Shown: positions 1 to 64,000, counted from the first letter of the stretch. The stretch: DNA of 64,000 nt from Corallococcus exiguus (GCF_012985275.1 NZ_JABEKY010000003.1); one strand, 5' to 3'. Program-made: numbers and translations. Notes: a model not told the origin generated them from the letters alone.

Positions 1-17
1 TCTCTGGGGGGTGAACG

Positions 18-416
18 ATGAAGCGAGGCCATTGGAGAGGTGCCTGGGGGTTGGCTGCCGCGCTGCTCGGGCTTCCGGCGGTGGGGCAGATGGAAGGCCC
101 ACCCGAGGGTGCGTCGCAATACTCCTGCTTCGAAGCGGCGCGCCAGGGCAGCTCGGTGAGTGAGAGCATCGCGGCGCAGCTCTGCCAGGGTGCCCGTTCC
201 GACACCCCGGCACAGTGCTTCCTCCGGGTGAAGGAGAAGGGCTTCCTCGCCGACCCGCAGGCGCTCCAGCTCTGCCAGTACGCCCAGCCCTCGGATGATC
301 CCGCGGCATGCTTCTTCAAGGCGCGGACGTCCTCGTTCCTGGACGAGACCCAGCTCCTGGAGCTCTGCCGCCCGCCCATCGCGCAGATGCTGAAGATGTG
401 TCCCTACGGTCCGTGA
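18..416 (+). CDS. hypothetical secreted protein with three internal Cys-containing repeats (each with a C...QLC-type motif)
   Basis: The N-terminus MKRGHWRGAWGLAAALLGLPAVG looks like a signal peptide. Three repeats of about 35 aa each carry paired Cys (CFEAARQ...QLCQ / CFLRVKE...QLCQ / CFFKART...ELCR). The protein composition is coding-like, and an imperfect hairpin lies at 413-440 after the stop. Confidence 0.4.
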   Translation: MKRGHWRGAWGLAAALLGLPAVGQMEGPPEGASQYSCFEAARQGSSVSESIAAQLCQGARSDTPAQCFLRVKEKGFLADPQALQLCQYAQPSDDPAACFFKARTSSFLDETQLLELCRPPIAQMLKMCPYGP

Positions 417-434
417 GGCTTCACGCCGTGGGGC

Positions 435-3119
435 TCACCGGGCGCGGAGGAACGCCTTGACGCTCGGGGACTGGAGCTTCTGGGACTCGATGCACAGCCG
501 GATGGACTCCAGGGCCCGGGTGAGCGCGCGCGGTCCGCCTTCAATCTTGTCCACGCGGGGCGTGAGGAACGTCTCCACCTGCGCCAGGTGGATGTCATCG
601 CAGAGGCTCCCCGTCTGGCCAATCAGCCGGCCCAGCTCATCCGAACGCAGCCGCTGGGTCAGCGCATCGAAGTGCGTCTGGTAGAAGTTCCACGCCAGCG
701 ACTGCGACTCCGGCGACATCAACGCCATCCGGAGGATGATCTGCGAGTCGCGCACGTCGAAGTCCGGAGACACCACGAGCCCCAACGCCCTCCACAACAG
801 CTCCGGGCTCCGGAAGTAGCCCAGCGACATCAGCAGCCGGGAACGCTCGGTGCGGTCCTGTTCCTTCTTCGCCGCTTCCAGCAGCGCGTCGAACAGCGCC
901 GCATCGCCGTGCGTCGCCGCTCGGGGCAGCGCGGCACTGAACGCCTCCGGGTCCACCGACTTGCGGTCCGCCAGCCATGCGCGCACCAGGGGCAGCGCCT
1001 CCTTCACCAGCCGAGGGTCATCGCCCAGACCACCGGCCAGCCGGAGGAACAGGGAGCGTGAATCCTTCACGGAGTCGTCCTCGCCCGGCTTCGGCACCCA
1101 GCCCATGGCCCGCGCGCGCGCCGAGTAGAGCGAGGCCACCCACGCGCGGAAGCGCTGGCGCTCCTCGGGCGTGAGCTGCTCCAGACGCACGAGCTCCAGC
1201 AGCGAGGCGCCGCTCTGCACCACGAGCCGGTTCGTCGACTTCGCGGAGGCAGGCACCGCCTTCAGCGCCTCCCCCAGCGGCAGGTCGCCCCGGCTCACCG
1301 CCGCATCCACATCCGCCCAGAGCGCCATCTGCTCCGCGGGAGTGAAGGCGGCGGCCGGAGTCGCGAGCAGCTTCGTCAACTGCTCGCGGGTGTAACCGCC
1401 GCGGTAGTAACCCGTGCCGCCCGCGTTGAGCAGCACCCACGCCGGGCACTGCTTCGAGGGCAGCGCGACCTCCGTCGAGGGCCCCTGCACCATCGAGCAC
1501 ACCCGCGACGACTGCGTGCCCGTGCCCACGCGAAGACACACGGGCACCTGCCATTCCTGCCGCGAGTCCGCCTTGGAGCCCACGGGCAGGTACCGCTCCT
1601 GCGACAGCTTCACGGACGGAGCACCGCCCGCCGGGCACGACAGCTGCGCGGTGATCCGAGGCGCCCCGCTCCGCTCGATGAACCCGCCGAAGGATTGCGC
1701 CACCTCCGGCCCCGCCGCCTGGGACAGGTCCGCGAGGAAGTCCTCCATCGTCGCGACCTTCCACGCGTGCTTGCGGACATAGCCCCGGAGGAAGTCGCGG
1801 AAGCGCTCCGGTCCCATCCAGGCCTCGTACATGGCGATGACGGACGAGCCCTTGTCATACGTCGTCCCGTTGTCGAACGAGCCCACGATGTCGTCATTGC
1901 TCTCCACCGGCTTGCGCACGGGCAGCGCCGACGCCAGCTCATCCGACGCCAGGGCGGAGCGGGTCGCGGACATGGCGCGCTCCTGCTGGTAGTCCCAGGA
2001 CGGCTCCAGCCGGTCCACGGTCTGCCGGTCCAACCACGCGGTGAAGGATTCGTTCAGCCAGATGTCATTCCACCAGGAGCAGGTGACGACGTCCCCGAAC
2101 CAGTAGTGGCCCAGCTCATGGTTGGCGATGACCGCGTACGACTTGCGGCGAGCCAGCGTCTCCTCGCCGGGCGGAATGAGCGTGAGCGGCTGTCCGAGCG
2201 CGACGATGCCCGGGTGCTCCATGGTGCCCCAGTACCGGGGCACGACCGCCACATCGAGCTTCTCGTACGGATACGGCTGGTCGAAGAAGTCCTCCAGTCC
2301 CTTCACGATGCGAGGCGTGATGCTCGCGGCGAAGCGAGTCTCCGCACCCCGGCCCTTGGGGACGATGAAGCGCAGCGGCACGTTCGTGCGTCCCACGGTG
2401 CCTGCCTCCACCACGTCGAACGGCCCCACCATGAAGGCCACGAGGTAGCTGGGCATCGGCTTGCTTTCCGCGAAGGTGACGCGCTCCAGGCCGTCCGCCA
2501 GCGGTTCGCGCGACACGACGGGATGGTTGGCCAGCGCCACGTGTCCGGCCTTCACGGTGAAGCGCAGGCGCCACGGCACCTTGAAGGTCGGCTCGTCGAA
2601 GCACGGGAAGGCACGGCGCGCGTCGATGGGCTCGAAGAACGTGTAGAGGTAGGGCTCACCGCCCTCCTCCACCCCGTAGATGCCCTGGCTGCGCTCACGG
2701 TCCACCTTGCCCGTGAAGTCGAGCAGGAGCTGGGCCTTGCCCACCGGCAGTTCCTCCGGCAGCAGCAATCCCAGACGTCCTTCGGGCGCGGTGACAGGCT
2801 TCGCGTCGAACGTGCGGCCCGCCACGGTGACACGCGCCCGCGTCACTTCCACGTCCTGCGCATGCAGCCACACCTGGCGCACGGGCTCGCGGACCTCCAC
2901 GTCGATGGTGACGCTCCCCGGGTACGTGTCCTCCTTGGGCACGAGCTTCAGGTCCAGCGCGTAGTGCACGGGCCGCACGGTGTCCGGCAACCGCAGCACG
3001 GGAGGCAGTGCCTCCGGCCACGAGACGGCGGGCGGCGCGGAAGCAGCCGGTGCGGCCTCCGGCGCGTGGGCACAGCGGACGGTCAACACCACCAGGGCGA
3101 GGAGTGGGAGCAGTCGCAT
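435..3119 (-). CDS. M1-family aminopeptidase N-like zinc metallopeptidase, secreted
   Basis: The gluzincin motif HELGHYWFGD followed by WLNESFTAWL (HEXXH...E) is present, preceded by the exopeptidase GTMEH motif. The protein is 894 aa with an N-terminal signal peptide MRLLPLLALVVLTVRCAHAPEAAPA. Confidence 0.9.
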   Translation of the reverse strand: MRLLPLLALVVLTVRCAHAPEAAPAASAPPAVSWPEALPPVLRLPDTVRPVHYALDLKLVPKEDTYPGSVTIDVEVREPVRQVWLHAQDVEVTRARVTVAGRTFDAKPVTAPEGRLGLLLPEELPVGKAQLLLDFTGKVDRERSQGIYGVEEGGEPYLYTFFEPIDARRAFPCFDEPTFKVPWRLRFTVKAGHVALANHPVVSREPLADGLERVTFAESKPMPSYLVAFMVGPFDVVEAGTVGRTNVPLRFIVPKGRGAETRFAASITPRIVKGLEDFFDQPYPYEKLDVAVVPRYWGTMEHPGIVALGQPLTLIPPGEETLARRKSYAVIANHELGHYWFGDVVTCSWWNDIWLNESFTAWLDRQTVDRLEPSWDYQQERAMSATRSALASDELASALPVRKPVESNDDIVGSFDNGTTYDKGSSVIAMYEAWMGPERFRDFLRGYVRKHAWKVATMEDFLADLSQAAGPEVAQSFGGFIERSGAPRITAQLSCPAGGAPSVKLSQERYLPVGSKADSRQEWQVPVCLRVGTGTQSSRVCSMVQGPSTEVALPSKQCPAWVLLNAGGTGYYRGGYTREQLTKLLATPAAAFTPAEQMALWADVDAAVSRGDLPLGEALKAVPASAKSTNRLVVQSGASLLELVRLEQLTPEERQRFRAWVASLYSARARAMGWVPKPGEDDSVKDSRSLFLRLAGGLGDDPRLVKEALPLVRAWLADRKSVDPEAFSAALPRAATHGDAALFDALLEAAKKEQDRTERSRLLMSLGYFRSPELLWRALGLVVSPDFDVRDSQIILRMALMSPESQSLAWNFYQTHFDALTQRLRSDELGRLIGQTGSLCDDIHLAQVETFLTPRVDKIEGGPRALTRALESIRLCIESQKLQSPSVKAFLRAR

Positions 3120-3610
3120 GGGGGCGCAGCGTAGACCAACGTCCGCCAGCGGTCTTCGCAGCCTGGATGCGGCCGGTGACTACACGACTCCGACGTCGGC
3201 CGGGTCCACCATGATGATGTGTCGAGTCCCTCCGAACAGGGGCACGCCAATGCGGGAAACGTTGAGAACAAGGACGCCGTCGCTCTCGATCTCCTCGATC
3301 GTGAAGACCTGACCGACACATGCCAGGAAGAGGCGCTGAATTCCCTACGAGCCATTCGTTCATGCAAGCACCAGGACATCCAGCCACCAGCCATTCCCAG
3401 GCGTGGGCACACGGATGGTTACGACTTTGTTCCGTCCGTACAGTCAAGACCATCGTGGTCCCACGACGGCGGACACGGATCATGCCTCAGGATGCTGCGT
3501 TTCAGCTCGCGTCCAAAGCCATCCTGGGACGTCTCCAATCCATAGCGCCGCAGACACGACGCGCAGAGCCCCACCCCGCCACGGGGTACTCATAGACCCC
3601 GATCGGGTTT

Positions 3611-3646
3611 AGACAGACACCGCAGAACCCCACAACATGTCTGTCT
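3611..3646. promoter_or_regulatory. inverted repeat AGACAGAC-N20-GTCTGTCT in the divergent promoter region between the aminopeptidase and the Kelch lipoprotein
   Basis: A perfect 8-bp inverted repeat was read directly from the sequence about 55 bp upstream of the proposed lipoprotein start, inside a 580-bp intergenic region of slightly lower GC. Confidence 0.25.
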
Positions 3647-3701
3647 TCATGTGTCCAAACTGATAGATCGCCCTTTCCTCTCACTTCGCCAGGAACGTGC
3701 G

Positions 3702-6044
3702 ATGCGCCGACAAGCCACACCGCCTCGGGTTTTGTTTTACGCACTAATCAGCGCTGTCATTTCTGTCATGGCCTGCGACACGGGGGGCGAGCCGGAGCGG
3801 GAAACCGGCAACGTCCGGTTCGTCAGCGCGGTGCCCCAGGCGCTCGCGGGCGATGAGATCACCCGCGTGACCGTCACGCTGACGGCGTCCGGCGTGCCTT
3901 CCGCCACCACCGTGCTCACGAAGGGCACGGATGGCTGGAGCGGCACCATGTACCAAGTGCCCGCCGGCACCCAGCGCACCTTCACCGCGGAGGCCTTCGC
4001 CGCGGACGGCGCCCTGCGCTACCGGGGCGCGGCCTCGGACGTCACCATCACCGCGGGCACGACCTCCATCGTGGCCATCACCCTCCAGGCGCTGAATGGC
4101 CCGGGCCCGTTCGACAACTCGGCCCCGTGCATCGACTCGCTCGTGGCATCCGCGAGCAGCATCCTCCCCGGGGGCTCCATCTCCCTCCAGGCCACGGCGC
4201 ATGATCCGGATGCGTCCGACTCCATCACGTACGCCTGGACGGCGGCGGATGGCACCTTCGGTTCGCCCACGCTCACGTCCACGACCTGGACGGCGCCCGT
4301 GACCCCGGGCGTCTATGGGCTGACGTTGACGGTCACCGACTCGCGCGGCGCCACGGCGACCATCCGCATCGACATCACCGTCATCTCCAAGGACGGCGGC
4401 ACCACGGCCGGCACCGCGGAGGTGTCCGTCACGTTCAACATCTCCCCCGCCGTCACCCGCGTCACCGCGTCCCGGTCCCCCGTGCCCGTGGGCCAGAGCA
4501 CCACCGTCACCGCGGACGTGACGGATCCGGACGGCGACGCGCTGACCTACCAGTGGGCCGCGTCCTGCGCGGGCACCTGGACCGATGACACCTCCAACGT
4601 CGCCTCCTTCACCCCGACCGCCGTGCCCGCTGGCGACTCGTGCGGCAACTGCGCGCTCACCGTCACCGTGAAGGATCCGAAGGGCGGCCAGACGCAGGGC
4701 ACGCTGCGCATCTGCGTGGGCGACGGCGCGACCACCAACGTTCCCCCGCGCATCGTCCTCGCGCACCAGAGCAGCGCGTCCGTGGTGGGCGACATCACCG
4801 TGACGTTCCGCGTCCTCGCCGAGGACGGCAACGGTGGCGCCCTCACCTTCAACTGGGCCTCGAGCACCGGCACGCTCGCGGCGCCCTCGTCCGGGTTCAC
4901 CTCCAGCGAGACCTCCTGGAAGGCCCCCACCTGCGCGCCCACCGGCGGGAACGCGACCGTCACCGCCACCGTCACCAACGCCCAGGGCTTCTCCGCGTCC
5001 CAGGCCTTCACCGTGGCGGTGCAGAACGCCCCCGCGTGCACGCCGCCCACCACGGTCGCGCGGTGGGACCTCACGGCCAGCATGACGCAGCGCCGCTTCG
5101 GTGCGAGCCTCATCCCCCTGGCCTCCGGGAAGATCCTCGTCTTCGGCGGGACGATTTCCTCCACCGCCCTGGGCACCGCGGAACTCTACGATCCCGCGAC
5201 GGGGACCTGGTCTTCCGCTGGAACGCTGGGCACCGCGCACTACAACCCCGCGGTGACACTGCTGCCCTCTGGCAAGGTCATGGTCACGGGCGGCTTCGTG
5301 GCGTACCCGGCCAGCACCCCGCTGCGCGCCGTGGAGTTCTATGATCCCGCGACAAACACCTGGACGGCTGGCCCGCAGATGGGCTTCGCGCGCGGCGCCC
5401 ATACCTCGACGCTACTGCCCAACGGCAAGGTCCTGGTCATCGGCGGCGTCACCACGGGCGACACCGTCAGCAACCGCTCCATCGAGCTCTACGACCCCGC
5501 CACGAACAGCTGGGTGCCGGTGGCGAGCCCGACCTATGCCCGGTCCAACCACCGCGCGGTCCTGCTGCCGTCGGGCAAGGTGCTCACCGTGGGCGGCAAC
5601 CTGCCGTCGGAGATCTACGATCCGTCCAACAACACCTGGAGCACCGCCACCGGCCTGACGACGCGGACCTTCACCGACGCCTTCCTCCAGCCGTCTGGCA
5701 AGGTCGTCCTGGTGGATGGGACGCTGGTCGCGACGTACGACCCGGTGCTCAACGTCCAGGCCACGCTGGGCAACTTCACCTACGAGCGCGCCAGCTCATC
5801 CCTGGTCCGGCTGAACTCCGGGAAGCTGCTGCTCGCGGGCGGGAACTCCACGGTGGGCCTGACGACGGAGGTCTTCGACCTTTCAACCGGTACCTCCGCG
5901 TTCTCCACCAGCATGGCGTCCAACCGCTACCTGATGGCCACCACCGTGCTTCCCAGCGGCAAGGTGCTCTTCATCAGCGGCTATGACCGGGACGACGGAG
6001 CAACCGTCAGCGCCGTCCTCGTCTACACGCCCGCGAGCCCCTGA
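3702..6044 (+). CDS. probable lipoprotein with PKD/Ig-like repeats and a C-terminal Kelch-type beta-propeller
   Basis: An internal Met gives the signal plus lipobox-like MRRQATPPRVLFYALISAVISVMAC; the track ORF starts at 3651. There are repeated Ig/PKD-like segments (TYAWTAADGTF..., TYQWAASCAGTW..., TFNWASSTGTL...). There are also six or more Kelch-like blades (GKILVFGG...ELYDPATGTWS, GKVMVTGG...EFYDPATNTWT, GKVLVIGG...ELYDPATNSWV, and so on). Confidence 0.75.
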   Translation: MRRQATPPRVLFYALISAVISVMACDTGGEPERETGNVRFVSAVPQALAGDEITRVTVTLTASGVPSATTVLTKGTDGWSGTMYQVPAGTQRTFTAEAFAADGALRYRGAASDVTITAGTTSIVAITLQALNGPGPFDNSAPCIDSLVASASSILPGGSISLQATAHDPDASDSITYAWTAADGTFGSPTLTSTTWTAPVTPGVYGLTLTVTDSRGATATIRIDITVISKDGGTTAGTAEVSVTFNISPAVTRVTASRSPVPVGQSTTVTADVTDPDGDALTYQWAASCAGTWTDDTSNVASFTPTAVPAGDSCGNCALTVTVKDPKGGQTQGTLRICVGDGATTNVPPRIVLAHQSSASVVGDITVTFRVLAEDGNGGALTFNWASSTGTLAAPSSGFTSSETSWKAPTCAPTGGNATVTATVTNAQGFSASQAFTVAVQNAPACTPPTTVARWDLTASMTQRRFGASLIPLASGKILVFGGTISSTALGTAELYDPATGTWSSAGTLGTAHYNPAVTLLPSGKVMVTGGFVAYPASTPLRAVEFYDPATNTWTAGPQMGFARGAHTSTLLPNGKVLVIGGVTTGDTVSNRSIELYDPATNSWVPVASPTYARSNHRAVLLPSGKVLTVGGNLPSEIYDPSNNTWSTATGLTTRTFTDAFLQPSGKVVLVDGTLVATYDPVLNVQATLGNFTYERASSSLVRLNSGKLLLAGGNSTVGLTTEVFDLSTGTSAFSTSMASNRYLMATTVLPSGKVLFISGYDRDDGATVSAVLVYTPASP

Positions 6045-6067
6045 AGTCCATCTGAAACTCAGTTGAG

Positions 6068-6099
6068 GAGCGGTCGGACCCACACGGGTCCGGCCGCTC
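6068..6099 (+). terminator. stem-loop GAGCGGTCGGACCC-ACAC-GGGTCCGGCCGCTC after the Kelch lipoprotein gene
   Basis: A 14-bp stem with one G-T wobble lies 24 bp after the stop. There is no U-tract, which is common in high-GC genomes. Confidence 0.5.
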
Positions 6100-6131
6100 C
6101 GGGCATTGCGGCGCCGCGCGATTGAGCGAGG

Positions 6132-6962
6132 ATGCGGCCCATGTCCAACCTCCAAGGCAAGACCCTCTTCATCACCGGCGCCAGCCGCGGCATCGGCAAG
6201 GCCATCGCGCTGCGCGCGGCCCGCGACGGCGCCAACATCGTCATCGCGGCGAAAACCACGGACCCGCACCCCAAGCTGCCCGGCACCATCTACACGGCGG
6301 CGAAGGAGATTGAAGAGGCCGGCGGCAAGGCGCTCCCCTGCGTGGTCGACATCCGCGACGAGGCGCAGATCCACGCCGCCGTCGCCAAGGCCGTGGAGAC
6401 CTTCGGCGGCATCGACATCCTGGTGAACAACGCCAGCGCCATCAGCCTCACCGGCACGCTGGAGACGCCGCTCAAGCGCTTCGACCTGATGCACGGCATC
6501 AACACGCGCGGCACCTTCGCGTGCTCGCAGGCGTGCATCCCGTACCTCAAGAAGTCCTCCAACCCGCACATCCTCAACAACTCGCCGCCGCTCAACATGG
6601 AGCCGCGCTGGTTCGGCCCCCACGTGGCCTACACCATCGCGAAGTACGGCATGAGCCTGTGCGCCCTGGGCATGGCGGAGGAGCTCAAGGACGACGGCAT
6701 CGCCGTCAACACGCTGTGGCCCCGCACCGTCATCGCCACCGCCGCCGTGCAGAACCTGCTGGGCGGCGACGACACCATCAAGGGCAGCCGCACGCCGGAG
6801 ATCATGGCCGACGCCGCCTACACCATCCTCACCAAGCCCAGCCGCTCCTTCACCGGCAACTTCTGCATCGACGATGAAGTGCTGCGCGCCGCCGGCATCA
6901 CCAACCTGGACAAGTACCAGTCCGTCCCCGGCGCGGAGCTCTTGCCCGACTTCTTCCTCTAG
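6132..6962 (+). CDS. short-chain dehydrogenase/reductase (SDR) family oxidoreductase
   Basis: There is a Rossmann motif TLFITGASRGIGKAIALRAA, the SDR motif NNAS, and the catalytic YTIAKYG (YxxxK). Confidence 0.85.
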   Translation: MRPMSNLQGKTLFITGASRGIGKAIALRAARDGANIVIAAKTTDPHPKLPGTIYTAAKEIEEAGGKALPCVVDIRDEAQIHAAVAKAVETFGGIDILVNNASAISLTGTLETPLKRFDLMHGINTRGTFACSQACIPYLKKSSNPHILNNSPPLNMEPRWFGPHVAYTIAKYGMSLCALGMAEELKDDGIAVNTLWPRTVIATAAVQNLLGGDDTIKGSRTPEIMADAAYTILTKPSRSFTGNFCIDDEVLRAAGITNLDKYQSVPGAELLPDFFL

Positions 6963-6977
6963 CGCGCCTTACGCCCC

Positions 6978-7898
6978 ATGCCCCCGCGCAAGCTCCAGCG
7001 ACACCTGGTCTGGCTCGAGTCCTTCACCGCCGCCGTGGAGGCCGGCAGCATTGACGCCGCCGCGGAGCACCTGGGCGTCGCACGCTCCGTCGTGAGCGAG
7101 CACATCCGCGCGCTGGAGGAAGCGCTCGCGGATGGCGCCGCCCTGCTGGAGCGGGGGCCGGGCCGGCGCCTGCAACTGTCCGCGCGTGGAGAGCGCCTCT
7201 ACGCGGGCACCCAGACGCCGCTGCACCAGCTGGACGTGAAGCGGCTGATGGACCTGGCCCGAGTGGAGCCCACCCTGCGCCTGGGCCTCAACCCCACGCT
7301 GTCCATGTCGCTGCTGGGCGGCATCGCGCAGGATGCCGCCGCCGCCGACCTCAAGCTGGTGGTGGGCTTCGGCGGCTCGCACGAACTCATGCGGCAGGTG
7401 CAGACGCGGCAGCAGGACCTGGCGCTCGACTTCACCCCCCTGCCCCCACACGAGGGCGTGGACACCGAGTCCCTGCTGCGCATGTCCTTCGTCGTCATCG
7501 CGGGTCCCGACTCCGCGCTCGCCCGGGAGCACCCCTCCCGCCGCTCGCTGGACGTGAAGGACCTCCAGGGCCAGCGCTTCGTGGACTGGCTTCGAGACGA
7601 CCCCTACGGCGGCGCCAACAGCGCGCGCTTCGCCGCGCACGGCGTGTCCGTCACCGAGGTCGGCCGCGTGGAGAGCTTCCTCCACCTCTACGAGCTGCTG
7701 CGCGCCTACAAGGCCTGCACCATCGCCCCGGACGTGCGCCCCACCCAGCCGTTCCCTCCCGACCTCCACGTCTGGCCCCTGCGCGAACAGGAGCCCCAGG
7801 TCGTGGAGGTGGTGGCCCTGTGGCCCTCTGGCGGCCTCAGCCCCGCCGTCCAGGCCATCCTCGACGGGGTGCGTCGCCGCCTGAACAAACGACGATAA
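6978..7898 (+). CDS. LysR-family transcriptional regulator
   Basis: An N-terminal wHTH (FTAAVEAGSIDAAAEHLGVARSVVSEHIRALEEAL) is followed by a LysR substrate-binding-domain-like region. The protein is 306 aa. Confidence 0.85.
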   Translation: MPPRKLQRHLVWLESFTAAVEAGSIDAAAEHLGVARSVVSEHIRALEEALADGAALLERGPGRRLQLSARGERLYAGTQTPLHQLDVKRLMDLARVEPTLRLGLNPTLSMSLLGGIAQDAAAADLKLVVGFGGSHELMRQVQTRQQDLALDFTPLPPHEGVDTESLLRMSFVVIAGPDSALAREHPSRRSLDVKDLQGQRFVDWLRDDPYGGANSARFAAHGVSVTEVGRVESFLHLYELLRAYKACTIAPDVRPTQPFPPDLHVWPLREQEPQVVEVVALWPSGGLSPAVQAILDGVRRRLNKRR

Positions 7899-7991
7899 TC
7901 CGACGAAGACGTCGAATTCTGCCGGATTTCCGTCTTGCAGTGAGGTGCGTATTCTTCAGGAGTCCTGCATCTCCTGAAGGAGCCGCTCGCG

Positions 7992-9587
7992 ATGACGCCC
8001 ACGGAACGGACCATTGCCCGCCTTCCCGCCCACCTGCGCCGCTACGTGGTGGGCCAGGACTACGCGGCGTACACGCCCAGGGATCAGGCGGTGTGGCGGC
8101 ACATCCTGGGGCAGTTGCGCGAGCACCTGAGCGACAAGGCGCACCCCGTCTACCTGGAGGGCCTGGAGGCCACGGGCATTGGCGCGGAGGCCATCCCCAG
8201 CCTGGACGAGATGAACGAGAAGCTGTCCCAGCTGGGCTGGGCCTGCGTGGCGGTGCGCGGCTTCATCCCGCCGGCCGTCTTCACGGAGCTGCAGGCGCTG
8301 GGCGTGCTGGCCATCGCGGCGGACATCCGCACGCACGAGCACATCCAGTACACGCCCGCGCCGGACATCGTCCATGAGAGCGCGGGCCACGCGCCCATCA
8401 TCGCGAACGCGCGGTACGCCCAATACCTCAAGGCCGTGGGGCTGGTGGGCTTCAAGGCCATCGCCAGCGTGGAGGACCAGGCCGTCTTCGAGGCCATCCG
8501 CAACCTCTCCGTGGTGAAGGAGGACCCCACCGCGACGGAGGAGGAGATTTCCCACGCCCAGGCCCGCCTGGAGGCCGCCAACGCCAGCCACCGCTACATC
8601 AGCGAGAGCACCCGCGCGAGCCGCCTGTACTGGTGGACCGCGGAGTATGGGCTGATTGGCGACCTGAAGCACCCGCGCATCTACGGCGCGGGCCTGCTGT
8701 CCAGCATTGGCGAGGCCCGGCACTGCCTGACGTCCGCCGTGCACAAGCTGTCCCTGGGCGTGGCGTGCGCGGACACGGACTACGACATCACCCGCATGCA
8801 GCCGCAGCTCTTCGTGGCGCGCGACTTCGAGCACCTCTTCGAGGTCCTGGCCGAGTTCGAGTCCACGCTCGCGTGGAAGCGCGGCGGAGACCTGGGCCTC
8901 AACGAGGCGCTGCGCGCGCGCACGGTCAACCACCTGGTGCTCGCGGACGGCCGCGAGGTGACGGGCAAGGTGGTGGAGCTGCTGCCCGCCGCGAAGGACG
9001 TGGCCCCGGGCCTGTCCACCGCGCTGGCCCGGCTGGAGGGCCCCATCCTCACGTCCATGAACGGGCACGCCGTGGACATGCCGTTCAGCGGCGCGGCGCT
9101 GGTCGCCTTTGGCCAGGGCACCCTGCCGGAGCGCGGGAGCTTCACGCTCACGCTCGACAGCGGGCTGGTGCTGGAGGGCTTCGCGGTGGGCGGCGGAGAA
9201 GTGATTGCCCTGCGCGGCACGCTGGCCGGCCAGGAGCTGACGCTGCCGTCCATGGCGCGCCTGTACCTGACGGAGCGGCTGCCGTCCGTGGCGGGCGGCC
9301 CCGCCGACCCGGGCACGTGGGACGAGTGGTTCGGGGAGATGGACGCCTTCACCGCGGGCGACGGCGAGGCCCAGGCGCGCGAGCGCAAGGCGCAGGCCCT
9401 GCCCCCGTCGCTGGCCGCCCTCTACACGGAGGTGCGCCGCATCCGCGAGACGGGGCAGCTGGCCGCCGAGCGGCTGGAGCAGATCGCCCGCGCGTCCACG
9501 GACTTCCCCACCGACTGGCTCCTGCGCGCCGAGGTCGCGGAGCTGCGCGGCGAGGTGCCCGCGCGGCGCGAGGCGGCGCAGGCGTAG
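7992..9587 (+). CDS. phhA: phenylalanine-4-hydroxylase-like aromatic amino acid hydroxylase with a C-terminal extension of about 230 aa
   Basis: The iron-binding motif of pterin-dependent hydroxylases is present as PDIVHESAGHAPII, the PDxxHExxGHxP pattern. Upstream context (EHIQYTPAPD) and downstream context (RLYWWTAEYGLIGD) also fit. At 531 aa it is much longer than typical bacterial PhhA of about 270-300 aa. Confidence 0.8.
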   Translation: MTPTERTIARLPAHLRRYVVGQDYAAYTPRDQAVWRHILGQLREHLSDKAHPVYLEGLEATGIGAEAIPSLDEMNEKLSQLGWACVAVRGFIPPAVFTELQALGVLAIAADIRTHEHIQYTPAPDIVHESAGHAPIIANARYAQYLKAVGLVGFKAIASVEDQAVFEAIRNLSVVKEDPTATEEEISHAQARLEAANASHRYISESTRASRLYWWTAEYGLIGDLKHPRIYGAGLLSSIGEARHCLTSAVHKLSLGVACADTDYDITRMQPQLFVARDFEHLFEVLAEFESTLAWKRGGDLGLNEALRARTVNHLVLADGREVTGKVVELLPAAKDVAPGLSTALARLEGPILTSMNGHAVDMPFSGAALVAFGQGTLPERGSFTLTLDSGLVLEGFAVGGGEVIALRGTLAGQELTLPSMARLYLTERLPSVAGGPADPGTWDEWFGEMDAFTAGDGEAQARERKAQALPPSLAALYTEVRRIRETGQLAAERLEQIARASTDFPTDWLLRAEVAELRGEVPARREAAQA

Positions 9588-9626
9588 GGCCCGGTGCTTC
9601 GAATCACAGACGGATGACGCGCAAAC

Positions 9627-9660
9627 GGCCCGGTCGACCTCTTCACGAGGTCGCCGGGCC
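9627..9660. terminator. bidirectional hairpin GGCCCGGTCGACCTC-TTCAC-GAGGTCGCCGGGCC between the convergent phhA-like and LysM-hydrolase genes
   Basis: A near-perfect 14/15-bp inverted repeat lies in the 104-bp convergent intergenic region, flanked by CGAATCAC on both sides. Confidence 0.55.
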
Positions 9661-9691
9661 GAATCACTTCCAGGGGCTTTCGCCGCCGGGA

Positions 9692-18712: not shown

Positions 18713-19768
18713 ATGCCGATGAAGACCACCGGATACGCGGCGCATTCCGCGGATGCGCCTCTTTCTCCCTATACCTTCGAACGCCGCGAGCTCCGGCACA
18801 ACGACATCGCGATGGAGGTCCTCTATTGCGGCATCTGCCATACGGACCTGCATATGGCGCGCAACGACTGGGGCGCGACCCGGTACCCGTTCGTTCCCGG
18901 TCACGAGTTTGTTGGACGTGTCATCGCCGTTGGCTCGGACGTTTCACGCCACAAGATGGGCGACGCCGTGGCGGTGGGATGCATGCTCGACAGCTGCCAG
19001 CGCTGCGACCAGTGCCGCAAGGGCGAAGAGCAGCTCTGTCGCGAGGGCCATACCCACACGTACAACGGCATGGACCGGGTGACCGGAGATCCAACCTACG
19101 GGGGCTACTCGAAGTTCATGGTGGTCCGGGAGGAGTTCGCGCTCCGCATGCCGGCCGCGCTCGCCCTTTCGAAGGCGGCGCCGCTGCTCTGTGCTGGCAT
19201 CACGACGTACTCCCCGCTACGGACGTGGGGCGTCGGTCCGGGGAGCCGCGTGGGGGTCATTGGACTGGGGGGGCTTGGCCACATGGCGGTCAAGTTCGCC
19301 GTCGCAATGGGCGCCGAAGTCACCGTGCTGAGCCGCAGCGCCGCCAAGGAAGCGGACGCCCTCGCGCTCGGTGCGGATCGCCTGTTGGTGTCGACGGATG
19401 CCAAGGCGATGGCGAAAGCAGGCTCAAGCCTCGATCTCATCATCGACACGGTGCCGACGAAGCACGAGCTCCTCCCCTACCTGCCGCTCCTGGATATCGA
19501 CGGAACGCTCGTCATCGTGGGTCAGGTCGGGCCACTGGCCGAGACGAGCTCGGTGCCACTTCTCTTCGGCCGTCGCCGCATCGCGGGCTCGCCCATCGGC
19601 GGTCTCGCCGAGACCCAGGAGATGCTCGATTTCTGCAGCCGGAAGCAGGTGCTTCCAGATTGCGAGCTGATTCGCATCGATCAGGTGAACGAGGCCTACG
19701 AGCGGCTCGGGCAAGCAGACGTTCGGTACCGCTTCGTCATCGACATGGCCTCGTTGCCACAGCCGTGA
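18713..19768 (+). CDS. zinc-dependent alcohol dehydrogenase (cinnamyl alcohol dehydrogenase / YahK-like, NADP-dependent)
   Basis: The motifs are CGICHTDLH, FVPGHEFVGRV, the structural-zinc Cys cluster CQRCDQCRKGEEQLC, and the Rossmann GVIGLGGLGHMAVKFA. Confidence 0.9.
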   Translation: MPMKTTGYAAHSADAPLSPYTFERRELRHNDIAMEVLYCGICHTDLHMARNDWGATRYPFVPGHEFVGRVIAVGSDVSRHKMGDAVAVGCMLDSCQRCDQCRKGEEQLCREGHTHTYNGMDRVTGDPTYGGYSKFMVVREEFALRMPAALALSKAAPLLCAGITTYSPLRTWGVGPGSRVGVIGLGGLGHMAVKFAVAMGAEVTVLSRSAAKEADALALGADRLLVSTDAKAMAKAGSSLDLIIDTVPTKHELLPYLPLLDIDGTLVIVGQVGPLAETSSVPLLFGRRRIAGSPIGGLAETQEMLDFCSRKQVLPDCELIRIDQVNEAYERLGQADVRYRFVIDMASLPQP

Positions 19769-19791
19769 AGTCACCCAAGGAATCCAACATC

Positions 19792-22093
<2,302 letters not shown>

Positions 22094-22216
22094 AGTGTCC
22101 AAGAACTCCTCCAGCGAAGCGGTTCCGTCTTGGCTCGATCCCCGGCGTTTGTTCGAATGCCTTCCTGTCAGCGGGCCAGGATGCTCTGACCCGGTGGCCC
22201 CCACCCCGGAGGAAGC

Positions 22217-22444
22217 ATGAAGGCATCGCGACTGAAGCAGACGATTCCTGGATTCGCGCTGATCATCGGCATCATGGCGGGCACGGCCCTGGCCATGGTT
22301 CCCGGCTCGACGGCGGAGACGACTGATAGCCAGACGTCCGCTGTCCAGATGATCTGTTCGCGCACCTGCAAGCCGTGCTCGACCCAGATGGAGTGCGGCA
22401 CGAGCGGCGGTTCCTGCGGGGTCTGGCGCTGCACCCAGCCGTAA
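22217..22444 (+). CDS. small secreted Cys-rich peptide (75-aa precursor, 6 Cys in the C-terminal 30 aa)
   Basis: The signal peptide is MKASRLKQTIPGFALIIGIMAGTALA. The mature part is ...ICSRTCKPCSTQMECGTSGGSCGVWRCTQP. A strong hairpin lies 7 bp after the stop. Confidence 0.5.
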   Translation: MKASRLKQTIPGFALIIGIMAGTALAMVPGSTAETTDSQTSAVQMICSRTCKPCSTQMECGTSGGSCGVWRCTQP

Positions 22445-22450
22445 ACACAA

Positions 22451-22480
22451 GCGCCTCCGAGTCCCAGGACCCGGAGGCGC
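22451..22480. terminator. bidirectional hairpin GCGCCTCCG-N12-CGGAGGCGC followed by TCTTCT, between the convergent peptide gene and nadC
   Basis: A perfect 9-bp inverted repeat was read from the sequence. Confidence 0.6.
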
Positions 22481-22513
22481 TCTTCTGCGGATTCGTGAAG
22501 ACCGCTGACCGCT

Positions 22514-23392
22514 TCAGCCCTGCGCGGAGCGGGGCTTGCGCGTGGACTTCTTCGTCGTCGCGATCTCCAGCGACAGGTCCATGGCCCGCGCTGAGTGCGT
22601 CAGCGCGCCCATCGACACGAAGTCCACGCCCAGCTTCGCCAGCCGGGGCAGCCGGTCCAACGTGACGCCGCCCGACACTTCGATGGGCACGCGGCTCGCC
22701 GTCAGCTTCACCGCTTCGCGGATCTGCGCGTCGTCCATGTTGTCCAACATGATGACGTCCGCGCCCGCGGCGATGGCCTCCTCCAGCTGCTTGAAGTTGG
22801 TGACCTCCACTTCAATCTTCACCAGCCGGGGACCGTTCAGCTTCGCGCGGCGCACCGCTTCGGTGATGTCGCCACCTACCGCCGCGATGTGGTTGTCCTT
22901 GATGAGGATGCCGTCGAAGAGGCCGAAGCGGTGGTTGGACGCGCCTCCCATGCGCACCGCGTGCTTCGCGAGGCCTCGCATGCCCGGCGGCGTCTTGCGC
23001 GTGTCCAGCACCCGCAGCTTCGAGCCCCGCACGGAGGTCATCGCCTGCTGGGCCAGCGTCGCGATGCCGGCGGCGCGCTGCACCAGGTTGAGCGCCGTGC
23101 GCTCCGCGGCCAGCAGCGAACGCAGCTTGCCGTGGACGCGCGCGGCGACCACCTTCGGTTTGATCTCCTCGCCGTCGCGCTTGAGGACCTCCACCTCCAC
23201 CTCCGCGTCCACCATGTGGAAGACGCGGACGAAGGCGTCCAGGCCGGCGACGATCATCTGCTCCTTCGCGACCAGCTCACCGCTGCCCTCCGCTTCGGCG
23301 GGGACCACCGCCAGCGAGGTGACGTCCCCCGCAGCACCCAGGTCCTCGTCGAGGGACAGCGCGATGAGCCGATCGAGATAATCCTGCTGCAC
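22514..23392 (-). CDS. nadC: nicotinate-nucleotide pyrophosphorylase (quinolinate phosphoribosyltransferase) with a short K/R-rich C-terminal tail
   Basis: Hallmarks of the NadC family are RVLDTRKTPPGMRGLAKHAVRMGGASNHRFGLFDGILIKDNHI and MLDNM. The gene lies 9 bp downstream of valS on the same strand. Confidence 0.9.
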   Translation of the reverse strand: MQQDYLDRLIALSLDEDLGAAGDVTSLAVVPAEAEGSGELVAKEQMIVAGLDAFVRVFHMVDAEVEVEVLKRDGEEIKPKVVAARVHGKLRSLLAAERTALNLVQRAAGIATLAQQAMTSVRGSKLRVLDTRKTPPGMRGLAKHAVRMGGASNHRFGLFDGILIKDNHIAAVGGDITEAVRRAKLNGPRLVKIEVEVTNFKQLEEAIAAGADVIMLDNMDDAQIREAVKLTASRVPIEVSGGVTLDRLPRLAKLGVDFVSMGALTHSARAMDLSLEIATTKKSTRKPRSAQG

Positions 23393-23401
23393 TTCCGCCT
23401 C

Positions 23402-26400
23402 CTACCGGCGCGCCTTGCGAGCCGGCTTGCCCCGAGTGGTCTTCTTCGCCGCGGCCTTCTTCGCGGCGGTCTTCTTCCCCGCCGCCTTCTTCGCCGAAGC
23501 CTTCTTCGCAGGAGCCTTCTTCACCGCCGCCTTCTTCGCGGCCGTCTTCTTGCCCGCTGCCTTCTTCGCGGAAGCCTTCTTCGCAGGGGCCTTCTTCGCG
23601 GCGGACTTCTTGCTCGCCGCCTTCTTCGCGGAGGCCTTCTTCACCGCCGCCTTCTTCGCGGAGGCCTTCTTCACAGGGGCCTTCTTCACCGCCGCCTTCT
23701 TCGCGGAGGCCTTCTTCGTCGGAGCCTTCTTCACCGGCTTCGCCGAGCCCTCCGGCGCCTCGCGGGCGTCGCCGCCCTCCTTGGCCCGGTCGAACTCGCG
23801 CATCGCGTCGTCCACGAGGCCCATGCTCATGTACGCGACGCCCAGGTCGTGGTGGTCCGCCGGGGACAGCCCTTCCTTGGTGCCCTCGCGCAGCTTGTTG
23901 AGGGCCTCCTCCACCATCGGATCCGCGGCCTGGGGCGCCTGCGAAGCCTCTTCGGCTTCAATCTCGCCCTTCAGCTCCTGGCCCAGGTTCACCGCTTCGT
24001 CCTTCGGTGCCTGCGGCTCGGTGGCCACCTTCACCTGGGCGCTCTCAGGCGCGAGGGACTCGGACGCTTCAGGGGCTTCGGACTCGGTGCTGCCCGGCAA
24101 CGGCGACGGCGTCTCGGACATGGGGGGCTCCGGGGCGATGCGCTGGAGGTGATCCTGCAGCTTGACCGTGCGCTCCTGGAGCTCCGCCACCCGGGCCTTG
24201 TCCTTCTCCACCACGTCCGGCGGAGCACGGGCCACGAAGTTCGGGTTGTCCAGCTTGCGCTGCAAACCGGTGAGTTCCTGCTCGGAGCGGACGATCTCCT
24301 TCTTCAGGCGGTCGCGCTCCGCGTCCAGGTCCACCAGGCCCGCCAGGGGCACGTAGATTTCCAGGTTGCCGCTCACGAACGCCGCCGCCTGCGGAGGCTT
24401 GGCGCCCGGGGGGCCCACCACCACCTCGGACAGGCCCGCGAGCGGCATCAGGTACGCGCGCCAACGCTCCAACAGCTCGCGCGTCGTCGCGTCCGGGCTC
24501 TGCACCACCGCCTTCACCTTGGCGGACGGCGGCAGGTTGCTCTCGCCGCGCAGCGTGCGCAGGCCCTCGATGGCCGCGATGACCGGCGCCATCTCGCCTT
24601 CCGCGGCCGCGTCCACCCACGCCGCCTCCGGCACCGGGTACGCCGCGATGCAGATGCTCTCCGTGGGCCGGGACATCGGCAGCTTCTGCCAGATCTCCTC
24701 GGTGATGAACGGCATGAACGGGTGCATCAGCCGCAGGATGCGGTCCAGGCACGTCACCAGCACCGCGCGCGTGGTGTCCTTGGCCTCCGCGTCGTCGCCG
24801 TACAACGAGCCCTTCGCCAGCTCGATGTACCAATCGCAGAACTCCGCCCACAGGAACTGGTACAGCGTGGACGCGGCCTCCGCGAAGCCGAACGCCTCCA
24901 GCGACGCGCGCGTCTCCTCGGTGGCCTTCTGCAGGCGGGAGAGGATCCACCGGTCCGCCAGCGTCAGCTTGCGGCCCTCCAGCGGCGTCTTGTCCAGGCT
25001 GAAGTCGCCCATGTTCATCAGGGCGAAGCGGCTGGCGTTCCACAGCTTGTTGCAGAACGCCTTGTAGCCACCCAGGCGGTCCATCGACAGCTTGATGTCA
25101 CGGCCCTGCTGCGTGAGCGACGCCAACGTGAAGCGCAGCGCGTCCGCGCCGTGCGCGGGCATGCCCTGCGGGAAGCGGTTGCGCAAGGACGGCTGCAGCG
25201 ACTCCGCCTTCGCGCCGAGGATGACGTCCAGGGGATCGATGACGTTCCCCTTCGTCTTGGACATCTTCTCGCCCTTCTCGTCGCGCACCATCGCGTGCAG
25301 GTACACGGTGCGGAAGGGCACGTCGTTCATGAAATGCAGGCCCATCATCATCATCCGGGCGACCCAGAAGAAGATGATGTCGTGGCCCGTCTCCATCACG
25401 GACGTCGGGTAGAAGGTCTGGAGGTCCGCCGTCTGCTTCGGCCAGCCCAGCGTGGAGAACGGCCACAGCGCGGACGAGAACCAGGTGTCCAGCACGTCCG
25501 GATCCTGCGTCAGCTCCTTGCCGCCGCACTTCGGGCAGGACTCCGGCGCCGTGCGCGACACGATGACGTCCGCCGTGTCCTTCGAGCGCTCTTCCGCCGG
25601 GGTGCACGCCGCGCAGTACCACGCCGGAATCTGGTGGCCCCACCACAGCTGGCGGCTCACGCACCAGTCGTGGATGTTGTTCATCCAGTGGAAGTACGTG
25701 TTCGTCCACGACTCGGGGACGAACTTGGTGCGGCCCTCCTCCACGGCCTGGATGGCCGGCTTCGCCAGGGGTTCGATCTTGATGAACCACTGCGGCGACA
25801 GGCGCGGCTCCACCACCGTGGTGCAGCGCTGGCAGGTGCCCACGTTCAGCTTGTGCGGCTCCTCCTTCTCCAGCAGGCCCAGCTCCGTCAGGTCCGCCAG
25901 CACCTGCGTGCGCGCCTCCCGGCTCTCCAGGCCCGCGTACTTGCCGGTGTCCTTCGTCATCCGCGCCGCTTCGTCCAGGATGGACAGCATCGGCAGCTTG
26001 TGGCGCAGGCCCGTCTGGTAGTCGTTGAAGTCGTGCGCGGGCGTGACCTTCACCACGCCGGTGCCGAACTCCATGTTCACCAGCTCGCCGTCCGCGATGA
26101 CCGGAATCTCACGGTCGGTGAGCGGCAGCGCCACGCGCTTGCCGATGAGGTCCTGGTAGCGCGGATCCTCCGGGTGCACGGCGACGGCCGTGTCGCCCAG
26201 CAGCGTCTCCGGGCGCGTCGTCGCCACGGTGAGGAAGCGCTCCGTGCCCTTCACCGGGTAGCGGATGTGCCAGAGCGAGCCGTTCTTCTCCTCGTGCTCC
26301 ACTTCCAGGTCGGAGAGGGCCGTGCGGCAGGACGGGCACCAGTTGATCAGCTTCTGGGCCCGGTACATCAGGCCCTCTTCGTACAGCCGGACGAACACCT

Positions 26401-26881
26401 CGCGCACCGCGGCCGAGGACTGCTCGTCCATGGTGAAGCGCTCGCGGCTCCAGTCCAGGGACGCGCCCAGGTAGCGGTGCTGCTCACCGATGCGCGCGCC
26501 GAACTTGCCCTTCCACGTCCAGACGCGCTCGAGGAACGCCTCGCGGCCCAGGTCGTGGCGGCTCTTGCCCTCCGTCTTCTTGAGCTCCTTCTCCACCACC
26601 ATCTGCGTGGCGATGCCCGCGTGGTCCGTGCCGGGCAGCCAGAGCGCGTTGAAGCCGCTCATCCGCTTCCAGCGCGTGAGGATGTCCTGGATGGTCGCGG
26701 TGAGCGCGTGGCCGATGTGCAGGCTGCCCGTCACGTTGGGCGGCGGCAGCACGATGCTGAACGGCGGCTTGGAGGAAGGGGCTTCGGCGCGGAAGTAGTC
26801 GCGCTCCAGCCAGTGGTTGTACCACCGCGCCTCCACTTCGGAGGGCTCGTAGGCCTTGGACAGTTCAGTCGTGTCAGTCAT
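23402..26881 (-). CDS. valS: valyl-tRNA synthetase with a C-terminal extension of about 150 aa carrying histone-H1-like AKKA/KKAP repeats
   Basis: The N-terminus [17 protein letters not shown], the HIGH motif ([15 protein letters not shown]), KMSKTKGN (KMSKS), editing and anticodon-binding domains and a coiled-coil C-terminus are all present. It ends with ...[32 protein letters not shown]...GKPARKARR. Confidence 0.9.
23417..23755. repeat. degenerate tandem repeat of about 12-15 bp (GCCTTCTTCGCGG-type) encoding the Lys/Ala tail of ValRS
   Basis: Repeated GCCGCCTTCTTCGC(G/C) units were read on the plus strand. They are responsible for the artefactual FFAAAFF ORF 23415-24152. Confidence 0.75.
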
Positions 26882-26934
26882 TGCAAGCGGCCGGCCCCCG
26901 ACGGGGCCGGCGGGGAATCAGAGGGGACTGCGAA

Positions 26935-28197
26935 TCAATGCTGGGTCTCGCGGTCCTTGATGAGCCGCTCCAGCTCTTCCCGGATGATGGTCTCCGCCAG
27001 CTGCGGAACGACCTCCCAGGCAATCTTCTCGATGACCTCGCGGGACGCCTTCGACAGCGCCTCGCGCAGCAGCGCCTCTCCGCCATCCGCGGCCGGACGG
27101 GCGCGCGCGGGCGGAGTCGCCGGCGAGGGGCCGCCGATGTCCAGGGAGATCTCCTCCGCGCCGCTGGGCTCGGGCAGCGAGTCCTCGATGCGGATGCTCT
27201 CCGTGCGGGCCTGCGCCGCGGGCGGGGCGGCCGGAGCGCCCAGCCCGAACGGATCCCGGGCACGGGCGGCCGGAGGCACCGCGGCGGGCGGGGGCGCGGA
27301 CGGCAGCGGCGCGGCGCCCGGAGGACGCGGGAAGCCGCCCGGGATGTTCGGGGCGCCAGGGCCCGGAGGACGCGCGGCCATGCCCGGAGGCGGCGCACCC
27401 GGAGGACGCGCGCCCGGAGGCACGGCACCCGGAGGAGGACGCGCACCCGGCGGCATGGCGCCCGGAGGCGGCGCACCCGGAGGACGCGCGCCCATGCCCG
27501 GAGGCGGCGCACCCGGCGGAGGACGTGCACCCGGCGGCATGGCGCCCGGAGGCGGCGCACCCGGAGGACGCGCGCCCGGAGGAACAGCGCCCGGCAGCGG
27601 ACGCGCCGCACCCGGAGGAGGAGGCACACCAGCGCCCGGAGGACGCGCGCCCGGAGGCACGGCACCCGGAGGAGGACGCGCACCCGGCGGCATGGCGCCC
27701 GGAGGCGGCGCACCCGCGGGACGCGCACCCGGCGGCACGGCGGCGGCGGGCGGCGCGCTGACTGGAGCGCTCGGGGCGGAGGTCTGGGGCAGAATGCGCG
27801 TCGCGGCGGACGCGGGCATCGTGTTGGACTTCTGGCCCACCAGCGCCTTCACCTTGTCGAGGAGGATCTGGCTCTCGAAGGGCTTGGTGATGTGGTCATC
27901 CGCCCGGGCGGCCTTCGCGCGGTTCTCGTCGAACGCCTCGAAGGTGCCGGCGAGCAGCAGCACCGGGATGGCCTGCGTGGAGGGGTCGCCCTTGAGCGCC
28001 TCGCAGACCTCGTAGCCGCTCTTGCCCGGCATCATCACGTCGGCGAGCACCACGTCCGGACGCAGCTCGCGCGTGCGGGAGATGGCGTCCAGCCCGTTGT
28101 CCACCGCGGTCACCTGGAAGTCTTCCGTCGCGAAGATCATCCCGATCACCTTGCGGATGGTGAGCGAGTCGTCGGCGATCAGTAGATTCTTGGGCAT
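26935..28197 (-). CDS. romR: RomR-like polarity response regulator: N-terminal receiver, long proline-rich linker, conserved acidic C-terminal tail
   Basis: The receiver begins MPKNLLIADDSLTIRKV...DVVLADVMMPGKSGYEV...ITKPF, with an internal Met chosen as the start to give about 420 aa. A 250-aa PPGARPPGAPPPGAMPPGARPP repeat region follows. The C-terminus is EISLDIGGPSP...EVIEKIAWEVVPQLAETIIREELERLIKD. The domain order matches my recollection of M. xanthus RomR; no alignment was done. Confidence 0.65.
   Translation of the reverse strand: MPKNLLIADDSLTIRKVIGMIFATEDFQVTAVDNGLDAISRTRELRPDVVLADVMMPGKSGYEVCEALKGDPSTQAIPVLLLAGTFEAFDENRAKAARADDHITKPFESQILLDKVKALVGQKSNTMPASAATRILPQTSAPSAPVSAPPAAAVPPGARPAGAPPPGAMPPGARPPPGAVPPGARPPGAGVPPPPGAARPLPGAVPPGARPPGAPPPGAMPPGARPPPGAPPPGMGARPPGAPPPGAMPPGARPPPGAVPPGARPPGAPPPGMAARPPGPGAPNIPGGFPRPPGAAPLPSAPPPAAVPPAARARDPFGLGAPAAPPAAQARTESIRIEDSLPEPSGAEEISLDIGGPSPATPPARARPAADGGEALLREALSKASREVIEKIAWEVVPQLAETIIREELERLIKDRETQH
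27250..27750. repeat. proline-codon-rich tandem repeats (about 27-45 bp units) encoding the PPGARPPGAxPPG linker of the RomR-like protein
   Basis: Repeated GGCGCACCCGGAGGACGCGCGCCCGGAGG-like units were read directly. They are the source of several antisense artefact ORFs (26874-27728, 26881-28185, 27525-27761). Confidence 0.8.
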
Positions 28198-28314
28198 CGG
28201 CTCCGGCCTCGGGGGGCGCATACCCCCCTGAATTCGTTTGAGATTTCGGGCGAGCAAGCCTGCCTGCACGCCCTGTGTCAATCGGAGAAGCTTAGGATTC
28301 GCGCGTTGGGCCGA

Positions 28315-29181
28315 TCAAGAAAACATGCGCTGCAGGTCCAGTAACATCACCGGATCCGGCAGCCCCGGCGCCCGGAACGTTCCGGGAAGCTCGGCCGGCT
28401 TGAACTTCTGCAGCACACCCAGCACCCGGTTGGCCGCCAGCCCCACGTTCCGCCCCGCCATTTCCGTGAGGACGAACAACTCCTCCGCCTGGGCCGGCGC
28501 ACCCAGCAGCGCTGGAATCGAACAGATGGGCCATAGCGCCTGCGCGTGGGGATAGACGCCCGCCACCGGCCCGCTCTGCACCGGGAGGACGCTGAACGCC
28601 TCGCCCCGGGGTACCACCTGGGAGACGCAACCCAGCGGGACGCCGAACAGCACCCCCTGGGACTCCAGCACCAGCGCCCGCTCAGGGGGCTCGTCCGCAT
28701 AGTGCACGGGCCGGGGCTCTGGCGGGGTCGCCCGGGGGCCCGCCCGGTGCGGCAGCGCCTCCACGATGAGCTCCAGGTACAGCCGGTCCTTGTGCAGCAC
28801 CGCGCCCCGGCTCAGCGGCGCCAGCGAGTCCGCCAGTCCCGGAGGCAGCAGGAAGAACGGATCCCTCGCGACGTCCGCGACCTCCACCACTGCGCGCACC
28901 CGCACCGCGAGCGTGGGGCTGACGTCCAGGACCACCACCATGCCCGGCACTTCCTCAGGCAGGCCGCCGAGCAACGCGGCGAGGTCCTTCACTTCCAGTA
29001 CGCCGCGCAGACTCGCGCCGCGAGCGCCCGGCATCGCGACCTCGATGACGGAGGTGGCCTCCACCGCGTAGCGCGTCTCTCCGGCCTCCACCAGCAGGCA
29101 GAGCCGCCGTCCGCTTTCAAAGGGCACGGCCCGGGACCCTAGCAGCCTTCCAGCGTTGGGTGCTAAGCCCTGAACAGTCAT
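28315..29181 (-). CDS. CheW-like coupling protein with two tandem CheW-like domains
   Basis: Two segments resemble CheW domains (RLCLLVEAGETRYAVEATSVIEVA...MVVVLDVSPT... and ALVLESQGVLFGVPLGCVSQVVP...VGLAANRVLGVL). Choosing Met15 as the start makes its ATG (29179-29181) overlap the divergent GGDEF gene's ATG (29180-29182). The track ORF starts at 29223. Confidence 0.65.
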   Translation of the reverse strand: MTVQGLAPNAGRLLGSRAVPFESGRRLCLLVEAGETRYAVEATSVIEVAMPGARGASLRGVLEVKDLAALLGGLPEEVPGMVVVLDVSPTLAVRVRAVVEVADVARDPFFLLPPGLADSLAPLSRGAVLHKDRLYLELIVEALPHRAGPRATPPEPRPVHYADEPPERALVLESQGVLFGVPLGCVSQVVPRGEAFSVLPVQSGPVAGVYPHAQALWPICSIPALLGAPAQAEELFVLTEMAGRNVGLAANRVLGVLQKFKPAELPGTFRAPGLPDPVMLLDLQRMFS

Positions 29182-30568
29182 GGCGCGACTGCTCCTCGTC
29201 GACGACGAAAAGATCGCCCGCAATCTCTACGGCGACTACCTCACGGCCGCGGGACACCTGGTCACGGCGGTGCCCACCGTGGCGGACGCGAAGGCCGCCC
29301 TCTCCGCGGCGCGGTTCGACGCGGTGGTGACGGACCTCATCCTCCCCGGCGGCGACGGCATGGAGGTGCTTCGCCACGTGCGCGAGCGCTACCCCGGCGT
29401 GGAGGTGCTGGTCATCACCGGCCTGGACAAGGTGGCCCCCGCGGTGCGCGCCATCAAGAGCGGCGCGGCGGAGTACCTGGTCAAGCCCGTGGCGCCGGAG
29501 GCCCTGGAGCACGCGCTGCGCCGCGCGCTCACCACGCGCGACCTGATGCGTGAGAACGCGTCCCTGCGCCAGCACGTCGCGCTGCTGGAGGCGGGCCAGC
29601 GCATCGCCACCACGCTCGACCGCGAGCGGCTGTCCACGGCCGCGTCCGACGCGCTGGAGTCCATGGCCAACGCCTCCGCGGTGATGCTCCTGGAGCGGGA
29701 CCCTGGCGGCACGGGCTTCCGCTCGCACGGCATGCGCGGGCTGCCGGTGGACCTGCACGAGGCGCTCGTCCCGCTGCTCATCGAGCGGCTTTCGGGCACG
29801 CGCACGCAGGTGGAGCTCGACGGACTTCAAGTTCCCTGGCCGCGCACCCTCTCCTTCCCCGCCGTGGACGGCGAGCTGGTGCTGGGCCACGCGGTGCTCT
29901 TCCACGACAACGCGCCCGCGGAGCACCACGCGGAGACCGTGGGCTTCCTCGTGCGCAACTGGGCGCTGGCCCTGCGCAACCTGGGCCGCTTCGCCGCCGT
30001 GGAGGACCTGGCCTACGTCGATGATCTCACCCGCCTGTTCAACACGCGCTACCTGCACCTGGTGCTGGACCGCGAGGTGAACGAGGCCCTCCAGACGGAG
30101 CGCCCCTTCTCCCTGCTGTTCCTGGACCTGGACCGCTTCAAGGCCATCAACGACACGCACGGGCACCTGGTGGGCTCGCGGGTGCTGGTGGAGGCCGCGC
30201 GCGTGCTCAAGGGCTGCGTGCGCGACCCGGACGTGGTGGCGCGCTTCGGCGGCGACGAGTACGTGGTGCTCCTGCGCGGCACGGACTCCGGCGGGGCCCT
30301 CAAGGTCGCCGAGCGCATCCGCCGCACCATGGAGACCCATCAGTTCCTGGGCCGCGAGGGGCTGGCGCTCAAGCTCACCACCTGCATCGGCGTGGCCAGC
30401 TTCCCGGAGCATGCCCAGGACAAGGACCACCTGCTGGACCTGTCCGACCGGGCCATGTACCGGGGCAAGCGCGGCACCCGGAACGTCGTCTACATGGCGG
30501 CGCAGGACCTGGAAGCCACCCCGGCCGAGCGCCGTCAGAATCCCCCGCCCCCGCAGGGCCAGGGCTGA
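29180..30568 (+). CDS. response regulator receiver + GAF-like middle + GGDEF diguanylate cyclase
   Basis: The receiver is MARLLLVDDEKIARN...VTDLILPGGDGMEV...YLVKP. The GGDEF domain has RLFNTRYLH...LLFLDLDRFKAINDTHGH...RFGGDEYVVLL, with an intact GGDEY active site. Confidence 0.85.
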   Translation: MARLLLVDDEKIARNLYGDYLTAAGHLVTAVPTVADAKAALSAARFDAVVTDLILPGGDGMEVLRHVRERYPGVEVLVITGLDKVAPAVRAIKSGAAEYLVKPVAPEALEHALRRALTTRDLMRENASLRQHVALLEAGQRIATTLDRERLSTAASDALESMANASAVMLLERDPGGTGFRSHGMRGLPVDLHEALVPLLIERLSGTRTQVELDGLQVPWPRTLSFPAVDGELVLGHAVLFHDNAPAEHHAETVGFLVRNWALALRNLGRFAAVEDLAYVDDLTRLFNTRYLHLVLDREVNEALQTERPFSLLFLDLDRFKAINDTHGHLVGSRVLVEAARVLKGCVRDPDVVARFGGDEYVVLLRGTDSGGALKVAERIRRTMETHQFLGREGLALKLTTCIGVASFPEHAQDKDHLLDLSDRAMYRGKRGTRNVVYMAAQDLEATPAERRQNPPPPQGQG

Positions 30569-30582
30569 ACGCCGGACGCGCG

Positions 30583-30972
30583 CTACTTGCGCAGGCTGCC
30601 CACGGTGAGGTGCTTGGGCAGCTCCACTTCCGCGGGCACGCCGCCGCCGCCCTCGCCCACCGCCTCCACCTCTTCGTGAGACGCGCCGGTGGTGATGAGG
30701 CGGTACTTCTGCGACGCCTCGCGGTCGTGCTGGGCCTGCTCCGGATCCAACCGCGCGATGAGCTGCCAGAAGAGGGCCGCGTGCTCGCGCTCCTCGTCCA
30801 TGACGTGCCGCAGGATGGCCTTCGCCTCCTCGTTGTCCGTCGCGTCCAGGTGCGCGGCGTAGAGGTTGATGGCGTCCAGCTCCGCCTCGATGTTGAGCCG
30901 GATGGAGCGGGCCAGTTCGGAGTCCGTCAGCTTCCGGGGCACCAGCGAGTGGAACGGGTTCGTCTGCGGCAT
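30583..30972 (-). CDS. encC: ferritin-like encapsulin cargo protein (EncC-like) with a C-terminal targeting peptide
   Basis: It is the 129-aa C-terminal part of track ORF 30583-32100, starting at MPQTNPFHSL. The ferritin-like diiron ligands are IEAELDAINLYAAH and DEEREHAALF (E...ExxH x2). There is a Gly-rich linker GEGGGGVPAEVELPKH and a terminal LTVGSLRK, matching encapsulin cargo-loading peptides. The gene-symbol assignment relies on recollection of M. xanthus EncC. Confidence 0.7.
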   Translation of the reverse strand: MPQTNPFHSLVPRKLTDSELARSIRLNIEAELDAINLYAAHLDATDNEEAKAILRHVMDEEREHAALFWQLIARLDPEQAQHDREASQKYRLITTGASHEEVEAVGEGGGGVPAEVELPKHLTVGSLRK

Positions 30973-31128
30973 GAGGACCTCAGCGACAGGGAGGGTTTCC
31001 AGCAAGCGAGCGGGCAACGACGTTCCGTCAGGCCGGGCTGGAGGACGTGCGCGAGCATCCGTTCGGTCGCGAGCGCGGTCAACCGAATCCCGCTGGGGGT
31101 GCGTTGCGCGTGAACACCTGCCTCCGCC

Positions 31129-32658
31129 ATGCTCCCGTGCATGGAGACCCCCTCGCCGCTCGCGCAGCTGCTCCAGGCCCTGGACGCGGGGGACCTGGAG
31201 AAGGCACGGGTCGCGGCCGTGGCGCTGCAACGCGCCAACGCCCATACCCATCAGGTCGCCGCGGAGGTCCTCCATGAGCTGCGTCAGCCCCTCCTGGGCG
31301 CGAAGGCCTACGCCCAGCTGCTGGCCGAGGAAGGAGGCTCCAGCGGCCCGCTGAAGCTGCTGCTCGCGCAGGTGGAGCGGATGGAGCAGATTGTCTCCGA
31401 CTTCATCCGCCTGGCCAGCGAGCGGCCGGCCCCGCAGCAGCGGCTGTCCCTGGCCGCGCCCATCTGGGCGGCGGCGAAGGTGTTCAGCGTCAACCCGGAC
31501 TCGGCGCGCATCTCGCTGGAGGTGGAGGCCCCCGAGGACCTCACCATCCAGGGCAACGCGCGGCTGATTGAGCAGCTCACGCTCAACCTGCTCAACAACG
31601 CCCGCGACGCCATGTCCGGCCGGGGCCGCGTGAAGGTGACGCTCACGCGCGATGGCGCCTCCGCGGCCCTCTACGTTTCCGACTGGGGACCGGGCATCCC
31701 GGACGAGCTGAAGACGCGCATCTTCGAGCCCTACGTCTCCGCCAGCAAACGCGGCACGGGCCTGGGGCTCGCCGTCTGTCGTCGCATCGCGCAGGAGCAC
31801 CACGCGCAGGTTGCCCTGGTGCCGCCCACGACGCTGCGCGAGGTGCCGCCCCCGGCCACGGTGTTCCGCGTGCTCTTCCCGCCCACGGACGCGCCGCGCC
31901 CGCCGCGCAAGCGCCTGCTGGTGGTGGACGACGAGGGCATCATCCGGATGGTCTTCAAGGACCTGATGGACAAGGAGTGCGAAGTCATTGAAGCGGCCAC
32001 GGGCGAGGCCGCGCTCGAAATCCTCCGCTCGTCGCGCGTGGACCTCATCGTCACGGACAAGAACCTGCCCGGAATCTCCGGCCTGGAGCTGGCCCAGCAC
32101 GCGAGGAAGCTGGACCCCGCGTCGCGCGTCATCCTGATGACGGGCTACCCCTCGCTGGTGACGACGCAGCAGGCGCTGCAGCTGGGCCTGGTGGACTACC
32201 TGCTCAAGCCCTTCGACGACATCCGACAGGTGCGCGCGCTGCTGCGGCAGGCGCTGTACACGCCGGCCGCGCCGCCTGTCCCCGCCCCCAGCGCTGGCGT
32301 GCGCCGGGTGGACGTGCTGGAGGACAACCCGGCCACCGCGCGGCTGATTTCAGAGGCGCTGACGCTGCTGGGCCTGGAGGCGCGCGTCGTCGCGGGCGCG
32401 GAGGTGGCCACCATGGATCCGCCCGTGGGCGTGGTGGTGTCTTGGGACTTCGCGCCGGCCTACGGCAAGAAGGCGCTGGAGCTGGCCCGGGCCCTGAGCC
32501 AGGGCGCGCCCTTCGTCGTCCTGGCCGAGCACCTCACCATGGACACGGCGCTGGCGTCGCTGCGCGCCGGGGCCGCCGCGTGCCTGCCCAAGCTGCTCTC
32601 CGACACCACTGCGCTCAGCCGCGAGCTGGGCCTGGCCTTCAAGAAGACCGCTTCCTGA
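31129..32658 (+). CDS. hybrid sensor histidine kinase / response regulator (HisKA-HATPase + receiver + C-terminal receiver-like domain)
   Basis: The H-box is EVLHELRQPLLGAKAYAQLL. The N/G boxes are LNLLNNARDAM, SDWGPGIP and GTGLGLAVCRRI. The receiver is RLLVVDDEGIIR...VTDKNLPGISGLEL...LLKPF. A second degenerate receiver-like region follows. Confidence 0.8.
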   Translation: MLPCMETPSPLAQLLQALDAGDLEKARVAAVALQRANAHTHQVAAEVLHELRQPLLGAKAYAQLLAEEGGSSGPLKLLLAQVERMEQIVSDFIRLASERPAPQQRLSLAAPIWAAAKVFSVNPDSARISLEVEAPEDLTIQGNARLIEQLTLNLLNNARDAMSGRGRVKVTLTRDGASAALYVSDWGPGIPDELKTRIFEPYVSASKRGTGLGLAVCRRIAQEHHAQVALVPPTTLREVPPPATVFRVLFPPTDAPRPPRKRLLVVDDEGIIRMVFKDLMDKECEVIEAATGEAALEILRSSRVDLIVTDKNLPGISGLELAQHARKLDPASRVILMTGYPSLVTTQQALQLGLVDYLLKPFDDIRQVRALLRQALYTPAAPPVPAPSAGVRRVDVLEDNPATARLISEALTLLGLEARVVAGAEVATMDPPVGVVVSWDFAPAYGKKALELARALSQGAPFVVLAEHLTMDTALASLRAGAAACLPKLLSDTTALSRELGLAFKKTAS

Positions 32659-32743
32659 AAAAGACTCCGGCCCCGGGCGCCCCGCTTTCGCGGAGCCCAC
32701 CGGGGCCGGAAACCCTACGAAGCTACGGAGCCGTCAAGTCGGC

Positions 32744-34435
<1,692 letters not shown>

Positions 34436-34462
34436 TTAGCACTCGGCCATGTCGAGCGCCAA
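34436..34462. promoter_or_regulatory. CIRCE-like inverted repeat TTAGCACTC-N9-GAGCGCCAA upstream of groEL
   Basis: It matches the CIRCE consensus TTAGCACTC-N9-GAGTGCTAA at 16/18 positions, with the left arm perfect. It lies about 50 bp upstream of the groEL start in the 180-bp gap. Confidence 0.5.
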
Positions 34463-34566
34463 CATAAGGGCCGCATCGACGATGTCAACGGAAAGGGGCA
34501 GACGTGTGGGCCTGAGGACGCCTACTGGCCCGCCCGGGTGGGGGGCCCGGGCTGCCCGGGAAGGCC

Positions 34567-34923
34567 CTACTCCGCGAAGCGCACGAGGTTGAGCAGCTGC
34601 CCCATGTCCAGGGGCTTCTGCAGGGTGATGGCGACGCCCTTGCGCAGGCCCCGGTCGGAGATGTTGGCGTCCGTGCTGGCGGTCATCATCAGGACGGAGA
34701 TGCGCTGGAAGCGGGGATCCGCCTTCAGCATCTCCGTGAAGTGGATGCCGTCCAGGTGGGGCATCAGGTAGTCGGTGATGACCAGCCCCACGGGGTGACG
34801 CTCCATGATGTCCAGGGCCTGGAGCGCGTCCGACGCCGAGAACACGGTGTAGCCATGCATCTCCAGGTAGCGAGAGAGCATGGTGCACAGCTCGTAATCG
34901 TCGTCGACGACCAGGATGTTCAC
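34567..34923 (-). CDS. single-domain response regulator (CheY-like receiver)
   Basis: The receiver motifs are MNILVVDDDYELCTML...VITDYLMPHLDGIHF...TAS...KPLDM. The protein is 118 aa. Confidence 0.85.
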   Translation of the reverse strand: MNILVVDDDYELCTMLSRYLEMHGYTVFSASDALQALDIMERHPVGLVITDYLMPHLDGIHFTEMLKADPRFQRISVLMMTASTDANISDRGLRKGVAITLQKPLDMGQLLNLVRFAE

Positions 34924-35011
34924 GGGGTTCGGGCCGAAACGGGGCGCTGGAAGGTAACAGCGACGCCGGTCGTTGACAACGCGAAGGACGGCTTCTTAGC
35001 TGCCGGCCCGA

Positions 35012-36085
35012 ATGGCGAAGCGCATGGCGAAGCAAGGGGAGGCGCGGGACATGGACGCGCGGCTGGAGGGAGTCGCGGACGCCTTCGAGGCGAGGGACTT
35101 CGAGGCCGCGCTCACCAGCGCCGACGCCCTGCTCCGGGACGTTCCGGACTCACCAGAAGCCCTGCACTACCGGGCCGCCGCGCTGGTGGAGGTGGGACGC
35201 CTGGAGGACGCGGGCAAGGCCTATGGCGCCGCCCTCAAGATGGCCCCGGAAGACCTGGAGATCCTCTTCGGCGCGGCGGAATTCCTCGTGTGCCGCACCG
35301 GCGAGGACCGCGAGGCGGTGGAGGAAGGGCTGGAGTGGTGCGGCCGCGGGCGGAAGCTGGCGCAGCGGGCCGATGACGTGGAACTCGTCTACGAGTTCCT
35401 CCTCCTGGAGGGCATGGGCCTCAACCAGCTGGGGGAATGTGAGTCCGCGCTGAAAATCCTGGACCAGGCGCTGACGCACATGCCGCGCTCGACGGACGCG
35501 CAGCTGGAGCGGGGCATCGCGCTGTTCGAGTTGTGCCGCTTCGCGCCCGCGCAGGAGGCCTTCGAGCGGGTGTTGAAGGACGCGCCGGACGAGGCCTGGG
35601 CGCACCACTACCTGGGGCTGGTCGCGGAGCGGCGCCAGGATGCGAAGGAGGCGAAGAAGCGCTTCTCCCGGGCGCAGGCGCTGGCCCCGGAGGAGCTGCC
35701 GCCGCCGGTGGCACTGGAGGAGGCGGCGTTCGACCGCGCGGTGGAGGACGCGATGCGCGCCCTGCCCTCCCAGGTGAAGCAGTACATGGACAACGTGACG
35801 CTGGCGGTGGAGGACCTGCCGTCGGATGAGGACCTGCTGGGTCAGCAGCCGCCACTGTCACCGTGCATCCTGGGGGTGTTCCGGGGCACGCCCGTGGGCG
35901 AGCGCAGCGTGATGGACGCGGCGGATCACTTCCCGCCCTCCATCGTGCTGTACCAGAAGAACCTGGAGCGCTTCGCGCGCACCCGCGAGGAACTCATCGA
36001 ACAGATTGGCATCACGGTGATGCACGAAGTCGGTCACTTGATGGGTCTGGATGAAGACGACCTGTGGGAGCGGGGGCTGGACTAG
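35012..36085 (+). CDS. TPR-repeat protein fused to a C-terminal zincin-like metallopeptidase domain (DUF1025-like, HEVGHxxG)
   Basis: There are several TPR-like helical pairs (EALHYRAAALVEVGRLEDAGKAYGAALKMAP...). The C-terminus is ITVMHEVGHLMGLDEDDLWERGLD. Confidence 0.65.
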   Translation: MAKRMAKQGEARDMDARLEGVADAFEARDFEAALTSADALLRDVPDSPEALHYRAAALVEVGRLEDAGKAYGAALKMAPEDLEILFGAAEFLVCRTGEDREAVEEGLEWCGRGRKLAQRADDVELVYEFLLLEGMGLNQLGECESALKILDQALTHMPRSTDAQLERGIALFELCRFAPAQEAFERVLKDAPDEAWAHHYLGLVAERRQDAKEAKKRFSRAQALAPEELPPPVALEEAAFDRAVEDAMRALPSQVKQYMDNVTLAVEDLPSDEDLLGQQPPLSPCILGVFRGTPVGERSVMDAADHFPPSIVLYQKNLERFARTREELIEQIGITVMHEVGHLMGLDEDDLWERGLD

Positions 36086-36105
36086 CGCCGTTCTCCCCTG
36101 CCCTG

Positions 36106-36408
36106 ATGCGCGCCATGCATGCATGGACGAAGCTGGGGCTGATGGCGGTGCTGGGTCTGACGGGCTGTCTGGGCGACGACGACGAGGAGCCGCGCACGTG
36201 TCCGCAGGTGGTGGTGTTCGCGCGCTCGGACAGCGAGACGTGCCAGTCCTTCCCGACGCCGTGTGACGTGCCGGAGGGGTACGTCGAGTGCTGCGGCGGC
36301 CTCTTCGGGGGCTGCGCGGGGAACGTGTCCGGGAACACCTGCGTGGATGATCCGTCCGACACGTGCCAGCCCGGGGGCAGCGCGGACTGCCCGGGCATCT
36401 GCCAGTAG
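36106..36408 (+). CDS. small Cys-rich lipoprotein
   Basis: The lipobox is MRAMHAWTKLGLMAVLGLTGCLGDDDEE. There are 11 Cys in about 80 mature residues (CCGGLFGGCAGN...CPGICQ). The track ORF starts at 36064. Confidence 0.45.
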   Translation: MRAMHAWTKLGLMAVLGLTGCLGDDDEEPRTCPQVVVFARSDSETCQSFPTPCDVPEGYVECCGGLFGGCAGNVSGNTCVDDPSDTCQPGGSADCPGICQ

Positions 36409-36413
36409 GCGTC

Positions 36414-38816
36414 TCAGGCGGCGCGCGAGCCCTTGTCCTCGAAGTAGGCGCGGCGGGCGCGGGCGCAGGTGGGGCACTGCCACTGCACCAGGGTGAGGTG
36501 GCGGTCGCCCAGGACGACGGCCTCGTGGCGGAGCGACTCCCGTGGGGCCTCGCTGGTGGCTCCGCAGGCGCAGCGCAGCCGGCCCAGCGTGGAGAGCAGC
36601 TCCTGAGGGCTGGTGATGGGGATGGCGGACCCGGCGCTGTCGCCCCGGTGGTCCGCGTCGAACTTGCGTGCGAAGGCGCGGCGCCGGCCCCAGGCGCGGC
36701 CCTTTCGCCAGAGCGCCACCGGGCCGCCCTGCGCGATGACGAACCACAGCACGAGGCACGTCGCGATGACGCCCAGGAGGATGGCACCCGCCTCGCCGGA
36801 CGGAACGGACGAGGCCTGGTGGCGGGCGGCCCGGCTCCTGAGTTGGATGGCGTAGCCGCGCTGGGCCTCGGTGGCGCGCACGGCCTTCACGTACTCGGCG
36901 ATGCGCTCGGGCGGGACCGAGTCCGCGGTGCTGCGGTAGCTGTAGTCGAGCAGCAGCGTCTTGCCTTCGGCGCGGGTGTCGGCCACGAAGCGGAAGGCCG
37001 GACCGTCCACGACCTCGTACTCCGTTTTGACAGGGGGCAGCTCGCCGGCCTTCAGCGTGATGCGGTGGCGGGCGAAGACGGGGTGCTCCACCTCCAGCGG
37101 GAAGGCGCGGTGGGAGTAGTTCGGCACGGCGAGGTGCTGGCGGAGGCCATGCGCGCGGAACTCCCGGCGACCGTCCGAGGTCCAGAAGTCCTCGATGCGG
37201 TAGTGCTCTTGCGTGACGAGCACGTTCGTCACGGTGTCGTCGTCCACCGACATGGGCTTCGCGATGGAGATGTCCGCGTCCGTCTTCGCGTAGTAGTTGA
37301 AGTAGAGGCGGGACACCTCGGACAGGGACGTGCCCGCGAGCGCGCGGCGCATGGAGTTGGCGTCCGCCCCCGTGCGCGTGGTGACGACGTCGAGTGTCGC
37401 GGCCCCGTCGCGGCCCATCGCGACGTAGGTCTCGTCCACGAAGAGGGAGGGCTCCGTCAGCGTGGGCGTGGGGATGACGGAGAGCGCCGTGGTGGCGGGG
37501 GCGACAAGGAGGGCCCGGCCGTAGGAGGGCGGTTCGTAGCTTTCCAGCCCGCCGCGCTCCAGCGTCGCCGTGGGGTCCACCCACAGCTCGCGGCCGGCCA
37601 CGGTGGCGTGGACGATGACGTGGTTGAACGCGGTGGCGGTGGGACGCAAGCCGTCCAGCAGCTGCGTGAGGTCCGTGCTCACGAGCGCCGGCTGCGCGTC
37701 GATGCCCAGCCCCTTGAGGAGCGATACCAAGAGGAGCGACTTGTCCTTGCAGTCGCCGAAGCGGCGCTGGAGGACCTCGTCGGGCGGATGGGGCTGGTGG
37801 GAGTTGGGGCCCATCTCGATGCCCAGGTAGCGCACCTCGTCCTGGACGAAGCGAAGCGCGGCGAGGAAGCGCGCCTCAGGGGTCGGCTCCTTCGACAGCC
37901 GGCGGACCTCCTGTTCCAGCGACTTCGAGCGGGCGGGCACCTGGAACAGCGTGGAGGCCCAGCGCGCGACGTCGTTCCAGTCCTTGTATTCGCTGAACTG
38001 GATCCACGGGTAGACGGGCTGCCAGCCGGGGACGTTGTCCTCGTGGCGGACCGCGGGCACGTGGCGGCGCTCCAGGATGATTTCACGCTCGCCGTTCAGC
38101 ATCGACTCCGAGCGCGACAGGCCCGGCGCGGCGAAGTCCCGGATGAAGAGCGTGCGCCCCCGCCCTTCCGGCCACAGCAGCCGGTAGGCGAAGTGGACCA
38201 CGGGATAGGAGTGGCCCACGCCGACGACGTCGGAGAAGCGTCCGCCAAAGACGGGGTTGGCGCCTTCGAAGGAGTACGCGACCTCCACCGTGTCGCCCAC
38301 GCGCACGTCGCGGAGGAAGGGCACCACGGAGAGGTTGCCGTTGTAGAGCCGGTTCTGGAACTCGGTCTCCTGCTGGATGACCCGGGCCTCGGCGGGCTGG
38401 AAGACGTCCTCGCGGCGGCCGTCGCGGATGCGCCAGATGCCGTGGACGGTGAGCTTCTGGTACGTCGGATCGAAGCGGAACTGGATGTCCGTGACGCGGT
38501 CGATGCCCCGCGGCGAGAGGACCTTCTGGGCCGAGTGCAGGTAGTGCACGCGCGATGGGCCGGACACGCGCACCTGTTCCTCGATCAGCAGCTGGGAGAC
38601 GCTGGTCTCCTCCTCGCCCTCGGGAGTCGGGCCGGGGTCTGGAGGAATGGGAAGCGGCTTCACCCACGCGGCGGGAGGCCCGACGCGGAACGGCCTGGCG
38701 TTCGTCGCCGCCGGTGCCGCCCCGGCGCTCAAGGACAGACACAGACACAGCAGCAGGACGGGCACCGGAAAGAAGCCCGGTGCCAGGAGGACGGAACGGA
38801 AGGTTCGGCGCATGGC
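36414..38816 (-). CDS. transglutaminase-like superfamily protein (DUF3857/DUF3858-type) with a signal peptide, C-terminal TM helix and cytoplasmic Cys4 zinc-ribbon
   Basis: The signal is MRRTFRSVLLAPGFFPVPVLLLCLCLSLSAGAAPA, using an internal start. The transglutaminase core is RRFGDCKDKSLLLVSLLKGLGIDAQPALV, with Cys, and later His/Asp. The TM is AGAILLGVIATCLVLWFVIA. The C-terminal tail is CACGA...WQCPTCARAR. Confidence 0.7.
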   Translation of the reverse strand, partial: AMRRTFRSVLLAPGFFPVPVLLLCLCLSLSAGAAPAATNARPFRVGPPAAWVKPLPIPPDPGPTPEGEEETSVSQLLIEEQVRVSGPSRVHYLHSAQKVLSPRGIDRVTDIQFRFDPTYQKLTVHGIWRIRDGRREDVFQPAEARVIQQETEFQNRLYNGNLSVVPFLRDVRVGDTVEVAYSFEGANPVFGGRFSDVVGVGHSYPVVHFAYRLLWPEGRGRTLFIRDFAAPGLSRSESMLNGEREIILERRHVPAVRHEDNVPGWQPVYPWIQFSEYKDWNDVARWASTLFQVPARSKSLEQEVRRLSKEPTPEARFLAALRFVQDEVRYLGIEMGPNSHQPHPPDEVLQRRFGDCKDKSLLLVSLLKGLGIDAQPALVSTDLTQLLDGLRPTATAFNHVIVHATVAGRELWVDPTATLERGGLESYEPPSYGRALLVAPATTALSVIPTPTLTEPSLFVDETYVAMGRDGAATLDVVTTRTGADANSMRRALAGTSLSEVSRLYFNYYAKTDADISIAKPMSVDDDTVTNVLVTQEHYRIEDFWTSDGRREFRAHGLRQHLAVPNYSHRAFPLEVEHPVFARHRITLKAGELPPVKTEYEVVDGPAFRFVADTRAEGKTLLLDYSYRSTADSVPPERIAEYVKAVRATEAQRGYAIQLRSRAARHQASSVPSGEAGAILLGVIATCLVLWFVIAQGGPVALWRKGRAWGRRRAFARKFDADHRGDSAGSAIPITSPQELLSTLGRLRCACGATSEAPRESLRHEAVVLGDRHLTLVQWQCPTCARARRAYFEDKGSRAA

Positions 38817-38991
38817 GGAAGGGCGCTCATCATGGAGCCCGGATGACGCGCCGGGCAAGGCGCCCCCTGGGACACCGGGCGAGCGGCCCCGCTTCATTCA
38901 CCAGTGAAAACCGTCATGCAGGCCAAGCCTGGAATCGCCGTGACACGGGCTAGGGTTCCGGCCATCGGGTGGACGGCCCAGGAGGCTGGCG

Positions 38992-39960
38992 ATGGTCAAC
39001 GTGAGGCAGGTCGCGACGCGGCTGAAGAGTGCGTTCCTGGCGGACCCGGAGCGCTTCTATACGAACGAGACAGGAGCCTGGGTGGCGGGGATGCCGGCGC
39101 CGAGCGACATCCGGGTGACGACGGGCCGGGAGCCCTTCTGGATCAACCTGGGCTACTGGAAGCACGTGGAGAAGGTGGACGACTCCAACGTGGAGCGCGT
39201 GGGGGAGCTGTTCCGGTCCGCCCAGGCGGAGATGGCGCGCCTCCTGGCGAGGACCGCGAAGCTGGGGCCCGGGGATGCCGTCTTGGACTGCGGCTTCGGG
39301 TACGCGGACCAGGACCTGCTGTGGGCGGAGGAGTTCAAGCCCGCGAGCATCGTCGGGGTGAACATCACGCCGAACCAGGTGAAGGTGGGCCGGGAGCGCG
39401 TGAAGCTGACGGGGCTGGAGGGCGTGGTCCGGCTGGAGGTGGGGAGCGCGACGGCGCTGCCGGGACCGGAGGGAGCGTTCGACGGGGTGTTCGCGCTGGA
39501 GTCCGCGATGCACTTCCGGATGCGGCAGGACTTCCTGCGCGAGGCCTTCCGGGTGCTGAAGCCGGGAGGCCGGCTGGTGATGGCGGACATGGCGCAGAAG
39601 ACGGACCGTGAGGCTGGAGCAGGACTCCGAGCGCGGCTGCGCTACCGCTACTGGCGGGGGCTGATTGCCTTCCCGGAGGAGAACGTCTGGTCGACGGAGC
39701 GCTACCGGGAGGAGCTGCGGCGGGCGGGGTTCCAGGACGTGAAGGTGGAGTCCATCGCGGAGGATGTGTACCCGGCGGTGAACACGGCAATGGTGGCGCT
39801 GCGGGGCATGACGCAGCTGGAGCGCAATCCAGGGAGCACGTCCCTGCACCAGGTGCGCGCGGACGTGCACAAGGCGATGCGGATGACACCGGAGCAGCTC
39901 CAGTGGCCCGCGCTGTTCAACTGCGATGAGTACGCCGTGGTGTCCGCGCGCAAGCCGTGA
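38992..39960 (+). CDS. class I SAM-dependent methyltransferase
   Basis: Motif I is VLDCGFGYAD. The post-I acidic residue and motif II are VNITPN...ALESAMHF. There is also LKPGGRLVMADM. Confidence 0.8.
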   Translation: MVNVRQVATRLKSAFLADPERFYTNETGAWVAGMPAPSDIRVTTGREPFWINLGYWKHVEKVDDSNVERVGELFRSAQAEMARLLARTAKLGPGDAVLDCGFGYADQDLLWAEEFKPASIVGVNITPNQVKVGRERVKLTGLEGVVRLEVGSATALPGPEGAFDGVFALESAMHFRMRQDFLREAFRVLKPGGRLVMADMAQKTDREAGAGLRARLRYRYWRGLIAFPEENVWSTERYREELRRAGFQDVKVESIAEDVYPAVNTAMVALRGMTQLERNPGSTSLHQVRADVHKAMRMTPEQLQWPALFNCDEYAVVSARKP

Positions 39961-40002
39961 CCGTGGTTGACGGACTGGGGCGGAGCGGCGGTAATCGGAA
40001 GC

Positions 40003-40101
40003 GGTAGGGCCTCCGGACCTGGTGGCCGGCCCGGTCTTCAAAACCGGTGAGGGGCTGCGAGAGCAGTCCCTGGCGAGTTCGATTCCCGTGCCCTACCGCC
40101 A
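40003..40101 (+). tRNA. selC: tRNA with anticodon UCA and long variable arm: tRNA-Sec (selC)-like
   Basis: There is an 8-bp acceptor stem (GGTAGGGC / GCCCTACC), a D arm CCGG-ACCTGGTGG-CCGG, an anticodon stem CCGGT/ACCGG with loop cTTCAaa (U33, anticodon TCA, A37), an 8-bp variable-arm hairpin GGGGCTGC-GAGA-GCAGTCCC, a T loop TTCGATT, a discriminator G and an encoded CCA. The T-stem has one A-C mismatch. The 3' 58 nt are duplicated 6 kb downstream, typical of tRNA genes used as integration sites. Confidence 0.6.
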
Positions 40102-40104
40102 ATA
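40047..40104 (+). repeat. attL-like 58-bp direct repeat (3' half of the tRNA-Sec gene); second copy at 46076-46133
   Basis: GTGAGGGGCTGCGAGAGCAGTCCCTGGCGAGTTCGATTCCCGTGCCCTACCGCCAATA is identical at both positions by direct reading. Confidence 0.85.
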
Positions 40105-40212
40105 CTTCCGAGGGGTTACGCCCCCGTACTGCCACCTTGGCAGTACCGGACTCGTCCACACGCGTCCGCATGAGTCTACCCGACGTCGTTAGCGTGTCGT
40201 TAGCGGACGGCG

Positions 40213-41127
40213 CTATGGGAACGTCACATTCCCGAGTGTAACTGTGCGGGGGCCGGCCTCCTCCCATAGCTTCAGGGCGAAGGTTGCTCGGGATGACGCC
40301 AGAGTGGATTCGGCCTCCACAACGACAAGGCCTGAAACGCCGGGCGTGATGGGCTCCCTCTGCCACACTCGCAAAACCTTCAGCTCCTCACCTGTCTTGC
40401 TCTTAAGCGTCGCGCCTATTGCCGACCACGGCGGGGCACCAGCTTTCACGGAGAGCCAGACCTCCACCGCCACCCGCCAAGTAGATCGGTAGGCCTGGAG
40501 CTTGGTTGCCTCGACGCCACTGCCAGACACCTGGGAGATTGCCTTGCTCAAGATGCGTACTGACACGCCCTCAGCATCCATGGCCCCTGTAGAAATGAGC
40601 CCTGTCAGCCCACCGGGCGCAGCACGCTCAGCAATCAGTCGGGCATTCTCTTCTTGGTAACGCAACGCAACCGCGCGAGCTTCCCGCGCTTCCTGCTGAT
40701 ACGTCTCTATTGTCCTCTTCTCGCGATACACCTCGACTAGAGGCTCTGCTCTCGCGGGATGCACCTTCAGCAGGAACGACGCGTTCGCAGGCGCTGCACC
40801 ATCTCGGAAGCGAACCGTCAGAAGAAACCGTTCGCCCGGGGCAACCTTCGATGATGGCATCACACGAATTACGGTTTGCCCTGCATCCAAAATGGAAAAG
40901 GACTCACGGCCCTCTAGCGTCACCGCATCGCGCACAAGCTCAGCGTCGAAGAACAGACCGGTTGAGAGGCCAGGGCTAACAATAATCTCCGGCGCTGCCT
41001 GAACACCTTCCGGCAGCAGCTCAATGCGGCGGATCGCCTGCACTGAAACCGCGGAATCGGCCTCTGCGAGGGCGACTCCACTCCGCAGCACGAACCCCAG
41101 GAGAAGAACCCAGATACGCGAAGACAC
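40213..41127 (-). CDS. DUF2381 / TIGR02268-like myxobacterial paralogous-family protein (secreted), immediately downstream of a Ser/Thr kinase
   Basis: It has a signal peptide MSSRIWVLLLGFVLRSGVALA, is 304 aa, and sits directly after a kinase gene, which is the known context of this family in M. xanthus. The family assignment is by recollection of family features, not alignment. Confidence 0.6.
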   Translation of the reverse strand: MSSRIWVLLLGFVLRSGVALAEADSAVSVQAIRRIELLPEGVQAAPEIIVSPGLSTGLFFDAELVRDAVTLEGRESFSILDAGQTVIRVMPSSKVAPGERFLLTVRFRDGAAPANASFLLKVHPARAEPLVEVYREKRTIETYQQEAREARAVALRYQEENARLIAERAAPGGLTGLISTGAMDAEGVSVRILSKAISQVSGSGVEATKLQAYRSTWRVAVEVWLSVKAGAPPWSAIGATLKSKTGEELKVLRVWQREPITPGVSGLVVVEAESTLASSRATFALKLWEEAGPRTVTLGNVTFP

Positions 41128-41153
41128 GCTGCGGTTACTCCTGAGTGGACATG

Positions 41154-43004
41154 CTATTCGAATTCACTAACGGCTCTCACATCAGCAACGGAGAAAATAC
41201 GAGCACGAATCGAAGAGTCATCACCAGCTTCACGTTCCATCCCTTTGACACCCTCTTCACTGAGCAGTTCAAAGCACACCGGGAAGCTATCCCCCTGCGG
41301 AGGCGTAGCCCAGGTGAGCCGGCCATAAACGCGGTCGCTCACGACAGCACGGCCCGACAGCACCGTGTTAGCAGGCATGCCTCCCCATCCACCTAGGAGA
41401 TGAATTTCAATGGGTCCATCTCCCACGGAAACTGTTCTAGGGCGGCCTTTGACAAAAACAGCAGGGAGCCTGCGTCCTATCTCAACTTCACGTTTCGCCA
41501 TGGCCTTCACTGACCCTGCAGGGCACGGCTCAGGAGGCGGAGCCGGACGCACCTGCGGACCAGGACAACCCATGAGCGCTGAGCAAGCCGCCACCGTGCC
41601 GACAGCACGGGCCATGACGCTCATGCCCTTCTTCGCGGGCTTCGAGGGGAGCTGAAGGGGCTGCGTCTCTTTGGGCTGCATCGTCACGGTGGCTGAAACC
41701 TCCTGGAGCGTCGCAGGGAGAGCGACGGCCGCAGCGGTGGCCTCCGGCCCGGTAGGAGCTGCGGCGCGGTCAGCTTGAGTCGACTTGCCAGAGGGCGCTA
41801 CTTCCTGACGGGTGGGGACAGGCCGCGCGACGCGCGACGTCCCGAGGCCCCACGCTGCCCCCGTCAGGACGAGCACCACTGCGAGCGCCACCCAGGCAAG
41901 GAAGGCCCCACGCTTCTCGGGCGACACACGCACGGTCGTCGCGGGAGGTGGCATCTCGCTCGCCGCAGCATCCGCGTCCACCGCTGGCATCTGTTTCCGG
42001 GGAATGCGTTTGCCTCGACGAGGGCGGTGCCGGGGTTGGTGCCGCCACTGCTCGAAGCTGTCGATGTCCTCCCCCTCTGTCGTCGCGGAGTCCTCGGCAT
42101 ACGCGTCGCAGAGCGGCACGTCCCACGTCGCGTCCGCGCCGCGCAGCGCCTGCTCCAGCGACTCGCAGAGAGTCTGGGCGCTGGGCGTGCGCGCCTCGGG
42201 GGTCTTCTCCAGCAACCGCAGGCACACGTCGCTCAGCGCCCGAGGCACCCGCTCGTTCTCCTCGTGCGGCGGCGTGGGCGCGCTGGAGAGAATCGCCTCC
42301 GTCAAGCTGGCACCGTCCTCGCCATCGAAGGGGAAGCGCCCCGTCAGCAGCCGGTAGGAGACGAGGCCCAGCGCCCACAAGTCGTCCGCCGGCCCCGCTG
42401 TGTAACGAGCGTCCGGCGCCTCGCGGTGGGCCCGCAGGAAGCGCCACGCCTCCGGGGAGCGGTAGTCCACCGTCCCGGGTGGGAGGATGTCCGCCGTCAG
42501 CTCGCGCGCGCCCGTGTAGTCGCCGATGCCGAAGTCCACCAGCTTGGCCAGGCCGTCCGAGGCGCGCACCATGACGTTGGCCTCCTTCACGTCCCGGTGC
42601 ACCACCCCGTCCCCATGGGCAGCCGCGAGCGCCCGCGCCACGCCCAGCAGCGCGCGCGCCGCCTGCCTCGCCGTGGGGTTCTCCGCGTCGGCCCAGGCGT
42701 CCAGCTGACGCCCTTCCACGTACTCCATGACGATGACGATGAATTGCGGCTGGGGCACCGGCCAGTAGCCATGGCCCAGAATCCGCACCACGTTGGGGTG
42801 ATGCAGGCGAGTGAGGATGGAGACTTCGCGCTCCGCCCGCTCCCCCACGCGAGGCACGTGCAGCAGCTTCAGGGCGAAGCGCTGACCCTCGCAATGCGCG
42901 AGATACACCGTGCCGAAGCCGCCCTGCCCCAGCTGGCGATCCACCGTGTAGCCCAGCACCTGGGCCCCAGGAGACAGCACGGCCGGAGGTGGCCCCCGCA
43001 TCAT
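41154..43004 (-). CDS. Ser/Thr protein kinase (Hanks-type) with a TM segment and a C-terminal extracytoplasmic domain
   Basis: The motifs are LGQGGFGTVY, ALKLL, HRDVKEANVMV, DFGI and SPE. The TM is AFLAWVALAVVLVLTGAAWGL. A C-terminal domain of about 200 aa is unassigned. Confidence 0.85.
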   Translation of the reverse strand: MMRGPPPAVLSPGAQVLGYTVDRQLGQGGFGTVYLAHCEGQRFALKLLHVPRVGERAEREVSILTRLHHPNVVRILGHGYWPVPQPQFIVIVMEYVEGRQLDAWADAENPTARQAARALLGVARALAAAHGDGVVHRDVKEANVMVRASDGLAKLVDFGIGDYTGARELTADILPPGTVDYRSPEAWRFLRAHREAPDARYTAGPADDLWALGLVSYRLLTGRFPFDGEDGASLTEAILSSAPTPPHEENERVPRALSDVCLRLLEKTPEARTPSAQTLCESLEQALRGADATWDVPLCDAYAEDSATTEGEDIDSFEQWRHQPRHRPRRGKRIPRKQMPAVDADAAASEMPPPATTVRVSPEKRGAFLAWVALAVVLVLTGAAWGLGTSRVARPVPTRQEVAPSGKSTQADRAAAPTGPEATAAAVALPATLQEVSATVTMQPKETQPLQLPSKPAKKGMSVMARAVGTVAACSALMGCPGPQVRPAPPPEPCPAGSVKAMAKREVEIGRRLPAVFVKGRPRTVSVGDGPIEIHLLGGWGGMPANTVLSGRAVVSDRVYGRLTWATPPQGDSFPVCFELLSEEGVKGMEREAGDDSSIRARIFSVADVRAVSEFE

Positions 43005-43317
43005 GGCGACCTTCTTTCGGGCTCCCAGGCCTCTCGCATGCGGCGTCCTCCCAGCGGGGCGCGGACCCTACCAGAAGCGTGAGAAGCCCGGGAATCCCTC
43101 CCTCTGGCTGCCCCCTCCAGAAAGGACTCATGGAGTCTATCCAACTCCACAGGACCTCCAGCATTCACCCTTGGCCGACCTTTGTAGGGCACGAAGCCCA
43201 AGCCCAAGGAAGAGGACGCTCCAGAGTTGCGGCGTCTCCTCCACCTCGCGCGCAAGCTGGACGCGGAGGACCTCGCGGCCCTCCTCCACGTCGCCTCGGC
43301 CCTGGCGCGCTGAAGCC

Positions 43318-44487
43318 CTACTCCCGCTTCAAGCCCTCCAGTTCGTGGGACTCCAACCCCTCGGGGAAGAAGCCCTCCTCACCGAACTCCACCTCGTCGC
43401 GAAGGACGCTGCCCTCCGCCAGCACCTGGGCCCACTCCGCTGCGGCTTCCTGCCGGCCGTAGCCCGGGTGGCGCCTCGCCAGGGCGACGCGCATCGCATC
43501 ACGCATGTCCGCCGCCGTGGCGAATCGCTGCTCGGGTTTGGCGCGCAGCGCGACATGCAGCATCGCCTTCACGTCCGGGGAGAGTGAGTCCACGGCCTCC
43601 TCGACGTCCTCCGGCCCGAAGCTGGCCAGCAGCACCTGCATTTGCGTCAGCGGCAGGGAGGGGATGATTTCCGGCTGGAGGTGGACCATCCCCTTGAGCG
43701 GGCCCGGCACGTCCTCCACGTCGAAGAGGTGCTTTCCGGTGAAGAGTTCCACCAGCAGCACGCCCAGGCCGAAGACGTCGGAACGCGGCGTCAATGGTTT
43801 ACGTGTCAGGTACTCCGGCGAGGCGTAGGCCACGTCTCCACGCACGAGGCTGGCGGGTGACTCCTCGCGCCCCACCACCAGCGAGTACGCCGCGCCGAAG
43901 TTCGTCAGCTTCACCTCGCCTTGCGTCCCTACGTAGACATGCCGGGGGTTGACGTCGCGGTGGATGACGCCCAGCGACTTGCCGTCCACGTCCGTCAGCG
44001 TGTGCGCGTGGTGCAAGGCCTCCGCGATTTCCGCGCCGACATAGAGGGCGAAGGACTCGGAGACGGGCCGGCCACGCGCCACGCCCGCACTCACCAGCGT
44101 CTCCAGCGAGGGACCGTCCACGTACTCCATGACGGCGTGCAGGGCGCCTTTGTGCACCTTGCGGTGGAACACCGTGGCGATGGCCGGGTGGCGCAGACGG
44201 AAGGCCAGCTGAATCTCCTCCCCCAGCCGCGTGCGCTGCATGAAGGTGGAGGGGTTCGCCAGCCGCCGCACGAAGCAGTAACCGGGCAGCTTGTTGCCGC
44301 GCTCCGTGAAGCGCTGGGCCATCATCAGCACCTCGCCCGTCTCCATCCGCACCAGTTCGCGGACGGCCTCGTAGCGGATGCCGTCGATGGTGAAGAGGTG
44401 CAGCGGGCGCTCAGGCGTCGGCGGGAGCTGCCTGCGGCGCGCGGAGGCTTCGGTGCGCGCCAGGTTATCGGTTGTCGTGTCGGGCAT
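43318..44487 (-). CDS. Ser/Thr kinase-like protein, possibly a pseudokinase
   Basis: The motifs HRDVNPRHV, NFG and SPEY are present, but there is no recognisable GxGxxG loop. The protein is 389 aa. Confidence 0.7.
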   Translation of the reverse strand: MPDTTTDNLARTEASARRRQLPPTPERPLHLFTIDGIRYEAVRELVRMETGEVLMMAQRFTERGNKLPGYCFVRRLANPSTFMQRTRLGEEIQLAFRLRHPAIATVFHRKVHKGALHAVMEYVDGPSLETLVSAGVARGRPVSESFALYVGAEIAEALHHAHTLTDVDGKSLGVIHRDVNPRHVYVGTQGEVKLTNFGAAYSLVVGREESPASLVRGDVAYASPEYLTRKPLTPRSDVFGLGVLLVELFTGKHLFDVEDVPGPLKGMVHLQPEIIPSLPLTQMQVLLASFGPEDVEEAVDSLSPDVKAMLHVALRAKPEQRFATAADMRDAMRVALARRHPGYGRQEAAAEWAQVLAEGSVLRDEVEFGEEGFFPEGLESHELEGLKRE

Positions 44488-44489
44488 GG

Positions 44490-44535
44490 CTCCTCGGGAG
44501 GCGGGAGAAGTGGCGCGGCGGCGCCTCCCGAGGAG
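44490..44535. promoter_or_regulatory. perfect 11-bp inverted repeat CTCCTCGGGAG-N24-CTCCCGAGGAG abutting the start codon of the kinase-like gene
   Basis: Read from the sequence. It lies in the 5' leader and RBS region of the minus-strand gene, so it could sequester the RBS or act as a terminator for upstream transcription. Confidence 0.35.
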
Positions 44536-44914
44536 TTTGGGTCCAATTGACTTTTAAAGTCCATAATCTTGGACTCTAAAGGGCAATCACCTCACCTGGG
44601 CGAGGGCGAAGCCTGCCCCGGCGCCGAGCACCACCGCCATCACCACAACCAGGACAGGGACAGAGCGCGGCTGTTGGCGTAGCACCTCGTTCTCCGCCTG
44701 GTGTAACGGACCGGGGTAGTGGATCGCAGGCGGGTCACCCAAGCAGTTCGTAGCGGGGTCGGCCAAGCGGATCGCCCCCGGGTCGGCCAAGCGGACCTTG
44801 AGTCGGAGCAGTCGGGACGGCGGTCCGTTCCCCCGGAAGACAGTTGGAAGAAACACGGCTGGGAGGTGGAGTGAGCGCCTACCCGGCCAGGCATCCCGTG
44901 CATCTTCGCGAGTC

Positions 44915-45139
<225 letters not shown>

Positions 45140-45648
45140 CACCTGGCGGAGCCCCTGCCGGACCGGTTTGGCCGAACCCGCGCGGTCCACGCCGTCACGC
45201 TTCCCGGGCTCCTCACGTCCGGACCTCATTGGCCGGACCGAACAGCGACCTGATTAGCCGAGCCTTGACACGAAGGCGGAGCGGGCCACCACGTTTGACG
45301 AACTCCGCGAGGCGGGTGAGCGCTACGGCAAGGTCATGGGCCGCAACGCGGCGCGCGCGTTCGCCATGTTGGCAACGGCCGCCCTTGGGAACACGGCGGC
45401 GGGGCTGGGGTCGAAGGTGCCAATGCTCCCAGGCGCCGCGCAGGCGGCGGTCCAGGCCTCCACAACACCGAGAACCTCATCCCACTGGACAAGAGCCTGC
45501 ACAGCGACGTCAGCGCGTTCTTCTCGTCGATTCGACGCGATATCACCGGCTCGCCATTGACCGTACGGCAATGGTTGAGCACGCAGTCCTACGAGGACCA
45601 ACGTGACTTCGGGCTTCTGGCCATTGAGAACGTCGGAAAGGGGCTCTG

Positions 45649-46002
45649 GTGATGAAGTTGCAGGACCTTGTCGAGCAGTTCGTCGAGGACGTAGTCGCGC
45701 AGAACGAGGCCATCTTCCGGGGAGACGCCAAGACGGGAAACAAGCACGCCAGGAAGTACGGTGCCGCCGTCGATAAGCTCCTGGCCCACGGCAATGCCGG
45801 ACGTGACGCTCTCGCCGTACTGCTCAAGCATGAGCGCATGGACGTGCGCGTGATGGCTGCCGCGCATCTGCTCCGCTATCGGACGGCCGAAGCCAAAGCG
45901 GTCCTGGAGGAAGCGGCCAAGGGGCAGGGGCTGGTCCCGTTCGGAGCGCAGCAGGCATTGAAACGCTGGGAAGAAGGAACCTGGGCGCTCGATCCTGAGT
46001 AG
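45649..46002 (+). CDS. small hypothetical protein, predominantly helical (immunity-protein-like; family not recognised)
   Basis: It is 117 aa with coding-like composition. A GTG/ATG start overlaps the stop of an upstream frameshifted ORF (45336-45650), which suggests a degraded two-gene module. Confidence 0.4.
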   Translation: MMKLQDLVEQFVEDVVAQNEAIFRGDAKTGNKHARKYGAAVDKLLAHGNAGRDALAVLLKHERMDVRVMAAAHLLRYRTAEAKAVLEEAAKGQGLVPFGAQQALKRWEEGTWALDPE

Positions 46003-46075
46003 TTCTGATCGTGGCTGAGGAGGCCATGGCGCGCGCGGGCATCTCCGGCGCGCAGTTCACGGCTTTCACCGGTCC

Positions 46076-46133
46076 GTGAGGGGCTGCGAGAGCAGTCCCT
46101 GGCGAGTTCGATTCCCGTGCCCTACCGCCAATA
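46076..46133 (+). repeat. attR-like 58-bp direct repeat (partial tRNA-Sec 3' end, no 5' half)
   Basis: This is the second identical copy of the 58-mer. The upstream sequence does not form the 5' half of a tRNA. Confidence 0.85.
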
Positions 46134-46260
46134 TCAACGCGAGACAGATTGACGTCTCAAAATGAGACAGCGGCGGCTGGCAACCGGCCGTGAATCCGGG
46201 AAGCGTGGCGCACGATATCTGCATACAGGGCGTGTCCTCCGTTGAGGACTCCGGCCTGCC

Positions 46261-46812
46261 ATGCTCACGCTCCCTGACGTACCCACTGAAACGCGCGTTG
46301 CACGGGTTCGCAAGGCGCTCTCCGAGGAACTGTTCTTCGTCCGCGGCGTCAGCCTGCTGCTCGTGGTGCTGGTCCATGTGATTGGCGTGGAGCCCTTCCA
46401 GGGGTTGCGCAAGCTCTTCGCTCCGGAACGCGCGGAGCTGCGGTTCGCGGCGGAGCTCATCCACAGCTTCAACATGGCGGTGATGATCATTGGCTCGGGA
46501 GCGGCGGTGTCACTCTTCGGCGCGCCGGACTCGTCCTTCCGGGAGTTCGCGCACAAGAAGCTGCGCAAGCTCGTCATCCCCATGGTGGTGTGGGCTCCGG
46601 TCTTCCTCTACGCCCATGAACTCTCCCAGGCGCGCCCGCGAACGCTTGGAGGATGGCTGGCGCTGCTGGGCCAGTTCCCTGCCGCGTGGTTCCCTCCGTA
46701 CGCCATCTTCTGGTTCATTCATGCCCTGGTGGGCTGTACCTGTCTGTCGTGGGCGTATCAGCGCAGTGTTCCCGCCCGGTGCCACTGGAACGGGCTGAGC
46801 TACCTGGGCCTG
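46261..46812 (+). pseudogene. acyltransferase-3 family (membrane O-acyltransferase) N-terminal fragment, interrupted by the IS insertion
   Basis: There are multiple TM helices (VSLLLVVLVHVIG, FNMAVMIIGSGAAVSLF, VIPMVVWAPVFLY, PYAIFWFIHALVG). It is only about 185 aa, whereas the family is typically 350 aa or more. The reading frame runs into the IS at about 46815. Confidence 0.5.
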
Positions 46813-46814
46813 TC

Positions 46815-48138
46815 CCATCCGCTTCCGGTTTAGCCGCCGCTCCCGAGGGAAGCCTCTCGCTTCCGGCGTTCGCGCTCTCGGCGCTGCTGGCGTGAACGCG
46901 CCGTCACCTCCGCGATGAGCAGAATGCGCTCCTCCAACTGCTCCAGCGTCACGCCCCGGCTCATCATCGCATGAGACAGTAGCAACGGGGCGCAGCGAGC
47001 CAGTGCCAGTACCAGCGCGAGCCGCCCCGTCGCCTGCTGCGAGTCCGGCTCGCCTGCCTTCTGCCGCAGCGACAGTTCCAGCAGGCGCGAGAGGGCCAGG
47101 GCAATCACCTTGGCGTACACCAGCGAGAGCACCGCGCCAGGCCGGGTGGCGCGCAGCGCCGACATCCCCACGCCGGATTTGAGGGCCTTGAAGAGCAGCT
47201 CCACTCTCCAGCGCAACCGGTAGGCCTCGGCCACCTCGTGTGCCGTCAGCACCTCGCGGCCCACCGTCGTCAGGTACCAGCGCCGCTCGCCCTGCGGCCC
47301 TTCCACGGCCACCACGCGCGCGCAGGCCGTGCGCCCGTGCTTCTCCAACCGCACGTCCACGTCGATGACGCCGCCCTCCTCCTTGAGGACACCTTGCAGG
47401 AGTGCGTCAGTCAGGCGCATGCCACGCGCCCGGACGCGCTCGCCCTTGCCCACGTGCACCCGCAGCACCTTCGGGTCATGCTGGGCCTTCAGCCGCACCA
47501 GGAAGTGGGCCCCGGCCTCGATGGCGTCGAGGTAGCGGCCCGTGTCCGTGTACCCCAGGTCCATGAAGGTGAGCGTGCCGGGCGCCAGCGCCTCCTCGGG
47601 CAGGGCGCGCGTGTCCTGGGTGCGCTGGGACGTCACGTCATCGGCCACCGGTAACTCGTCGCGCAGCGACACCAGTGCGTGCCACTTGAAGGCGGCCGGC
47701 CGTGCCTCGCTGGTGGACGGGGCCCAGTCCGCTGCCAGCCGCCGCAGCAGTTGGCACGTGGAGTCGGCCACCTGCACGTCCGTGAACTCGTCCAGCAGTG
47801 CCCCCAACTCGTTGAAGGGCTTGTCCTCGCCGACGGCCTCTCGTACGGCACGGATGGCCCGGCTCGCCACCTCGCGCATCAACTGCCCGAAGGCGTCGCT
47901 GAAACGCTCGAAGAAGGCGCTGGGCGACAGCTTCTGCCCGGTGAGCGCGCGGCCTCCAGAATGTCCTCGGCCGACACCAGCGCGCGCAATCCCTCAGCCA
48001 CCTTCGTCCTCGGCGTGCTCTTCTTCATATCGACAAAGTGTTCCTGGCACCCCGTTCCCGAGAACCTGTCTGCTCGGCTGCCCTTATGTCTTTGATTCTG
48101 CTCGGCTTTTCCCCATCACGCGAAGCGGACGCGGATGG
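46815..48138. mobile_element. IS4-family insertion sequence, about 1.3 kb, with a frameshifted transposase. Boundaries are approximate.
   Basis: A DDE transposase ORF spans 46830-47882 on the minus strand. Its N-terminal 48 codons (MKKSTPRTKVAEGLRALVSAEDILEAAR...) lie in another frame at 47885-48028. A short CCATCCGC inverted match at 46815 and 48131 is a tentative end marker; no TSD was identified. Confidence 0.6.
46830..47882 (-). CDS. IS4-family DDE transposase (main ORF; N-terminus in a different frame up to 48028)
   Basis: Sequences typical of the IS4/IS231 transposase family are ...FMDLGYTDTGRYLDAIEAGAHFLVRLK...GERRWYLTTV...AEAYRLRWRVELLFKALKSG. There is an arginine-rich C-terminus. 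Confidence 0.7.
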   Translation of the reverse strand: MMREVASRAIRAVREAVGEDKPFNELGALLDEFTDVQVADSTCQLLRRLAADWAPSTSEARPAAFKWHALVSLRDELPVADDVTSQRTQDTRALPEEALAPGTLTFMDLGYTDTGRYLDAIEAGAHFLVRLKAQHDPKVLRVHVGKGERVRARGMRLTDALLQGVLKEEGGVIDVDVRLEKHGRTACARVVAVEGPQGERRWYLTTVGREVLTAHEVAEAYRLRWRVELLFKALKSGVGMSALRATRPGAVLSLVYAKVIALALSRLLELSLRQKAGEPDSQQATGRLALVLALARCAPLLLSHAMMSRGVTLEQLEERILLIAEVTARSRQQRRERERRKREASLGSGG

Positions 48139-48434
48139 CACTGGGTAGACATGCTCTGTCAGGACCTTGAAGGCATCATCGAGTTCTTCCACCGACCAAG
48201 GCGATCCCTGCGCATAAGTGGAAGTACGCCAGAACCGTGGCTCAAACCACTGTCCGGTGCGCTGGACCTCTTGCCTCCAGGTATGACTGAGTCTCTGCTC
48301 CATACGGTGAATACCCTTGGGCTGTGGCGGAGTCCTCAGTGGCGCCAGGCATTGGAGGCGGCGTCCAGCTTTGCACTTCATCGTGGGCAGGGCGCCGGTG
48401 AGCGCCCCAGGCCCGTTGGGAAGAACGCCGGGAA

Positions 48435-49523
48435 CTACCCGTTGCGCTTCGCGAAGTCGTCCATGAATGAGACCAGCGTCTTCACGTGATCCACGGTCAC
48501 CGCGTTGTAGAGGGACACGCGGATGCCGCCCGTGATGCGGTGGCCCTTCATACCCACCATGCCGGCCTTGGCGCCTTCGGCCACGAAAGCCTCTTCCAGC
48601 TTTTCGTCCGGCAGGCGGAACACCACGTTCATGTACGAGCGCGACGCCTTCTCCACCGGGGCCCGGTAGAAGCCCGCGTTGCGGTCGATGGCCGTGTACA
48701 GCAGTTCGCCCTTCTCGCGGTTCCAGGCCTCCACCTGCTTCAGACCGCCCACACCCTTGATCCACGCGAGCACGTTGCGGCAGAGGTAGATGGAGAAGGT
48801 GGGCGGCGTGTTGTAGAGCGAGTTGTTCTCCGCGTACGTCGTGTAGCGGAAGATCTTCGGGATGTCCTTGCGGCCCTTCGCCATGAAGGATTTCTCCACC
48901 AGCACCAGGACGATGCCCGACGGCCCGATGTTCTTCTGGGCTCCCGCGTAGATGAGCGCGAAGCGGCTCACGTCGATGGGCTTCCACAGGATGTCGGAGC
49001 TCATGTCCGCCACCAGGGGCACCTGCCCCACTTCCGGGAAGGTGTGCCATTGCGTCCCGAAGAGCGTGTTGTTGCTCGTCATGTGGACGTAGGCGGCCTT
49101 CGGATCCAACTGGAGCTCGGCCTGGGTGGGGACCCGCGTGAAGCGCTTGTCCTTGTCCACCGTGTTCGCGGCGATGCGCGGCGTGCCGTAGTAGCGCGTC
49201 TCGTCCACCGCCTTCTCGCTCCAGCCTCCCGTCACCACGTAGTCCGCGGAGCCGCCCTGGGGCATGAAGTTCATGGGCACCTGCGCGAACTGCTGCGAGG
49301 CGCCGCCCTGGAGGAAGAGGATCTCGTGGGTGTCCGGAACGGCCAGCAGCTCCTTCACGAGGGCGAGGGTCTCGTTGTGGACGGCCTCGAACGCCTTGCC
49401 CCGGTGGCTGTGCTCGATGATCGACATCCCCGTGCCCTGGAAGTCGAGCAGCTCGTCCCGCGCCCGCTCCAGCGCTGCCGTGGGGAGACCGGCCGGGCCG
49501 GGATTGAAGTTGATGACGCGCAT
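48435..49523 (-). CDS. serC: phosphoserine aminotransferase
   Basis: [14 protein letters not shown]...HRGKAF...[10 protein letters not shown]...[13 protein letters not shown]...NTPPTF...[16 protein letters not shown] aligns along the full length of E. coli SerC by eye. The track ORF begins 6 codons earlier. Confidence 0.9.
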
Positions 49524-49650
49524 GGCAGTGTCCTCTGGCAAGTGAACCGCTCCGGCATTCTCGCCGGTGGAACTCCGGGGGTCACGAGCAACGTGGGCTC
49601 AAGCGGACGGGGGCCTTCGTCCGCCCGGTGGGGGTGGTAGCGTCCCAGGC

Positions 49651-50556
49651 GTGTCCCCTGCGCCCACTCCTTTGGCCTCCGCCTTTCTCGCGGCTTCTGG
49701 CCACGCGCCTGCTTCGCTTGCGGAGCCCACGCGCTTGGAGGAGCTGCTCCGCGCGTCGCTCGAGCGCGCCCGGTCGCGCTGGCCCGGGCTGGAGCTGGAG
49801 GCGCTCGCCTTCGTGGTGTTCGTCGCTGAGCGATTGACGTCTCCGAAGGGGCTGCTGGAGGCGCTCGAAGGGGCCTCGCCTGCCTTCTCGGAGTTGTACC
49901 TGGCCTTCGGGTGCCTGCGGCACGACCGCGCCGCGCTCCAGTTCTTCGAGGACGGCTACCTCCGCGATGTCGGCGCGTTCGTGTCCGGCGTGGACCGCTC
50001 GCCCGCTTTCGTCGCGGAGGTGCGGCAGGTGCTCCGGGAGAAGCTGTTCACGGCTGCCGCTGGCTGTGAGCCGAAGATTTCGGAGTTCACCGGCGGCGGC
50101 GCGCTGGGCGGATGGGTGCGGGTGGCGGCGCTGCGCATCGCGCTCAACCTCAAGCGCTCCGAGACCCGGGCCGACACCGCCGCGCAGGACTCCGTTGAGT
50201 CCGCGTTCGGCGAGCAGCTGGGGCCAGAGCTCGAACACCTGCGCTCGCGGTACCGCGAGGCCTTCACGGAGGCCGTGCGCACGGCGCTGGGTGAGCTGTC
50301 CGACCGGGACCGCACGCTGATGCGCCTGTACCACGTGGAGTCGCTGTCGCTGGACGCCATCGCGGCGCTCTACCGCGTCCACATGTCCACGGTGTCGCGG
50401 TGGCTCAGCCGCGCGCGGGAGCAGGTGGCGGAGGCCACGACGCGGCGGCTCTGCGAACGCCTGGGGGTGGGCGCGTCCTCGGTGGACAGCATCGCGGCGC
50501 TGGTCGTGAGCCAGGTGGACCTCAGCCTGACGCGGCTGCTCGGTCCGGGGGGCTGA
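49651..50556 (+). CDS. ECF-type RNA polymerase sigma-70 family factor
   Basis: A sigma region 2-like segment (ELYLAFGCL...FFEDGYLRDV) and region 4 (DRTLMRLYHVESLSLDAIAALYRVHMSTVSRWLSRAREQV) are present. The start is uncertain: GTG 49651 was chosen, and the track ORF starts at 49567. Confidence 0.65.
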   Translation: MSPAPTPLASAFLAASGHAPASLAEPTRLEELLRASLERARSRWPGLELEALAFVVFVAERLTSPKGLLEALEGASPAFSELYLAFGCLRHDRAALQFFEDGYLRDVGAFVSGVDRSPAFVAEVRQVLREKLFTAAAGCEPKISEFTGGGALGGWVRVAALRIALNLKRSETRADTAAQDSVESAFGEQLGPELEHLRSRYREAFTEAVRTALGELSDRDRTLMRLYHVESLSLDAIAALYRVHMSTVSRWLSRAREQVAEATTRRLCERLGVGASSVDSIAALVVSQVDLSLTRLLGPGG

Positions 50557-50633
50557 ACTTTCGCTGCAAGGGATTTCCCGGCCGGTGTCAGGGCGTCGAA
50601 AGGCCCCTTCCGGGCCTCACCGAGGAAAGCCCC

Positions 50634-51596
50634 ATGCGCGTCTCTTCCTGGCTGTCCGTCGTCACCCTCGCCGCCACCGTCTCCGCCTGCGAGCCGTTCC
50701 CCGACGATGCCCCCTCCATCCCCACCGAGGTGCAGTGGCCCGGCGAGGCCTTCTTTCCAGAGGGCATCGCGGCCTCGAAGGACGGCACGCTCTACGCGGG
50801 CAGCCTGGGCACCGGCGCCATCGCGCGCGCCAAGCCGGGCTCGCTGGGGGCCGAGGTCTTCGTCCCGGGCCGGGCCTCATTCGGCGTCTACGGGCTCGAG
50901 GTGGATGAGGCCCACGACACGCTCTGGGCCTGCACCTACGACGACCTGCTGCTGCCCGCGCAGGCCTCGTACCTGAACGGGTATGCGCTCTCCTCGGGTG
51001 CCCTGAAGGCCAGCCATGCCATGCCCAGCCAGGTCAGCTTCTGCAACGACGTCGCCGTCGATGCCGCGGGCAACGTGTACGTGACGGACTCGTTCGGGAA
51101 CGCGGTCTTCCGGCTGGCCGTGGGTGGGACGGCGCTCGACACGTGGTCCTCGGATGCCGCGTACGAGCCCTCCGAGCCGGGCCTCATCACGCTCAACGGC
51201 ATCGCCTACGACGGGGCGAACCGGCTCTACGTCGTGAAGAGCGACACGGGCGCGCTGTTCTCCATCGATATCCAGCCGGATGGCAGCGCGGCGGCGCCCG
51301 TGAACATCCCGGTGACGCCGGCGCTGGAGACGCCGGACGGGGTCGAGTGGGTGGATTCGGGCCGGCTGTTCGTCGTGGAGAACACGGTGGGGCGGGCTTC
51401 GCTGGTGACGCTGGGTGAAGGCGCTGGCGCGAAGGAGGTGCTCGCCAACGGCTTCGTGGAGCCGACCGCCGCCGCGATCACGAAGGACGGCGCGTGGGTG
51501 CTGGAGTCGCAGATGGGGTTCTTCTTCGGCACGCCGGGGACCCCGGCCCTGCCCTTCCGCGCGTACCGGGTCGCCGTCCCCCCTCTTCTGCCCTGA
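50634..51596 (+). CDS. lipoprotein with an SMP-30/gluconolactonase/strictosidine-synthase-like beta-propeller
   Basis: The lipobox is MRVSSWLSVVTLAATVSAC. Repeated blades include DGTLYAGSLGTG, NVYVTDSFGNAVFRL, NRLYVVKSDTGALFSI and DGAWVLESQMG. The track ORF 50400-51596 starts further upstream in a Gly/Arg-rich stretch that looks non-coding. Confidence 0.6.
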   Translation: MRVSSWLSVVTLAATVSACEPFPDDAPSIPTEVQWPGEAFFPEGIAASKDGTLYAGSLGTGAIARAKPGSLGAEVFVPGRASFGVYGLEVDEAHDTLWACTYDDLLLPAQASYLNGYALSSGALKASHAMPSQVSFCNDVAVDAAGNVYVTDSFGNAVFRLAVGGTALDTWSSDAAYEPSEPGLITLNGIAYDGANRLYVVKSDTGALFSIDIQPDGSAAAPVNIPVTPALETPDGVEWVDSGRLFVVENTVGRASLVTLGEGAGAKEVLANGFVEPTAAAITKDGAWVLESQMGFFFGTPGTPALPFRAYRVAVPPLLP

Positions 51597-51626
51597 GCGC
51601 GAACAATCCTAGAGTCGCGTCCCACC

Positions 51627-54359
51627 ATGTCGGGATGTCCCTCCGAGGAAACGATTCTCGCCTTCGTGGAGGACCGCCTGCCGCATGAGCAGCGCGCCCT
51701 CGCGGAGGCGCACCTGTCCCGCTGCGATTCCTGCGGGTCGCTGCTCGCGGCCGTCGCGGCGACGTGGCACGCGGAGGGCCGGTTCGTGGAGGCGGCTCCG
51801 CCCCGCTCGTTCGCTCCTGGGGAGCGGGTGGGGCCGTACGTCATCGTCGCCCATGCGGGCAGTGGCGCGATGGGGGACGTGTACCGGGCTCGCGATGGGC
51901 GGCTGGGACGGGACGTGGCCTTGAAGGTGCTCCCGCTCCGGTTCGCGCAGGACGCGGAGCGCCTGGCCCGTTTCCGACAGGAGGCCCGCGCGGCGGGCGC
52001 GCTGTCCCATCCCCACCTGCTCACGCTGTTCGACGTGGGGACCCACGAGGACGTGCCGTACCTCGTCACCGAGTGGCTGGAGGGCGTCACCCTGCGGGCT
52101 CGGCTGATGCGTGGGCCGCTGCCACCGGAGCAGGCGCTGCGGCTGGGCATCCAGTTGTCCCAGGGGCTCGCGGCCGCGCACGCGCGTGGCGTCATCCACC
52201 GCGACCTCAAGCCCGCGAACATCTTCCTGTGCTCGAACGGCAGCGCGCGGGTCCTCGACTTCGGGCTGGCCCGGCTCACCGAGCGCGTCGAGCACACCGG
52301 GGACGCCTCGCTCACCCAGAGCGGCGCGGTGGTGGGCACCGCCGGGTACATGGCTCCGGAGCAGATCCGCGGCCAGGGCGTGGATGCTCGCGCGGATGTG
52401 TTCTCGCTCGGCGCGGTGCTCTACGAGGCCGTGAGCGGCCGTGCTCCCTTTGGCGGTGACAGCCCGGTGGAGCGGATGAGCGCCGCGCTCCGCGATGCGC
52501 CTCCCGTGCTGCCGGGAGAGATGGGGACGGTGATTGCTCGCTGTCTGGCGAAGGATCCAGGCGAACGGTTCCAGTCCGCGCAGGACCTGGCCTTCGCCCT
52601 GGAGTCCATCGCGGCTCGTGGTGCGCCCCTGGCCTTGCGGCGCGGAGTGTTCCCACGCCCTGCCCTGTGGGTGGCCGCGGCGGCCGTGCTGCTGTCTGTC
52701 GTGGGTGGCTTCCTGGCGTTCGGACACAGGCCGGCGACTGCGGCGGTGCCAACGGCGCAGTCCTCACGCCCGACGTACCGCCCCGTCACGTTCCGCCGGG
52801 GCCACGTGCTCAACGCCCGGTTCTCCGCGGACGGACACACGTTGCTCTATGGCGCGGCGTGGGAGGGAGGACCCGCGGAGCTCTACAGCGCGCGCACGGA
52901 GCGTCCGCTGTCACAACCGCTGGGGCAGCACGCGGATGTGCTCGCCGCGTCCTCGAAGGGGGAGCTGGCGGTGCTGCTCGAGCCCCGGTTCTTCGACGCC
53001 GAGCATGGCAGCGGGACGCTCGGCTTGATGCCGCTCGCGGGCGGCGCGCCCCGGGCCGTGCTCGATGGCGTGCTGGAGGCGGACTGGGGACGTGCGGATG
53101 GACCGCTCGCGGTGGTGCGCCGCGTGGGCGAGAACTTCCGGCTGGAGCAGCCCCCCGGCACGGTGCGCTTCGAATCCCAGGGATGGATCAGCCACGCACG
53201 CGTCTCCCCCGACGGAGCGCGGATCGCCTTCCTGTTCCATGCACATCCCAAGGACGACCGGGGCGGGGTCTGGGTGCTGGAGAAGGACGGTCCGCCCCGC
53301 GAGCTTTCGTCGGACTGGGCGAGCATCCGGGGCCTGGCGTGGTCTCCCGATGGAAGCGAGGTGTGGTTCACCGCCTCGCGTACAGGCGCGGACTCCGAGC
53401 TGTTCGCGGTCGACCTGCGCGGCACGACGCGGCCGGTGGATCGGATCGCCGGGCGGATGGTGCTGCATGACATCTCCCAGGACGGCTCCATCCTGGTGGA
53501 TCACCCGGTGATCCGCACGGGGCTGGCGTTCGGGCACGCGGGCACGGAGCGGGACCTGACGTGGTCGGACTCGTCGTTCATGACGGACATGTCCCGCGAT
53601 GGCCGGACCTTCCTCTTCACCGAGGGCGCGGAGGTGGAGGGCCCCACCTACGGCGCCTATCTGCGCACCTCCGATGGCGCACCACCGATCCGCCTGGGCG
53701 ACGGCATCCCCATGGCGCTGTCTCCGGACGGCAAGCAGGTGCTGCTGGTGCGCTACGGCGAACAGATGGAGTTCCTGCTGCTGCCCACGGGCGCGGGCGA
53801 GCCTCGGTCGCTGTCGCTCGCTCCTGTCACCACGGTGCTCACGGCGCGCTGGTTCCCGGATGGGAAGCGGTTGCTCCTTCGCGCGCACGAAGAGGGACGT
53901 CCTGCCCGGCTCTGGGTCTTCGAACCCGGCTCCGGAGCCCCCAGGCCCATCACAGAGGAAGGCACGGGCTTCCACACGGTCATCTCACCCGATGGCCTCC
54001 GCCTCGCGACCGTGGACGCGGAGGGAAGCCTCCGCCTGTTCTCCCAGACGGGTGAGGCGCAAGGCACCGTCCCCGGCCGGTTCACGAATCAATGGGTGGC
54101 GGGCTGGGACGCGAGCGGAACGGCGCTCTATCTGCGAAGCGTCTCGCTCCCGGTGCGCGTCTCCAGGGTCGACGTGAAGACTGGCGCGAGCACGCCACAC
54201 CTGACCCTTCCGGCGGGGGGCGTCATGCCGGGCCTCATCTCCGTGATGACGCTGGCGATCTCCGAGGACGGAAAGTTCTACACATACAGTTACAACGAAG
54301 CGCTTTCCCGGCTGTATCTGGTGAAAGGATTGGTGGGAGCCCGGTCTTCCCCGCAATAA
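51627..54359 (+). CDS. zf-HC2 anti-sigma-like N-terminus + Ser/Thr protein kinase + TM helix + periplasmic PD40/TolB-like beta-propeller
   Basis: The zinc-finger is CPSEETILAFVEDRLPHEQRALAEAHLSRCDSCGSL, the H-x3-C-x2-C type. The kinase motifs are GSGAMGDVY, ALKVL, HRDLKPANIFL, DFGLA and APE. The TM is ALWVAAAAVLLSVVGGFLAF. Seven or more PD40-like repeats are present (FSADGHTLLY, VSPDGARIAF, WSPDGSEVWF, MSRDGRTFLF, LSPDGKQVLL, WFPDGKRLLL, ISPDGLRLAT). Confidence 0.85.
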   Translation: MSGCPSEETILAFVEDRLPHEQRALAEAHLSRCDSCGSLLAAVAATWHAEGRFVEAAPPRSFAPGERVGPYVIVAHAGSGAMGDVYRARDGRLGRDVALKVLPLRFAQDAERLARFRQEARAAGALSHPHLLTLFDVGTHEDVPYLVTEWLEGVTLRARLMRGPLPPEQALRLGIQLSQGLAAAHARGVIHRDLKPANIFLCSNGSARVLDFGLARLTERVEHTGDASLTQSGAVVGTAGYMAPEQIRGQGVDARADVFSLGAVLYEAVSGRAPFGGDSPVERMSAALRDAPPVLPGEMGTVIARCLAKDPGERFQSAQDLAFALESIAARGAPLALRRGVFPRPALWVAAAAVLLSVVGGFLAFGHRPATAAVPTAQSSRPTYRPVTFRRGHVLNARFSADGHTLLYGAAWEGGPAELYSARTERPLSQPLGQHADVLAASSKGELAVLLEPRFFDAEHGSGTLGLMPLAGGAPRAVLDGVLEADWGRADGPLAVVRRVGENFRLEQPPGTVRFESQGWISHARVSPDGARIAFLFHAHPKDDRGGVWVLEKDGPPRELSSDWASIRGLAWSPDGSEVWFTASRTGADSELFAVDLRGTTRPVDRIAGRMVLHDISQDGSILVDHPVIRTGLAFGHAGTERDLTWSDSSFMTDMSRDGRTFLFTEGAEVEGPTYGAYLRTSDGAPPIRLGDGIPMALSPDGKQVLLVRYGEQMEFLLLPTGAGEPRSLSLAPVTTVLTARWFPDGKRLLLRAHEEGRPARLWVFEPGSGAPRPITEEGTGFHTVISPDGLRLATVDAEGSLRLFSQTGEAQGTVPGRFTNQWVAGWDASGTALYLRSVSLPVRVSRVDVKTGASTPHLTLPAGGVMPGLISVMTLAISEDGKFYTYSYNEALSRLYLVKGLVGARSSPQ

Positions 54360-54401
54360 CGGTGCTAGACTTCCATTGCGGTCCAAACCCAACCGGAGGT
54401 C

Positions 54402-54614
54402 GTGATGAAGCTCAAGATGGCGCTGGCGGCGATGGCGGCATGTCTGGGATTCGCGGCGGGATTCACCAACACCCAGGCCGAGGCGGCAGGTCCCTGTCCG
54501 TACTGTATCGACATGCGCGCCCGGTGCATGCGCAACGCGACGACTCCGGCGCAGGAAGAGGCCTGCTACGTCCAGTTCGACAAGTGCCGCATTGACTGGT
54601 GCGAGCCGCGCTGA
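54402..54614 (+). CDS. small secreted Cys-rich peptide (70-aa precursor, 6 Cys)
   Basis: The signal peptide is MMKLKMALAAMAACLGFAAGFTNTQAEA. The mature part is AGPCPYCIDMRARCMRNATTPAQEEACYVQFDKCRIDWCEPR. A strong hairpin follows. Confidence 0.5.
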   Translation: MMKLKMALAAMAACLGFAAGFTNTQAEAAGPCPYCIDMRARCMRNATTPAQEEACYVQFDKCRIDWCEPR

Positions 54615-54624
54615 ACGCATCCGA

Positions 54625-54668
54625 GAACCGCGCCGCTCCGGACCGTGCCGAGCCGGGCCGCGCGGTTC
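54625..54668. terminator. bidirectional hairpin GAACCGCGC-N26-GCGCGGTTC between the convergent peptide gene and sodB
   Basis: A perfect 9-bp inverted repeat with an internal CCGG..CCGG sub-stem was read from the sequence. Confidence 0.55.
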
Positions 54669-54686
54669 CCGTCACTTCACTTCACA

Positions 54687-55271
<585 letters not shown>

Positions 55272-55316
55272 CGGGTGCGTCCTTTCCGGGTTCAGTGAGA
55301 TTCGGCTACTCGTTCG

Positions 55317-55817
55317 CTACTTCGGGGCGGGCCCTGGCTCCGGGTGCGCCGTCAGCGCGCGATAGGCCCGGTTCCAGTAGAGCAACGGTTCTTCGTCCAC
55401 TCCCCGCTGGATGCGCTCCACACGGCCCACCAGCAACAGGTGATCGCCGTAACGGTGCACATCCAACAGAGCGCACGCCAGACCCACCAGGCTGTCCTGC
55501 ACGAAGGCACCTTCGTCGAACATCCGGCCTTCGGCCTCCCCCTTCGCGCAGCGGACCGACACGTCGCGTTGGATGGTGGACAGCACGCTCACACTGAAGC
55601 GGCGGGCGGCCTCCACGCGCTTGAGCGTGCGGGAGGACTGCTGCAGCGCCAGGGCAATCAGCGGAGGCGTCAGGGAGAGGGAGCTGAAGGAGCTGACCGT
55701 CGTCGCCGCGATCCCGTCCGCGTCACGGACGGAGACCACCGCCACCCCGCTCGCCCACCGGGACATCGCCTCCCGGAAGTCCAGGGCCGACACCCCTTCA
55801 GTACCACTCTGAGTCAT
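55317..55817 (-). CDS. flavin reductase-like domain protein (NAD(P)H:FMN oxidoreductase family)
   Basis: FREAMSRWASGVAVVSVRDADGIAATTVSSFSSLSLTPPLIALAL is a typical flavin reductase N-terminal signature. The protein is 166 aa. Confidence 0.8.
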   Translation of the reverse strand: MTQSGTEGVSALDFREAMSRWASGVAVVSVRDADGIAATTVSSFSSLSLTPPLIALALQQSSRTLKRVEAARRFSVSVLSTIQRDVSVRCAKGEAEGRMFDEGAFVQDSLVGLACALLDVHRYGDHLLLVGRVERIQRGVDEEPLLYWNRAYRALTAHPEPGPAPK

Positions 55818-55870
55818 GTGCCGGTCTCTACCACCCGCCCCGCCACCCGGTCAGCACTTCCTCCAATCCA

Positions 55871-58312
55871 TTGGCGGAATACCAACGCAGTGGAACCTGC
55901 CCTCCGGGCCCGTCCATGGCCGGATCCACCCGCCCTCCGTATGCTGGCCGGCTGGAGGCGCCCATGGATCCGTTGTGGGGGGAGACGCTGAGGCGTCTGG
56001 ATGCGCTGCTCGTCCAGGTGTGTGACCTGGAGGAGGCCCGCGCTTCGAAGCTCCGGGGGGAACAGGAGAATGGCTGGGATGCCGTGCGCACCACCGTGCG
56101 CCCTTCCACCGCCGAGCTCGCCTTCAGCTCGGCGCTCACGGAGACGCCGCTCCTGGGGACTTCGCCTCCCCTTCCCTTCGCGCGGCTGCGGGCTTCGCTT
56201 CGCGTGGACACCGTGGAGGAGGAGGCGCTGTTGCTCCTGCTCGCGACATGGCTGGAGCCCCGGTATTCGCGCCTGTTCGCCGTGCTCCAGGACGAGACCG
56301 CGCAGGGATGGAACGTGGAGCGGTTGCTGCTCACCGTCCTGGGCCGCACGCCTGCTCGCGCGCAGCGCTTGCTGGCGTCACTGACCGACAGCGGACTCCT
56401 GGTGGGCGGTGGACTGCTGCAGACGGGCGCCGGCGCTTTTCCTCCCATGCTCCGGCCCGTGGACCTGGCTCCGGAGGTCCGCGAGGCCCTGCTGGAACTG
56501 CCCCGGCCGTCCGTGATGGGCGAGCTCTCGCTGGAATGGCATGGACCGGAGGTGCCGCCTTCTTCGTCACTCGGGACGTTCGCTGTCGTGCATGGCGAGG
56601 GGGAGCGGCTGGGCGTGGCGATGCGCCTCGCTGACGAAGCCGGTGTGCCGCTGGTCGTCGCTCGGTGGGCGGGGGCTCCGGAGCCGGTTTCCATGGCCCG
56701 GGCCCTTTGGCGTCTGGCGTCCGTGCGCGGCGCGATGCTGGCCGTGGACATGTCCGGTGGTGAGCGGGGGCTGGCACTCTCCGTCACGGAGACGCTGTCT
56801 GGATTGTGCCAACGGTTTGGCGGGCGGGCCCTGGTGCTCGCGGACTCCGCGCAGCCCTTCGCCGTGCCGCACCATGAGGCACCCGCTCCAGGCTTCGTCC
56901 AGCGGCGGACCCTGTGGCTGGAGGAGGCCCAGGTTCGGGGACTGTCATTGACGGAGGCGGATGCGGGACGGCTGGCGTCTGGCTTTCGGGGCGGGCTTCA
57001 GGAGATCCGCCGCGTGTTCGACTCGGCTCCGGGCGGTGACGCGGATGCGCTTCGTGCCGCTGCCTCTCGGCTTGTCCAGGTGCCTTTGCGCCATGGCTAC
57101 CGGCTGGAGACGTCGCGGACCTTCGCGGACCTCGTGGTGCGTGACACCACTCGCGCGGCCTTGGAGCGACTGCTGTTCTACGTGGCCCAGCGCGACCGTG
57201 TCGCCGAAGAGCGTGGCCTGTCTCGTCGCTTCCGGATGCACACGGGCCCGGTGGCACTGTTCTCTGGACGCTCCGGCACTGGCAAGACCTTGGCCGCGGA
57301 GGTCATCGCCCATGCGGTGGGCCGGCCGATGTATGTCATCGACCTGTCCCGGCTCGTCAGCAAGTACGTGGGCGAGACGGAGAAGAACATCGACGAGGTG
57401 CTGTCCCACGGCGAGCGCTCCGGCGCCGTGCTGTTCTTCGACGAGGCGGACTCGCTGTTCTCCGCGCGCACGGAGGTCAGCAACGCCAATGACCGCTTCG
57501 CCAACCTGGAGGTCGGCTTCCTCCTCCAGCGCATCGAACGTCACGACGGGCTGATCATCCTCGCCACCAACCTGCAGACGGCCATCGATGAAGCCTTCCT
57601 GCGGCGCTTCCACGCGCGCATCGAGTTCCCCTTCCCCGAGGTCGACGAGCGCCGCCGCATCTGGGAGCTGATGCTTCCGGAGGGTGTGCCTCGCGCGGGG
57701 GCTCTCGACCTGGCGGGACTGGCGCAGCGGCACCGGCTGGCGGGCGGCGACATCCGCAACGCCGCGCTCAAGGCCATCTTCCTCGCCGAACAGGCGGGTG
57801 CTCCGCTGGCCCAGGAGCACCTGGAGCGCGCCGTCGCGCTGGAGTTGTATGAACTGGGCCGGCTCTCGCGGCGTCCGGAGGCGGAGGCTCCCTCGGACGC
57901 GGGCACACGCTTGCGCCGCGTGGCGGAAGTGTTCCAGGAGGCACTGGATTCGCAGCTCAGACAACACTTCCTCAAGGAGGTCCACATCCTCCACGGCTCC
58001 CCCACCCGGGAGGCGCTCGCGGGGAAGCGGCCGGCCGTGTCGCTCGCGCTCTACCGGCTGGCTGTCACCCAGAACGGTGCGCTGCGGCTTGGGCTCATCG
58101 TCTCCGCGTGGTCCCACCGCGCGGAGGAGGAACATGAGCTGCTTGGCGTGTTGCATGGGTTGCTCTCCCGTGGACTCCCGCACGAGCTGGATGGCCGCAA
58201 GCTCACACCTCGCGTCCAGGAGAGTTATGACTTTGACCTGCTCCATCGCTTCTGGAGCAGTCATGGACATCCCATCCGGGCCTCGCTGGTCCTCGATGTG
58301 GAGATGACCTAG
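55871..58312 (+). CDS. AAA+ ATPase (classical AAA clade) with an N-terminal region of about 500 aa of unknown function
   Basis: The C-terminal AAA module has Walker A GRSGTGKT, Walker B LFFDEADSLF, a second region of homology with arginine finger, ILATN and AFLRRF, and a lid domain. The start is TTG in the track; an alternative is ATG at 55964 (MDPLWGETL). Confidence 0.8.
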   Translation: MAEYQRSGTCPPGPSMAGSTRPPYAGRLEAPMDPLWGETLRRLDALLVQVCDLEEARASKLRGEQENGWDAVRTTVRPSTAELAFSSALTETPLLGTSPPLPFARLRASLRVDTVEEEALLLLLATWLEPRYSRLFAVLQDETAQGWNVERLLLTVLGRTPARAQRLLASLTDSGLLVGGGLLQTGAGAFPPMLRPVDLAPEVREALLELPRPSVMGELSLEWHGPEVPPSSSLGTFAVVHGEGERLGVAMRLADEAGVPLVVARWAGAPEPVSMARALWRLASVRGAMLAVDMSGGERGLALSVTETLSGLCQRFGGRALVLADSAQPFAVPHHEAPAPGFVQRRTLWLEEAQVRGLSLTEADAGRLASGFRGGLQEIRRVFDSAPGGDADALRAAASRLVQVPLRHGYRLETSRTFADLVVRDTTRAALERLLFYVAQRDRVAEERGLSRRFRMHTGPVALFSGRSGTGKTLAAEVIAHAVGRPMYVIDLSRLVSKYVGETEKNIDEVLSHGERSGAVLFFDEADSLFSARTEVSNANDRFANLEVGFLLQRIERHDGLIILATNLQTAIDEAFLRRFHARIEFPFPEVDERRRIWELMLPEGVPRAGALDLAGLAQRHRLAGGDIRNAALKAIFLAEQAGAPLAQEHLERAVALELYELGRLSRRPEAEAPSDAGTRLRRVAEVFQEALDSQLRQHFLKEVHILHGSPTREALAGKRPAVSLALYRLAVTQNGALRLGLIVSAWSHRAEEEHELLGVLHGLLSRGLPHELDGRKLTPRVQESYDFDLLHRFWSSHGHPIRASLVLDVEMT

Positions 58313-58384
58313 CGTCCCTCGCGCTGATGGTGCGGGGGGACCGTGCGCATCCGTGACCAGGGCCCGAAGGCCTCCGCCAAGGCC

Positions 58385-61300
58385 ATGCTCCGGAAGAACT
58401 CCGGGCGCACTCCCTCGTCCTCCGCGGCCCTTCCTCGTGCTCCGGGTGTCGTTCCCCGGGGCCCTTCCTCGTCCAATCCCGCGCGTGAGCTGGCGGCGCG
58501 GCTCGCGTCACTGAAGGGCGCGGCCCCTGCTCTCCACGGGCCTGTGCTCCGTGATGCCGCTCGCGACATGGAGCGCCGGTGGAGCGACCCAGCGTGGCGG
58601 ATGCTGGGCGGTCCGCGCTCGCATCTTTTCGAGCCTTGCCCGGTCCACCCGCCGGAGGTCGCGCTGCTCTCCACTCCCGGCGCCGTCGAGGCGGAGCTGG
58701 GCATCCATGGGCTCGCGCCACAGCCGAACACCGGGCTCGCGCAGGCGGCTGGCGCGTCCCAGCCCGCGACCCTCGCGCAGCAGGAGGAGGATGCTCGACG
58801 GCGTGATGCGGCGCGCATGGCCGTCCTGCCGATGGGCTCCGCTGAGCAGCTCGGAGACACCGCCGCGCGGCTCGCCGAGGCCCGTGCTTCAGACCTCGAA
58901 CCCTCTACGGTCACTGAGGAGTCGGAAGCAGCGGGACTCGGGGGCAGCACTTCTCCAGCGCCTGATGCCATTGCAGCAACCACCGTCGAAGCGCCCAGCG
59001 CGGGCGGCGACGTGGCAACGCCTGAGCAAGCTCCCGCGCCGGCATCCATCCCCACGGGGGCCGCTCCCGGCGGCATGGACGACGCCGCGCGCATCGACAC
59101 GCGGGTGTCCACGCTGTCGAGCCAGAGCGATGTCCACATCGTCGTCCGTCAGGCCTCCCCTGGCGCAGGGCCCCAGGAGCCTCCTCCCATCCAGACGGCT
59201 GCCACGGTCGACACAGGCCCCAGGGTGCCCGTGCCTCCGGCCGCGATGGAGTGGCAGAAGGAGTTGGCCGCGGCCCATGCGCAGGGCGTCCAAGGCATCA
59301 AGCACGGTCTCGAAACCGCTCCGGATCCGACGGGTGCCATCACGGCGGTGGAGCCCCCTGCCAGCCTTCCCGCGCCGCCTCCTGCTCCGGCAGCACCTGT
59401 CACGGCGGGGCCCATCCCCGCTGCGCCAGCGGTAGGCGCGGACGCGGATCCGGTCGCCGCATGGAAGGGCCGCATCGCCAGCAGCACGGCGCAGGTCCCG
59501 GAGCCACAGCTTCCTCCGGCGCCCCGCTACACGTTCAAGATCACCCAGGCCGCCGTGGACCCCAACGCGGTCCGTGCCGCGCGCCTCAAGCAACTGGAGG
59601 ACGAAGGCAAGAAGGCCATCACCCCGGCGAAGCAGCCGAAGGACCTTCCGGCCATCCCGGACGATCCCACCGGCAAGGCCTCCTCGCTGGTGGATGCGAA
59701 GTGCGAACGGAAGCTGGACGTCAAGGACGCCAAACTCCCCGACCTGCAGAAGAGCCCGCTGGGCCACGTGCCGGAGATTGGCGCGCAGCTCATGCGCGAC
59801 GACGGCGGGCACATGCTCATCAAGGGCCCGCTCGGCGACCTCGTCTACAAGCCCGGCGGTCCCAAGCCCACCGACCCGGAGAAGCTCAAGGACTGGACGC
59901 GCCTCCAGAAGAAGATCACCGCCGAGGCCGACAAGCAGAAGAAGGCGAAGGTCCAGCCCAAGGAACCCGCGAAGGGCATCACCGTCCTCGAACAGGCCGC
60001 CCCCGCGCCCATCAACGTCCCGGACTTCGCCCGCGTGGACATTGGCGACGTGCTGGCTCGGCTGCTCGCCGCTCCGGATAAGTACGCCGACGCCTCCGTC
60101 CAGAAGGCCCGCGAAGCCTATGTCCCGGGCGGCCTGGATGCGTCCTGGGGCGTTGCTCTCATCACCGCTGAGCGTCCCATCTTCGCCGCGGAGCTCCAGC
60201 GCGTCGCGGACGCCGCACAGATCAAGAAGGAGGACCTGGACGCGAAGGTGGAAGCCCGCCGCAAGCAACTGGTGGACTCGCACGTCGCAACCACCGGCAC
60301 GCTCAGCAAGGCGCACGAGGACGCGAAGAAGAGCCTGGAGGAGGGCGGCAAGTCGTTCGCTGATTCCCTGTCGCGCATGCGCGCCTCGCTCGACGCGCAG
60401 TCCGAGGCGAAGGCCGCCGCCATCAAGGGCGGCGTCGACCTGACCGAGGCCCGGCGCAAACGCGACGCGCTCATCGCGGCCGTCGACACCAAGGTGAGCA
60501 ACTGGGTCGTCCGGTACGACCAGAACGGCAAGCGCCTCAAGGAAGCCTTCGCGAAGGCCGCGAGCGACCAGATGCACGCCTACGAGCTCGCCGCCCTCCA
60601 GGACGAGTGGGAGCTCAAGAAGGACGCCGGCGATGATCCGGTGAAGCTCAAGGCCGCCACGGAGGCGTACCGCCCCACCAAGAAGTGGATGGACGACCGC
60701 CGCAAGGAGATTGGCGCCGTCGTCACGAAGGCGAAGCGCGACATCGACCAGAGCGTGGATCGCTATCAGCAGGAGCTGCGCGACGCGGGCAGGGAGGCCC
60801 GGGACGTCATCCGCGACTGGCACGCGAAGCAGATCGGCTACGAGCGCGGCTTCTGGGACCGGCTGCTCGGGTGGATCATCGACTGGCTGGAGGCCGCCCA
60901 CGACGAGAGCCGCGCGTGGGAGACCGCTCGCGCGGCGGAGAACAAGACGTCGCTGGATCAGAACATGCTGTTCCTCGCGGAGGTGCGCCTGCGCCAGGGC
61001 GAGGAGCTGGACGCGGAGACCATCAAGGGGAACAACGCCCTCAGCGAGGAGCAGAAGGCCATCCTGCTCTCCTACTACGGCAAGGGGGGCAAGGACGCGG
61101 TGCAGGCGCTCGCGGAGGGCCTGGCCGTGCGCATCATCGGCCAGCGCCGCAAGCCGCTCATGGAGTCCCTGGAGAAGGAGCTGCTCGCGTCCACGGACCT
61201 GGAGCGGCTGAAGACCGTCGTCGACCAGCAGGAGCCCCTCTTCAGCAACCGCGCGCGCAACATCTCCCTCAAGGTCTGGGAGGGCGTGGACCAGTGGGGC

Positions 61301-64000
61301 ACGGACGAGAAGAAGATCTTCGACGCGCTCGCCAACCTCAACCCGCTCCAGGGTCACTACATCGAGGTCCTCTACCAGCAAGAGCACAACGAGAACCTGC
61401 GCGAGCGGCTCAAGAGCGAGCTGGACGACTTCTTCAGCACCACCACGCACGACTGGGACAAGGCGGAGGCGCTGCTCTCCGGCAACGCATCCAAGGCCGC
61501 CGCCGTCGAGCTGAACGACGCCATGGAGGGCACCTTCTTCGGCTTGGGCTGGGGCACGGACGAGGCCGCCATCCTCACCCTGCTTCGCGGCAAGACGCCG
61601 GAGCAGATTGAAGCCATCAAGAAGGCCTACCAGCAGAAGTACGGCAAGGACCTGGTCGTCCAGATGGACGACGAGCTGCGCAGCGGCGCGCTCAAGACAC
61701 ACGACGTGGACGAGATGCACGCCCTGGTGGAGGGCCGCACCGAGGACGCTCGCGCCATCGAGATGGACCGCGCCATGCGCGGCGGGTGGTTCTTCGGTCT
61801 GGGCACCGACCGCAAGGCCATGGAGGACGTCTACGACCGCATCCGCAAGGAGACGGAGGCCGACGCGCAGCAGTACGGCTGGGACACCAAGACGTTCCGC
61901 GCGGAGCTGCTCAAGCGCAACCAGGCCATCGACGCGTCGTATGAGCAGCAATACGGCACGGATTGGACCCAGCGCACCGCGGGCGAGAGCGCGCTCAGCG
62001 CCGCGTTCCACGACGAGATGAAGGGCGAGGACCTCAAGCTCATTGAGGGCCTTCGCGACGACAAGGGACTCCAGGTGGATGCCGCGCGCATCCGCATCGA
62101 GCACACCAGCGTCTTCTACGCGGACGACAAGGTCATCCGCGACGCCATGTCCGCGCAGGGCAAGCGGCAGATCGCCGACGCGCGCCGCGACGGCTACCTG
62201 GACATCCAGGAGCGGATGGACATCGAGCGCACGCTGGACGAGGCGAAGGTCAAGCCCGCCAGCGAGGGCCCGCTCACCGAGGAGGACCGCCGCAAGGGCC
62301 GCATCAGTGAATTGGAGTTCCTGGACAAGTGGAGCCCGGAGAAGGTCCAGGCCCGCATCGCGAAGGAACACAAGGAGGTGGACGTCAAGGCGAAGGCCCA
62401 GGCCCAGGCCGACGCCATGGCGAACATGAAGGCGCTGGCGGCCGAGTACGACAGCGCCTACGTGGAGGGCACGCACCTTCAGGCGAGCTTCGAGCAGGCC
62501 GTCCTGATGGACACGTCCGGCGCGGACCGGGACGCCGTCGCGGCGATGCTGAAGAAGGGCTACCTCACCGACGCGGAAGTCGTTCAGTACGCCGTGCAGG
62601 GCGTGGGCACGGACGAGGACGCGCTCAAGGAGGTCTTCGCCGGGAAGACGAAGGCGGAGATCCAGGCCATGGCCGAGGAGTGGGCCAAGGACCACCCCGC
62701 CGACCCTGGCGACACGCGCACGCCCTTCGAGCGCTTCCGCGCGCGCATCGACGAGGAGCTGAGCGGACGCGAGGCCTTCGACATCCTCGACATGGTGGAC
62801 TACGGCGAGCCCGTCACGCCCCGCGAGAAGGCGGACCGCGCCTGGCGCCGGGTGCACTTCGAGGCGAGCTCCACCAACAGCATGGCGTCCTCGGAGTACC
62901 AGCTGGTGCTGGACCAGGCGTCCGCGCTCGACGCCGAGGTGAGCGCGCTGGAGCTGCACGAGCGGATGCGCCCCAAGCCCGGGGACAAGAACTACACCGC
63001 CGACGGGCTGCGCAAGTGGCAGGAGGACTGGGAGAAGAAGTCCGAGCGCGTGCAGCGCCAGGGTGATTACGCCGACGAGTCGGTGCAGATGCACCGCGAG
63101 CAGGTGGACTTCATCACCGACCGGCTGGTGATGGTCCTCACCGCGGTGGTGATGGCGGTGGTGGTCATCATCGGCGTCATCGTCAGCATCTTCGCTCCGC
63201 CCGTGGGCGCGGGGTTCTGGGCCGCGTTCGGCGCATTCATGGCCAGCACGCCGGTGCTGGTGGGCACGGCGGTGGCGACGGCCGCCGTGACGATGCTGAC
63301 CAAGGCCGCCATGAAGGGCAGCGCCTACGGCTGGGAGGAGGCCGCCACCGACGCGGGCGTGGGTGCCGTGGACGCGCTCACTGCCGCGGCCACCGCCGGC
63401 ATGGGCACGAAGCTGCTCAAGCTGGGGTTCCTGGCGCGCATGGCGGAGGAAGGCGGGATGCTGGCGCGGGTCACTGCGCACGGCCTGGCCCAGGGCGCCG
63501 AAGGCCTGGTCCAGTCCGTGCCCTCCGCGTTCCTGGGCAACGTCCTCAACGACCAGAACTACAAGGGCGGCAACGCGCTCTTCAACGTGCTGGCGGGCAC
63601 CGCGATGCAGGCGGCGCCGGGCGCGGTGATGGCCGGGGCCTTTGGCGCGCTGGGCGGCATCTCCAAGCCTCACGTGCCGCCGCGCACCCAGGACCTGCTC
63701 CACTTCCGGGGCACGCCGAAGGAGCGGCTGACCCTCTTCAAGAAGTGGAAGGCGGAGAACCCCGCCGGGAACATGAAGGAGTTCCTGCGCGAGTTCGACG
63801 ACGGCCTGCTCAAGCAGATGTCGGGCGACTTCGACCGGCAGCAGCTCCAACGCGCCATGCGCAAGGAGCTGCTGGAGCACATCCCGCCCGCGCAGCGAAA
63901 GGCGTTCGCGAACACGCCCATCGAGCTGATCTCCGAGGCGGACTTCGAGGCGCTCACCGACAGCAAGTCCGCCCAGGCCGTCGCGATGTTCCGGCGGGGC
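58385..64000 (+). CDS. giant protein (more than 1870 aa, 3'-truncated by the window end) with a Pro/Ala-rich N-terminus, coiled coils, at least four annexin-type repeats, a cluster of C-terminal TM helices and a further C-terminal domain
   Basis: It is not in the ORF track because it has no in-window stop. Frame 2 is open from the stop at 58325-58327 to position 64000; by my manual translation ATG 58385 and GTG 58343 are candidate starts. Annexin-repeat matches are GLGWGTDEAAILTLLRGKTPEQIEAIKKAYQQKYGKDLVVQMDDELRSGALK, WFFGLGTDRKAMEDVYDRI...YGWDTKTFRAELLKR, VWEGVDQWGTDEKKIFDALANL...LRERLKSELDDFF, and QGVGTDEDALKEVFAGKTKAEIQAMAEEW...IDEELSGREAFDILDM. The TM block is LVMVLTAVVMAVVVIIGVIVSIFAPPVGAGFWAAFGAFMASTPVLVGTAVATAAV. 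The opposite-strand 1663-aa ORF is R/L/H-rich and looks antisense. Confidence 0.6.
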   Translation, partial: MLRKNSGRTPSSSAALPRAPGVVPRGPSSSNPARELAARLASLKGAAPALHGPVLRDAARDMERRWSDPAWRMLGGPRSHLFEPCPVHPPEVALLSTPGAVEAELGIHGLAPQPNTGLAQAAGASQPATLAQQEEDARRRDAARMAVLPMGSAEQLGDTAARLAEARASDLEPSTVTEESEAAGLGGSTSPAPDAIAATTVEAPSAGGDVATPEQAPAPASIPTGAAPGGMDDAARIDTRVSTLSSQSDVHIVVRQASPGAGPQEPPPIQTAATVDTGPRVPVPPAAMEWQKELAAAHAQGVQGIKHGLETAPDPTGAITAVEPPASLPAPPPAPAAPVTAGPIPAAPAVGADADPVAAWKGRIASSTAQVPEPQLPPAPRYTFKITQAAVDPNAVRAARLKQLEDEGKKAITPAKQPKDLPAIPDDPTGKASSLVDAKCERKLDVKDAKLPDLQKSPLGHVPEIGAQLMRDDGGHMLIKGPLGDLVYKPGGPKPTDPEKLKDWTRLQKKITAEADKQKKAKVQPKEPAKGITVLEQAAPAPINVPDFARVDIGDVLARLLAAPDKYADASVQKAREAYVPGGLDASWGVALITAERPIFAAELQRVADAAQIKKEDLDAKVEARRKQLVDSHVATTGTLSKAHEDAKKSLEEGGKSFADSLSRMRASLDAQSEAKAAAIKGGVDLTEARRKRDALIAAVDTKVSNWVVRYDQNGKRLKEAFAKAASDQMHAYELAALQDEWELKKDAGDDPVKLKAATEAYRPTKKWMDDRRKEIGAVVTKAKRDIDQSVDRYQQELRDAGREARDVIRDWHAKQIGYERGFWDRLLGWIIDWLEAAHDESRAWETARAAENKTSLDQNMLFLAEVRLRQGEELDAETIKGNNALSEEQKAILLSYYGKGGKDAVQALAEGLAVRIIGQRRKPLMESLEKELLASTDLERLKTVVDQQEPLFSNRARNISLKVWEGVDQWGTDEKKIFDALANLNPLQGHYIEVLYQQEHNENLRERLKSELDDFFSTTTHDWDKAEALLSGNASKAAAVELNDAMEGTFFGLGWGTDEAAILTLLRGKTPEQIEAIKKAYQQKYGKDLVVQMDDELRSGALKTHDVDEMHALVEGRTEDARAIEMDRAMRGGWFFGLGTDRKAMEDVYDRIRKETEADAQQYGWDTKTFRAELLKRNQAIDASYEQQYGTDWTQRTAGESALSAAFHDEMKGEDLKLIEGLRDDKGLQVDAARIRIEHTSVFYADDKVIRDAMSAQGKRQIADARRDGYLDIQERMDIERTLDEAKVKPASEGPLTEEDRRKGRISELEFLDKWSPEKVQARIAKEHKEVDVKAKAQAQADAMANMKALAAEYDSAYVEGTHLQASFEQAVLMDTSGADRDAVAAMLKKGYLTDAEVVQYAVQGVGTDEDALKEVFAGKTKAEIQAMAEEWAKDHPADPGDTRTPFERFRARIDEELSGREAFDILDMVDYGEPVTPREKADRAWRRVHFEASSTNSMASSEYQLVLDQASALDAEVSALELHERMRPKPGDKNYTADGLRKWQEDWEKKSERVQRQGDYADESVQMHREQVDFITDRLVMVLTAVVMAVVVIIGVIVSIFAPPVGAGFWAAFGAFMASTPVLVGTAVATAAVTMLTKAAMKGSAYGWEEAATDAGVGAVDALTAAATAGMGTKLLKLGFLARMAEEGGMLARVTAHGLAQGAEGLVQSVPSAFLGNVLNDQNYKGGNALFNVLAGTAMQAAPGAVMAGAFGALGGISKPHVPPRTQDLLHFRGTPKERLTLFKKWKAENPAGNMKEFLREFDDGLLKQMSGDFDRQQLQRAMRKELLEHIPPAQRKAFANTPIELISEADFEALTDSKSAQAVAMFRRG

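What the first reader, a model, noticed from the sequence alone, without database searches (positions are those of the whole stretch)
55871..64000. AAA+ ATPase followed by a giant (more than 1870 aa, open-ended) annexin-repeat protein with a C-terminal transmembrane block; invisible in the ORF track
Downstream of the AAA+ gene, frame 2 has no stop from 58328 to the window end, so the ORF finder omitted it. Its translation has a K/E/D-rich, plausible composition. It contains at least four segments matching the annexin repeat consensus (GxGTDE...L..R...Q...I...Y...YG..L...I..ExSG), followed by four closely packed hydrophobic helices and a further soluble domain that continues beyond the window. 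Annexins are rare in bacteria. A multi-kilobase bacterial protein combining annexin repeats with an integral-membrane module, directly preceded by an N-terminally extended classical AAA ATPase, is an architecture I do not recognise. Speculatively, the ATPase could be an unfoldase or disassembly partner for a membrane-binding or membrane-remodelling scaffold, or the large protein could be a delivered toxin-like molecule whose C-terminal domain lies beyond the window. The N-terminal 300 aa are Pro/Ala/Ser-rich without a signal peptide.
Basis: seen in the sequence. Interest (0 to 1): 0.85.

Follow-up and report, generated by a model that had tools for sequence, protein, structure and literature searches.

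The report
Detached injection-system loader and giant cargo
The two genes are a contractile-injection-system (phage-tail-like syringe) cargo module sitting away from the syringe genes: a loading ATPase fused to the tube-capping domain, followed by a giant annexin-repeat, membrane-inserting cargo protein. It is a new variant of a known kind of system.

Summary
Frame 2 is open from 58328 to the window end, has coding composition (GC3 0.91), and passes the Pfam Annexin threshold (74 bits; cut-off 25). It has four annexin repeats followed by a hydrophobic block. The source is Corallococcus, and orthologues are 2,593–2,730 aa.

The architecture is not unknown. Distant homologues of the giant protein lie inside contractile injection system (CIS) loci, in the order cap, ATPase, giant, sheath, tube. 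Corallococcus annexin giants were catalogued in 2014, and annexin was linked to CIS toxins in 2021.

The ATPase has the Pvc15/Cis15 layout: winged helix, apparently degenerate D1, active D2. Its last ~130 aa are a tail-terminator (Pvc16_N) domain. This is supported by hhalign (97.5%), an AF2 model (pLDDT 87), and top Foldseek hits to CIS caps and lambda gpU.

This ATPase–cap fusion is a cross-phylum family. In 7 of 8 lineages sampled it has no sheath or tube gene within 10 kb. In one lineage it sits beside a full CIS cluster.

Best reading: a detached cargo-loading module in which the ATPase docks on a tube end and threads the giant protein in. I found no paper describing the fusion or the detached module, so I class it as a new variant of a known kind.

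The parts
55964..58312 (+). Gene for a 782-aa Pvc15/Cis15-type AAA+ ATPase fused to a tail-terminator (cap) domain
   Evidence: Pfam finds WHD PF22977 (34.3 bits, cut-off 27) and AAA PF00004 (87.8 bits). The D2 domain is 41% identical over 284 aa to the ATPase of a Streptomyces CIS locus, E 7e-57. Orthologues are annotated at 782 aa. dN/dS is 0.04-0.18.
56168..56479 (+). Winged-helix N-domain of the ATPase
   Evidence: Pfam PF22977 matches residues 100-203 of the TTG-start translation. The same domain is found in the ATPases of CIS loci L003, L004 and L006.
57257..57631 (+). Active AAA+ module (D2): Walker A GRSGTGKT, Walker B FFDEAD, pore-loop KYVG
   Evidence: Pfam AAA matches residues 463-587. 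The motif residues are invariant across 11 cross-phylum homologues. The nearest solved relatives are the D2 domains of p97/Cdc48, E 3e-39.
57929..58300 (+). C-terminal tail-terminator domain (Pvc16_N / lambda gpU fold) fused to the ATPase
   Evidence: hhalign of 91 fusion C-termini against 35 CIS cap proteins gives probability 97.5%, E 6.5e-12, 123 columns. The AF2 model has pLDDT 87 and pTM 0.80. Top Foldseek hits in the PDB are the S. coelicolor CIS cap 9gts (E 4.8e-5), the PVC caps 9qgn and 6j0f, lambda gpU, and the AlgoCIS and Anabaena caps. The window protein's own Pfam PF14065 score is only 19.7 bits, below the cut-off of 27.
58343..64000 (+). Giant cargo/effector gene. It is open at the window end: 1,886 of about 2,670 codons are in the window.
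   Evidence: The frame is open with GC3 0.91. It is 96% identical to a 2,670-aa C. exiguus protein. The core (aa 665-1770) is homologous to a CIS-embedded Streptomyces protein, E 3e-83.
58343..59602 (+). Pro/Ala/Ser-rich, probably disordered N-terminal region (aa 1-420). Candidate loading signal. No DUF4157 domain.
   Evidence: Composition is 36-46% P/A/S. There is no Pfam hit at E<=0.1. dN/dS is 0.23-0.28. The N-termini of homologues in other phyla are also low-complexity. The function is inferred from the Ericson 2026 preprint.
59603..61270 (+). Charged (K/E/D/R 31-41%) helical region (aa 421-976). From about aa 665 it is conserved with CIS-embedded homologues.
   Evidence: Composition. The alignment to P0022 starts at aa 665. 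Coiled-coil character was not formally predicted.
61271..61495 (+). Annexin repeat 1 (QWGTDE)
   Evidence: Own repeat HMM, i-E 3.8e-23.
61532..61744 (+). Annexin repeat 2 (GWGTDE ... DDELRSG)
   Evidence: Own repeat HMM, i-E 1.1e-21. This is the best Pfam Annexin stretch.
61775..61969 (+). Annexin repeat 3 (GLGTDR), with an insertion
   Evidence: Own repeat HMM, i-E 6.4e-19.
62582..62812 (+). Annexin repeat 4 (GVGTDE ... EELSGRE), about 200 aa after repeat 3
   Evidence: Own repeat HMM, i-E 1.1e-22. GTDE here is invariant in all 7 distant homologues.
63104..63310 (+). Hydrophobic block: two to three predicted membrane-spanning segments
   Evidence: The Kyte-Doolittle 19-aa window peaks at 3.23. 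The position is conserved in the CIS-embedded homologues.
63311..63712 (+). Gly/Ala-rich conserved region after the TM block (AYGxEE, AATAGMG, NDxxWKGGN motifs)
   Evidence: It is conserved across all 7 distant homologues.
63713..64000 (+). Start of a post-TM domain shared only with the detached-type giants of Mycolicibacterium, Micromonospora and a Kofleriaceae MAG. It continues beyond the window.
   Evidence: BLASTP of L001 aa 1798-2036 against L007 (E 1e-16); L007 against L008 (E 3e-12); and P0001 against L011 (E 2e-11). Identity unresolved.

Best explanation
The two genes form a cargo-loading module of a contractile injection system (CIS) that has become separated from the sheath, tube and baseplate genes.

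**Gene 1** is a loading ATPase of the Pvc15/Afp15/Cis15 type. It has a winged-helix N-domain, an apparently degenerate first AAA module, and an active, p97-like, substrate-threading second module. Its C-terminus carries the tube-terminator domain that is normally a separate cap protein (the N-domain of Pvc16/Cis16, lambda gpU fold).

**Gene 2** is the cargo, a protein of about 2,670 aa. It belongs to the family of giant proteins encoded between the ATPase and sheath genes in Streptomyces-type CIS loci. Its parts, in order, are:
- a disordered N-terminus;
- a charged helical region;
- four annexin repeats;
- a membrane-spanning block;
- a fast-evolving C-terminal 'warhead' that ends in an HExxH zincin-like domain.

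**Inferred mechanism**
1. The ATPase hexamer sits coaxially on the distal end of a CIS tube through its terminator ring.
2. It recognises the disordered N-terminus of the giant protein, unfolds it, and threads it into the tube lumen.
3. After contraction the cargo is expelled.
4. Its annexin repeats (Ca2+/phospholipid binding) and hydrophobic helices engage a membrane.
5. The C-terminal domain then acts.

The tube and sheath would come from a CIS locus elsewhere in the genome.

**Shown versus inferred.** Shown: the homologies, the fusion, and the gene contexts. Inferred: docking, threading, use of a distant CIS, and what happens at the membrane.
For: **The giant protein belongs to a CIS-embedded family**
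- Distant homologues lie inside CIS loci in the order Pvc16_N cap, WHD-AAA ATPase, giant, sheath, tube, then VgrG, PAAR and gp25. This is seen in L003 (Streptomyces), L004 and L006.
- Core homology to the CIS-embedded Streptomyces protein P0022 has E 3e-83.

**The ATPase is a CIS loader type**
- It is 41-47% identical in D2 to those CIS ATPases.
- Of the 77 non-fusion relatives fetched, 54 have a sheath gene within 10 kb.
- The pore-loop KYVG and Walker motifs are invariant, and the nearest solved relatives are the p97/Cdc48 D2 unfoldase domains.

**The terminator domain is real**
- hhalign gives 97.5% probability.
- The AF2 model has pLDDT 87, and its top Foldseek hits are CIS caps and lambda gpU.
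- The domain is among the most conserved parts of the protein across phyla, with dN/dS 0.04-0.07.

**A fusion ATPase can belong to a real CIS**
- In a Rhodospirillaceae MAG (L090) it sits divergently next to a sheath, two tube genes, CIS_tube and gp25. No separate cap was detected in the 10 kb held.
- A Kofleriaceae locus has a gp5/VgrG-type spike gene 6 kb upstream.
- Two fusion loci have a DUF4157 (eCIS core) protein directly downstream (L012, L009), and one has it upstream (L091).

**A CIS exists elsewhere in at least two carrier genomes**
- Geller 2021 lists an eCIS in C. coralloides DSM 2259 at 3.52-3.56 Mb.
- It also lists one in Micromonospora pattaloongensis, on another scaffold or at least 40 kb away.

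**Literature on the mechanism**
- Pvc15/Alg15 ATPases are required for loading cargo into the tube lumen, a disordered N-terminus is the loading signal, and DUF4157 is dispensable.
- Tme co-purifies with spike and tube-initiator proteins.

**The module is conserved, so it is not a relic**
- AAA, giant, p254 and a HEAT/FGE-like protein recur in Corallococcus, Mycolicibacterium, a Gemmatimonadaceae MAG and an unnamed metagenome contig.
- Both window genes are under purifying selection.
Against: - There are no sheath, tube, baseplate or spike genes anywhere in the 64-kb window, nor within 10 kb downstream in C. coralloides.
- In 7 of 8 lineages sampled, the fusion ATPase has no sheath or tube gene within 10 kb. 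The comparison with non-fusion relatives is 1/8 against 54/77, Fisher p = 0.002. The detached state is therefore the rule and could mean autonomy from a CIS.
- C. coralloides B035 carries the pair but is flagged eCIS-negative in Geller's table, which was based on the assembly available then.
- The giant protein lacks the N-terminal DUF4157 domain that defines Tme-like effectors.
- No similarity to phage tape-measure proteins was detected at HMMER level.
- Canonical loading ATPases are not part of the finished particle, so a permanently cap-fused ATPase departs from the known mechanism.
- Whether a 2,670-aa protein fits a Corallococcus tube was not computed.
Confidence: 0.55

Rival explanations
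1. The module is an autonomous machine derived from a CIS. It no longer uses a sheath or tube. The ATPase, with its terminator domain now serving as an oligomerisation or docking ring, unfolds the giant protein and inserts or extracts it at the producer's own membrane. The other conserved genes (p254, the HEAT/FGE-like protein, and elsewhere p160 and p815) would be its partners.
For: - In 7 of 8 lineages the fusion ATPase has no sheath or tube gene within 10 kb, against 54 of 77 for non-fusion relatives.
- The detached loci share accessory genes of their own that have no CIS Pfam domains. These are p254 and the HEAT/FGE-like protein, and p160 and p815.
- C. coralloides B035 has the pair but is flagged eCIS-negative.
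- Streptomyces CIS act inside the producer cell, according to PMC13277306 and PMC11126660.
Against: - A tail-terminator fold has no known role other than capping a tube, and it is very strongly conserved here.
- L090 shows the same fusion beside a complete CIS cluster.
- L011 keeps a spike gene.
- At least two carrier genomes do have a CIS elsewhere.
Confidence: 0.25
2. The giant protein is a polymorphic toxin exported by another route, such as type VI secretion, outer-membrane exchange or lysis. The ATPase would be only a dedicated chaperone or unfoldase, and the CIS ancestry would be merely historical.
For: - Relatives carry classic polymorphic-toxin ends: Ntox4 in P0024, and PT-HINT plus Hint_2 in P0020.
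- The C-terminal ~630-695 aa are only 48-79% identical among Corallococcus orthologues, whereas these proteins are 73-96% identical over the window-encoded part.
- A LysM/VgrG3-C-like gene is present elsewhere in the window.
Against: - The protein has no signal peptide or recognised T6SS adaptor domain (no PAAR, Rhs or MIX) in Pfam.
- The partner ATPase carries a tube-terminator domain specific to phage-tail-like machines.
- No obvious immunity gene was identified. p175 and p254 have no informative Pfam hits.
Confidence: 0.1
3. This is the first reader's other idea: a membrane-binding or membrane-remodelling annexin scaffold, resident in the cell, with the AAA+ protein acting as its disassembly factor, by analogy with ESCRT-III/Vps4. 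It would be unrelated to injection systems.
For: - There are four annexin repeats, three of them with intact GxGT...E motifs, next to a TM block.
- The AAA domain has weak similarity to CdvC/Vps4-type models (E 1.6e-16, far below the family cut-off).
Against: - All informative homology of both genes points to CIS loci.
- The CdvC/Vps4 score is 60 bits against a cut-off of 650, which reflects generic AAA similarity only.
- The variable C-terminal end and the toxin-bearing relatives do not fit a housekeeping scaffold.
Confidence: 0.05
4. The pair is a decaying remnant of a lost CIS cluster and has no present function.
For: It lies detached from structural genes, and an IS element is present 8 kb upstream. 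In Minicystis (L009) the region after the ATPase looks fragmented and holds a transposase.
Against: - Intact reading frames of 2,593-2,730 aa are kept in many Corallococcus species.
- dN/dS is 0.04-0.33 in most segments.
- The fusion family is conserved at about 50% identity across phyla, and its C-terminal domain is nearly invariant in places.
Confidence: 0.03

Closest known systems
Giant DUF4157-type CIS effectors: eCIS-associated toxins with long linkers (Geller et al. 2021, PMC8213781) and Tme of Streptomyces davawensis (Nagakubo et al. 2024, PMC11126660)
   Same: - It is a very large protein and the largest ORF of its locus.
- It has a largely disordered or charged helical body, a block of predicted TM helices, and a variable C-terminal enzymatic end.
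- It sits next to the Cis15-type ATPase.
- Direct homology (E 3e-83) to CIS-embedded members that carry DUF4157 plus annexin (P0022) or DUF4157 plus Ntox4 (P0024) was shown here.
   Different: - It has no N-terminal DUF4157 domain.
- It is not inside a CIS cluster.
- The annexin repeats are not mentioned in the two Streptomyces papers.
- Direct homology to Tme (BN159_7576) itself was not tested, because I did not have its sequence.
- The C-terminal end is a zincin-like HExxH domain rather than an EndA-type nuclease.
Pvc15 / Afp15 / Alg15 / Cis15 loading ATPases of extracellular CIS
   Same: - It has the same layout of winged-helix N-domain, degenerate D1 and active D2, as described for Pvc15 in PMC11495950.
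- It is in the same Pfam families as the ATPases of CIS loci.
- It has a classical-clade pore loop.
- Its nearest non-fusion relatives are encoded in CIS loci.
   Different: - It carries a fused tail-terminator domain at the C-terminus.
- It is usually encoded away from sheath and tube genes.
- Canonical Alg15 is not part of the finished particle, whereas a cap fusion suggests stable docking.
Pvc16 / Afp16 / Cis16 cap proteins and phage tail terminators (lambda gpU)
   Same: The fold is the same and there is profile-level sequence homology over the tube-binding N-domain, including the signature motif (I/L)VSAW(S/T)xRxE(D/E)EHxLL.
   Different: Only a compact N-domain of about 125 aa is present, with a loop deleted and no C-terminal sheath-contacting part. 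It is not a free-standing protein but the tail of an ATPase.
Bacterial annexins (Kodavali et al. 2014, PMC3894181)
   Same: The C. coralloides DSM 2259 annexin proteins are in that catalogue, one with three annexin domains and one with five. The catalogue also notes TM regions and combinations with DUF4157 and toxin domains.
   Different: That study found no clue in gene neighbourhoods and made no link to injection systems or to the adjacent ATPase.
Auxiliary (orphan) effector islands of type VI secretion systems (my own knowledge, not tested here)
   Same: The logic is the same: cargo and its dedicated loading adaptor are encoded far from the structural cluster of a contractile machine.
   Different: T6SS islands carry VgrG/PAAR and adaptor or chaperone genes, not an ATPase-cap fusion. 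No homology is implied.

Membership tests
Annexin (Pfam PF00191) | Sequence matches the annexin repeat model above the curated threshold | tested here: met
   74.1 bits against a cut-off of 25, E 9.5e-21. A profile of the core region also finds vertebrate annexin A6 at E 8e-60.
Annexin (Pfam PF00191) | Four repeats forming one compact core | tested here: inconclusive
   Four repeats were found. Repeat 4 lies about 200 aa after repeat 3, and repeat 3 has an insertion. No structure model of this region was made.
Annexin (Pfam PF00191) | Type II Ca2+-site motif GxGT followed about 38 residues later by an acidic residue | tested here: met
   Read directly from the sequence. Repeats 2-4 have GWGT...DDELRSG, GLGT...HDEMKGE and GVGT...DEELSGR. 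Repeat 1 has QWGT. This is sequence evidence only.
Annexin (Pfam PF00191) | Ca2+-dependent binding to acidic phospholipids | not testable with these tools
   Needs liposome-binding assays.
Pvc15/Afp15/Cis15 CIS loading ATPase | Winged-helix N-domain plus AAA module(s) of the classical clade | tested here: met
   PF22977 at 34.3 bits and PF00004 at 87.8 bits. Walker A, Walker B and the pore loop are invariant. p97 D2 is the nearest solved relative. D1 degeneracy is inferred from the secondary alignments and from the alignment.
Pvc15/Afp15/Cis15 CIS loading ATPase | Encoded in a CIS gene cluster next to the cap gene | tested here: not met
   No sheath, tube or baseplate genes are found in the 64-kb window. 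The cap is fused rather than adjacent. The feature is met for the homologues in L003, L004 and L006 and for the fusion-type homologue in L090.
Pvc15/Afp15/Cis15 CIS loading ATPase | Required for loading cargo into the tube lumen | not testable with these tools
   Needs deletion and Walker B mutants plus particle proteomics.
Pvc16_N / tail terminator (PF14065; gpU fold) | Pfam model above the curated threshold | tested here: not met
   19.7 bits against a cut-off of 27 for the window protein. Several family members do carry a precomputed PF14065 hit.
Pvc16_N / tail terminator (PF14065; gpU fold) | Profile-profile homology to cap proteins of CIS loci | tested here: met
   hhalign gives 97.5%, E 6.5e-12, 123 aligned columns. 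The L004 cap matches the C-terminus of the L008 ATPase by BLASTP at E 6e-7.
Pvc16_N / tail terminator (PF14065; gpU fold) | Tail-terminator fold | tested here: met
   AF2 pLDDT 87. The top Foldseek hits are 9gts, 9qgn, 6j0f, 3fz2 (gpU), 7adz and 7b5i, all with probability 1.00.
Pvc16_N / tail terminator (PF14065; gpU fold) | Forms a hexameric ring on the last tube ring | not testable with these tools
   Needs multimer modelling with the cognate tube protein, or cryo-EM.
Tme-like CIS effectors (as defined in PMC11126660) | Largest ORF of the locus, with predicted TM helices and long disordered or coiled regions | tested here: met
   About 2,670 aa in orthologues. Coiled coils were not formally predicted.
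Tme-like CIS effectors (as defined in PMC11126660) | DUF4157 (eCIS_core) domain at the N-terminus | tested here: not met
   No PF13699 hit at E<=0.1 in the window protein or in P0001. DUF4157-like motifs seen by eye after the TM block and at the C-terminus were not significant by hhalign (P 0.02-0.03).
Tme-like CIS effectors (as defined in PMC11126660) | Conserved synteny inside a CIS gene cluster | tested here: not met
   Not met in Corallococcus. Met for the distant homologues P0022, P0023 and P0024.
Tme-like CIS effectors (as defined in PMC11126660) | Remote homology to phage tape-measure proteins | tested here: inconclusive
   No PHROGs family matched at E<=0.01. The original claim rested on HHpred, which I could not run against phage profiles.
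Tme-like CIS effectors (as defined in PMC11126660) | Physical association with CIS spike or tube-initiator proteins | not testable with these tools
   Needs pull-downs or particle proteomics.

The most novel reading that the evidence does not exclude
The ATPase-terminator fusion is a natural 'Rosetta stone'. It would show that CIS loading ATPases work at the cap end of the tube, coaxially with it, and thread cargo in from there. The cross-phylum family of such fusions counts at least 90 sequence clusters. These usually travel with a giant annexin/TM protein and their own accessory genes, and usually lie far from any sheath gene. The family would then define either a distinct CIS subtype with trans-encoded cargo modules or a tube-independent machine for delivering giant membrane-inserting proteins.
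Probability: 0.3. Interest if true: 0.75.

Novelty: new variant of a known kind. Interest (0 to 1): 0.55.

Why it matters
How cargo gets into the tube of contractile injection systems is an open question. A 2026 preprint still calls loading 'poorly understood'. The question matters for engineering these particles as protein-delivery tools.

A conserved natural fusion of the loading ATPase to the tube-terminator domain gives a concrete, testable geometry: the ATPase ring stacked on the distal tube end.

The finding also shows that cargo-plus-loader modules can live far from the structural genes. Surveys that search only around sheath genes would therefore miss such effectors. The giant annexin/TM proteins of soil predators such as Corallococcus are an example.

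Finally, it supplies a functional context for bacterial annexins. Their gene neighbourhoods were reported in 2014 to give no general clue to function.

Tried and rejected
**Searches that failed or were limited**
- Exact-sequence look-ups of the window ATPase, with two alternative starts, found nothing. This strain is not in the collection, so the orthologous C. coralloides locus L001 was used for downstream context.
- The third protein search, with a core profile, was limited by the word pre-filter. It added only annexin paralogues and eukaryotic annexins. S. davawensis Tme was not retrieved, so direct homology to Tme remains untested.

**Ideas tested and not supported**
- DUF4157-like motifs seen by eye (EEGLHLLQ after the TM block, HESRHYYQ at the C-terminus) were compared with profiles of 3 and then 67 DUF4157 domains. 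They were not significant (P 0.02-0.23) and are kept only as a lead.
- No PHROGs tape-measure hit was found.
- p175 is not related to the p160 family, and the giant N-terminus is not a fused p160.
- The NCBIfam 'IteA anti-phage ATPase' hit is 91 bits against a cut-off of 510. It reflects generic AAA similarity and is not a membership.
- The minus-strand 1,663-aa ORF is an artefact of high GC content. It has no Pfam hit and a GC3 of 0.70, against 0.91 for the plus frame.

Full report
**1. The observation**

The plus frame starting at 58328 has no stop codon up to the window end. Its codon-position GC content (0.70/0.46/0.91) is typical of genes in this 70% GC genome. The 1,663-codon ORF on the opposite strand has 0.92/0.44/0.70 and no Pfam hit.

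Pfam Annexin is matched at 74.1 bits (cut-off 25; E 9.5e-21). An HMM built from the repeats of five distant family members finds four repeats at aa 977-1051, 1064-1134, 1145-1209 and 1414-1490. Repeats 2-4 keep the GxGT...acidic signature of type II calcium sites, read directly from the sequence.

A strongly hydrophobic block lies at aa 1588-1656 and is followed by a Gly/Ala-rich region. I count two to three clear membrane segments rather than four. The first ~400 residues are 36-46% Pro/Ala/Ser.

The nearest relatives are Corallococcus proteins of 2,593-2,730 aa. The closest is 96% identical, from C. exiguus. They begin MRIRDQGPK, which places the start at GTG 58343, 31 nt after the ATPase stop.

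The ATPase is annotated as 782 aa in orthologues, which corresponds to ATG 55964. dN/dS against C. coralloides and C. carmarthensis is 0.14-0.33 in most segments of the giant gene, including the low-complexity N-terminus. It reaches 0.44-0.73 in two short segments. In the ATPase it is 0.04-0.18.

**2. What the giant protein is related to**

Beyond Corallococcus, the search found a handful of proteins of 2,400-2,800 aa at 25-28% identity. Their gene contexts are informative.
- In a Streptomyces genome (L003), the gene order is Pvc16_N cap, WHD-AAA ATPase, giant protein, sheath, tube, further tube-type proteins, VgrG-like spike, PAAR, gp25.
- A JGI metagenome contig (L004) shows the first five of these in the same order before the contig ends. 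An ENA contig (L006) holds sheath and tube on the opposite strand, then cap, ATPase, a small DUF4157 protein and the giant.

All of these are contractile injection system (CIS) loci.

These CIS-embedded relatives have an N-terminal DUF4157 (eCIS_core) domain, or a small DUF4157 protein just upstream. They have annexin repeats and, in one case, an Ntox4 toxin end. Another relative ends in PT-HINT/Hint.

The alignment between the C. exiguus orthologue and the Streptomyces protein runs from aa 665 to 1770 (E 3e-83). It covers the charged helical region, all four annexin repeats, the TM block and the Gly/Ala-rich region. The N- and C-terminal parts differ.

The last ~630-695 residues, beyond the window, are only 48-79% identical among Corallococcus orthologues. 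The same proteins are 73-96% identical over the window-encoded part. This is the pattern of a variable 'warhead'.

**3. What the ATPase is**

Pfam finds a winged-helix domain (PF22977) and one AAA module. These are the same two families as in the ATPases of the three CIS loci.

The active module is 41-47% identical to those ATPases. Walker A, Walker B and the KYVG pore loop are invariant across phyla. Its nearest solved relatives are the D2 domains of the p97/Cdc48 unfoldases.

Secondary alignments suggest a degenerate first AAA module between the winged helix and D2. That is the layout described for Pvc15 (PMC11495950).

The new feature is a C-terminal extension of about 130 aa. Pfam gives only a sub-threshold hit to Pvc16_N (19.7 bits). 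Three independent tests agree that the extension is a tail-terminator domain:
- A cap protein from a CIS locus aligns to the extension of a Mycolicibacterium homologue (E 6e-7).
- A profile of 91 such extensions matches a profile of 35 CIS cap proteins at 97.5% probability (E 6.5e-12).
- A confident AF2 model (pLDDT 87, pTM 0.80) has the following as its best Foldseek hits in the PDB: the cap of the S. coelicolor CIS, two Photorhabdus PVC caps, lambda tail terminator gpU, the AlgoCIS and Anabaena CIS caps, and the pyocin and diffocin collars.

The protein is therefore a loading ATPase fused to the tube-terminator domain.

**4. Distribution and context of the fusion**

Ninety-one sequences among the listed homologues of the ATPase (the window protein included) carry the C-terminal signature. 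They come from Myxococcota (Corallococcus, Kofleriaceae, Minicystis), Actinomycetota (Micromonospora, Mycolicibacterium, Cellulomonas, Acidimicrobiales) and a Rhodospirillaceae MAG.

I obtained gene context for eight lineages:
- Corallococcus, Micromonospora, Mycolicibacterium, Minicystis, a Kofleriaceae MAG, Cellulomonas and one unnamed assembly have no sheath, tube or separate cap gene within 10 kb.
- By contrast, 54 of 77 loci holding the nearest non-fusion relatives have a sheath gene within 10 kb. Fisher p = 0.002.
- The eighth lineage, a Rhodospirillaceae MAG (L090), has the fusion ATPase divergently adjacent to a sheath, two tube genes, CIS_tube and gp25. No separate cap was detected in the stretch held.

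The detached loci are not random either:
- A giant homologue accompanies the ATPase in Mycolicibacterium (2,286 aa, annexin-positive), Kofleriaceae (3,191 aa) and Micromonospora (1,699 aa).
- DUF4157 proteins lie directly downstream in Cellulomonas and Minicystis, and upstream in L091.
- Kofleriaceae keeps a gp5/VgrG-type spike gene.

Two further genes recur after the giant gene: a ~254-aa protein and a ~505-aa HEAT/FGE-sulfatase-like protein. They are seen in Corallococcus, a Gemmatimonadaceae MAG and an unnamed contig, and the HEAT/FGE-like one also in Mycolicibacterium.

Outside Corallococcus, two other families (p160 and p815) travel with the fusion. The 64-kb window itself contains no CIS structural gene.

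**5. Is there a CIS elsewhere in these genomes?**

I could not scan whole genomes. Geller et al. (PMC8213781) list an extracellular CIS in C. coralloides DSM 2259 at 3,522,183-3,558,527. They list another in Micromonospora pattaloongensis DSM 45245 on scaffold Ga0131183_107. From locus-tag numbering I estimate that COCOR_03294 lies roughly half a megabase from the DSM 2259 CIS. This is an inference, not a measurement.

C. coralloides B035 carries the pair (QAT84726 and QAT84725) but is flagged CIS-negative in the same table. Co-occurrence is therefore likely but not established.

**6. Mechanism**

Published work shows the following:
- Pvc15 and Alg15 are required to load cargo into the tube lumen.
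- A disordered N-terminal region is the loading signal.
- DUF4157 is dispensable for loading.
- The ATPase is not found in finished AlgoCIS particles.
- Tme, a 2,247-aa DUF4157/TM effector of S. davawensis, co-purifies with spike and tube-initiator proteins and acts through its C-terminal nuclease.

On this basis I infer the following sequence of events. The ATPase hexamer docks by its terminator ring on the distal end of a tube. It engages the disordered N-terminus of the giant protein and threads it into the lumen. After contraction, the annexin repeats and hydrophobic helices take the cargo to a membrane, where the C-terminal domain acts.

The homologies, the fusion and the gene contexts are shown. 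Docking, threading, the use of a distant CIS and the events at the membrane are inferred.

The main rival is that the detached module has become independent of sheath and tube. The 7-of-8 detached contexts and the module's private accessory genes speak for that rival. The strong conservation of a fold whose only known role is capping tubes, and the L090 locus, speak against it.

**7. Comparison with what is known, and novelty**

Giant bacterial annexin proteins with TM regions and DUF4157 or toxin domains were catalogued in 2014, including two from C. coralloides DSM 2259. That study found no general clue in gene neighbourhoods.

Annexin was listed in 2021 as enriched in CIS toxins, and DUF4157 toxins with linkers of more than 1,000 aa were noted. 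Tme and Sle1/Sle2 were characterised in 2024-2026.

What I did not find in the searchable literature is:
- the ATPase-terminator fusion;
- its habitual separation from CIS structural genes;
- its conserved pairing with DUF4157-less annexin giants plus the p254 and HEAT/FGE-like genes.

The window protein fails two of the three criteria that define Tme-like effectors (N-terminal DUF4157, and synteny inside a CIS cluster). I therefore describe it as a relative that probably works like them, not as a member. I class the finding as a new variant of a known kind, with moderate interest (0.55).

Noticed in passing
window 15233-17563 (-): A 777-aa bacterial homologue of the eukaryotic Major Vault Protein. 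It has several Vault repeat domains and the MVP shoulder domain (E 9e-45).
   Followed up: no
window 9695-11440 (-): A protein with a LysM domain and a T6SS VgrG3-like C-terminal domain (E 3e-53), probably a peptidoglycan-binding or peptidoglycan-degrading protein. The two neighbouring ORFs have no Pfam hit.
   Followed up: no
window 46246-47993: An Acyl_transf_3 ORF of only 195 aa abuts a DDE_Tnp_1 transposase gene on the other strand. The acyltransferase gene is probably disrupted by an insertion sequence.
   Followed up: no
window 23405-26917 (-): A valyl-tRNA synthetase carrying a C-terminal tail of about 110 aa that is Lys/Ala/Pro-rich and histone-H1-like (HC2, E 2e-10).
   Followed up: no
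window 49546-54356 (+): A Myxococcales family-1 ECF sigma factor (TIGR03001, 234 bits), followed by a beta-propeller protein, and then a 910-aa protein with zf-HC2 (anti-sigma-like), Ser/Thr kinase and WD40/PD40 parts. This regulatory trio lies about 1.6 kb upstream of the ATPase, beyond two genes on the opposite strand. Any link to the ATPase/giant pair was not examined.
   Followed up: no
L001 18140-20966 (orthologous C. coralloides locus, just beyond the window end): Three genes follow the giant gene. p175 has a CxxC...CxxC zinc-ribbon-like N-terminus and is found only in Corallococcus. p254 and a 505-aa HEAT/FGE-sulfatase-like protein recur after giant homologues in other phyla. They are candidate chaperone or immunity partners of unknown function. 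A lanthipeptide cluster (LanC, Lant_dehydr) lies further downstream.
   Followed up: partly
L090 1-12379 (Rhodospirillaceae MAG JACKIG010000013): A complete-looking CIS cluster (sheath, two tube genes, CIS_tube, gp25) whose only detectable cap domain within the 10 kb held is the one fused to the ATPase. This is a possible natural example of an ATPase-capped CIS.
   Followed up: partly
L007 18252-22374, L011 5481-9708, L091 12443-22359; also L008, L009, L012: Two uncharacterised protein families, p160 (~160-280 aa) and p815 (~750-820 aa), travel with the fusion ATPase outside Corallococcus. They have no Pfam domains and are absent from the window.
   Followed up: partly
P0025, P0163-P0165 (other Corallococcus loci): A second, shorter family of annexin-repeat proteins (about 1,200-1,270 aa) exists in Corallococcus genomes. 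Its context was not examined.
   Followed up: no
window 63713-64000 and beyond (P0001 aa 1791-2040): A domain after the TM block is shared only by the detached-type giants (Corallococcus, Mycolicibacterium, Micromonospora, Kofleriaceae). It has a conserved [EQ]E(G/A)xHLxQ motif that resembles a DUF4157 HExxH site with the first histidine lost. Profile comparison was not significant.
   Followed up: partly
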